Shown in pieces: positions 1 to 64,000 of a DNA stretch of 64,000 nt. The notes under the pieces were generated by a model, which made no database searches, had not been told where the DNA came from, and saw nothing but the letters and a program-made list of their open reading frames with translations. Both the position numbers and the translations under genes were made by a program. Where the stretch lies: contig JBHGNT010000013.1 of NCBI GenBank assembly GCA_043228905.1, positions 4,278,001 to 4,342,000 on the forward strand. The letters are read 5' to 3'. The DNA is from Azolla caroliniana. Its lineage: Eukaryota; Plantae; Polypodiophyta. Every line of letters starts with the position of its first letter. The stretch's first letter is position 1.

Positions 1-702
1 TCTAGTGGGAGGAGCTGGTTGTTTGGGCCGAGAAGAGTCGACAGTCGAAGACAAGGAGGAGCCGACTGTTCGGGTCGAGTACCGATAGTTGAAGAGTCGA
101 CAATAGAGAGTCAACTGATTAACTGTCGATTATTATTATTGTGATAATAATAATAATAATATAGTAGAGGCTACATTTGTAAATAACCTATATGATGTAT
201 GAGTATGAATACATCTAGGGCAAAAAATATAGTAAAGAGAGAGAGAGAGAAAGAAAGAAAGCAAGAAATATTAACGTCTTCTAAGGCCAAAATTGGCCCA
301 TGAGACAAATGGTTTACAAAAAAATGGGATATTTACCCATTCATCGAAAGTAAAAATAAAAATAAAATAAAAAATAGAGAGAGAGTTGAAACAATACTGT
401 GTGAGCCTCTGTTGGTGCTAGTGATAGAGAAGAGAGGTCGAGAGGTCGAGAGAGTGGCACCGTAGCCGAGTGAGGTTTGATGCCAAGAGCCCTGTGTGGC
501 TGTTACACTTTGTAGAGAGAGAGTGTTATAATCTCATCATCTTGTATATCCACTGTATAGTGAAGATTTGTTCTCCAGTGGTTTCCCCTCGTTTATGGTT
601 TCCGCGTCGTAAATCACTGTGTATTGTGGATTTGCTGTTTCCGTGTGTATTTTGTATTTCTGAGTTAGTATTTCTCACAGGTTTGAGATTTGATTCTCAA
701 TA
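1..702 (+). mobile_element. 3' part of a Copia-type LTR inserted into a LINE; left boundary lies outside the window
   Basis: U5-like motif GTGGTTTCCCC...GGTTTCCGCGTCGTAAAT (578-614) resembles the LTRs at 15276 and 41707. It ends ...CTCAATA (decayed CAACA), directly followed by LINE ORF2 sequence matching the reverse complement of ~53700-53732. Confidence 0.5.
250..378 (-). mobile_element. Short (~130 bp) non-LTR element: SINE-like or 5'-truncated LINE 3' end, copy 1
   Basis: Near-identical to 63666..63796. On the minus strand it ends in hairpin GGGCCA-ATTT-TGGCCT, then GAAGACGTTAATAT and a (TTTC)n tail. It sits inside a (GA)n tract. Confidence 0.65.
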
Positions 703-1765
703 GTTCCTTCAAATTATAGATGGAATGAATGTGCTACACGCCACTTAGAGGCGGGTAAGTGAGCATACTATGCATTTGAGAACACATGCAATCTTGGCGA
801 TATTAATTGTTGGGTTCTCAAGAAATATCTTTTCGACACTTTGGTGACATTGGTTCTTCTCTATGGGGTGGAAGTATGGGGCGGTAGCCTCCCTAAATCT
901 ATGTGGAAAGAGTTTGAAAATGTCCAAAAACATTTTCTTACAAAGTTTCTACAAACACCCTACATCCTCCTCCTCCTTGAGATGGGATCGCTTCCCATTG
1001 AGATCATGGCCATGGAAATGGTTCTTGAATACATGCTTAAGGTTCAAAAAAGTCCCTCACATCGACTTCCTAGAATTGTGTGGGAAGCAAGCAAAAAGAT
1101 CCAAAAGACGCATAAAAGCAAAATTTTGTGTTCCGGTTGGATGCAAGATATAGAAAAATGGTTTGGTAGATGGGATGCAAGACACTTGCTTCATGATGCA
1201 TCATTAGATTCCTCAGTAAATGAGGCCTTTTTGCAATGCCAATGTATCATGGCATGGGACAAATGTGGAAGCTCTTGCTTCACACATTATATTACACATG
1301 TTGAACGTAACTACAAAACCAATTTCTTCGCGGAACAATGAAACCGTACACATCAATACATGTTAGAGCCCATCCCGTTATCTACCATTCGAACCATTGC
1401 TTCCATGCAACTTAGCTCACATGCACTACGATGTGAGACGGGGCGTTAGGGCACAAGTGATGAGAGTGGCCGGTTATGCACACTTTGCCCTAAACAAGTT
1501 TGAGAGTCTTAAGTATCACACTTTGCCACAATGCTTTGCCTTTGATCATATTCGACCATGCTTTCCACATGTCTTTGATCGAGCCCAATCCTTGCACGAA
1601 TTTCTCTCACAACCACAATGTGCACTCTCGATTGCAACATTCATTGGTAAAGTTCTTGAACATCGAGAGTCGCTACTCACTTTCACACGTATCACGTGAA
1701 GTGTAATATTTTTTGGTCTCATAGGTCATATTTGACCTCCGTGACGATAATATAATCTATCTTTG
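703..1765 (+). mobile_element. 3' end of LINE ORF2 (RTEX/CR1-group-like), frameshifted pseudogene
   Basis: ORFs 841..1341 and 1397..1699 carry LLYGVEVWG and the C-terminal LSSHALRCETG...CTLC...H...QC motif. Homologous to 52652..53730 (-). Ends in a hairpin plus an ATCT/CT microsatellite tail. Confidence 0.85.
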
Positions 1766-1867
1766 TCTCTGTCTCTGTCTCTCTTTGTGGGTGTTTGGGA
1801 TTTTACCGAAGACCATCATCATGGCATGTATAGAGAGGCTTTGGTGTTTTCCCTGGCCATTTTTCAG

Positions 1868-2248
1868 AGGGGCATTGCCGGGCAAATAAAGGAAAAGAAT
1901 GCAAAGGGAAGGGCATTTGGGGAAATAAAGATAAAGAATGCGAAGGAAAGGGCATTTGGGGAAATAAAGGAAAAGAATGCGAAGGAAAGGGCATTTGGGG
2001 AAATAAAGAAAAAGAATGCGAAGGGAAGGGCATTTGGGGAAATAAAGGAAAAGAATGCAAAGGGAAGGGCATTTGGGGAAATAAAAGAAAAAGAATGCAA
2101 AGGGAAGGGCATCTGGGGAAATAAAAGAAAAAGAATGCAAAGGGAAGGGCATCTGGGGAAATAAAAGAAAAAGAATGCAAAGGGAAGGGCATTTGGGGAA
2201 ATAAAGGAAAAGAATACAAAGGAAAGGGCATTTCGGGAAATAAGGAAA
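1868..2248. repeat. Minisatellite, 39-40 bp unit (GAAATAAAGGAAAAGAATGCAAAGGGAAGGGCATTTGGG), about 9-10 copies
   Basis: Tandem units directly visible, with no spacers. Explains the repetitive ORFs at 1757-2459. Confidence 0.95.
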
Positions 2249-2283
2249 ACGCTCTGAAGAGAGAGAGGGGTTCCATAGCAGAC

Positions 2284-2308
2284 AGAGAGAGAGAGAGAGA
2301 GAGAGAGA
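2284..2308. repeat. (GA)n microsatellite upstream of the PWI-RRM gene; a second tract lies at ~2829-2857 at the start of intron 1
   Basis: Directly visible. Confidence 0.9.
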
Positions 2309-2688
2309 CAGGTTCTCTCCCTTCCTCTGCTCTGCTCTGCTCTGCCTCCGATTTCATCGCGATCTCCACCCCCGCCATAGCCTCCGCTCTTCCTTCTTCG
2401 TCTTCTTCTTCTTCCGCTTCTTCTTCTTCAACCCTAAAGAGAATCAAGAGTACCCACACACATGAAACCTAGCAGAGCAAGAACAGGACCGTGGACCTTT
2501 CGGTACTACACACACGCGGACCTGCTATCCCTGACTGCTAAACGCGAGATAAAGATAAGGACACACGTGCAGCTACAGGTGCACAGTTAAATCCGTGGTG
2601 ATAGCAAATAGAAACGGAGATATAGAACCATAGAGAAATAGAGATACAGACAGAGAGAGAGAGAGACATAGAGATACATATTGAAGCA

Positions 2689-2826
2689 ATGGCTTCTTTG
2701 TTCGATGGAGGAGACCTCACTTTCTCTCTTGATGTCGGCGGTGATGGTGCTGCATCGCTCCGGACTACGATCATGAAGAAGCTTTCTGAATTCATGGGGA
2801 GCTACACCGATGACGTCCTTGCGGTA

Positions 2827-2859
<33 letters not shown>

Positions 2860-5800
2860 CTGTGTCAAGTGTCTGTGTGGAGACCATGAGTACATTGGCT
2901 CAATACACTGACAGGAGATATAGTTTGGAGAAATGATATACTGACAGGAGATATAGTTTGGAGAAATGATATATGGTGTAACACAGACTTGCAAGAAGTA
3001 GAGAGAGAAGAAGGATAATAGCAAACACAAAGAAATGAAAAAAAGAAAGAAGGATAAATTAAATTCTTTTAAGTGGCCAGAATGTACAATGTCCCATCAG
3101 AATGACTGAATGATCCCATATTAAAATGTTGTCTCATCTTTGTTAACAACTAACCAAAATAAATATCACTAATTTAGTGTACAGTCTAAGATACCAGAGA
3201 ATCTTGCTAGCTATGCGCTTAACATACTGAGAGTTGTCTTTGAGATATCTTTATTTTACTGATGGGACAAATTTTCTCTCCATGCATGAATTGAAAGAGA
3301 TTAATATGAAAATACTGCTAATCTTTAGGAATGTATATATATATATATATATATATTGTCCAGTTCCATATATGAATATTTCCACCTGGCAACTTTTTCC
3401 CCAGTGGTTAACCAAGAGGCCCTTTTTGTGCTTGTTTAAATTTTAACTTCTGAAATAAATAAACCCACCTTATGATATACTCTAATTGTTGGGGGTTGTT
3501 CAGTGTTGCTTCTTAGAGGATGATCCAATGTTGTTTATAACTTCATGGTGTACTTGCTCATAGTATATTCTTGATGCTTCTAAAGTTCAGCATTCCGTAT
3601 TTAAAATATACTTAACCTAATAGCACACATTATATCTTGGCGTTTATATAATACTGAAGAGCCATGTAATGTATCCAAATCTTTAAGAGACGTAGGATTT
3701 CTGGATTCCTTCACTTGTCATCTCATGATGATGACAAAAATATGGATCTGATATATCTCTTATGTTTACCAAACATAAACCACCAACCATCAGGCAATGG
3801 CACTGTGCTTTATCTAAATGGGTTTTTCCAAGAGAATTAATTGTATTGGTTCCATCACTCAACAGTATTTAAGGAATTAGAAGTATTTCAGAGAATCCTT
3901 AATTTACAATACCATTATGATACTCATTAGCTATGACCTCTGTTTAAGGCTCCATAGTCCTGAAATGTGGTTCTTTTACAATATCAGGAAGCTGCTAAAT
4001 CTTTTTGCAAAAGAATGATTTTGATTCACTTTGGTGGTTATGTGTGCTTATGTGCTTCTTAGTCCTGTCTATTTCTAATAAAAGGTTAAAAAAGATGTCT
4101 GCAACAGACCGTGTTTTACTTTTTAACATGGAAGAATGTACACTACAGGAGTATGTGGTAGTTCTTGTGGGACATGGTAAGCATCGAATGCAAGCTATTA
4201 ATGATCTCAAGGCTTTTTTGGGTGATCAGAGTGAAGCTTTTGTAAGCTGGTCAGTTACTCTCACTTTATTTCCTCATTGTCTTGTCCTTTATCACCTGTT
4301 TGCTCATCTTGCTATGTCTATTGCTGCAGGCTATGGGACCACTTAGGCTCTAATATACACTTGTATGCATCACACACAAATGGGTCTTCTCTGAAGTTTG
4401 ACATGGGTAATGTGGAGCAACTTGGAGAAACCGAAGTCGAGAAGGAGATTATAAAAGGCACACCTGAAATTTCTACGGTAACATGAATAATGATTAACCT
4501 GATTCTAAAATATTATTGTGGAGGTTGTCATTCCCGTTTAATCTTTGAAGGTGAAAGAGAAGAGTCATGATCAAATGCTTACTGAAGGTGGGAGATTGAT
4601 CAGCTTTAGGAAGGATATTACTGACACGAAAATGAGAAAGAAAATGGGTTCCACAGTGTCATTGAATAATACACAAGGGGAATCAAGTGGTGTAACTCGA
4701 GCACATACTTACTCAGCAAAACGATCACGTTCTCCAGATTCTTGGGCTCAGAATGAAAGCTCGGTATCTGAAAAGCTGAAGGTTTGCCCATTATTTGACC
4801 TTGTGAACCCAAAATATAGTAGGTTCTATTTATCTACTTGAATGTTCTTGTTTACAGTTTTAAATTTCTGCAGAGGCATTTGTCTCCTCCACGCATCAAT
4901 GCTACACGGCGACTATTGCAATCAGCTGTTAGAGAAGCGGTTGCACCAAATACTGGTCATACAAAGCCAAACACTAGTCATACGAAGCGAGTAATTCGAG
5001 AGGAAATCATGTCAATATCAGGTCATTCACGAAGAGGAAGATCTTCCATAGAACGCATCCAGTCCACTGTGTCAGCTACAGTCGGTAAGATGTGAACTCA
5101 TGATTTATTCAAAACTTTATGATTGAATTTCTAGGATTTCCTATTGCCTTGAAATATGAATATCCATTTTATACTGTTGTGTACAAATTTTTATGGAAGT
5201 GATTGATTTGTGGTGTTGCAGAGGATTCAGAGATTACTACTGCACAACATGCTGCAGAAGATCAACATAGACCTATTTCTAGGCAGAGTAAGAGGGCCAG
5301 GCCGGCAATAATGATGGCAATGAAAGCTGCAGCAGCTGCTGCAGAGGATGCATCAAAATCAAGAGGAAGGCTTGGAGGCAATATATGGGAAAGGCTGGGG
5401 AAGAAACCTGTTGAAGTTGTTGATGATAAGGCTGAAGAGAATGCACGATATATTTATGAAGGGGGTGTAGAAGCCAGGTTAAATAGTGAGCATGATAATG
5501 AACAAGACATGAATAGGCAGAGGTTAGAGAAAGCTGATGCCATTAGTGAAGGATCCATAGAAGATGCTGTGGTTTCCAACTCTCTCTTTGATGATTATGT
5601 GGAACAATCAGCCTCTAGCCGAAATATATATCAAGTAAAGAGGAAGGAAAGGAAATATGATGTTGAGAGTAACGGAGAAAGTTTAGTAAGTGATGATAAT
5701 GGCAGGGAATGTGAACATATGAAGTCTACTGATAGACGGAAGCAGAATCAAGAAGAGTCTGTAAGAGTAGAGTATAGGCTGGCTCGGAATACAGAAGGAA

Positions 5801-8800
5801 CCACAAAAGAATCACATTTACAGAAGGGATCAGGAGTATCTTCAGCATTGGCTAGCCCTTCTCAAAAGATTGTCAATATATCTGTGAATGTTAATACTTG
5901 GAAGCATGGGAGTTTTGAAAAGTTAAAAGAAACAGGAAGCAATGAGCAAACCTCTTCATTCTCAATCCCTAACCAGCCACAAGAACAGCTGGACAGAATT
6001 GCAGTTGCTAATACAACAAGTGTGATTTTGGAACAGGAGAATGCTGGTGATCTGGTACTTACCATCTCTCTTTGTCTTTTGGAACTTGGATTCTGGTGAA
6101 TGCAATAAGCTAATGAATGTTTTTGCATTGTTTGTTGCATTCTGTTTCATTATAACTGGTAAATACTACAACAAAGAAGAAAGTTGATGACGCACAGCGA
6201 GAAGTAACAACCATAAGTGGTAGACAACCAGAGGTGATAAGCGAAGCACAAAAAGTAGCTGCATTAAGTCTGCCAGCAGGTAAGGATGTTAGAAATATTT
6301 TCTTATGGTTTCATGTGAACATTTTTTGTCATCAAGTGCTGCAAATAATATGACATTTAATAAAATTCGAAGGCAAAGAAGTTGGAATCATAGCTTTCCA
6401 TATGTCAACAATGCAAAATGCCCTTGGATATTGAAATATGAAAAAAGTGTAGGTGAAGCTTCAAGAAATACCAAAGATGGTGCATCATATCACACTATAA
6501 AATCTAAGATGTCAGGTTAATTAGAAAATGCCTTAATAAATAATATGAACACTTTGTTCATGAAGTGCCACAAATATTATGATAATATTCAAATGCAAAG
6601 AAGTTAGAATCACAATTTTCCATATGGCAACAATGCGAATTACATATGGATATGGAAATAGCATTTCGTAACATGGAGTAAGGAATGTCCATCTCTATGG
6701 GTTCATGATTCTTGGTCGTTGGAACATTCTATTAATGTTTTATTCATTTAGGATTTTGAATTGGAAATTAAAGTTTGAACAGATAAGAGAGGCATGTAAA
6801 GACTATTGGGAGTAAATGTAAACATTAGTTGTAAAGAAAAGAGCCATTACTTAAACTTATAGAGGAAAAGGATTAGTAACATGCAAGCTTATGTAGGCAT
6901 GGGAATGGATGAAGGAGAGTGAAGAGTGGGTTTCTTCAATCATACAAGTTAACAACTTGGGCACCTTCAATGTGCTTCGCTATCCTACTTCAGAATTAAC
7001 CCACTCTTCAGTCTCCTTCACCCATTCCCAGACCTACATAAGCTTGCATGCTGCTAATTCTTTTCCTCTATAAGTTTAAGCAATGACTCGTTTGTTTCTG
7101 TTATCTGAGCTGCATTAAAGAATGAATGAATATTCAGGCTTTCTTGAAAGTTCAAAAAAACCTCAGTAGCCATTTATATTACAGTATTCTTTTTCTTCCG
7201 CACCTTGAGTAGCTAGGCTACTGATCCTTCTCAGGTGACCTTGCTGTGACGAAAAAAAAAGTTAGATACTGAAGGTGTCTCCATTTCAAATACACTCCTC
7301 ATTGAAGGGTATTTAGTGATATGGATAAGCATGTATCTACTTGTCAATTCCCTCTCTATCTGATCCATTTCGTGAATCATGTAGCAGCAAGAAACTTGTT
7401 AGCAATCTATCCATATATCTGACAGGTTTTTCCGTTTAATCTCCACACTGCAAATAATTAATTAAATTCATCATCAGATGAATGATTAGACATTACAACA
7501 TTAAAGCAATCATGAACTTCGAAATTGGAACTTAGAAAGAGAAAAGATTGAAGGAAAGGAATTTAGAGATGAGAAAGAGAAGATAAAAGAAAGAGAGGAT
7601 AAAGACAATGAGAGTCATAAACTGTCAAGAAAGAAAAAACCTTGAGGAAGAATTATGTGCCTTGAAAAAATTCAAGGAGTCTGAGAAGCAGAAATAGTTG
7701 TAGAAGAAGCGTCGAAAAAACGAGAAAAAAAATTTGATTTAAAGAATAAGGTTCACATTAGATTGAAGGAGGAAGTTTTCACATTATATTAAGGGAGAAA
7801 GTTATAAGTGCTTAAATTGGTAGGACCATTTTTAGATACATTGAGAAAATAATTTTAATGCTGTTTTGGACTGTGTTTATGTATAATATTGTAGTACAAA
7901 CTCACCATTCTTTGCAGTTGTATGGTGTACAAAAACAACGCTAGAAGGAGATTCTATTGTAGCTGTGGGTTTCTGAGCTGTGAAGAGCTGGTAAATGTGT
8001 GGACTATATGACTTTGATGCTCCCATTGAGGTCATATGGGAGATCATGGTTCTATTCCATGCAATTGTTGGAATCTCTAAAAGCGAGTTCACTCTACTTG
8101 CATGCACATGCATGTCTACCCTTTTGGACATATATGTTTCAGAGGGCTTTGACTAAATAATGATGCACTAGAGTAGGAGATGGAGGGCTAGGTTTCATAG
8201 GTGCTTAGATCCCCTATTCATTTTATGCTGGTGATTTATGTGTACTTTATATACATAGATGCCCCTTTTACTTGATGCAAATTATTTGTGATCATCTTAT
8301 GACCTAGATTCTCGACAGGATCTACAAAGACACTTAGAATCTGTTTACTCTTTCTGAGGAGAGTAGGTTTAAGGTGAAATTAACCTGTGAATCTGTTCAC
8401 TCTTTCTGAGGAGAGTAGGTTTAAGGTGAAATTAACATGTAAAACCAAGGTGAAGCCTTTAATACTACCTTGCATTGTCTGTGATGTCTACAAAGACACC
8501 TAATCACACATATGGACAAGATAGAGTAGGATTTGTAGATTCTAATGCAGTGACTTGACTTAGTGTCTATGCTCTTTATGTGAGGTTCTGCAAATGTGAG
8601 ATTGACTAAAGTATAAACAACTTTAGGAGAATTGCAGAGGATGCACTAAATTGTGGGACGGGGCACTGGTTACATTAATAGCATTATAGTACACATTTGG
8701 GGCTCATCTTAGACCACCTTACAGATTTGGGTGCACCTATGACTTAAGAGATGACTCTTATATCCAGGATCACTCAGATGACTTGGGTTAATGTTTGAAT

Positions 8801-11800
8801 CAAGATGGCTGCACCAGTGATTGTAGTAGACCCCCTTGCACAGTACATGGAAGCTCCCTCAAGATAGATATGTTCTGCCAGTTTTCTTGTCTTAGTATGA
8901 GTTTCAGTGACAGAGACTTCATATCAGTATGGTAAGAGGACATCTTGGCACGGATATGCTACCTCCCTTTTTAATACTCATTGGATGTACGCACCTCATG
9001 TTGACACACTTTATGATTTGCAGGATTATGGGGCTGTCCTTATCCAGTCGGGTGTTAGGAGGACATGACCAACCTCTTCATGACAGCTAAGGATGAGACC
9101 ATCTTCTTCATATATATATCCATTTATAACATGACCGTAGATGTTCTAGCGGTCATCTATGCACCTCCACACACCAGAAATAACATGAGATTGCGTACTG
9201 TACTTGTCTATATACGACATATTATGAGATCCAGAGGTGCTTTCACTTAACAGAAGGTTTTGAATGCCTTTTGTACATGTACAACCGTTTATCACACGAC
9301 CTTAGGTGTTCTAATAATCAGCTATGAACCTCCACACATTAGAGTGAACATAAGATAGAGACTATGCTTTTCTGTATACAATATATTATGAAATCTTTAG
9401 ATGCTTTCATCTTTGAAGAGGGTTTGGATACCCTGTCCTGGCTCATGGATGGCAATAATAGCACACTTAAAAGTCCAAACACAGATTGCAGATTCTCCAA
9501 AGGTCCCAATGTCGGCACACCAATTTCTCATACATGAGCATACTACTTGAGGGAGTGTAATGTCACATGAAAATTACAAGGGTGCATGGGACAAGCTCAC
9601 ATGACCACCCCTAAGAACAGAAACAACTACATATGCTTGCAAGATTCCAAAAAGTAAAAGAAAGAGTGTTGACAAATACAGAACTACTTAAATACGAGGC
9701 AGGCATGACATACATTTGCTTGGAATACCTAGAATTAAATTAGAAAAATCATCTACAGCTATACCTGAAGTATTTTAAAGAATGAGAACATCAGGATCCT
9801 CTTCTTTCACAGAAGCAATATAAAGTATTAATTAAGCGAGTCTAAAAGCTTTTGCCGTCTCATCTGATAATTTGCCAAAGGTAAAATGTTATCTGCATAA
9901 TCAGAAGCAATGCTGCGAAATCCAATGGCTGGTTTTTCCACATGTTCTTCTGAGGAAAATGATCTACCACAATACCTGGACTATCTTAAAAAATGAGATC
10001 ATTAACATACTCTTCTTGCAACAGAATAAATATGCTAAAATTACGGATTGTATCTAAAAGATTTCTCTATATCAGCTAAGAATATGCCAGAAGTTCAACA
10101 TCATGTACATGAATTAGAATCAATAATATGAAAGGTTCAACGCCTGGTTTTTCTTCATGTTCTCCTGAGGGTTCTTGGGTGAACTAGTTAATACACAAAC
10201 AAATAGAGTAGGTGATTGAGGGCGTCCTTGTTTCAAATCCATGCTGCTCATGAACTCTTGAGAAAAACCTGTCTTCAACCTGCATTTTTACTTACTGGTA
10301 TAACAGGGCCAATGTTGTTTTCATGTGTTGGTACTAAAGTTTTTTCAATTCTTTCCCATAACTTTGCCCTGGGGATCATGTTTAAAACATCCTTGAAACC
10401 CACAAAACAATAGTATATTTATTGTCCTTCAAGCTGTCATTCCTCTTAACTGCCTGCAGGCACATGGTTCTCTAGCTGTCATTCCTCCTTAACCTCCTTG
10501 TCTCCAGTTCTCTAACTGTGTTTTTCAGCATATTCACTCAGTTGATGTTCTGCATTACTGTTTAGATGTTACAATCTGAAGGTTAGGGGATTTGCAGCTA
10601 TGCCATTTTGGTCTTTTTTCATGTATAATTGTTCTACATGTCAAGATTTCTCTACTGATTTAAAATCTGCTACCTACACGAATAAATAAGAGTGCGTGGT
10701 TATGGTTTTGTTTGAATGGCGTTGGTCCCTCATGGGCATTAATATATCATCATCATCGTTTTCATCATCTTTGTTACCATTTCCATCTCCATTGTCAACT
10801 CCATCTTCTCATAATTTCTTTCTTTGATTTTGGACATAAGCCTCGAATCAGTGTATTTATCAACAATTAGTCCACAAGAGATGGGAGAAGACTATTTCGT
10901 TTTTTGTATGCATCAGAGAATTTGCACCAATTTCTTTTACTTGGAGATACATGCGCCTGGAGAGACTACTGTAAATGTAGGAGTGCATATGATTCTCTGG
11001 TCCCTAATGACATATTTTCTATTATTTACTATTTCATAGTCTTGTACATGATGTCTGATTAGCCGACTTTGACCTCTATATATGCGGTGGTAAACGAGCC
11101 ACATACCGCCTGCAACTGTGATAGCACAAATATTAATTTTATTTTGGTTTTTCTCATGAAGTCTTCTGTTTTTTTACAAATCTATTTATAGTTCATTCTT
11201 TGATTCCTCCTGTGCCAATGTATTCTGTGTTTATAAACAAATTCTTTCTTTATTTCTGTAGGACCAAAACAAGCAAGGAAGCCTGATGATGCAGAGTCTC
11301 GAACTGTTTTCATAACGAATGTAAGCATGGGACATTTGTTATCATCATGAGATACCTGCTCTGCAATAGCAAGAGACTGAAATTTCTATTTTGTATATAG
11401 ATACATTTTGCTGCTTCAAAGGAATCTGTTACGGCTCATTTTGCATCTTGCGGTGGCATGGGAAGGGTGGTTATGCTGACCGATGGGGCAACAGGGCAGC
11501 CTAAAGGGTACCTTTAAGCTGTCGATATCCCATATCTCCTTCATTTCTAAAACTATCCTTGCAACTTACATTCTTATTTTTCTTTCCTGGCAGATCTGCA
11601 TACATTGAGTTCAAGACGAAGGATGCAGCTGATAGAGCCTTGGCTTTGAACGAGTCATCTTTCTTTTCAAGGCCACTGAAGGTCAGTTTTTTCCACTTCC
11701 CTGTTGTACAAAAACACAACCTTTAACCATTTGGCCACTTTTTTGACCTTTTTCTTCTGTTTAGTGCAACAATTTGAACTATGGGTAGGTGTGAATTTCA

Positions 11801-12716
11801 ACATTTTCCATTTAGAATATTTGTGATGTTTGTCTCTTATATGGCCATTTCAATAATGTGGTCAGTTGCAAAAGCACAATATGTAAGACAGTATCTTTTT
11901 TGACATTATTTTCTTGTGTTATTCATCCATTTGAACAATGTGCTCAGGCACAAAAAGCACATACCAAATACTATTGTTTTTATAGCGTATCCGTGCTATA
12001 CCACCATTTGAACAGTGTGTTTAAGGATAGACGAACCAATAATGTTTTTGATCCTTGTCTTTTCTTATAGAACCATGTCTGACTTATGCAAAAAAGCAAA
12101 CTTAATCACAGTATCAACTTTTGTTACTTAAGCAAGCTGCTCCCAACCTATAGCTTAGACAGGCCACCAGGCCAATCAAAACAAAGGATCTTCTTTCCAA
12201 AAGGTATGGATGTGCCACGTTTAACCTGTGTCATATGTACAGGTAGTTCGCAAAGATGCAGCCATACAAGCTATGCAAGAGATGAATCCTCTTATGCATT
12301 CAGCCCTCATGCGACGTCCTATACCACTAGCACTGCGGCTTCCTCTCAGGGGCAGGTTTATAAGGGGCTCACCTTTCCTTGTACCTCGAAGATTCCCCAC
12401 AATGCCGAGGCCTTATGGAAACTTTCCAAGCCTACAATGGAAGAGGGATGCTGCAATACCGCCTTCAGCTGCAACACCACCATCAACAACAGCACCTTCA
12501 TCTGTATTTGCGACGCCTGGGCGTCCAGCTCGTTCTCTATCATATGTGAGAGCGTCCAATACTATTGGTGCACCGTTGGTTGTGAAAACAGGGGAAAAAG
12601 GAACCGTTGCTGCTCCAGAAGAAAGTGGCAAGGATGTGAAGCTATTGGATGTTGGAAATAATGACACATGTGTGCCAAGTGCTGAGATGGATGATGTAGA
12701 GATGGAACAAGCATAA
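2689..12716 (+). CDS. PWI-domain / RRM RNA-binding protein (PABPN1-like C-terminal RRM), 11 exons, 829 aa
   Basis: Exons 2689-2823, 4149-4249, 4330-4477, 4551-4781, 4874-5084, 5222-6054, 6177-6279, 11262-11320, 11401-11507, 11594-11681, 12243-12716. All introns are GT-AG, phases are consistent and the total is 2490 nt. N-terminal PWI-like KKLSEFMGSYTDDVLAEYVVVLV...LKAFLGDQSEAFVSWLWDHL. RRM: DAESRTVFITNIHF...TGQPKGSAYIEF...ALALNESSFFSRPLKV. The exon 7 acceptor is the least certain. Confidence 0.9.
2908..2973. repeat. 33-bp tandem duplication in intron 1
   Basis: CTGACAGGAGATATAGTTTGGAGAAATGATATA x2. Confidence 0.9.
6841..7089. repeat. Intronic inverted repeat (fold-back/MITE-like), ~92-bp arms and ~65-nt loop
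   Basis: 6841-6932 is the reverse complement of 6998-7089 with about 9 mismatches. Confidence 0.9.
8337..8437. repeat. ~52-bp tandem duplication in the long intron
   Basis: GAATCTGTT(T/C)ACTCTTTCTGAGGAGAGTAGGTTTAAGGTGAAATTAAC x2. Confidence 0.9.
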
Positions 12717-15275
12717 ATTTTTTACATCAACCATAGAGGATGGTTACTGCTACAGCTGGAAATGGGGTCTTTGTGATGGAGTATGGACAGTGCTTTCGCA
12801 TGTGGTTGCTTGTTAGATGGAAAAAAAAGCCTGGATTTGTTGAGATCTCTGTGAGATGAAGCTTTAAGTGTTCTATCCTCATAAATAGTGGGATGCACCA
12901 AAAGCTCACAAGATGTAAGACATTTATGCTTTTTCTTTTCCACATTTTAATGCTGTGATATGACTGTTACAATGCGTTCCTTGACCTCTTTCTAGTTGGA
13001 ATTTCATTCTACATCGTATATGATCATGGCGGTTCCTATCTTTTATATATATATACATATACATATATATACCACCAAACTTCAATCTGTCAATTTACAA
13101 TCATGTTAAGCTCATGCTCATGCTCAAATATTCACGAAGTATCATTAAAGTTCAGGTGAATCTTTTGTATCATTAAACGAGTAAAAAGACACTAGCTAAA
13201 ACATGCACTGAATCTGTACACTGTCAGTCTTTAGAAACTGACTATATGTTAATCCAATGTTAATATATTGAAAATCTAAAAATTCAGAATGCACAAATCG
13301 TTTGCTTGATATGAATGGTGTTTTCAATCTGAAGCACTTTTGGTGTCCTGTTTTATGTTTGATGATAGTTAAAAGAAGTTACAGTGGTGAGTGAATCACA
13401 TGTGCCAAACGATTGACTAATACCAACCGAATAAAATTGTTCTGAATTTGTATGGTCCATTATGGTGGTCTGCAATGGCAATTACATTGCAGACTAACAT
13501 CACCATTGCTTGAGATTTGTTTACGTAGTTTTTCCTAAATTCATGTCTAATAAATTTAGTCTTTTTTTAGTTCCTTTCCTATTAATGGTAAAGTCTCTAG
13601 GTGACATTCTCGATGTCAATTACCCCTAATGGGAACGTGTTGCCCAAAGGGGTTGTAAATGTAAAGTTCTAAATTCCATATTCTTGTGCAAGGTTAGTTA
13701 ATATTTTAAAAACACGAATAGTGCATACTTATAATGAACTCGAGGTTCTAATGATCAGATTGTTGATTGAGTTGTCCATTCCTCCCTTGTATGTTTGCAA
13801 CTGAAATGATGGTAAGGGGAAAAGGATGCCAAGTTAGAAGAGGGGGATACTTTCTAACCTATAGCCACACATGTTAAAGAACCAAAATTCCCCTTCGCAT
13901 ACAACTTTTACGTGTGTGACTCTTTTGTGTAGTTGTTTCTTGTAAAGCCTTCGTGAAATGTTTTTGTGTAAAGTTTTCGAGAAGATGCTTTAGTAATCGC
14001 TTCATGGAAATCCCTTGTGGAAAATGCTTAGGTAATAACTTTGTGCAAACAAGGTCATTTGAAAATTTTTGGCAGGTGAAAGAATATAAGTTATGACACT
14101 TAATCCTTTTCAGTAGAATTCCTTATGCCTCACATTATCTCCCCTCCTTAATTGAAGGGAAGAGGAGTGCTACATTAAATGCTACCAAAAACTAAAAGTA
14201 ACAAGAAGTGAAAGAATCAGTGTGATTAGCAGCTAATCATTGGATTAGGAATAGTAAAGAGATTATAGAAAAATAATCACACAAAATAAACAATTATGAA
14301 AGCATTAAGCAAAACATATAGAATTATAGACCAAAGAAAGGAATGAGGAGTTGCAAACCGCCAGACCACTCCTTAGCAACAACATGAGACGAACCACGAA
14401 CCTCCTCAATGTCCCATAGGGTTGATGTGATTCTTACCTTGGGTCCGGCAAGGATCACACATGCTTAGCTAACAAGAGTCATAACCACATTGTCACAATC
14501 TCAACATAAGTCAATCCTCCCTTGATAAGAAGGTAGCTAGGCTCCTACTACAAACAGAAACCCTATAACCTAATGTGTTCACACTTGGCCGTTTTATTTG
14601 AGTGGTCAAGTGATAACACACTTAATAGTTATCCCACACCATGGAACTGAATATTATGTCACATCCTCGCTCCTTTCAGAATTAACCCACATGTACTCAT
14701 CATAAGATTAGGAAAAACTATGGAAAAGCTATCTCATGATCACATACAGTTATGCATGTAACATGGTGTTAGAATATAATATAAATATCTATAGCAGATG
14801 TTACAAATAAATAATAAAATGTTACATGAGTTAGAGCTTATTGTAAGTTATATGTTTAAGTGTTTTTCTAGTAAGTTTCTATATAAAGTGTTCTTTTTAT
14901 CAGAACTAAATCATTGTTTGTTTGTACGAATCTTTGTCTCCTTATCTCTGTCAAAATCCGTTTCACCCTCTCTTCTTGTGTGACATTGCTTCTTTCCCCC
15001 CTTACACTTCATTGGTAGAGGTGGGCAATTTCAAGCTCATAAGTAATTATTTGATTTCAGGAGAATAATTCCAATGCTAGAAGAATGGTATCCAAACCCA
15101 GAAATTAAGGTCCCCAGTTTAGGACCCCCTTGGGAAGATAAAGCACTTGAAGGAGTTCAAGATCTCAAATCGTTGAACAAAGGCCACCTAGAAAATGTAT
15201 GAAATTAGGGTGAATATTCATCCTAAAATGATGTAGAAGACAAGAAGGAAGATTCCAAGCCCACAACGTGGACAA

Positions 15276-18200
15276 TGTTCCGAAACTTAATAGCACTTAA
15301 ACACTAATGTAAAATAGAAAATATGTTGTGCAAGATTTAAAAGAATGCAAGAGAGATACACAACAAATCAATACACAATACACCACAAATTTTTAACGTG
15401 GAAACCCCTCAAAGAGGTAAAAACCACGGGACCTAGTCCAGAACTAATTCATTATCAATATAAATCTGAATACACCAAAGTTCTACTCTAAACAAGTTAG
15501 AGTACTAAGAGAAATCGACGAATATGATGTTTCCTCAAAAACTAAACTCAACAAAAAAGACACAAAAACCACCAAAATTCACAGCATGTGGCTGATGACA
15601 GATGCGGCGATGTCCGGATGTCTGAGTGTGCTGGTGTACTTGAGAATGCTTGAAGGAATCAACCAAGAAAGAGAGTATGAGCTCTCTAAAATCTGTTTTT
15701 CTCTGCTACTCTAGAGAAATGCACGTTTTTTTCCCCCTTTTTAACTCATCCAAAAGAATGAGTTACATAGTGTAGATATGTAATGTCTTCTTGTGTGAAC
15801 CCCTTTCGTACTATATTTTAAAAAATACAAGTTTTGGGCGTCCAAGGCCCATTTCATTTACATACTAATGTGGACAAAAAAACCCAACAATCTCCCCCTT
15901 TGGCCACATAAGAGAAGATTCCATTGAACCACTTAGTTTCTGTTCATTCCAGCAAGCTTGACATATAGCTCAAGCTTTTCTTTAGAGACTACCTTCGTCA
16001 ACATGTCAGCAACATTTTCATCTGTGTGAATTTTCTTGAGTTGTAGAAGTTGATCTTCAATTGCCGAGCGCAGCAATATGTTTCGTACGAGAATGGTACA
16101 TCAATATGTTTCGTACGAGAATGGTACATCGAGTTCTTGCTTAGATCCATTGCACTTTGGCTGTCACAAAATATGACATAAGTTAGTTGACTTAGACCCA
16201 AATCTAAAAGAAACCTTTTCAACCATAACATCTCTTTGGTAGCTTCAGTGGCTGCAATATATTCCGCTTCTGATGTAGACAAAGTAACACATTTTTGCAA
16301 CTTAGATTGCCATGATACGTCTCCCCCTTCAAATGTAAATAAGTAAGCTAAAGTAGATTTTCTCCCATCGAGATCCCCTGCCATATCTGAATCTGAAAAA
16401 CCTTCAAGAGTTTGTTTAGAATCTCCAAAACATAAACATAATTTTGATGTACCTCTTAAATATCAAAAGATCCATTTTACGGCATCCCAATGAGACTTAC
16501 TCAGATTGGAGAGATATCTACTAAAAACACTGACGGCATGGGCAAAATCTGGCCTTGTGCTAACCATAGCATACATCAACGAACCAATCGCTGAAGAGTA
16601 AGGAATTGAAGACATCTCTTCTTTCTCTTGCTTGTTATGTGGACAATCTTTTCTACATAATTTAAAATGGCTAGCAAGGGGGCTACTTACTAGTTTTGCA
16701 TTATGCATAGTAAACCTCTCTAATACTCGTTCTATGTATTTTTCTTTAGAAAGCCACAACTTTCCACATTCCCTATTGCGAGTAATTTTCATGCCTAAAA
16801 TATGTTTAGCATGGCCTAGATCTTTCATGTCGAAGGCCTTAGGTAGATCCACCTTTAACTTGTGGATATTGTCTACATCTTGTCCTACAATTAGCATATC
16901 ATCGACATGCAATAAGAGAATTATAAAATTACCTTCAGAAAAATGCTTAACATACACACAATGATCTCCATTAGTCTTGGTGTAGTTTTGACTCGCCATA
17001 AATGAATCAAACCTTCTATACCATTATCGCGGTGCTTGTTTTAGGATGTAAAGACTTTTCCTCAGCTTGTATACCATATGCTCATTTCCTTTCTCTTCGA
17101 AACCCTCCGGTTGTTCCATGTAGATCTCTTCTTTCAAGTCTCCATGCAAGAAAGCCGTCTTTATATCGAGCTGCTCAATCTCGAGATTTAAAGTGGTTGC
17201 CAAACCTAAAATAACTCGAATAGAACTCAATCTCACAACTGGTGAGAAAATTTCATCAAAATCAATACCTCTCTTTTGGCCGAAACCTTTTACAACTAAA
17301 CGAGCCTTATGCTTTACAAGGTTACCATCACCTTGTTTTAACTTAAACACCCATTTATTTATCAAAACTTTTCTTCCCTTAGGAAGTTCTAGTAAATTGA
17401 AGGTATTATTTTTCTTTATGAGTTCATTTCGTCGTGCATGGCTTTGTCCAATCATCCTTATCTTTATGGTTTAAAATGTCATAATAACTTTCAGGCTCCC
17501 CCTCGTCAGAGATTAAGACATAATCTGAACTAGGATACCTTACATATGGTTTTTGTTCTCTAATAGACCTTCTAGGTTGTTCATTGACCACCTCTTGTAA
17601 GGAAGTTTGCTCCCCCCGCTCAAAACCTGTTTGTGGTAAAATATCATCATGATTAGCTTCAACCCTATTATTTATAATACCTGGTTCATCAAGATCCTCA
17701 CAGTTTTCGTCTTGTTGGGAAGCATCTCCATATGTAGCATCTTCGGTCATAGGAATCGGGTCAAAATCTATAAGCCCACCATCTACTTGAGTGTTGGATC
17801 CTTTGACCTTTTCAATATCTTCGATAGTTTGATCCTCAACAAATACCACATCATGACTTCAAATAAGCTTCCTTTCTATTGGGTCAGAACATTTGTAACC
17901 AAACTCATCTTGGCCATAACCAATAAAAATACATTCTTTAGATTTACCATCTAACTTAGACCGTTCATCTTTGGGTATATGTACAAAACATATACACCCA
18001 AACACACGTAAATGATCATATGAAACATTCTTACCATACCAAACTCTATTAGGAACGTCGCCTTGCAATGCAACAATAGGAGATAGGTTAATAACATATG
18101 CAACGGTACTCGAAGCCTCACCTCAAAAAGATTTGGATAACTTTGCATCCGAGAGCAAGTATCAAAATCTTTCAACTAGAGTTCTATTCATCCTTTCCGC

Positions 18201-20329
18201 CAAGCCATTTAGTTGTGGGGTTTTGGGTGGTGTCTTTTGATGCTTAATCCCATGCTATCGACAGTATGCATTGAAAGATCCAAGGTATTCCCCACCATTG
18301 TCGGTGCGAATGCATTTCAGCTTTTTTCATGTCTCTCTTTCTACAGAACCATGAAATTCTTTGAACACATTAAATACTTGGTCCTTAGTTTTCAATGTTC
18401 GAATCCAAAGTTTCCTAGAATAGTCATCAATAAAAGTAACGAAATAGAGTGCACCACCTATTGATTTTACCTTTAAAGGACCACAAACATCTGAATGTAC
18501 CAACTCAAGTACCTCTTCCTTTCTTGAAGAAGAATGTTGTTTGAACGCGACTCTTCTATGCTTTCCTACCACACAATGATTGCACATGTCTAACTTAGCA
18601 TCTTTTAGACCCGGAAGCAAGCTTTTCTTGGCTAGACAATCAAGCCCCTTCTCACTAATATGAGACAACCTTTTATGCCATAGTTCTGACATATTGTTGC
18701 TTTCAGCTGCATTCACAAGATTAGTAGAGATAGATCCTTGTAATAAATACAAACTAGAGCATTTCTTACCACAAGCTACAACCAATGAGCCCTTAATGAG
18801 TTTCCATTGTCCTTCATTGAAGATGTTGCAATAGCCACCATCATCTAATCTTCCGGTTGAGATAAGATGTAAGCGAATGTTGGGTACATGTCTTACCTCC
18901 TTGAGAATCAACTTTGAACCCGTGTTGGTTTCCAAACAAATAGTCGCGATGCCTACCACCTTTGAAAGACCATCATTGCCCATCTTCACAACTCTGAAAT
19001 CCCCTGAAGTATAAGAAGTAAAAAACTCCCTTCTAGATGTGACATGGAACGATGCTCCACTATCAACAACCCAATTAGTTTTATTGTGAGCAAGATTAAT
19101 CACGTTTTCATCATAAACAACAAGTAAATCATCTGATGAAGTTGTATTAACACGATTAGAATTGTCATCGTTACCTTTGTTTTCATGCTTATCGTTATAT
19201 GTGTGGTTCTCCTTTTTCCACTTGTAACAATACCTCTTTATGCGTCTTGTTTTACCACAAAAATGACATTCTAGATTTTTATACCTTGGTTTTGATTTAC
19301 TTCTACTCTTCGGTTGTTTTGACCTTGGCTTGTATGCTTACTCCCCCCTCTCTCAACCATCAAGACCTCCGAATGTGACGATGTCCCTTGTGTCCTTCGT
19401 CTCATCTCCTTGTTTAGAACACTGCTCTTGACATATTCCATAGTTACAATTCTGTTTGGGGCTGCATTAGTTAGAGATACCCTAAAAGTTTCCCATGAAT
19501 CAGGGAGAGTGTTTAACAACCATAATGCATTAATCTCATCATCAAATTTCACTCCCATACCAAAAAGTTGGTCGAAACATCCTTGAAATTCATTTAGATG
19601 ATCTAATATGGAACTACCTTCTTTATACACTAAATGCATTGCTTGTTTAAGCAAAAATAACTTATTGTTACCTGTCTTTGATGCATACAATGTTTCGAGT
19701 TTATTCCATAGAGCTTTAGCATTAGTTTCATTCACAATATGGTTTAAGACATTATCTCCCACCCATTATCGAATAAAACCACATACCTGTTGATTCTCGA
19801 AAAGCCATTCCTCGGCAGTTTTGCTCTCTGGTTTAGCATATGCAAAACCATGTAAGTGTAAATTTTTCACAAAAAGAAGATCTTTCATCTTACCTTTCCA
19901 TTTGTGGTAGTTGGTGCCGTTCAAGGAAACCATTGTGGAAAAATTTGCCTCCATAAGAAGTGCTCAACCTTTGCTCTGATACCACTTGTTCCGAAACTTA
20001 ATAGCACTTAAACACTAATGTAAAACAGAAAATATGTTGTGCAAGATTTAAAAGAAAGCAAGAGAGATACACAACAAATCAATACACAATACACCACAAA
20101 TTTTTAACGTGGAAACCCCTCAAAGAGGTAAAAACCACGGGACCTAGTCCAGAACTAATTCATTATCAATATAAATCTGAATACACCAAAGTTCTACTCT
20201 AAACAAGTTAGAGTACTAAGAGAAATCGACGAATATGATGTTTCCTCAAAAACTAAACTCAACAAAAAAGACACAAAAACCACCAAAATTCACAGCATGT
20301 GGCTGATGACAGATGCGGCGATGTCTGGA
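15276..20329 (-). mobile_element. Ty1/Copia LTR retrotransposon A (defective; 5' LTR truncated)
   Basis: 3' LTR 15276-15889 (TG..CA) with PPT AAGGGGGAGAT. Partial 5' LTR 19987-20329. PBS TGGTATCAGAGC (tRNA-iMet) at 19973-19984. gag 19954-19271, PR WVVDSGAS, IN LVHSDVCGP, RT LLLHVDDMLI, RH TSEAEY; multiple stops and frameshifts. Confidence 0.95.
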
Positions 20330-22753
20330 GAAATTTTTTGAATATAGTTTTTGTATTTTCTGCTCACTCTGTCTCTCCCTCTCCTTCTCTGTGATTTTTG
20401 CATTTTATCGAATTGTCGTACTTCCGAACCGTGTACTCTATGCTCTTACACATACGCTTCCGCACACGTATTCTTTTACATGGTATCAGAGCGCGAGGGT
20501 TGAGACTCCTCTGCAGCGGACAGAAAAGCCCGCGATAAAGACAGAGTTAAGTTGTTGTTTTCGGAAAGGATAAGACAACAATATGGACAGAGGAATGGGA
20601 TTCAACTCGCTACCAACTGAGAAACTCGACAGGAGCAACTACGCATCTTGGTTGTACAAGATGCATTAGTATCTGCTTGGTCATGGTTACTGGAGTTATG
20701 TTGAAGGAGCTAATGATGCAGCACCCAAATCGAGACATAGAGACTTTCTGGCTGGGGAACAAGCGGCAAGCAGAGTTCTTTACTGCTTCATGTCCTGTGT
20801 GAGCAACCAGCTCTTCAGCTATATTCGGGATGCTAAGATGCCAAAGGACACGTGGGCGAATCTCAAGAGGATTTTCGCCACTAGCAGAACGGCCAGGAAG
20901 CTGCAACTCAGACAAGAGCTCAGCAATGTCCGACAGAAAGATCGTTCTGTGGCCGATTACACGGCCCGAACCAAGGAGATCTGCGATTCCCTCGCCTCTA
21001 TCAACGTGAACGTCGAGGAGGAAGAAATGGTGTAGGTTTGTCTTGGAGGGTTACCGTCAAAGTTCGGAGCATTCCAAACAGTGGTATGCATTAGGGAGAT
21101 TATGCCTTCGTTCTTCGAGCTTCAGTCGATGTTGCTCGTGGCTGAAAATCACGCGGGTGCGTCAACAAGTACGCACACCGAGAACAAGATGCTGTACACG
21201 GAAGAAGATAGGCCCCGTAGTCGTGGAAAACGAGGCGGATTAGTGCGCAATGGAGGCGGCCGAAAAGAATAGAACGTGCGGCATAATCAAAATGCCGGAA
21301 GCAGGGGGAGTCACAACGGCACCGGAAGCCATCAAGAGACAACTGCGACGGAATGCTGGTACTGTGGCAAGAAAGGCCACAGGGAGAGTGAGTGATGGAA
21401 GAAGAGAGCCAATTCGGACAAAGCCGAATCGAGTGGAAGAGACATAGGAAGGCGTCAAAAATCGCACTACGCCGAAGGCTCCGAATGAGCCGGAAATGGA
21501 TCGGGCCCAGCCTTCATAATGAAGCACAAGGCCAATTCGATGGGCGTGAACACCTCGAAATCGAGCAAGGTGTGATATGTTGATTCCGGAGCATCAAATC
21601 ATATGACGAGTCATGAGGAATGGTTCTCGTACTTGGAGAAACCGGAAAAACAACGAATGGTCGAAACGGGAGATGACACTCCGCATACCATCGAACATGT
21701 CAGAGAAGTTCCTCTCAGCCACATCGGGCAGAAAGGGAAACTTATGAACGTGTTGCACGTCCCGACAATAACCAAGAACCTGGTGTCGATCGGTCAGATC
21801 ATCGACTAGGGGATGCAAGTTCAATTCACGCACCTCGGGTGCTACATCGAAGAGGAAGGGCAAGTTATTGCACAAGGGCGCCGTGAAGGGAGGATATTCA
21901 TCCTCCACACCAATCAAGCCGGAACCGCACTGTTCACTAGAGGACAGAAGGTCGAGTCAGACATTGACCTGTGGCACAAGCGGTTCGGCCATGTTAACTT
22001 CCCACAGCTTCGTGAAATGCAGACGAAGAACATTGTTTTCGGTTTGCCGAAATTTCGATACCGTAATGGCCAAGTCTGCGAAGCCTGCCAACTCGGGAAG
22101 CAGCACTGGCTTCCATTCCCCATGAGAGTAATCATAGTTGAAATCCGCTGGATTTGATCCATTCGGATGTGTGGGGACCGACACAGAACATGAGTCTCGG
22201 TGGAAGCCGTTACTTTGTAACCTTCATCGATGACTTCACTTGGCATACCTAGGCATGCTTGATTGCGAAAAAGAGCGAAGTCTTCATGTGGTTCCTGAAG
22301 GTGAAGAGCCTTGCGGAAAGGGAAACTGGACGAAAGATCAAGTGCCTACGGCCGAATGGTGGGAAGGAGTACTTCTCCGACTAGTTCAGGAGATATCTAT
22401 AGAAGAGGGAATTCGACGCGAATACTTGTGTAGATATACGCCAGAGCAGAACGACGTAGCCGAACGGAAGAATTAGACGATCGACAAAGCCGCTAGGGCA
22501 ATGCTTGAAGAGAAGCATATGCCGAAGTTTTACTGGCCTGAAGCCATAAAGATAGTTGTTTACTTGCAGAATCGGACCTCTGCTAATGGAGGAGTGTCAC
22601 CACATGAGTTGTATTATGGCAAGAAGCCGAACTTGGCACACTTGAGGATTTTTGGCAGCATCGCGTACGTGCATGTGCCGAAGGAGAAATGGAGGAAGCT
22701 GGACGCCAAAGCCGAAAAGTGCATATTAGTTGGCTATTAAGATGAACAAAAGG

Positions 22754-23199
22754 TGTCATGAGATGGCAAGACGCGAACCCATGACCTTATGGTATATGGG
22801 TCGAGCTCTTAACCATCACACCATCTATTGTAATTCATAGGATATTATTTTCATTTATGTTTTATTATAAGAAAGTAATGTATATTCCAGATTTCTCTGG
22901 AACATTCTAGAAGTTTCAGGATTACTCCTGACAACACTATAAAAGAAGGCACTAGGCATTATGTTGAACCAAATTGGTTCAACGCCGGTCTTAAGCCTCT
23001 CAGCCGCTTTGTACTTATCTTTTCACATAATATATTAGCTGCTGTCATCATCTTTCTCTCTCTCTCTCATCCTCGCTATCTCTCTCTCTCTCTCTCTCCT
23101 CTTCTCACTTCCTCTCTCGGGAATCTTACATAGTCCCATCCTCTAAGTACTAATAGTACTACTCTTCTGAGTACTAATTCCATCTATGCTTTAGTACTA
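22754..23199 (+). repeat. Inverted copy of element C LTR (lacks only the last 9 nt of U5)
   Basis: Reverse complement of 25652-26102, about 97% identical by eye. Confidence 0.95.
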
Positions 23200-24415
23200 A
23201 TAGTACATGAGAATCGTGCTCTTGCTGGGTCTTCGAATAAATCAATAGATCATCAAGATAGATGATCAAACAGATATCCACGAGGTCTCTGAATATATCA
23301 TTTGCCATGTGTTGGAAGACTGCGGGTGCATTGGTTAGGCCGAACGGCATAACAGTATACTCGAAATGCCCATACCGTCTGCGAAAGGCGGTCTTCCATT
23401 CATCTCCCGGTCGGATCCGCACGAGGTTATACGCTCCTCGTAGATCGATTTTGGTAAAAAACTTGGCACCATTAACTCGCTCCAAAAGACTTGATATAAG
23501 AGGAAGTGCATACCTATTCCGGATGGTGACCTTATTCAATCCGCGGTAATCAACGACGAGACGAAGTGAGCCATCTTTCTTCTTGACAAAGAAGATGGGT
23601 GCACCGGCCGGAGATTTCGAATGACGGATGAACCCGCTTGCCAAGTTCTCCTCTATGTAGGCTTGAAGGACTTCTAACTCGGTGGGTGATAAGTTGTAAA
23701 TTGGTCCCCATGGTGGCTCGGTTCCTGGTTGTAAATCAATGGGACAGTCATAGGGACGGTGATGAGGAAGGGTACCGGCTTTTACCTTTTCAAATACATC
23801 GGCATAAGGATGATATTTTGCCGGAAGTAGTACTGAGGAGTCCTTCTTAATAGTGCTGGAAGGATGTACTGATATTGCAAATAGGAACATTGCCTCCTTG
23901 TGTCCTTGTTCGCGTAATTGATGGAGTGAAATGGTCGAAACTCGGTGAGTAGATTCTTGGGGTGGTCGATAGCGGACTTCTCTTGTTCTCCAATCTATGG
24001 CTGGATTATGTAATTCAAACCAAGGTAATCCTAGGACAATGGGATGCTCTGGACTACTAATTATATTAAATGATATTACACACACAAAACTACCTAGGAC
24101 AACTTGAATGGGTTCTGATTCTTCTACAATATTCCCGGAAGCAATGGGACGACCATCAATGACTACTACAGATGCGAGACAAGGATGTTTTCTTAGGGAT
24201 ATCTGAGAAGCTTGGGCAAAATTTCGATCGAAACAGGAATTAGCTCCAGAATCTAAGAGTGCTAGGACGGGTACTGGGGGAGTACTTTTAGTACTAACAA
24301 TGACTTGGGCTAGGAACACATTGCTAACTTGCTTGGAAGGAATGGAACCACTAATGGGCTGTACAGATCTAGGGCTGCTGTCCAACCAAACGGCTCCTAT
24401 TTTGGCTGGACTCAA
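23174..24415 (-). pseudogene. Gypsy pol fragment: aspartic protease plus N-terminal RT, truncated by the inverted LTR
   Basis: ALLDSGA protease motif; KKDGSLRLVVDYRGLN, MPFGLTNAP, YLDD. Runs into LTR sequence after HDSHVLLVL. Confidence 0.9.
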
Positions 24416-25569
24416 TCGATTAACTCTTCATCTAATTGACTAAGGATTTCAAATTTGTTTGAGATACTTGGGCTATTAGTACTATGAGTACTATCTGACA
24501 CTCTATTAGTACTATTAATACTATCAGACACTCCGAAGGGAAGAATTGACTCGGGTTTAGTACAGGCGATGATTTGATTTACCTGTCTTCTTGGCCTATG
24601 GGGACAATTGATGGCGATATGCCCTGGTCCACCGCAATAAAGGCATAATCGATTGGCATGTCGTCGTTGCTTTTCTTCTTCCGATAACGAGCCGCGTCGA
24701 CGCATGGTGTCGATCTCCATCGGTGTCGGAATATTGGCTTGAGCTACATCGCGTGCAAACAGTTTAGCCGTGACTGAGGCGTATGTGGGTTCCGGCCGAG
24801 AGCGTGGTATTTGTAACTGACGCTCTGAACGCCGTTCGAAAAGGCGGTTGTCGCATCGGACCGCTCGACTGATTGCCTCCGTAAGAGACTTTGGTTCTTC
24901 GGGGAAGGTTAAAAGCAGATCTTTGACATCATTGCGCAAGCCGTAGCGAAACTGCTCCATGAGGGCCTTATCATCCCAGGGAATATCTGAGGCGAGTAGA
25001 CAGAAATCCGCCGCGTAGGCAGAGGCTGGACGATCGCCTTGACGCAATCTTCGGATCTTGTTGATCGCCGTCCTGATGCTGTCGGTATCTCCAAAGCAGG
25101 CTTTAAACTCACCAATAAAATCTTCAAAGTTATTAAGCAAGGGGGATTGTTTTTCTAGAAGCGGAGCGAACCATGCCAAGGCTGAGCCGCTAAGTAACGT
25201 GCCTATTAGGCCGACTCGAGATGCATTAGTGGGATATCAGGAAGGATGCATCTGGATGACTAAGCGTACCTGATTAAGGAATCCCCGGAATTGCGATCGC
25301 GTTCCATCAAATTTCACAGGAAGTCCAATCTTGGGCTCTTTATGAAATCCTTGGGGACTTGATCCTTGTTGTTGCAACGCTGCTTCGAGTTGTTGTACCC
25401 GTAATGCTAACTCCCCATGTTGTTGTTGCGTTTGTTGTTTTTCGAGAGCGATTTGTTGCAGATCCCCTATCAACCATTGGTTTTCTTGTTCCAGGGCAAC
25501 AAACTTTTGTTTTAGGCATTGTAACTTGGAGAAAACGGATTGATATTCTTGGGCGCTAACAGTAGCCAT
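24412..25569 (-). pseudogene. Gypsy gag (Retrotrans_gag/DUF4939-like with CCHC knuckle), one in-frame stop at ~25237
   Basis: ORFs 25237..25569 and 24412..25179 are in the same frame. Motifs PVKFDGTRSQFRGFLNQ, PTPMEID and CLYCGGPGHIAINC. Confidence 0.9.
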
Positions 25570-26770
25570 AGTATAGGGAAAAGGGTAGGAGGATGAGGGA
25601 GAACGACAAGTAGGCTGGAGGAAAGGAGAAATTGGTTCAAACTGTCAGGAATAGTACTAAAGCAGAGATGGAATTAGTACTAAGAAGAGCAGTACTATTA
25701 GTACTAAGAGGACGGGACTGTGTAAGATTCCCGAGAGAGGAAGTGAGAAGAGGAGAGAGAGAGAGAGAGAGATAGCGAGGATGAGAGAGAGAGAGAGAGA
25801 GAAAGATGATGACAACAGCTAATATATTATGTGAAAAGATAAGTACAAAGCGGCTAAGAGGCTTAAGACTGGCGTTGAACCAATTTGGTTCAACATAATG
25901 CCTAGTGCCTTCTTTTATAGTGTTGTCAGGAGTAATCCTGAAACTTCTAGAATGTTCCAGAGAAATCTGGAATATACATTACTTTCTTATAATAAAACAT
26001 AAATGAAAATAATATTTTATGAATTACAATAGATGGTGTGATGGTTAAGAGCTCGACCCATATACCATAAGGTCATGGTTCGAGTCTTGCCATCTCATGA
26101 CAAAAGGGGTATAAGTGCTATAACCCCCGAACGAAGGAAGTTCGTGTAAGCCAAGATGTCGTGTTCGACGAGTCCGCTTTGTGTTACTTGTCTTTGCCTC
26201 CAATCCATGATGACTCCATTCCGAATTCTGAAGAAGAGATCAGCGAGGTCGAGCTGCCTCAGCGTGATGAGGAAACCGAAACTCTAACAGAGAGTCCGAT
26301 CTCATTTCGGCTAAGCAGGCCGAATGAAGAGCCGAGGAGATTGGAGACTCGGTCGTGCTGTCCCCGCGCAAAGAGCCGAGGAGATGGTTTATGCGTAAAG
26401 AAAAAGGGAGGAAGAAAATGTCAGATTACAATTTTGGCAATGCCAAGTCAGACCAGAGCGAGTCCGATTTCAGACCAATCGAAAAGGAATCTCCACAAAA
26501 GAGGTCGAAATTGGCCGAAAAGACCGTGAAATTGGGTAATCACGAATTATGCCGATTTACCCACCTGAAGAACCCCGTAAAGAGGTACAGGTACAATGAA
26601 TACATGGCACACCATTACGCGTACATGACATGAGTGGCGGAAGTGCGTGAGCCGGAGAGCTACGCAGAAGCGGCGAAAGACGCAAATTGGCGTGCCACGA
26701 TGGAGGAATAGATGCGCGCATTAATGGACAATGAGACTTGGGACCTGGTTGACGCACTCAAGGGTGTAAA

Positions 26771-29700
26771 TGTTGGCATAAAAGGCCAACTCCTTCCAAA
26801 TTGTATCCGTCCGAGTGTCAACCTGTTAATAAGTTAGGGCTTAGTATATAAGCGAATACCTAACATTGTAATGAGTGATGACGAGCAAAGTATCGAATCT
26901 CTGAGAAAGAACGAAGCAATAAGAAGCTTTCCATTAAAGCTCCATCTGTGTAAGTCTCCACACCTATGCTATTTTTCTGTATGTGTTGTTTGCTATCTAG
27001 TACCGACTACAGATCCATACATGTTTCCGCACATAGAACTCGTACCCAATAATTAGTATCAAAGCATAATCTTTAGTGTTCGGCGGCAATAGACAACAAA
27101 AGAAGCTGAAAGAAAAGACCAGGTCAGAAATCTCAAGTTCACAAACAGAATATGGCGTCAACATCCGGAACAGGAGTTGAAATCAGAAAATTCGACGACA
27201 AAAACTTTGCCTTGTGGAAGGAGATGATGTTGGATGTGCTAATCATTCGAAGACAGGTCAAAGCCATTCGGCACAACGAAAAACTTGCTTCAATGACATC
27301 CGAGGAGTGGAGATCAACGGACGAAATCGCACGCTCCACCATCCGAATGCATCTAGCCAAAAACATTTATTTCAGCATGGCGAAGAGACGATAACGTTCT
27401 CATTGTGGGAGAAGCTACATGCCATCTATGAGAAGAAGTCCTCGTCTTCGAAACTGATCTTGACCAAACAATTGTTCAACATGAAGATTAAAGAGACTGA
27501 TTCGGCAACCTCTCACATCAACACCTTCATCTGAGTGTTGTTAGAGCTTTCGTCACAAGGGATCAACTTCGAAGAAGAAGTGAAAGCCCTTGCCCTCCTA
27601 TCGAGCTTGTCGGCGAGTTAGAAGGTATTCTGTACGACTTACGCCAATAGCCGACCGATCCTAAATCTGGACGGAACAACTGGCCAAGTCCTCACAGAGG
27701 ACATTAGGCGAAAATCGATGGGACTAACCATCAATGAGTTAGTGGAAGCCCATCACTCGACTGAGTCGTTCGACCGATAGAGTCGAACAAAAGAAGAAGC
27801 CGACAAAACCGGTCGACGCTACAACCGATCGAAAACAAGGGGTGACCGACAACGGTCGAAGTCGAGAATGGGCTGAACAAGTGAGTACTACAAACATTGC
27901 AGGAAATCTGCCCACAATGTTTTCGACAACTGGTCAATAAAAAGAAAAGAGAGTGGTCAGCGATCTGAGCGGAATGCGGGACATTCTGACTCGGACCACT
28001 CTCCAGTTGGCAACCAGATCAATGTTACCGACACCCGATCCAGAGAAATCCTCTCCCTAGAGAATTCGTTGATTGGAGAAGTCCTCTACAGTGCACAAGT
28101 TGCACACACGTGGCTACTAGACTTTGGTGCCACATTTCACGTGACCCCCAACGTTGAATGGTTCTCGAACTATTCAGCTGATGCCAGCGGCACAATCCGA
28201 CTAGGAAACGGGCAGGAGTGCAAGATAGGCGGAACCGGGGAGGTTCCCATCAGATTGCCAAATGGCAACACAATAACCCTGCACCGAGTTCGGCACATAC
28301 CTGATCTAAAGAGGAGTCTGGTTTCCATCGGCATATTAGCGGAAGACGGGTATTGAACGACTCTACACGAGTTGACATGGGTGATTAGCCGAGGAAACCT
28401 CAAAATCAGTACTGGGCATAAGTATAATAATCTATACCCATTGATGGCGATCAACCCTGAAGGGGCCGTGAACGTAGCCGAGAAAATCGACCCGGAAAGT
28501 TTGGGCATACTCCATAAAGTCCAAAGATGAAGCGCTTGAGGTCTTCACTCGACGGATATCTGAAGGGGAGAACCGGTCGGGACACAGAGAGAAGACACTC
28601 CGATCCGACAATGGAGGTGAGTACACCTCCAAATCCTTCAAACAATACCTGTCCGAAAAAGGGATCCGGCATCAAAAGATCGTTCCTTACACACCCATGC
28701 AAAATGGGGTGGCTGAACGGATCAACCGAATGATCCAGGAGAGGGTGACGGAAATGCTCCAGCAAGCCGGACTGAACCTGGAATTCTAGGCCGAGGCATT
28801 GCAGATGGCAGTGTACCTAATAAATCTGGCGCCATCAAGAGCAATCAGGCTCGAAGTGCCACAGGCACTATGGTCAAGCAAACAACCGACCTACAATAGG
28901 CTCCGTATATTCGAATGCGAAGCCTATGCGTTCATCCCCAGGGACAAGAGGTTGAAGTTGGCACCCCATACAACAAAGTGCATATTTCTTGGTTATGGAA
29001 CCGATGGGGACTTCAGCTACTGGCTATGGGACCCTGAGAACCGGAAATTGATCTGGAGTAGTGACATAGTATTCAATGAAGACTCTATCATCTCTCAACG
29101 GAACCAACAAAAAACAATTGGTAAGAAGGTATCCTTCAAAGATGACAACATTGTCATAGAAGGACAGACCCAACGGGCCAAATCAGAGACTTGACAAACA
29201 ATCGAACTCCAACAAAGTGCCAACTTCCCCGCCGACACCGAATCAGCAACAAGTCCTAACGTCGAACTCAAAGACCAAGCAATCAAAGACACAACCGAAT
29301 CGACAAGAGTCGACAAAGGCAGAGTCGTGAAGAGGCCAGTAAGAACCAAGTCGACAACAACCACAAGGGAGAACCAACAAACACCTAACAAGACTCCTGA
29401 CACAACTGGTTCAACAAATACCGATCGTCAATCCGAACCGATCGAAGAATCCAAACCAGATATTACAGCACCTAGGAGATCTGGACGAGCTCGAAGGCAA
29501 ACAAAGTTTTATTAACCAAGCCTCGACTATGTCCACTACATGGATGTAGGCGAACCACGCACGTATGACGAAGCTATGGCCGCACCGGAAGCCAAAACAT
29601 GGTTGTAGGCCATGAAATCTGAAATAGACTCGATTCATCAAAATCACACATGGGAGTTCGTCGAACCACCAGCAGGAAGAAAGCCGCTACCTTGTAAATG

Positions 29701-31601
29701 GGTGTTCCGATACAAGTATGTATCTAACTTAGAGAAACCCAAGTACAAAGCTTGGCTTGTCACGAAAGGATTCAAACAGGAATACGAGGTCGACTACGAC
29801 GAGATATTCTTACCAGTAGTCAAGATGACCACCCTCCGACTCCTACTAGGAATCGTGGCGACAGAAGATCTAGAGCTCGAGTAGATGGATGTAAAGACGA
29901 CATTCCTACACGGAGATCTGGAAGAAGACATATACATGTCTCAATCGGCAGGCTCCACGACGACGGGGGAGGACAGTCACCTCGTTTGTCGACTAAAGAA
30001 AAGTCTATATGGCCTAAAACAAGCACCGAGAATGTGGTACCAGAAGTTTGACTCCTACATACAACAACTTGGATACAACAAATTAGACTCCGACCCATGC
30101 ATGTATGTTCGGCAACTGGCCGATGAGTCAAGGATCTATATGATCCTATACGTTGACGACATGTTGATTGCAGGGAGCAATCAAACAGAGATCGGTAAGC
30201 TAAAGCGGAGCCTTCATGCAAAGTTCGCAATGAAAGAACTCGGACAAGGCTGACACATACTGGGCATGAGGATAGAGCGAAATTGGACGACCAAAACTCT
30301 CCGACTCTCCCTGTCTGAATACATCCGCAAGGTGCTGAAGCGCTTCAACATGGAGAAGTCGAAGCCAACACCGACACCGCTTCCGACGTTGATTAGACTA
30401 TCGGATAGAGACTCTCTTGCCACGGACAAGGAGAGAGAGCTTAATGGAAAGATACCCTACGCATCGGTAGTAGGAAGTATCATGTATGCAATGGTGGCGA
30501 CCCGACCTGACCTAGCCTATGTCGTAGGGGTAGACAGCCGGTACATGTCAAACCCAAGAAAGAAGCATTGGGAGGCCATCAAGCACATCCTTAGGTATCT
30601 AAAAGGAACCCTAAATGCACAACTGAATTTCGGACTGACAACCTTAGCCGAAGTCGAAGGCTACACCGATTCCGACTATGCCGGAAATACGGACAATCAA
30701 AAATCGACATCAGGCCACATCTTCACCTATGGTGGCGGTGCGATATCATGGAGGTTGAAACTTCAAGAATGCACGACTCTGTCTACCACAGAAGCCGAGT
30801 ATATAGCAACATCGGAAGCAGCGAAGGAAGTGATCTGGCTGCACCGACTGACTGCCGACTTCGGAACTCCAAACTGAATAGACCGACCAGTGCTAACTAT
30901 CTATTGTGACTCACAGAGCGCAATACACCTCATCAACAATCCCGTCTACCATGCGAAGACGAAGCACATTGAGGTGCGGTATCATCATATCCGGGAGATC
31001 GTGACCGAGAAGAAACTCGAAGTCCGGAAGATCGACACCGAGGTGAACATCAACGATTGCCTGACGAAGCCACTCCCAGATCAACGCTTCGGAACGCTAA
31101 GGACGAAGATGGGGCTATGATAAGCGACCAAGTAGAAGAAAGCCAAACGAGGAGCAGAAGGTAAGAGCTGACCAACATTCATACTATACCTCTGCCGACT
31201 TGGCTACTTGCCGACAGACTTGTAACATAAGATCTAGTTAAATTTGTAATCTAGGTTTACGAGGGAGATAACCCCAAGCACTTGTACATGCAAGAAAGAG
31301 TAGTCCTTTTACGGGGGAGTTTGTTGGCATAAAAGGCTGACTCCTTCCAAATTGTATCCGGCCGAGTGTGAACTCGTTAATAAGTTAGGGCTTAGTATAT
31401 AAGCGAATACCTAACATTGTAATGAGTGATGACGAGCAGAGTATCGAATCTCTGAGAAAGAACGAAGTAATAAGAAGCTTTCCATTAAAGCTCCATCTGT
31501 GTAAGTCTCCACGCCTATTCTATTTTCTGTATGTGTTTTTCGTTGTCCAGTGCCGACTACAGATCCATACACGTTTCCACACATGGCACTCATACCCAAC
31601 A
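26771..31601 (+). mobile_element. Ty1/Copia LTR retrotransposon D nested in B (full structure, defective)
   Basis: LTRs 26771-27051 and 31322-31601. TSD GTAAA at 26766-26770 and 31602-31606. Decayed PBS TAGTATCAAAGC, PPT GGGGGAG. gag, PR (WLLDFGAT), IN, RT (YVDD) and RH fragments. Confidence 0.95.
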
Positions 31602-33999
31602 GTAAAGCCGATTGGATGTAGATAGGTGTTTAAGGTGAAATACAACACCAACGGCTCGGTCAACTGATATAAGGCCCATTTGGTTGCGAAAGGCTACGCG
31701 CAGAAGCACGACGTAGATTACGATGAGACCTTTGCCCCAGTCGCGAAGATGACTACCGGGCGAGTTCTGCTAGCCGTAGCGGCAACGAAGGGGTGGCATC
31801 TACATCAGATGGATGTAAAGAATGTGTTCCTCCAAGGTGATCTCGAGGAACAAGTGTACATGGTACAACCCCCTGGATTTCTATCCAAACTGAAAACTTC
31901 GGCAGTCTGCCGATTGAAGAAGGCGTTGTACAGACTTAAGCAAGCCCCGCGAGTTTGGAATGCAAAGATTACGCAACGGTTGCATAGAATGGGGTTTACG
32001 ACATAAAAGTTGGACTCGTTGTTCGTTCGGCAAGGTCAACATGAACTGGTTTGTCTTTTACTTTATGTTGATGATTTAGTCATTGCCGGTGCCGACCTGG
32101 AAGAAATCGGCCATGTAAAGTCTCAGCTTGTGGCATTGCTCGAAATGAAGGATCTTGGTGACCTTCATTACTTCCTCGGGATCGAAGTGATCCGTTCCCC
32201 CGAAAGCATATTGACCAATCAGCGTCATTACGCGTTGAATATGCTCTTCAAGTTCGGGATGGCAGATTGTAAGCCCATCTCGATCCCTCTGGATAGAAAC
32301 GTAAAGCTTCGCCGAGATTCGGGAAAGGCATGTGACTCGACATGGTTTCGACAGATTGTCGGAAGCCTCATCTACTTGATGATCACTCGACCGAACCTCA
32401 GTTATCCGGTCGGAATGATCAATCAATTTATGTCACAACCCATGATCAAACATCTTCAGTGCGCACAAAGGATATTACGATATGTCAGTGGCACGAAATA
32501 CATGGCGTTGTTGTATCGTGCAGACGCAGTCAAGTAGTTAGTCGGCTACACGGATGTCGATTGGGCGGGAAATGTTAACAATCGTAGATCCACATCCGGA
32601 TATGCATTCTCATTGGGAAGTGCGGTGATCGCGTGGAGCAGTAAGAAGCAGCCGACAGTAGCATTGCCGAGCACTGAGGCAAAATATCGAGGGGTGACTG
32701 TCGCTACGTGCGAAGTCATTTGGCTGAAACAGCTATTACGGGATCTACACTTAGAGGTGTTCGATCCAACGACTACTACGACAACCTCCGCAACATCCAC
32801 CTTGCAAAAAACCCTGTATTCCACACTCGAACTAAGCACATTGAGATGCATTACCATTTTGTTCGCGAGTGTGTCCTTTCTGGTGAAGTCGAACTGGCGT
32901 ATGTTCTGATGGGTTGGCAGATTGCCGATATCTTCACCAAGTCCCTTGGTCTCGACACGTTACGACATTTCTCGATTGAGCTGGGTTTGCGTCACCTCGA
33001 CACGCCGAACTTGAGGAGGAGACAGGAACATGAACAGGAGCGTGAAAGGAGCGGTAGTAACCGCGATGCCGAATCGGATGAAGAATTCGATTTCGGGCCG
33101 ACTGAAGAAGCCGAAGAAAAAACAGGGGCCGTAATCGCAAGGAAGAGCCGAAGACAGCCAAACAAAGGGGAAACAAAGCCAAGAAAGGTGTAAAAGCCAA
33201 GACTAAGACATGGTCGGACGTAGTTAAGGGCTTGAAGACAGAAGACGAATTGGAGACAGCCAATTTGAGTGAAAGCGAGAATGAATTGGAAATGTTCAAT
33301 TCGGATACGCTAAATCAACTAAGGGCCAAGCGGAGAAAATAGCAGCGAAATAGGCGCCAACACCGCGACAGCAAGGGAGCTGAGAAAGGCCACATGAGTA
33401 GACAAGCCGACCGAAAGGGTCGAAGCGCGCAGAATCAGATGTGTCGAGGAGCGCGAGCGAGGCGTGAAGCCAGGAGAAGCCGGAGCGAAGATCCGGAAAA
33501 GCATATGGAACCTCAAGTTGAGCTTGAGGGGGAGTGTTGAGAGACAAGCGTAACCCAGTGTGTAGACTAGGTGTGTAAAACCATACGCAAAATATGGCCG
33601 TGGCAGTGTTTAAACCGAAAGGCCATTAGAACGTTATTCCACGTAAGGAATAGCTTTGGGAGTTAGTGTAGAAGGCTCATTTATGAGCGGTCAAGTACTG
33701 TTAGTACTTGTGTCAGCCCGATAGTCAGGGCTTGTATAAAAGGTGCTCACTGAGCACGAAATATGTACAGAGAACATACAGAGAATTATTTTTTAATATA
33801 GTTTTTGTATTTTCTGCTCACTCTGTCTCTCCCTCTCTTTCTCTGTGATTTCTGCGTTTTATCGAACTGTCGTACTTCCGAACCGTGTACTTTGTGCTCT
33901 TATGCATACGCTTCCACACATGTATTCTTTTACAAGGAAGAAATAGGTCGGTCAACTTTAAATAAAGTATGGCCAACATAAGAGTCTGCATTGTAACAT

Positions 34000-35480
34000 T
34001 GAACAAAACACTAAACTTAATAAGAAGATTTTGAAGAAAAAAGAATACCTCATTGGCATGTTGGGCTTTCTCATGACCTCATCATTTACCTTATGAAAGG
34101 AACGAGGCAATAAATAGAACATGAGGAGTTGAAGGGCCATTGAATGTCTCAAAGAGTGTTATCATGACGGAAGGGTCGAGGAATAAGAATCAAAAGAATA
34201 CATGTATATTCACTACAAATGAACACATTGGGTTCATATAGCAGTAGAGACACTAATCAACATTGAGATGTTAAGTAGTTAGTTGTGGCATTGAATGATC
34301 ATGGATTTTCTAGATCAATCTCATGTCACTTGAGCTTTATCAAAAGGCGCATTACAAGATAACAAGTGACTCAAAAGAGGAGCAAGGGCATCACGAACAT
34401 GGTCATGATGAGTAATTGATGGAAGAGTGCATTGACTTCATTGATAAGTATATCTATAACCTACAAGAATCTAAGGATAACAAAGGTGTAAATTAAAATC
34501 ATCAAATTTTGTTACCTCAATTATTTAACCTATATGGTTTTTAGTTTAGAAGTTGTCAAAACTTGCATAGAGGGGAAATTAATTTCTCGTAATATGTTTT
34601 GTTTCTATATGCTCAAGCCAAATTAGTAGTTCCTAAGTTATAAAAGGGAAGTCTTGGGATAGATTGATGGATTTTTTGCCGTGTATTGAGGAAACTAAGG
34701 ATTAGGGAAGTGAGGGAGAGGGAGAGGGAGAGGGAGACCTAAATAATTGTAATTACAAACTTGATTAGTAAAACATTATATTCTACGTAATTGGGTGTTG
34801 AGCATGAGCTAGCGGTGAGAGGAATGGAAAGAGAGATAGTAGTGACAAAAGTGAGAGAGAGTTGACAAGAGTGCTAGGAGTGAGATGTGAGATTGCAATG
34901 AGAGTAGTCCTAGTAGTGGGAGGTGAGCTAGAGGTGAGAAGAGTGCTAGGAGCAACACTAGTTCTAACAAGTGACACGAAAATGGGGAGGTTGAATGCAA
35001 ATGGTCATGGATGAGGGCATGTTGTCTAGATGAGAGGTACACTAGAAGGGTCGTGGTGGGTGACCATAAGGTTGATGGTAGAAGCAATGGAGAGGATGAT
35101 TGTAGTTGCCGCTTAAACAGGTGGGATGATAAGGCATAATATTGATGACGGCAAAAGGAGCCATGATATGGAATCCCTGGAGATTATTGAATGCATGCAT
35201 TAATCTTGTTTGATAATCTTGTTTTGGTTAGAAGAGAGTGCACCCATGAGTGAAACTATCAATCATTTACCAATGTAAAAACATTCTTAATCTCCCAAAA
35301 CTATCAATTTAACTTATTTGCACTCATTGTCTTTCCAAATGAGCACTTTTCCTTTTAACGGAATTGTGAGAAGCCCTTGCAATCTTCAAAATGTTACCAT
35401 AGTCCTTGAATTTGACCCCGAATACTATATACATACGACTATGGTTGAATGCCTTGTGCAATACATTAAGGGACACCTTC
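34000..35480 (-). mobile_element. Highly decayed Copia-like internal remnant; boundaries uncertain
   Basis: Only faint integrase-like peptide traces on the minus strand (~35100-35450) and a Ser/Pro-rich linker-like stretch at 34780-35090. Confidence 0.3.
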
Positions 35481-35556
35481 ATGATGCCTAAATGCTTCTT
35501 CTATCAAGAACATCAGAGATACTTCCATAAGAAAAGCCATAATAAAGGAGATGTGA

Positions 35557-38500
35557 TCATTTGGACCGATGCTTCATGAGATTGTTGATTGCATTGAGTA
35601 CCTGTGAAGGAATCAGACGGTGTTAAAAACAAACTTCTATAATATGGTGTGCAATAAACCCTAGTATGAGAATCCATCCATCTATTTTTTTTAAATTTGA
35701 TTCACTTTGAAGTACTAATGCCATTTTATGAGAGTTGATAACAAATGTTGCACCAGTTACAGTTCTGGATGATCAGTTTTCAATACACTACAATCTCAGA
35801 AAGGAAGCTGCATAATGTTTTAATTGAGCGTTTTTATTGTCAAAGACAAACTTTGAAAGATTTATATAGTTCTTTTAATGATCATAAATAAGATCTACCT
35901 CACACTGCCTTTTACACTAATGTAGAAATCCCACACATTTAACTTACATACCTGAAGTGCAACCATTTCTGCAGTAATATTGTTGAGATTATCATGTCCA
36001 TATTCAGAGGCCAGTTCTGTTGATAGTAATTAAGTCAGACGGTTTAAGTGATACAAAAAAAAGGAATGTCTTACCTGTGGAGGGGGAGGGGGGGAGACGA
36101 TTAAGACATCAACCATAAGGATTTTCACATGGACAATAACATTGATCTTACTCATTAGAGAGATTGAAGTATCAGCATTCCCATAGTATTGTTTCCTGAC
36201 ATTAAACATGCTCGAGAGACTCTCCAAGGCCTGCAAGTTAACATCTGCTGTATGAAGGTTTTGGAGAAATTTCTCACATATGCATGACTCCCTAAGACCT
36301 AGCATTATTGCAAAGAAAAAACATATTGTCTTCTATACTAGTTACCGTTGTTAGTATCCATTTTGTTTCCTTTTTACCTGGCTATGATCAGAAAAGGTGG
36401 TCCTCTCCTCTAGAAATGAGTGAGAGTCCGATGTGACACCAGCCGCACGTTGTGCTAGAGCCTCAACTGGAACATCGAGCCACACCGTTACACCATACCT
36501 AAGGTAGCTCCTGCACCGTAGAAAAAATAGATATAACGTTGTTTCTTTATACTTGGATCTTTATATACATGTGCACAAAAAAGCATCAAAACGTCCTTGG
36601 TCTCAAACATCCTAGCTATATAGCACATGTGCATTAATATCAACAGAGCACCCATCATCGTACGATGCAGTCACATGGGATGCAATTCAGCATGTCAGAC
36701 AGGTACAGCGACTAAACAAGAATAGAATAAGGTTGGCCCAGCCCATTTTATATGTCCAAACCTTTTGTACAAATTTTCAACATAATTTTTAGGAAAGACT
36801 GATAACTTTTAGGGTTCATCCATCTGTAATGGAATATAGTTGAAGTTTTCCTTATTATGACGAGAGAAAGTTTTCCCCGACTTAAAAATGATATAGGAAA
36901 ATGATGAATTATATATTTTAGTTCAGGGCCTTACACTTTAGATCAAGATCATCAGACCTAGCTTAGGCCAATGATGTAAATGAAGGAATGAATAATGTCA
37001 AGTTTAGCAATTCCAAATTTGTATTGGTTCTTGCATCTACTTATCTTTAGTTTAGTACTGGTGATAATATGTCTTGTGTACCAAAAGGAACATGTGACCT
37101 ATTTTATTATCCTATCTTTTGTGGAATCACTAAATTGAAGACAAGACCAGAAATATAGCAACAGTTAATAATGCAGTTTACTAACCAATTAGTCGGCTGC
37201 AAAACTGTGTCCCCACCAGTTGCTACAACTAACCGGCCCATACATGAGAGCTGCTTCAATACTTCAGTCTGTACCATATACACATAACATCAAATGCAAA
37301 TGTTTGAAAACATTTTCTTTAACTAAAATATATCTTTTTCTCAAAGGCTTCGACAAAAACATTTAACAATTTGCTTCAGCAGAAAAGAAAGAAAGAAACC
37401 AACCTCTGCATCTCGAAAGCTTTCACCATCTTCTTCCATCAACTGAGAAACGCTTTTCCCACCACCCGCAGCTTCTTCAATAAGCTTATCACTGCAGCCA
37501 CAATACTACAGTGTCGTTATTTTCTTCTACATCAAAAATATTTGTTTATGGTGAATGAACATATGACTAATTTTTTATGTTGTAAGAAAAGAGATGACCA
37601 GAGAAAGAAAGGGGCATTTCCAAAGATATTGCCTATTGTAAAGAGTTTCAAATAAATTAAAGACGAGAAGAGATTATTCGATTATGTAGATGAGCGTATT
37701 CCATTCATCAGGGTTTACAGATCATTGTGTTTCATGCTGTATGAAATGCTCAATGACTTTGGGAAGGGTTTGTTTTACTTATTGAATCAATAGTACACCA
37801 TGTTAATGTTTTACCTGTCAAAGAAGTAGTAACCTAAAGATTCTGCCAAACTTTTGCCAACTCGATATTTACCACTTCCCATCATACCTGTATGAAAATC
37901 CATTGCCAGAATATATATTCCAGTAGTTTGAAAACATGAACCACGTGCTATTATATATTTAGATACCCAAAAGAATAACGGATGTTTTTTAGATTGAAGG
38001 CATAGACAGACCTACAAGATAGATACAAGTCCCTTTCAAGTCATCCACCATTTCGCGAGCTTTTTCCTGCATCGGCCAGCATTCTTAAGGAGATCAATGG
38101 GATGTTCTTTTCAATGAGAAAGCTGAGTTCATAAAACAAGAACTCAAATAATATGAGATTATAAGGCTTTGGCACAAGTTCCTACATTATGATCTAAAAC
38201 AATGGGGGCACCTTTAGAAGCAGCGCATGATTGCCATTATTATCGGCTCGAGATGAGGTGCATAAAACAGTGCCTCCTTAATCAATCAATCAAAAAAACA
38301 AATAGAAAGCGTCAAAACTTTCAACGTGGTTTTTGATATTAGCTTCCGTGATTGAGTTCATTATGATTTACAAGTAGAACTTTTCATCAGCAAAATTGTC
38401 ATGAATCTAGCTAGATGCCATGTATCTTACCATTGCTCATAACTCTTACCCTCAAATGTTTTCTCATCAGTATCTTTCATGCTCCCCTTAAAGGTACAAA

Positions 38501-39467
38501 CAAGGGTGATTTTGATACCATCATAGTTAATGCAAAATCTTTTACATGAATAATCAGAAACCTTAATTTCACTTTCAACTGCTTCAAGCACTGACCAATC
38601 ATTTCACAGTTTTTCCAAGTTCGTTTTCCAAATATGCACTGACCAATCATTTTTCTTTCTTATGGTTTTCAGATCTTAATCCAATACCTAAATGATGTTT
38701 TGACTGTGTTCACTCTTTTGAGACATTCCTGGAACTCTTTTAACACATGCTTTCTGTTCATTCACAGAAGGCTTTATGTGGTGGCTCAAATCCATAGATT
38801 GGCCTTCGTCCATGCACATTAGGCCTAGGTTTTATGGATATGAAAAGGATTCTTATGTACGTTCTATTCATTTTCCATCCATTCCTTGTAAACAAATACC
38901 CTCTTTGTGTATTCAGGATTTGTGAGAGTAAACTGTTAAAATTTCCATCCATATGTTGATGTGTCATCATGTCATTAGAAATTTGAAAAACATTTAAATA
39001 AATGATGCTGATGATGATATGTCATGCATGTCACTAAAACATTTGCGTTCCTTTCTTCTAAAAATATGATCTTACTTAGCTTACTATTCCCTAAAAATGA
39101 TAAAACTCGAATTTTCAATGTCTCGTTCAATTCAGTCACTACCATGACATGGGTTCAGTTGGAAATAAGGCTTTAATCTCTAATCTTGCCATTTGTTTTG
39201 ATGGAGCAGGAATTGAAGTACTAATACATTCTTAGCGAATTCGAAAATATCGATTACAAAACAAAAATACTTGCCACATGTTTAATAATGAGGATCAAAT
39301 TCCAATAGAAAATTCACCCCAAGAGAGACAAAAACCCAGTATGTAATAATACCTGTGAAGGTTCTTCTTCTTCTTCTTCTTCTTCTTGGGTCAGGTGGAG
39401 GAGGCATTCTGTAAAAAGGCTGTGAGAGGGATGGGGGAGGTAGCAGTGGCAATGAAACCATCTCCAT
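35557..39467 (-). CDS. SKL1: Plastid shikimate kinase-like protein (SKL1-like), 10 exons, 266 aa
   Basis: Exons 39467-39353, 38276-38212, 38066-38012, 37887-37815, 37491-37404, 37268-37186, 36510-36378, 36230-36152, 36016-35952, 35601-35557. All GT-AG, 801 nt in frame. Protein core [44 protein letters not shown]...FRDAETEVLKQLSCMGRLVVATGGD...WLDVP, with a transit-peptide-like N-terminus. Shikimate kinase family is secure; SKL1 versus SK is inferred from motifs. Confidence 0.88.
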
Positions 39468-41706
39468 TTGGATGATGATGAAAACTCAAGAGTGGTAGTG
39501 CAGAGAGAAGCAGACAGATGAAAGGAGATTTATCTCCCCTCTCTTCCCACATTCCACTTTGTCACATTACACATTCATAGCTTCTGAGTTCTAACTCCAC
39601 TCGGACAGGCGCAGCCCAAATCGCCTCACCCCAATTGATACACCCCGGTTGGTTGATACGCCCCCCGTGTTGGAGCTAAGATCGCCAGTCCTGAAACAAT
39701 ATCAGTAGTATATGATGAAGACTAACAAGTTATGATAGCAATTGTAGACTATGGTGGACAGATCAGACAATGCAACCTCACAAAAACAAGATCAAAGAGA
39801 CAGGATACAAGTGAGAAAGAGAGGATAGTGTGAATACGTTCATAAAGTACCCGTATTCGACACTCCCCCGTAATGGGCATATACAAAATAAAATATGTAC
39901 TACATGGACTAAACAAAAGAATACATATTTATACAACAGTTGTTAGACATATCGGCCTTGTCCAAATTAGAAATATCTGGGTCAGAAGGGCTGAAGCTGA
40001 ATCGACCAGTCCGAGAGTACATCTAAGTCGGGGTGTTCGAAGATGATTCATCTACGCCGATTGTCGAATGTCGGAAAACCTGTCCTGTGTACGACTCAAT
40101 CAGATTGTTTTTCCTGAACGCCCATCTGGTGCCTAAGAGACCGAAATCGGTCTGTCCAAAGACACTTGGTCATCCCTTCTACGACATTATCGGCTGTAGA
40201 TATCTTCTCAAGGCCGATTTTCCCTGAAATGACGCAGTCCTGAACGAAGTGGTATCGAATGTTGATGTACTTGGAGACTTTATGATGAATCAGATTCTTT
40301 GACAAAGCAACAGTGCCCTGACTGTCGTTGTAGACAACTAGAGCTGAACTGGGATCGACATGTCGAAATGCACACGCCAATCGACTGAGCCATAGAGCCT
40401 CTTTCGTCGCATCGGGCGCGACTAAGTATTCGGCCTCGATCGTTGAAGTGGTTGTACATTCTTGAAGTTTCGACTTCCACGAAATTGCTCCATTGCCGAA
40501 TTTGAAGAAGTATTCGGTCGTCGACTTTTGACTGTCCACACAACTGGCAAAGTCTGAGTCAGTGTAGCCGACTACGCCTAGGTTCTTATTCGGACTGAAG
40601 AGGATTCCAAGGTCTTGTGTGCCTACCAGATATCTGAACACATGCTTGATTTTGTTTCAGTGCGATCGGCCAGGGTTGTGCATGAATCTACTTATGACTC
40701 CTATGGCATGATCAATGTCAGGCCATGTTGCAACCATCGCGTACATCAGGGAGCCGATTGTCAGTGCGTATAGTACTAACTTCATATCATCCCCCTCTGG
40801 ACTAGATATCGGACAATCTCTCAGAGAGAGCCAAAGATTAATGCGGAGCGGGGTCGAAGCAGATTTTGATCAATTTCATGTTGAAGGACTCCAGGACACA
40901 TATGATGTAGTCGACTTGATACAAGAATAATTGTCGCTAATTTCGGAGCCGACTAATCTTCATTCCTAGTATGTGTCAAGCAAGACCTAGGTCCATTGCA
41001 AACTTCAACCACAGTTGTTGAACAAGATCAGCAAGCTCTCCAGCATGCCGGTCAGAGTGAAGCATGTCGTCCACGTAGAGGATGACGAAGATGGCAACCC
41101 ATCTTGAGTTATTTTGGAGAAGAGACAGTGGTCCTCATCACTCTTGGAGAAGCCAACTGATTGTATAAAATCATCGAACTTCTTATACCATGGTCGTGGA
41201 GCCTGCTTTGGGCCATAGAGACCCTTCGTGAGTTGGCAGAATAGATGTTCACGGCTAGGTTCAATAAAGCCTTTCGGTTGTTCCATGTAGATTTCCTCCT
41301 CGAGGTCACTGTGGAAGAGTGTCGTCTTCACCTCTAGCTGTATCAACTCCAAGTCTTCGGTTGCCACTACGCTGAGTAAGAATTGAAGGGTGGTCATTTT
41401 CACAACTGGTGAAAAAATCTCGTCGAAATCGACACCATATTGCTATCGGAAACCCTTCGCAACTAAACTAGCCCTATACATGTAGAATTTGACGTTTCTT
41501 TTAGTCGATAGACAATTTTCATGAAAGCGCACATCCATTTCTCGGTACTTCAACTAGGTCCCATGTCTTATTGTGCCTAATGGAGTTAGGTGGCCGAATC
41601 AATGCATGTTGATGCTTCTTTCCTAGGAAGTCGGATTGCCGGTGTCCATAAAAAAGAGACCAAGAGAGTATCTCTCCGGTGGTTGAGATAATCGTTTGGA
41701 TCGTTG

Positions 41707-42439
41707 TGACGGGAACTCTACGCTCCTTATGTCCAACGCTCGGCCACAACCGAGCTTCTTTTCATACGCAGAAAACGGGAAACAAATGCACGACACAAAG
41801 GAGAGAAAAAATTATACACAGGAGGTTTACGTGGAAAACCCCAAACTAGGGGAAAAACCATGGCAGCCCACAGGCTGCAAACTGTCACTATGTAAGAATG
41901 TACAACAGTGAGTTCATTGAGGCAACGACCTCGTGCTCACAGATCTTCGCCACAGGCGGCGGTTACAACAGAGGCAACGACCTCTTTATCTCTCTCTCTC
42001 TTTGTGTACAATTACGCACACTGATCTCGTGCAAAACAGAAAATGACAACAACTAACTAAAAGTTTGCCCTAAGTCATATTTATACTAATATGACTTTTT
42101 GGCTATTTACAAATATAGCCTCGATGAACTCTTGGAAAACATATTTACGAATATGTCTCTTCATCCGGTTCTCACCGGGTCTGCACCATCCGTCTCTCCG
42201 TAGCCGGGTACTCCTCTTCCGGTTTCGGTCGAGGCCTATCGGCCTCGGCCGAGATTGTTCGTCGGCACTCCGTATCTGCACCATCAGGCTCTCCGTAGCC
42301 CGGTACTCCTCATCCGGTTCATACCGGGTCTGCACCATCCGGCTCTCCGTAGCCGGGTACTCCTCATCCGGTTTCGACCGAGTTTATTTATCGGCACTGT
42401 TCTTCTCCCTTCCCATCCGGAGGGACCTGTCTCCCAACA
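41707..42439 (-). mobile_element. Solo LTR (733 bp) inserted in element E
   Basis: TG...CA ends. TSD CGTTG at 41702-41706 and 42440-42444. Three internal ~45-bp repeats TGCACCATCCGGCTCTCCGTAGCCGGGTACTCCTC at 42182-42375. Confidence 0.9.
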
Positions 42440-43538
42440 CGTTGTAGGACGAATGGGCTCACCGGATCATCACTGATGATCATCTCTTGAGTCTCCGATC
42501 CACTCTGTGAATCGCTACTTGGGCGTGCTATGTTGCCGCTCTAGTGTGTTGTGTTGGGTCGTCAAGAGGAGTCAAGGCATCCGAAAAAATGACTCTTTTG
42601 ACTTCAATTAGCCTTTCGATTGACTTGTGCATTTCTGACTCATTGAAAATGACGACTAAGCTTCGAATGATTTGTCTGTTTTCCAGATCCCAGAGTTGGT
42701 AGCCGAATTCGCCTTCTGATCCATAACTGAGGAAAATACATTTCCTGGATTGCAGCTCTAACTTTTGGTGATCGCCCTTTGGCACAAGGGTGAATGCTTC
42801 GCAACCAAAAACCCGCAGCTTCTCATCATTCGACCTTTGGCCGGTCCAAAGCTCCTGCGGGATTTGAAGTCCTAAGGCCTACTCGACGACGTATAAATTA
42901 TGTGCACGATAGTGAGTAGCGCCTCTACCCAGAATCCATTTGAAAGTCCAACATGTTGCATCATGGTGACAATTCGCTTCTTAATTACATCCGATTCATT
43001 CGTTCTGCAACTCCATTTTGCTTCAAACTATGTGGGATCATGAGTTCTCATCTTATGCCGTGTCGTAGGCAAAATTTGACGAATTCGTCTGATTGGAATT
43101 CTCCACCATTACCCGATCTTAAGCATTTCAACTTTCAGCCTGACTGGTTTTCAAGCATTGCAAGCCATTCTTGAAAGATCATGAACACTCGATTTTTTTT
43201 TCATCGGATAAATGTGAATCTTCAATAAATGTGATGACCTAAGAAGTGTCACCGAGAGACTGATGTGACATTGGACCACAAACGTCCGAATGAACCAAGT
43301 CAAGGGGATTCAACTCTCTTGGCTCTCTTGTTGGGTGTGTGGCGGCAATTTGTTTGGCGTATTGACAGTGTTCGCAAAACTGATGGTTAGAGAATGAGAG
43401 CTTGGGGATGTAGTTGGCTCTAGATAGATGCGTGATGCTGACTTTGCTGAGATGACTGAGTCAACCGTGGCATAGTGATGACATGGGAATGTCTACCAAG
43501 AATAGGTCACCCTCTCTAAGAGTGACATATAATGGGTA

Positions 43539-43828
43539 CAGTGAGTGCACCTTTCGTCCTCTAGCAATCAAGAGATTCCCCTGGTGGAGTGGCCACCCTC
43601 TTGTCAAGAAACCGACATGGATGCCATCTTCATCCAATTGTCTAACCGAGATCGGCAGTCTTCAAACCTCAGGTACGTGTCAGACAGTGAGTGCACCTTT
43701 GGTCCTCTAACAATCAAGAGATTCCCCCGGTGGAGTGTCCACCCTCCTGTCAAGAAACCGACACGGATGCCATCTTCCTCCAATTGTCTGACCAAGATCG
43801 GCAGTCTTCAGACCTCAGTTACATGTCA
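43539..43828. repeat. ~146-bp tandem duplication inside element E pol
   Basis: CAGTGAGTGCACCTTT... starts at both 43539 and 43685. Confidence 0.85.
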
Positions 43829-45352
43829 CACATTACGTAATACTAATGTAGAACCACCTAAAAGGTTAAGCTCTACTATGCCGATTCCAATTATAGCACA
43901 ATCCTACGAATTTCCGACTCAAACTGAGTCGGAATGCCGGGCTGAATATTCTTGAAATTGGGAACGATGAGGTGTGACATGGTAGGATACACCCAAATCC
44001 AAAAACCATGTGTGTGATTCCTCAATCATAAGTAGAACTTCCGATTTGACTGTGTGTTCTATGAACAAATGTTCGGGTTGTCCGTCAATACTTCGGTTAA
44101 AGAGTCGATGTAGTTGACCTCCTCATGTTGGTCACCCTTCTGATTAGTTCGTTGAGCCTTATCATTCTTGGATTTGAGTGTGCGGAAATTGGCCTTGATA
44201 TGTTTGGGTTTCTTGTAGTAATTGCAGATTCAATTATCTTGAGGCTTGCTCCAGCTTCGCGTATTGGTGGGTGGTCGAGAAGAACTTCTTCCTCGACTGA
44301 ACCTTGTACTACGTAGGCGTCATTGGCCAAATCGTTTGCAAATGATTTCCTCTTAGTAGCTTCCGTCAAGATTGAGCTCATGACTTCGGAGTACTTCATG
44401 GTGTCAGTCGACGCATTGCACACAGTTGTGACAAAAGTTTCCCACGAAGGGGGGAGACTACTCATGAGCAACATTGCTTTTAATTCCTCTTCAATTGTTG
44501 TCCCCTAAGCTGAGATTTGGGAGTTTAGGCTTTTGTACTTGTTGAGGTGTGCCTGGACCAAGTCGGATTCTTTCATCCGAAGATTGTAGAGGCGTTGAAT
44601 CATATATATCTTTGTGGTGGCAACTTTTTTTTCGTAAGTGTTTGAGAGTGTCTTCCATAGTTGGAAGGCAATCAAATACGATTTCACTATGAAGTACACT
44701 AACTCTGACAAGTGCATCCAAATGATGGCACGAACAATTCTATCTAGCTTCATCCACTTATTTGATTGGTATCCTTCTCGAGGATTCTCAAACTCGATCG
44801 GATATATCTAACCTTTGACAATCACATAGTCCTGCATTTGTTCCTTTTAGAAGTTGAAGTTCGATCTGTCAAACTTCCTTAGACTCATTTCTGATGAGTC
44901 GGATCTTGATGCCATTTCTATGTCAGCTGACTAGGATCTGTCCGGGGTCGACTACGAACAGTGGTGGGATGTAGCTGACTGGCTCACCCGATATCATTCT
45001 AGTCGGATTTGGACATGAGTCTAATCGACTTCAACTATTGGCAGGATAGCTACAGTCGATCGACCTAGCCGAATTGGACACGAATGCGCCGATTGGTTAG
45101 GCAATTGAATATTCAGATGGCAATTGGGTACTAAACTTGCTCGGAGTGGTTATGGAGATTGGAGGGACAAAGCCAAATGTTGCCTAACTGAGTTGAGCAC
45201 AATGAACTGCTGATCTGAATCCGATTGCCGATTTTATGGGCGGATCACATATTATGTGCCGATTCTTCATGTCCGCCTTGCTCCAGATGACTGTCGTGGT
45301 TGAGCAAACAACGTCGAGTTGCCTATCCAAATACTACTCAATCGGATGGAAC

Positions 45353-48300
45353 TGTTGGGGACAAGGCCGTCAATGCGGAAGTGCAAGCAACATTTGTGAT
45401 GAAGGAGAACCTGTGTATGCATGAGCAAGATAGACACAGAGGGAGAGAGGCACAAACAAAACGTTATATTCCAAATAGCAACTGTTACAAATGAAAACCA
45501 ACCTTCACTAAAGGTTACAAAGTCACTATCCTAGGGCAACTGCCCTTTATGCTATTTACAAAAATAGCCCGAACTTGGGCTGTCCAAAGGGACAGTGTGA
45601 ATACGGCCATTATACACTCGTATTCGACACTCCCCCGTAATGGGTGTATACATGGGTTATCTTAAAGAATTACAGGTATATATACAAGGTTTATCAAATA
45701 GATCGGTTTTGTTAGAGTCGGCAAGATCCGAGGACAGAAGACCGAATCGGTCGGGTCGGAAGAGCTAAAGCTGATCCTCAAAGAACCGATGTCGGAAACC
45801 ATCCTGTGCTATGTGTCTAACTTTAAACGAACCGATTTTTCTTTACGCCCATCTGGTGGCGAAGGGACCGGAAGCGATCCGCCGAAAGACACTTGGTCAT
45901 TCCATCTGCGACATTATCGGTTATGGATATCTTCTCGAGACCGATTTTCCCTGAAATGACGCAGTCCCGAACGAAGTGATATCGAACGTCGATATGCTTA
46001 GAGGCGTTGTGGTGAACCGGATTTTTTGACAAAGCAACAACACCCTGACTGTCGCTGTAGACAACTGGAGCCGAGTTGGAGTCGACCTGCCGAAGCGTGT
46101 GCGCCAGCCAACCGAGCCATAAAGCTTCTTTTGCCGCGTCGGATGCATATTCCACTTCGGTCGTTGAGGTGGTTGTGCACTCCTGAAGTTTTGACTTCCA
46201 CGAGATTGCTCCATTGCCGAATTTGAAACAATATCCGGTTGTTGATTTCTGACTATCCACACAACCGGCGAAGTCCGAGTCGGTGTAACCGACTATGCCT
46301 GAGGTTGAATTCGGGCTGAAAAGAATGTCGTGGTCTTTGTGCCAGCTAGATATCTGAACACATGCTTGACTGTTCCAGTGCGATCGGTCGGGTTTGTGCA
46401 TGAATCTGCTGACGACTCCTACGGTGTGAGAAATATCAGGCCGTGTTGCGACCATCGCGTACATGAGGGAGCCGACTGCCGGTGCATACGGTACCGACTT
46501 CATATCTTCCCCCCCTGGACCAGATGTCGGACAGTCTCGCTGAGACAGCCGAAGGTTGATGGGGAACGGGGTCGAAGCAGACTTGGCCGATTGCATATTG
46601 AAGCGTTCTAAGACACGTCCGATGTAGTCGGTTTGAGACAAGAAAAGTTGTCGTGTATCACGATACCGACTAATCTTCGTACCAAGTAGGTGTCTTGCCG
46701 GACCGAGGTCCTTCATGGAATACTTCAACCGCAGTTGCCGAACGAGTTCGGTGAGCTCTCCGACTTGCCGACCGGAGAGTAGCATGTCGTCCATGTAGAT
46801 GATGAGGAAGACGGGAGACCCGTCTTGAGCTGTTTTGGTGAAGAGACAGTGGTCCTCATCGCTCTTTGAGAAGCCGACTGATTGGATGAAGTCGTCAAAC
46901 TTCTCGTACCACTCTCGGGTGCCTGTTTCAGGCCGTAGAGACTCTTCTTGAGTGGGCAGACTAGATGTTCCTGGCCGGATGCCACAAAGCCTTTCGGCTG
47001 CTCCATATAGATTTCCTCCTGTAGGTCACCGTGGAGGAATGTCTTTTTTACATCTAGGTGAATCAGCTCCAAGTTGTTGGCGTCCACGATGCCGAGCATG
47101 AAACGAAGGGTCGTCATTTTCACCACTGGTGAAAAGATTTCGTCGAAGTCGACGCCATATTCTTATCGAAATCCCTTCGCAACTAATCTGGCCTTGTACT
47201 TTGAGGTGGTCGATTCAGACGTCTCTTTTAGTCGATAGATCCACTGACACGGAAGAGCACATTGATTCTTCGGTAATTCGACCAAGTCCCAAGTCTTGTT
47301 TGCTCGAATGGACTGCATTTCCGACTCCATCGCCATATGCCATGTGGCTGAATCGGCAGATGCCGATGCTTCTTCATAAGACGTCGGTAAGGAAAATTTC
47401 GGGAGAGTACCTCTCCGAAGGTTGCGACAGTCTCTCGGATCTGCGAGGTATGACTGGACTAGTCGCACCAGGTGTCAATGTCGGATGGTCGGGAGCCGAG
47501 CCATTCGGCTGTCCCGAATCGGTGGATTCGGTGCGAGAGTTGTCGGTTACCTGTGAAACCGATCTCGTGTTGTGGACTGGGCCGTCATGAAGGGTTGGCA
47601 CTTCGGAAAATATTACCCTTCGGACTTCAATAGGCCTTTCGGCCGTTTTATGCATAGCCGACTCGTTGAACACGACGTCTGAACTTCGGACGATTTGTCT
47701 GTACTCGGGGTCCCAGAGTCGGTATCCAATCTCACCGTTGGGTCCATATCCAAGAAAAACACATTTCCTTGACCTTGGTTCGAGTTTCTGACGGTCGTCT
47801 TTCGGTATGAGAGCATACACCTTGCAACCGAAGATCCTCAGTTTGTCATAATTCGGCTTACTCCCGGTCCATATTTCCTGAGGTATTTGAAGTCCTAGAG
47901 GTCTACTTGGCGACATATTTATTATGTGTACTACCGTAAGTAGAGCCTCCACCTAGAAGCCATCCGACAGTCCGGAGTGTTGGAGCATGGATACTACGTG
48001 TTCTTGAATCGTCTGATTCTTGCGTTCAACAATTCCGTTCTGCTCCGAACTATAGGGTGCCGTATATTCACGTCAAATGCCGCGTTCCCGACAAAATTTG
48101 ACGAATTCTTCAGACTTGAATTCTCCTCCATTGTCGGTTCAGAGACATTTCAGTTTCCGACTGGTCTGATTTTCAACCATTGCAAGCCATTCAGAGAAGA
48201 TCGAGAACACCCGATCTTTGGTTCTGATGGGATAAGCCCACACCTTCCGAGTCGAGTCGTCAATAAAATTGACGAAGTACGAAGCACCGCCAAGAGACTG

Positions 48301-51163
48301 ATGTGGCATCGGGCCACAGATGTCCGAGTGGACCAAATCGAGGGGACTCGATTCTCTTGGTGCTGATGTCGGGTGTGATGTGGCTACCTGTTTTCCGTAC
48401 TGGCAATGCTCGCAGAATTGGTGATCCGAGAAAGAGAGTTTGGGGATGTAACCGGCTCTGGATAGGTGTGTTATGTCGGCCTTGCTGAGGTGTCCAAGTC
48501 ATCCGTGCCATAACGATGACACGGGGATATCAACCAAAAATAAGTCACCCTCTTTGAGTGTGACATATAAAGGATACAAGGAATGTACCTTTGGTCCTCG
48601 AGCAAGTAGGAGGTTCCCTTTGTGGAGTGTCCACCCTCCTAATGAGAATCCGGCACGGATGCCGGCTTCGTCAAGTTGTTGGACTGAGATCAAGGGTCTT
48701 GAAAGCTCAGGAACGTGTTGGACGTTGTGTAGTACGAGTGTAGAGCCTCCCGAAAGATTGAGCTCTACGGTGCCGATTCCGATTATAGCACAGTGCTGCG
48801 AGTTTCCAACTCGAACTGAGTCGGAGTGCCGGTCCGAGTATGGCCGAAACTGAGATCGGTGAGGTGTCACATGATACGATGCGCCTGAGTCCAGGAGCCA
48901 TGTGCTCGATTCCTCAGTCATAAGCAGAACTTCTTATTCGATTGGGTTCTCTATGGACAGTATGTTCGGGTCAGTCGTCAAAATTTCGGTTGAAGAGCCG
49001 ACGTAGTTAACCTCCTCATGCCAGCTACTCTTCTGATCCGCTCTCTGAGCTTTGTCGGTTTTTGCTTTGAGTGCTCGGCAGTCGGCTTTGATGTGTCCTG
49101 GTTTCTTGCAGTAGTTGTAGATTCAGTTGTCTTGGGACTTGCTCCGGCTTCACTAATTGTTCGGCGGTTGGGAAGAACTTCTTCCCCGGTTGTTCGATTG
49201 GTCGGTTGAACCTTGTACTACGTAAGCTTTATCTGCCGAGTCTTTGGCGAAAGACTTTCTCCGAGTTGCTTCAGTCAGGATTGTGCTCGTGACTTCGGAG
49301 TATTTAACAACAATTGTTGAAGCATTGCACACGGTTGTAACGAAAGTTTCCCATGAAGAGGGGAGACTACTCATGAGTATCATTGCTCTGAGTTCATCCT
49401 CGATTGTTGTCCCCTGAGACGAGATTTGGGAGTGTTGAGAGACAAGCTCAACATTGGCCGGATCGGCTGAGCAAGCCGAGGATCGGATCGGTTGGGACCG
49501 ATCGGTTAGGCCGGATCGGTACCGGTATGCAGACCGGTGCGTAGGGAGGCCGGATCGGTGCAGAAACCGTGAGGCCATCGGAAAGATATTCCGCAAGGAA
49601 TATATTTGGGAGTTAGTGTAGGGGCTCCTTAATGAGCATTGAAGTACTGTCAGTACTTCTGTTAGTCCGAAAAGGACTTGTATAAAAGTGTTCATTGAAC
49701 ACACACGATACATAGATTGAGTATTATTTCGAATATAGTTCTGGTTTTTACTCTCTCTGTCTCTCCCGTGCGTATGTGCAAACCTAAGCTTTCCATTAAA
49801 CCTGCATTTTCTGTTGTTCGGTTTCCTATATTGCTTCCGCACGCCATTCTTTTCAGGGAGCTTATGCTTTCTTACTCGTTGAGGTGTGCCTGAACCGAAT
49901 CGGATTCTTTCACCTGCAAGTTGTAGAGGCGCCGGATTAGATACATCTTCGTTGCGGAAACCTTCTTTTCATAAGTTTCCGACAGTGTTTTCCAAAGTTC
50001 AAACGTTGTCGTGCATGATTGTACTGTGAAGTACACTGACTCCGACAAGTGCATCTGAATCGTGGCGCGGACGATTCTGTCTAGCTTTAGCCACTCGTTT
50101 GCCTTGTATGCTTATGGAGGATTTTCATTCTCAATAGGGTCTATCTGACCCTTGACCATGAGATAGTCCTGTATTTGTTCCTTCCAGAAGTTGAAGTTGG
50201 AACCGTCGAACCTCCTTAGACTCATCTCCGATGAGCCGGATGTTGATGCCATCTACTTCGGTTTTGGTTGGTAAGACTCAGTTCGGAGTTGACTACGAAC
50301 CATAGTGGGGTGCAACCGGTTGGCTCACCCGATATCGTTCTAGTCGGTTTTGAACCTGAGTTGGTTTGGTTTCGGATACTTGTTGCTGAACCTGCTTGGA
50401 GTGACTCCAGTTAGCTTCCGATTGTATGCCGAATACCGATTACACGAAACCGATTGTTTGGGCCGATTCTGCTTCGGATGACTGCAGCAATGAGAGGGAC
50501 GGATCCAACTGATCCTCCCGAATGTCGATAAGCCGAGTGAAGCACGAAGTGGTTGTTGCCAGGAAACCAATCTACAGCAGGTGGTTACAGCAAGCGGGTG
50601 AATAGCGTCCGGTGACCTATTCGAATGTTGTTTAACTGAATGAAGCACGATTGGGTCAGTTGTTGCTCAAGGAGCTCCCCTCAAGCGGTTACAATAATAG
50701 GAACAAAGTACAACCGACTGGCTTACTCCAATTTGTGATTTAACAAAGTGAGATGCAAGATTTTTGTTTTTCTTCTCCCTTCTCTGTTCTTCAAAGAAAA
50801 CGAAAACAGAATGTTGTGTTGTGCGATGACGGCCATCAACGGGTTGAAGAACCTCCAACACTCTGATACCAAATGTTGGGGACAAGGCCGTCAATGCGGA
50901 AGTGCAAGCAACATTCGTGATGAAGAAGAACTTGTGTATGCATGAGCAAGATAGACACAGAGGGAGAGAGGCACAAACGAAACATTATATTCCAAATAGC
51001 AACTGTTACAAATGACAACCAACCTTCACTAAAGGTTACAAAGTCACTTTATATAGTGACTATCCTAGGGCAACTGCCCCTTATGCTATTTACAGAAATA
51101 GCCCAAACTTGGGCTATCCAAAGGGACAGTGTGAATACGGTCATTATACACTCGTATTCGACA
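45353..51163 (-). mobile_element. Ty1/Copia LTR retrotransposon F nested in the leader of related element E
   Basis: LTRs 45353-45629 and 50874-51163. TSD GGAAC at 45348-45352 and 51164-51168. PBS TGGTATCAGAG at 50861-50871, PPT present. gag, PR WLLDSGAS, IN VHSDICGP, RT YMDD, RH. Confidence 0.95.
49433..49855 (+). mobile_element. Solo LTR (423 bp) related to the element B LTR, inserted in F gag
   Basis: TGTTGAGAGACAAGC...TTTCA. TSD GGGAG at 49428-49432 and 49856-49860. Shares blocks with 33535-33934. Confidence 0.92.
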
Positions 51164-51949
51164 GGAACGTGGTTGGAGCCGTCGGGGTGGATATCCCACT
51201 TTGAGTGGTTACAATCACAAGAGCGAAAAGCAGTCGATTGTCTTGCTTTAGAGGTGATTTAACTTAGTGAAGTGCAGATCCACAAGTAACTTTCTCTTCT
51301 CAAAATGAGACCTTGGTGGTTGTTGAGCAACAGATTTCAGTTCGACCGAGCTCTCAGAATCTGTTGTGGTAAGTGTTGTCAACTTGAAGTCTTCAAGGGG
51401 ATGGAAGCAGGAATACTATTGAGAACGAACGACCAATTGCAGCTTAAAGAACCTTCACTCTGATACTAGATGTTGGAGTTGAGACCGTTAGTCCTCAAAC
51501 GATATCAACAATATATGATGAAGACTAACAAGTTATGACAGTAGTAGCCTATGGAGATCAGATAAAACAAGGCAAACTCACAACAACAATATCAAAGAGA
51601 CAGGATATGAGTGAGAAAGAGAGACAAAGAGTAGGCACACAATGTCACTGTATTATTCAAGATGGCAACGACAACAACCTTTTTAAAACTAGGTTACAAA
51701 GAATCAATTTAACCACTTATTTAATCGCTTTTGAATTTAATCGTTTGTTTACAAAGATACTAGTTTCTTCTGAATTTAATCGCTTGTTATGTTTGGGGGT
51801 CAAAGAAGTCAGAGATGTAGTCGAGACTCGATCTCAAAGAATTTTGGAGTTTGTTCAAGCATGACAATTTTTATGCATCCCACACAATAATGGGTTTATC
51901 TGACAAAAACTAAAAGATATGACATTGATGCAAGGCCCTTTGACTCTAC

Positions 51950-52560
51950 AAATCAAAGGGCAATTAGGGCTTGATTGGTGTTTACGAGGTCATATTATGT
52001 CATTTTTACATTTGACTACTAATCTCTTGTATCATTACTTCATTGAGTCTCTCTATGGCTATCATCTAAGGGTGAACAATAATGGAAAATACATAACTTT
52101 GATTATGGATAGTGGCAAATCTTGAAATGTAGTTAGCATTCTAAATTGCCACTTGTAGCAGAATTCTTCATTTGGAGAGTTTTGATTGGGGGTTTGCCTT
52201 TGGGATTAGCTCTAAAGCGACGTGCCAAACTCACAATAGCTAATTGCTTCTTTTGCATTATTCAAGTGGAAGATAGTACTCATCGTTTTATAAAATGTCT
52301 ATTTTCTTGTCAAATCTGGAGTTACATTTCCCAAATTTGACAAGTTTTGGTATGATGTTAATTGACACCAAGACTATGTGTCTGTCTATTTTTGAGATAT
52401 CGAGGATTGCGTTATAATTAGGACATGTACAACGTTTTTGTATTTGATGGGAGGCACACCGTTAAAGCATATCAATGAAAGTTGAAGGGAGTGCTAATGC
52501 ACCTATTTTCTTTGTTGGAGTAAGTATAAAGTCTTTCCTATATGGAGTGGTTGTCATGCC
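51950..52560 (+). mobile_element. Decayed L1-clade LINE 3' remnant (zf-RVT domain)
   Basis: ORF 52146..52340 FFIWRVLIGGLP...CFFC...EDSTHRFIKC...IW matches the zf-RVT pattern. Boundaries approximate. Confidence 0.65.
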
Positions 52561-54598
52561 TATTAGCAAGTCAACATGTTCGACTACTAGTTTAATGATG
52601 ACCATTGTAGAGTTTTTCATAGAGATTTATTAATATAATATGTGTTTTCATGAGATAGATAGATAGATAGATTATATTATCATCTTCGGAGGTCAAATAT
52701 GACCTATGAGAACAAAATATTTACATTTCACGTGATACGTGTGAAAGTGAGTAGTGACTCTCGAAGTTCAAGAACTTACCAATGAATGTTGCAATCAAGA
52801 GTGCGCATTGTGATTGTGATTGAAATTCGTGCAAGGATTGAGCTTGGTCGAAGATGTGTGGAAAACATGGTCAAATATTATCAAAGGTCGAGCATTGTAT
52901 CAAAGTGTGATACTTAGACTCTCAAACTTGTTTAGGACAAAGTGTGCATAGTCGACCACTCTCATCACTTGTGCCCCAATGCCCCGTCTCACGTCGTAAT
53001 GCATGTGAGCTAAGTCGCATGGAAGCAATGGCTCGAATAAAAGCCAATGGAATGGGCTCTAACATGTATCGATGTGTACAGTTTCCCCATTCCATGAAGA
53101 ATATGGTTTTGTGGTTGGGTGCAACATATGTAGTATAATGTATGAAGCGGGAGTCTCCATATTTTCCCCATGTCATGATACATTGGTGCTGCAAAAAGGC
53201 CTCATTTACAGAGGAATCTAGTGATGCATCATGAAGCAAATGTGTTGCATCCCATCTACCAAACCACTTTTTCATATCTTGCATCCAACCAGAACACAAA
53301 ATTTTGCGTTTATGTGTCTTTTGGTCTTTTTGCTTCCTTTCCATGCAATTCTAGCAAGTTGATGTGAGGGACTTTTTTGAACCTTAAGCTTGTATTCAAC
53401 AACCATTTCCATGGCCAAGATCTCAATGGGATGTGATCCAGTCTCAAGGAGGAGGAGGATGTACGGTGTTTGTTTCTTAACTTGTAGAAACTTTGTAAGA
53501 AAATGTTTTTGGACATTTTCAAACTCTTTCCAAGTAGATTTAGGGATGCTATCACCCCATACTTCCACCCCATAGAGAAGCAGTGGTGTCGCCAAAGTAC
53601 CGAAAATGTATTTCTTGAGGACCCAACACTTAATATCTCCACGATTGCATGTGTTGTCAAATGCATAATATGCTCACTTTCCCCCCTCCAAGCGACGTGT
53701 AGCACATCATTCCATCTATGATTTGAAGGAACTTCAAGGCCAAGATATTTGAAGCTTTCCACACATTCAAGTGGCTCATTATTGTACATAATGCATGGTT
53801 TATCTCTTTTTTGGCTCTTCACAAGCATAATCTTTGTTTTAGAGCTATTAACACTTAATTTCATATGCATGCAAAAAATTCCATGCCTTAATAAGCTTTT
53901 GCGCATCTCCTAAAGTTTTTGCAAAAAGCACTACATCATCCACATATACAAAAGCATAATGACAACATTCCCAATTGCAACTTCTTCAACACCTTCTTCC
54001 TTTACAAACTTGGCAACCATTTCTTCCAATTCATCAATGCATAGACCAAATAGAAGTTGTTAAGGTTGGGCATCCTTGCTTCACACCAATTGTGTTATCG
54101 AAAAAAATTGAAAGTTTATCGCTCATACACACAACATATAACCTTCTCATATATTCAGAGATTGCAAGCATATATTCACTTGGCACCTTGAGTTGTTCCA
54201 CTCGCCTCCAAAGATGCTCACGAGGTACCATATGAAAAGATTTCTTAAAGTCTACGAAGCAACAATATTAACCTTTACCTCCACGATGACTTTCCTACAT
54301 TAATACTCAAAGGGTGACAAGGTGATCAATGGTGCTATGGTGTTTTCGAAATCCAGCTTGTCCATAAGCTTTCTTACCCTTTTTTTTTAGCCCATGCAAT
54401 TATCTTTGATTCCATTATACATACAAATAGTTTTGCCATTAGTGAGCCAACCATGATGGTTCAATAGTTGTTTACGTTATTTACATCTCCACCTTTATGT
54501 AAAGGTTTGATCCAATTTGTAGTCCAATCATATGGCATACCATGTTGCAATGCATGATTAAACATATCTCTTATCCATGCATGTGCTTCCTTTCCGGT

Positions 54599-54764
54599 CC
54601 ATTTGAGCATTTCTGCCTTTATACATTGAAGATCACTTGCCTTTCCAGAGGCCAATTTCTTAAGTCCTATGCATATATCTTCCATTTGAGCATTTTTGCC
54701 TTTATACATTGAAGATCACTTGACTTTCCAGAGGCCAATTTCTTAAGTCCTATGCATATATCTT
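54599..54764. repeat. ~83-bp tandem duplication in LINE ORF2
   Basis: CCATTTGAGCATTT...TATGCATATATCTT x2. Confidence 0.85.
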
Positions 54765-54879
54765 CGATTGTAAAGAAGGGAGACATATGTGAAAGAGAAC
54801 CATAACACATCATCTTTCCGACAAGAGATAGCTAATATAGATTCTTACAATACATATACAAGTCAAGAAGAGTTAAGTC

Positions 54880-57800
54880 TGTCAGGGTCGTAGCCAAAGA
54901 CAATTTTAAAATGAAGAAAAGATTGAGAACTAGAAAAAAAGAAGTGAATGAGAGAGAAATAAGATGTTGAAAATGTATTAGCAATGTGAATAAGGGTTAC
55001 AATAACAATGAGAACAAGGGTTACAAGAGTATGCCAAAGACTGGTGTTGAACCGGAATGGTTCATCAATACTTCGATACATGTTTATATAGCATGCTTTG
55101 GATACATGCATGCTTGCCACCTCATAGGCACACATTATCGCCATTTGGCATTCATGCATGCTTGCCACCTCATTGGCACACATTATCGCCATTTGGCATT
55201 CATGCAAGCATGACACTTGGTAATCATGCGTTAGCCTATGCGGTAGCGACGTTTCATAATATTATATATGTTTTTTCTTGATCTAATACAAGAATTTATA
55301 ATTTAATATATATAATATAATGTATCCTAGCGGTTGAAGCTACACATCACAATTAAGGAGGTCATGGGTTCGAATCTTAGTTATGAGTCTTGGATTTTTG
55401 GTATATGTTCATGACATTATCCCCTTCCTTTGACGACGAGTTCCACGAATCGTAATGCACAAACTAGGAGTTGGGTTATTTAAATATCATTGATGAAATT
55501 CAACTACAAGTTTTTTGGTATTATTGAGTGTTTCAGCTAGCTCCCACGTTCGATCTACAGGTGTATAACCGAATCAATCAACAAAATAATACAATTTGCT
55601 CTTCACAACTTTGGAGTCCAAAATGGATTTCACTTCATATTCTAGGCCTTCATCAAGCTCAATAGGAGGTAGAGGGGGAACAATGCAATCTGGAAAAGAG
55701 TTTGAAGCATAAGGCTCCAAGAGTGAGACATGGAACACTAGATGAAGACGCATATGAGGAGGGAGATCGCAATGAAAAACAACTTCATTGATTTGTTTAG
55801 TGATTAAATATGGACCAAGGCGTTGATAATCCACCTTGTCACAAGGCCTAGTGGTCTTCACATTACATAGTAAGAGCCATACACGATCTCCAACTTGAAA
55901 TTTGGGTTTTTATGGTGATGAGTTACGTTGATGGCGATCTGGAAATTTCTTATGGGTGTAATGAGCATGATGTAAATGATGAGAAAGAGCAATATGAATT
56001 TCTTGGATATGACCTATGTGATCCTCCGCACTAGGGTTTTTCAAGATTTTTGGGTGGTCAAGCATTATCCAACGAGGATGAGCACCCATGTTGGCAAAGA
56101 AGGGAGTAAGTTTGGAAGAAGAATGAATTGAATTATTGTAAGAAAATTGCGCAAAATGTAAATAATCTACCCAATCATCCTGTTGATAATTGATGAAGCA
56201 ACGAAGGTATTGTTCCAAGGTTTGATTGGTACGTTCGGTTTGATCATTAGTCTCTAGATGATAGCTTGAAGAGAGTTTACAATCAATTTGGAGGAGCCCA
56301 AACAAGTGTTTCCAAAATGTCAAGATAAATTGTGGTCCTTGATCACTAATGATATCATTAGGAAGACCATGATACCGAAACACTTCACGCATAACCAAAT
56401 CTGTTGTCTCTTGACTATTAATAGTCTTTGTGCATGGTAGAAAATGTGCCATCTTAGTGAACCAATCTACAACAGTAAGGATGGAATCAAAACCTTTGGA
56501 AGATGGAAGATAAGTAATGAAATCCATAGATATAGACTTCTAGCGACCATCAAGAACTTGTAAGGGTTGGAGTAAACCATACGGTCGATGCCAAGGACAC
56601 TTGGACTGACGACATGCATCACAATTGCGAATGTAGTTCTCAACATAATTATGAAGATGCGGCCATCAATCATTTTTAGAAACTAATTCCAAAGTTTTGT
56701 GAACTCCAAAATGTCCGACCATTGGCATGTCATGGCAGTGTTGTAAAATAAGGAGTCGAGAACGGCCATCAGGGACATAAAGTAAATTATTTCAGAAAAG
56801 TAAATTGTCATGTCAACTAAACTGATTATAATCTTTACGAGAATTCACGGACCTTGAACAAGAAGCATGATCTGGAATGATATGATTCAAGACATCTTGT
56901 GTAAATTCGTCTGCTTCAAGATCAGTATGAATCGTACTAATAAGTATCGAGTCTGTGGGCATCTTAAAAGCATTAGTGACCATCACTTGTAAATGATTAG
57001 GACCAAGGAGGATCTGCTTTTGATGATCAAAAGTAGGTTCCCCTAAATTGGGTGCCATGTAGGAACATCGAGATAGCACATCCAGCTTTCCCTAGTGTAT
57101 TATGGGGCAATACACGATCAAGAAATCAAAGCGTGTAAGAAATTGTGCCCAACGATCCTGTTGGCGATTTAAGACTCGAGCATTCGGGAAATACGTTAGG
57201 TTCTTGTTATCATTATAGACAATGATTTGATGGGGAGAACCTTCCAAGAAGTGGCGCCAATGCTCAAAAGAGTCTACAATAGCCAAAAGCTCCTTGTTGT
57301 GAATCTCATAATTAATTTCCGCAGCTTCAAATTTCTGTGAATGAAAAGCAACTAGATATAATAGCCCGTTTTCTTTGGGTTGTGAGAGGGCACTCCCGAG
57401 TGCAAACTCAGATGCATCAGCTTCCAAAATTAAAGACTTTTCTTGTTCATCATGGATAAAAATAGGAGTTGATGTGAATGCACGTTTTAAGCTTTCGAAT
57501 GCCTCAACTGCACTAGAATTCCATATGAATGGTTGGTTTTTAGTGTTAATTATGTAAGAGGCAAAACCTTCTTTGAGTAGTTCCTCATAAATTTGCGGTA
57601 AAAATTCACAAATCCCAAGAAACACTAGACATCACACACAGATTGTGGTGTTTCGGACTCTAGAATTGTTTGCACCTTTGCTGGATCCATAGATATTCCT
57701 TCTGGTGATATTATGTACCACTTGGTTGAGATCAAAACTACATTTCTCGAGTTTAGCATAGAGACCATATTCTTGTAATTGTCGTAGAACTTGGCGTACA

Positions 57801-60318
57801 TGTTCATCATGTTCTTCTTGAGTCTTGGAAAATATCAAGATATCATCTAAATAAATGATGGTGAATATATCCAAGAAGTCTCGGAAAATATCATTGGCCA
57901 TATGCTGAAAAACCGCAGGAGCATTTGTGAGACTGAAAGGCATAACTGTATACTCAAAATGCCCATATCGAATGCGAAATGCAGTTTTCCCTTCATCAAC
58001 CGGACGAATTCGAACTAGATTATAAGCACCTCTAAGATCGATCTTTGTAAAGTATTTGGCTCCACTCAACCGCTCCAAAAGTGTTGGTATTAAAGGTAAG
58101 GCATACCTGTTTCGAATTGTGATTTTGTTTAATCCTTGATAATCTATGACCAAACGAAGCGATCCACCTTTCTTCTTGACAAAAAAATATTGGTGTGTCA
58201 ATAGGAGATTTGGAATGACGAATAAATCCAATAGCTAAATTTTCATCTATATAGTCGCGAAGAACCGTGAGCTCTACAGGTGATGTTTTCCTGGTTGAAG
58301 ATCAATAGGACAATCGTAAGGTCGATGTTCAAGGAGTCTAGCACTTTTTCCTTATTGAAGACATCTTGGAATTCTTGATACTTGGCTGGAAGTAAGGTAC
58401 TCGACTTTTGTTGAGTTGGTGTTGGCATTGTTATTATCACAAATATGAACATTTCTTCTTTCTACCCCTCTTTGCGTAAGTTTTCCAGACATATTGTTGA
58501 GATCTTGTGGCACTCTAAATTTCAATAGGGAAATTTGATATGTGGTTTTTCTTGGATTTTAGGATAACTCGTTTCCTCCGATCAATTTGGGGGTTGTGAA
58601 GCTCAAACCAAGGTAGACCAAGGACAATCGGATGCTCAAGTCTATGTATGATATTGAATGAGATGACACAAGCTAAATCATTGAGAACTACATGAACTAA
58701 TTCAAACTCTTCAGTTATGTCTCTAGAGGCAATGGATCGACCATCTATGACTGTGACTAATACTAGATTTGCAATGGTTTTAATAAGATATTATGTGTCA
58801 AGGCAAAATTTTGGTCCATGAAACAAGAGTTGGCTCCTGAATCTAAGAGAGCATATGCAAAGACCCGATGACATCTAGAGGTACTAACCTCAACTTGTGC
58901 CGCAAAAACCCTATTAACTTGGTTCGATGAAATGGAACCATTACTATGGATTGACGCTACAAATGATGGGTTATCCAACCAAATGGCTCCCTATTTTGGC
59001 TGGATTTACTCGTTTAACACCTCATCTAGTTGGCTAAGTACTTTAAAACGATTTAAAGGTGTAGGGATACTAGGATTGCTAAATGCATTTGGAGAATCAA
59101 GATCCAATTTAGTACTAGCACTTGGAAATCGAGAAGCAAGTCCTTGTCGAAATTGATCCATCAATGCCTCTTCGTCCCAAGGAATGTCACATGCAAGAAG
59201 GTGAAAATCAGCCGCATAGGCTGAGGCTAGGCGATCCCCTTGTCATAACCTTCGAATCTTAGTAATAGTTGTTCTCATGCTATCGGTATCTCCAAAACAA
59301 GCTTGTAACTCTTTAATAAACTCATCAAAATTATCCAAAATATGGCACTTTTTCTCGAGTAACGGCGTAAACCAAGCCAATGTTGTAATAGGCAATAGAG
59401 TCCCGACCAACCCTACTCGTGCCGCATCCGTTGGATATCGAGTGGGATGCATTTGAAATACTAGATGTACCTGATTTAGAAATACTCGAAATTGTGATCG
59501 AGTACCATCAAACTTCAATGGGAGACTAATCTTGGGTTCTTTTGTCGAATTTGGTGCTTGTAATGCTTGTTGTCACAATGTTATTATTGTTGTTTCAAGT
59601 TGGTGAACCCTTTGAGTTAATTCTTCATGTTGTTGAGCTTTCTCGACATTCATTTGTTGTAAATCCCCGAGCAACCTTTGATTCTCTTGCTCCAAACCAA
59701 GGCTATGAACTTGGTGCTCAAGCGTTTAAGATCACCTAGAACGCGCATATATTCTTGTTCACTTACTACTGCCATGGTTATGAGAAGATAGGATGAGATG
59801 TTCCTTGGAAAAAAAGATTACAATGAAGAAGGTTATGGATTCCGGTTCAAATTGTCAAGGTCGTAGCCAAAGACAAGTTTTAAATGAAGAAAACAATGAG
59901 AAGTAGAAAATAAGAAAGGAATGAGAGAGAAATAAGATGTTGAAAATGTATTAGCAATGAGAACAAGGGTTACAAGAGTATGCTGAAGATTGGCGTTGAA
60001 CCGGAATGCTTCATCAATACTTTGATACATGTTTATATAGCATGCTTTGGATACATCCATGCTCGCCACCTCATAGGCACGCATGATCGGCGTTTGGCAT
60101 TCATGCAAGCATGCCACTTGGTAATCATGCGTTAGCCTATGTGGTGGCGACGTTTCATAATATTATATATGTTTCTTCCTGATCTAATATAAGAATTTAT
60201 AATTTAATGTATGTAATATAATGTATCCTAATGGTTGAAGTTACACCATCATCTTTGAGGAGGTCATGGGTTTGCATTTTTATTACGAGTCTTGGAGTTT
60301 TGGTATATGTTCATGACA
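54880..60318 (-). mobile_element. Tcn1-like chromovirus (Ty3/Gypsy) element G with normal direct LTRs, defective
   Basis: LTRs 54880-55416 (with internal duplications) and 59853-60318. TSD AAGTC at 54875-54879 and 60319-60323. PPT GGAAGGGGATAA. gag, PR LLDSGA, RT YLDD, RH DASEFALG, IN MDFI, chromodomain EYEVKSILDSK. Confidence 0.95.
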
Positions 60319-61037
60319 AAGTCACCATAACACTCGACACGTTTCTACTTTAGATTCCCCAAAATATAGCACATGCATGCATTTTCTCTTGCATTTGGAG
60401 AAATTGTTGAGTAACTTCCCATATTCTTCTCTTTCTTTGAGTAAGCCTTTTGTACTCATGCAAATGTTTTTGGTAATTTTCCTTATCCTTAACTACATCC
60501 AAAATCATAAGGCACTTTCGAGCTTCATGACATTCTTTATCAAACCATTTTTTCTTTGAACTACATTTCTTGATGCATTTCCAAGATGTGAGCTTGGTCG
60601 AACAACATTTCTTTGCACATGAGAGAATGACTTTCTTAAAAGCTTCCCATTTGCATTCTAGTGTGGCACTATGTTGTATCTTTTTCATTTGTAACATATC
60701 CTCAACAATCTTGGTGCACATGGGCGCTCGCTTAAGGTTCATCCTCAAGTGGGGTTGTTTATTATCTTCAATGGTCTTCTCACAATCAAACCTATGCATA
60801 CATTTGAGTTCAATACATAAAGCTCTATGATCTGATTCCCATGTCCATTCACCAAGTGAGAACTTATGTATACGATCCAATATACCTTCAAAAAGTAGCA
60901 CATAGTCAATTACACTATTTCCATTGTATTTTCTACATGTAAAACCATCAGTGTTGGGCCATAAGGAAACACCATTTTGCAATAAGAAATTCGGTACTAT
61001 TGCACATTTGTAGGAGTAACTTTCCAAATTGGTCCGG

Positions 61038-61680
61038 TGTCGTGAAGATGTTTTACTACGGTGGGGAAGCCGGGTGGAGCGAATAAAATGGAGATGTGCA
61101 CCGTTTGCACATCCTCCTCAATAAAATGTAGATACTAATGAGAAAAGGAGGGGTGTAAGGGGAGGAATATTTGGCCTCCCACATTGTTAGGTCCCTCTCT
61201 CCTTGAACTATAAAAGGAGGTGAGGGGGCTCTTCTTAAAGGGTCGCCCATTTTGAGTTAGGATGATGTACCGTTAGATCTAGGGTTTGGTAGTTTTCTCT
61301 TCTTCTTCTTCTTATTTTGTGTGATCTAGGTTTCATGAGTTTGGGGGGTTTGGGTCTCACCTTCTTCTTGGTTGAGTTAGGGTTTTGGTTTCAGGTTCCT
61401 ACAATGGCGGCCCTTCGGCATTCCGGTGGCGGCATTTGGTGGCTCGACTTCTTCTCCTCAATGGAGAGCATTTCGTGTGGTGGCCGGTTCAAGAAGGGAG
61501 GGTGAAGTGGCACAGGAACACTCCATCTTCGAGGCGTGACCAACGGTGGATGTCATGGTTCCGACAGCCCACTTGACTTGTCTTCGCCAATTCTCATTCG
61601 TTAACTTGTATTTAGCCAATTGTTTTGTAATAGCCATCGGATTTGTGGCATGTAAGCCATCTTGTTGTAAAGAATTTGTA

Positions 61681-61717
<37 letters not shown>

Positions 61718-61992
61718 TTGGTATATCCCTCTTCTATTTTAATCTGTTTGAGAGTCCTTAATCACAGCTAATCGTCTTGTTGAAACCAGAATCTTCATCA
61801 ATTGGAAACCGATCCGGCCGGAATCCGATCCAGTTGTAACTGGTCGTAGCCGATCTGGTCGAGAATCGCGCAGCCAGAAGCCAACGAGCCAAAGACCCAT
61901 CAAGCACGAGACCTTCACCCCCCTTTCAATCCCTAGTTCGAGACCCCCATGGTCCCGCCCAAGCCGACACATACACGCAGATACCAGCGACA
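61038..61992 (+). mobile_element. Probable solo LTR H (955 bp) inserted in the LINE endonuclease region
   Basis: TGTCG...CGACA terminal inverted pentamer, TATA box at ~61209 and a (TA)n tract. The LINE reading frame resumes on both sides. No clean TSD. Confidence 0.7.
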
Positions 61993-62615
61993 CTATATCT
62001 TTTTCATCGCCAGAAGAGCGGTTATACATTTGTATACCCTCTTGCATCCTTGAGATGTGTGGCATGAAAGATTGTTCTGCTTCAATTTGGAAACTTCTTG
62101 TACATGCATTCATGTCACCAAAGACAAAAGCTTCCTCTTTGGATTTGAAATAAGCAATATCATTTTCTAGATTGGCAAAAGGTTGATCTTTATCCAAACA
62201 AGCATAAAAGTTAGAATCTTGATGAGGAATGTAACATCCAACTACAAAAGTGGGCAAATCATTAGGTGTTTCTATTTTGAGCCATATATAGCATTTATGT
62301 TCATCATTTTTTATGATTGACACATATTTCTGTATTTCCCCCTTAATCAAACATGCCACCCCTCCTTGTCCTCTTCTTTGTCTTGGACTTTTTTCCCATA
62401 TCAAAGAGTGTACATTATAGTTTCCTAAACCTTGAATCCTTTGAGTATCATGCTCCCATGTTTCAACAAGAAGTGTGATATCCGAGTCATCGGTGAACTC
62501 CTCTATACCAAATCCCGCATTCCATGGGTATCCATTGTAGGGCCATTGGGGGGCCATTGCAATTCCAAAAGCATAGTCATAAAAGACGTGGGTTAGTCTC
62601 ACAGGACATGTGTTC

Positions 62616-63299
62616 CTATTTGCCTACATTTCCATCTTTAGGCACATCCTTAACCTTATTTCCCAATATTTCTTCATATGCTTTATGACGGGCATTTTTT
62701 TGTGAGGTAGTACTATCTTCACTCACAAAGCATTTTGTACCTTTGAGGTATACCCAACTATTTTCGAGTATTATTCGCCGCTTTGTATCATCCGTCATTG
62801 TGTACACAATAGGCCTTTCTCCGGAGCGAGTAATACCATGTTTCCCAACTCGATGTGCCCCATATCCATTCACATCTGACATACCATAATGCATGCTAAA
62901 AATTTCACCAATGGCCTTTCTGAGGGATGCGGGTGTTTCCACACTCTCCTCTTTAATCCCACAAATGACAATGTTCTTTGATCGTTGTTCACATTCTTTC
63001 AATTCTCGAGCATCTATGCTTTCTATATTATTCTCTTGATTCATCACATGCATAATAAATGAGTTTGATACCAGATCCCCACCACATCAATCAGCCCATG
63101 ACTTCGTTGTGCGTACATTTTTCATCTCACTTATATCCCGCCGCATTGTATCCATTTTTTCTTCTTTTAGTGCTTCCTTTAACTCAATCTTGTTGAGGCG
63201 CTCATTTGTTTCTAAAGAAGCTCTTTTACCTTCTTGATTCTCTTCTTCAAATTTTGAACCATTTTCCATTCTCAATGACAACTATTTGGAGCGTAGCAT
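62616..63299 (-). pseudogene. LINE ORF1 (coiled coil plus RRM-like RNA-binding domain), disrupted
   Basis: RSKNIVICGIKE...AHRVGK...RPIV...FVSED, the typical ORF1 pattern of CR1/L2/RTEX-type LINEs; internal stops. Confidence 0.75.
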
Positions 63300-63665
63300 T
63301 CTCTTTCATTAGTATCCTAATCTCTTAACCTTACTTGTTTATGGTTTCTTGAAGAGAAATCTAGTGACTCATAATCATTTTGTCTAGTGTGGCCGAGTTT
63401 ATTGCATTGGCGTCAAGAATCATAGGTGATCTTGGCTCATTATAAATCATACTCCCACTTTTTGTGGCCTCCTTACGAGTGTTTGCCATTCTAGGACCAA
63501 ACCCTTTCAATCGATTTAGGGTTTCAAAATCAACCTTGAGTTGGAGGAACCGTGGGACAAAGAGGGTTGTGAACGAAAATGCTCACAACATCTCATAACA
63601 TTCTTTAGAAATCTCTCTAAACGAACTTTCCAACAAGCTATAGAACACAAAACACACACACACAC

Positions 63666-63796
63666 AAAGAAAGAAAGAAAGAAAGATATATTAACGTCTT
63701 CTAAGGCCAAATTTGGCCCATGAGACAATTGGTTTACAAAAAAATGGGATATTTACCCATTCATTGAAAGTAAAAATAAAATAAATTAAAAATAGA
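63666..63796 (-). mobile_element. Short non-LTR element, copy 2
   Basis: Near-identical to 250..378; (TTTC)n tail abuts a (TG)n tract. Confidence 0.65.
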
Positions 63797-64000
63797 TCTT
63801 AAGATAAATAGTTCTAGTAAATAACAAACATGTTCTACAATGAAATGGCTTTATACTAGGCCTAGTTTCAACTTCATCTAAGTCTCTCGAAAAGAAGCGA
63901 TAGGTCAAAGGGTTTCGATGTGGACGTGACCCCCCGTGGTCCCAATGTAGAAGGTACCCCAACCATAACTTCTAGTCAGCGTAGCTCACGTTGTCGTGAT

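Follow-up and report, generated by a model that had tools for sequence, protein, structure and literature searches.

A broken Gypsy retrotransposon copy with inverted long terminal repeats in Azolla caroliniana and its probable origin at the cDNA stage

The stretch of DNA analysed in this work (the window) comprises 64,000 nucleotides of the genome of Azolla caroliniana (contig JBHGNT010000013.1). At positions 22754 to 26102, the assembled sequence of the window harbors a broken copy of a Gypsy element of about 3.3 kb, which is read on the minus strand and is referred to as the mirror-ended copy. In minus-strand order, a 5' LTR is followed by the primer binding site (PBS), gag, the protease region (PR), a part of the reverse transcriptase (RT) and, lastly, an inverted copy of the LTR. 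The features that make up this structure are the following:

22749 to 22753, plus strand: left copy of the target-site duplication (TSD), AAAGG.
22754 to 23199, plus strand: inverted LTR copy, with U3 (TG outward), a TATA-like box at 22937, R, and U5 minus its last 9 nt.
23190 to 23199, no strand assigned: 10-nt microhomology TTTAGTACTA, the 3' end of U5 being equal to the antisense of RT; proposed switch point.
23190 to 24427, minus strand: pol fragment, with the protease region and RT past YLDD, cut about 22 codons after YLDD.
24412 to 25569, minus strand: gag with a CCHC knuckle and one in-frame stop after codon 110.
25643 to 26102, minus strand: complete 5' LTR of 460 bp (TG...CA), with four AGTACT palindromes in U5.
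26103 to 26107, plus strand: right copy of the TSD, AAAGG.

The left boundary of the mirror-ended copy lies at 22754 (AAAGG followed by TGTCATGAGA) and the right one at 26102 (TCTCATGACA followed by AAAGG). On both sides, U3 is the outer end and faces inward with exact TG..CA ends, and the 5-bp duplication AAAGG is intact on both flanks; if uniform base frequencies are assumed, a match between 5-bp flanks has a chance of about 1/1024. Exact TG..CA ends combined with a TSD of the length typical of the family are the hallmarks of an integrase-type insertion. The inverted arm is missing the last nine bases of U5 (TTCCTGACA), which the U5 contigs of the family carry past 23199. The LTR starts with TGTCATGA and finishes with TCCTGACA, so that its own inverted termini match at 7 of 8 positions (TGTCA...TGACA). 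A domain search and the alignment to the intact relative L001 disclosed no direct LTRs, no polypurine tract (PPT) and no integrase within 22754-26102.

The copy is embedded in a Copia-type element, and a related Gypsy element of the same window, referred to as element G, served as a control:

20328 to 33937, plus strand: host Copia element, extent approximate, with an LTR-like pair (20328-20483 / 33781-33937) and Copia-type matches.
54880 to 60318, minus strand: related element G, with direct LTRs, the TSD AAGTC, a PPT-like tract and the same self-priming layout.

The extent of the host is further based on the presence of TGGTATCAGAGC after position 20483. The host is broken by the mirror-ended copy and also by a second Copia-type element (26771-31599). 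To the left of the insertion, the frame of the host is ...CILVGY*DEQK and, to the right, KGYKCYNP..., the overlap corresponding to the five duplicated bases. We take the CILVGY / KGYKCYNP stretch to be the usual Copia motif; the alignment with three further Copia-type stretches of the window extends as far as GY. Since the TSD of element G measures 5 bp, this is the length expected for the group to which the element belongs, and it is the same as that of the mirror-ended copy.

Concerning the internal region, the domain search assigned Retrotrans_gag, Ty3_capsid and zf-CCHC to the gag product (P0002), and the PR-RT frame (P0001) covers positions 1-174 of the 205 of RVT_1. This frame breaks off after ...HDSHVLLVLK. 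At the same point P0003, a protein of the family with 93% identity, proceeds with RLRENG and then with RNase H, integrase and a chromodomain. Compared with P0003 and with the 89%-identical contig L001, the copy is missing the remaining part of RT, RNase H, integrase, the chromodomain, the G-rich PPT and the direct 3' LTR. The idea that HVLLVL might be a product of the joint was rejected, this string being native. Several features had already been claimed in a preliminary description of this locus, i.e., inverted LTRs with two U3 ends and an AAAGG duplication, a host frame running on across the insertion, normal direct LTRs in element G, and the loss of the 3' part of RT, RNase H, integrase, PPT and direct 3' LTR. 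All of them were recovered, the first in the assembly at the positions given above, the second by reading the frame on both flanks, the third with the addition of the 5-bp TSD AAGTC, and the fourth by comparison with P0003 and L001.

Two further segments of the 5' region are informative as to the parent of the copy:

25629 to 25640, minus strand: predicted PBS TTGAACCAATTT, the complement of a segment within the LTR, with a 12-nt pairing in the fold.
25875 to 25886, minus strand: predicted self-primer or start of R, AAATTGGTTCAA, 34 nt past the TATA-like box, the position of the transcript start being inferred.

In the computed fold, TTGAACCAATTT forms a 12-nt duplex with AAATTGGTTCAA of the same LTR, and the parent element is predicted to prime itself from the 5' end of its own RNA. 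The order of the domains is that of Ty3/gypsy elements, with gag-PR-RT in the mirror-ended copy and RNase H, integrase and chromodomain in P0003/L001; the chromodomain (PF00385, EYEV..VDWLGY) occurs in the relative P0003 only and is gone from the mirror-ended copy. The residues Y/W/Y of the P0003 chromodomain presumably occupy the aromatic-cage positions. In a tree constructed on the RT sequences of 28 of the 122 proteins, a set with no named Tcn1 reference, the element joins fungal and vertebrate matches (support 100/99) and stands apart from seed-plant and algal sequences. The self-priming layout is assigned to the Tcn1 clade and to the Tf1/sushi group in PMC6317226, and the range given there for Tcn1 would make a non-seed plant the probable host organism. 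It is likely that the parent was a Gypsy chromovirus of the Tcn1/Tf1-sushi type. With the Tcn1 clade of Ty3/gypsy chromoviruses, of the Tf1/sushi group (PMC6317226 and PMC2864245), it shares a CCHC gag and a separate pol frame, LTRs of about 450 bp with TG..CA ends, a 5-bp TSD and a PBS complementary to the element's own LTR, as well as, via the intact relative, RNase H, integrase, a chromodomain with Y/W/Y and a PPT. Unlike the members of the Tcn1 clade, the mirror-ended copy has inverted LTRs and two U3 ends, and its 3' half is absent.

The joint between RT and the inverted U5 was checked on 23138-23256 with the contigs of four public runs. In these runs, the RT-side contigs begin at 23190 and run on into ordinary RT sequence, and the U5-side contigs stop at 23199 and then run into TTCCTGACA and the PBS, or into flanks. 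Given this clean split at 23190/23199, TTTAGTACTA belongs to both parent sequences; at RT, the microhomology is present in intact family members (RT sequence of L001-L003 and L064). The junction, previously placed at 23180-23230, can be narrowed to the ten nucleotides 23190-23199. When random joints between the LTR antisense and the interior were generated, an overlap of at least 10 nt was reached by 2 out of 200000, which indicates that homology guided the switch. Pairing between the RT site and U5 is possible in several registers, of 16, 11 and 10 nt. The joint uses that of 10 nt, which is closest to the 3' end of U5, although a 16-nt match is located 40 nt deeper in U5; we infer that this choice fits the 3' end of a plus-strand strong-stop DNA acting as primer.

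The two arms (22754-23199 and 25652-26102) are 95.8% identical when gaps are included, with 12 substitutions over 445 columns (2.7%) and two indels, in keeping with the inverted arm of about 446 bp and about 97% identity reported before. Their U3 portions differ at 3 of 216 sites, and LTR position 161 (22914) is T in each of them, a position at which C accounts for 95.6, 93.7, 97.0 and 97.1% of the family contig depth in four runs. The sharing of this rare allele suggests that the two U3s have a common source. It also bears on the possibility that two independent elements of opposite orientation were inserted at the same target and that most of both was then removed by a deletion at a microhomology. 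The family is highly repeated, the arms are 2.7% apart and unevenly so, and opposite-strand nested joints are seen in the relatives L069 and L068, all of which might be expected from two insertions; but the second insertion must strike the exact edge of the first, and an allele with only 3-6% of the family depth, together with so few differences in U3, would have to be common to both, so that we regard this origin as quite improbable.

The differences between the arms were polarised on six relative sequences, three of them being unpolarisable. The inverted arm carries eight derived changes, seven of which are in R-U5, compared with two events for the 5' LTR, each of which lies in U3; hence, the inverted arm accounts for 7 of the 7-8 polarisable changes of R-U5, and five of these fall within 70 nt of the joint. 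The post hoc p value of this lopsidedness is 0.016-0.07 for R-U5 and 0.11 for the whole arm (8:2), and the distribution of differences between U3 and R-U5 gives a Fisher p of 0.14. The lopsidedness speaks against a simple picture of the origin of the copy. These figures are no more than suggestive of two co-packaged templates as the origin of the arms; the lopsided changes could also fit error-prone synthesis or repair near the joint, a second insertion, or chance. The same differences are relevant to the reading of the locus as an artefact of assembly or of chimeric reads. A read set confirming the locus is absent from the runs examined, but the arms are separated by 12 substitutions and two indels, the TSD and the host frame match exactly at either end, and the window sequence is free of any N. 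An overlap of 10 nt is, moreover, too short for assembler joins, and an artefact appears very unlikely.

The structure of the locus is probably the outcome of a single insertion, in which plus-strand cDNA ends mis-annealed to give a U3/U3 cDNA that was then inserted by integrase. According to this model, plus-strand synthesis following the second-strand transfer would have produced U3-R-U5-PBS-gag-PR-RT up to TAGTACTAAA in RT. This end would then have annealed to the 3' end of a U5 (TTTAGTACTA), which belonged either to a second plus-strand strong-stop DNA or, if the strand folded back, to its own 5' LTR. Extension from the annealed end would have copied back to the tip of U3. In an equivalent route, a strong-stop DNA 9 nt short would have primed on the plus-sense RT sequence. 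Both termini of the product would be normal U3 attachment ends, and the integrase of an intact element present in the same particle would have joined them 5 bp apart.

The preliminary description had likewise proposed, on the basis of the intact TSD, that the rearrangement preceded integration and that a U3/U3 cDNA was accepted. The exact ends, the 5-bp TSD, the homology-directed joint and the shared rare allele speak in favor of this proposal; the intact TSD by itself is no proof of it, because the TGTCA...TGACA repeat of the LTR would let a two-step switch retain the TSD even after integration. In such a scenario, a normal element would have been inserted first, and a later template switch during replication or repair would have swapped its 3' half for an inverted LTR. 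The exit would lie at the RT/U5 microhomology and the re-entry at the terminal TGACA of the LTR, so that the TSD was spared. Mechanisms of this type are known as FoSTeS/MMBIR. The 7-of-8 inverted match between the LTR termini would permit the return, a 10-nt microhomology suits any switch mechanism, and the derived changes of the inverted arm concentrate near the joint. However, two switches are required, and the return must occur at exactly one of 917 alternative matches of at least 5 nt, since only the terminal one preserves the TSD, whereas integrase yields exact ends with no such coincidence. A switch after integration is, for these reasons, considered unlikely.

The origin at the cDNA stage finds partial parallels in the literature. 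For complexes with direct LTRs, template switching is documented to yield insertions that have a TSD and outer LTRs that match (PMC1950507), the cDNA of Tf1 has single-stranded, heterogeneous 3' ends, and TSDs are mostly absent from integrase-independent insertions of HIV-1 (both PMC11042837). No paper showing an integrase that accepts two U3 ends was found in the literature searched; the sequence of the present locus suggests that a Gypsy integrase might do so in vivo.

A transcript of the mirror-ended copy would have neither a direct 3' R nor a PPT, and its R-U5 would fold onto the inverted arm (computed energy of the duplex, -414.5 kcal/mol). Since direct 3' R, PPT and integrase are all lacking and R-U5 pairs with the inverted arm, we predict that it is a dead copy, which can neither copy itself nor move again. 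The TATA-like box is kept in both arms, and hairpin, convergent or antisense RNA directed against its own family may arise from the copy.

Five of the 20 public runs listed were examined, all of them consisting of contigs, and the joint was tested in the four rich in the family. The best share of words of the locus in a run was 0.55, and the contig pieces listed on the host flank show 12-21 differences per 120-190 nt (about 10%). The contigs seem to come from individuals lacking the mirror-ended locus, and the missing cover is therefore no evidence against the copy. The family is highly repeated, with 13358-21524 contigs per run on 3.7 kb (host Copia included). Among the 842 contigs of the four runs that fall across the joint, the 32 longest listed (covering no more than 67 nt of the stretch) include none that bridges the RT/U5 joint, and no joint was reported; as contigs can drop rare variants, this absence argues only against a joint present in many copies. 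No LTR-to-gag/pol joint was disclosed among the 15 listed of 107 joints, and none of 76 related metagenome loci contains a U5-side inverted LTR, that is, the mirror joint. Inverted self-matches are found in two of these loci (short hairpins in L024, pol/pol in L068), and opposite-strand LTR-like matches in ten, nine of them being matches of 60-122 nt in the middle of the locus's own LTR and the tenth, L069, a U3 end joined to gag. The search for a relative in viral contigs returned 19 pattern matches, none of which was confirmed.

These data bear on the suggestion, made in the preliminary description, that the copy might be the prototype of a TIR-like non-autonomous class. Families that propagate non-autonomously are known as TRIM, LARD or MITE-like. 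Membership in a propagating class with long terminal inverted repeats could be invoked on the grounds that gag and the PBS are kept and that the inverted TG..CA ends and the TSD resemble the termini of Ginger elements (PMC2836005). Nevertheless, the copy has no integrase or transposase, no PPT and no direct 3' R, its gag contains a stop, and the joint was seen neither in the listed contigs of the four runs nor in the 76 loci; the suggestion is unsupported, and such a membership is highly improbable.

The mirror-ended copy was also compared with other known systems. The template-switch complexes of Triticeae, rice and maize (Sabot and Schulman 2007, PMC1950507) likewise derive from aberrant cDNA formed in the particle, which entered the genome as a single unit with a TSD and outer LTRs that match, but their LTRs, three in succession, are still direct, whereas in the mirror-ended copy the switch changed strand and the LTRs are inverted. 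Defective HIV-1 proviruses (PMC12657518) similarly derive from premature or misdirected first- and second-strand transfers and still integrate, but in that text they are described as deletions only, with no mention of "inversion" or "inverted". DIRS elements (PMC7192593, PMC5633606, PMC3950715) have gag and RT between inverted terminal repeats, but use a tyrosine recombinase, unlike the mirror-ended copy, which has a Gypsy RT, TG..CA ends, a 5-bp TSD and no recombinase; an assignment to the DIRS order was rejected, the whole interior aligning to the Gypsy contig L001 with gag and RT domains only. Ginger1 and Ginger2 (PMC2836005) share inverted termini starting with TG and a short TSD, but their TIRs of 40-270 bp surround an integrase-like transposase and their TSDs measure 4 bp, whereas the arms described here are 446 bp long and integrase has been lost; a Ginger DNA transposon was rejected too, in view of the absence of any integrase sequence inside 22754-26102.

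In the literature searched, whose reach did not extend to older virology, no integrase-inserted Gypsy copies with inverted LTRs are described. Older work in the Journal of Virology on rearranged unintegrated retroviral DNA reportedly may already describe such molecules. Elsewhere, inverted LTRs are found in DIRS and in engineered vectors (PMC13370168). What is new here is the RT/U5 joint lying on an exact 10-nt microhomology of intact members, and the rare allele common to both arms.

A single dead copy is, by itself, of little importance. Each mirror-ended copy is, however, the fossil of a strand-transfer error, and, as the site of the error can be predicted from the sequence, the mechanism is directly testable. 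It can be proposed, quite tentatively and as a doubtful generalization, that mirror-ended insertions are a general and overlooked product of LTR reverse transcription that is missed by LTR finders, that in this family they are steered by the AGTACT palindromes of U5 to fixed hot spots (RT at 23190-23199, PR near 24290 and the end of gag near 24480-24520), that they provide a one-step route from LTRs to TG..CA TIRs (the missing step towards Ginger, if integrase were kept), and that, as inherent sources of hairpins or antisense RNA, they silence the family to which they belong. If the class were common, annotation based on direct LTRs would miss its members, and these could seed the silencing of a high-copy family. 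Inverted ends would also have a one-step origin, in contrast to the two opposed LTRs from two insertions proposed by Bao et al., for whom the path from an LTR element to a DNA transposon is unclear (PMC2836005). As its integrase is lost, the mirror-ended copy itself cannot be an intermediate between LTR elements and transposons. Regarding the candidate hot spots, the AGTACT of the RT site is retained in 14 of the 76 related loci, and the PR and gag-end sites are likewise complementary to the end of U5, so that further hot spots are predicted there.

In the LTRs of the broken Gypsy copy, the predicted self-primer is contained in a near-perfect palindrome, GTTGAACCAAATTGGTTCAAC (window 22960-22982 and 25875-25897), and for this reason a PBS-like copy lies directly upstream of the predicted start of R. 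The same arrangement, i.e., the self-primer palindrome with a PBS-like copy upstream of the predicted R start, is also found in L001, the intact relative sharing 89% identity. Four AGTACT palindromes are located in U5 (window 25652-25710), which formed local hairpins on folding; these palindromes match sites in the end of gag, in PR and in RT.

Inverted or reversed joints were disclosed in two of the related metagenome loci. In L068 (1-2298), pol (1-1519, spanning RT, RH and the start of IN) runs straight into an inverted pol piece (1524-2298); the two arms are 85% alike and their joint contains no LTR. This might be either a mirror product (a copy with inward-facing inverted ends) derived from two parents or the outcome of a deletion that removed sequence between convergent copies. 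The L068 sequence stops short of the outer ends. In L069 (4-228), a reverse-oriented U3 end of the focal family abuts gag from a more distant relative, a joint that looks like a nested insertion or an autointegration event. In the contigs L004, L017, L020, L034 and L066, the 3' part of pol is followed by a single LTR and then by a 5' part of pol, an order that tandem elements with a common LTR, or circular assemblies that have collapsed, would be expected to show.

Other features of the window are:
60350-63086, minus strand, endonuclease-like ORFs (Exo_endo_phos)
702-1775 and 52652-53733, opposite orientation, two copies of a 1.1-kb repeat, 87% alike
1867-2300, tandem array of 39-40-nt units
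6833-7097, inverted arms of 105 nt, 88% alike, 55 nt apart

The Exo_endo_phos ORFs probably represent a LINE adjoining element G, the related Gypsy element with direct LTRs. The ORFs of both 1.1-kb repeat copies gave no Pfam match, and the 105-nt inverted-arm pair is MITE-like or hairpin-RNA-like.
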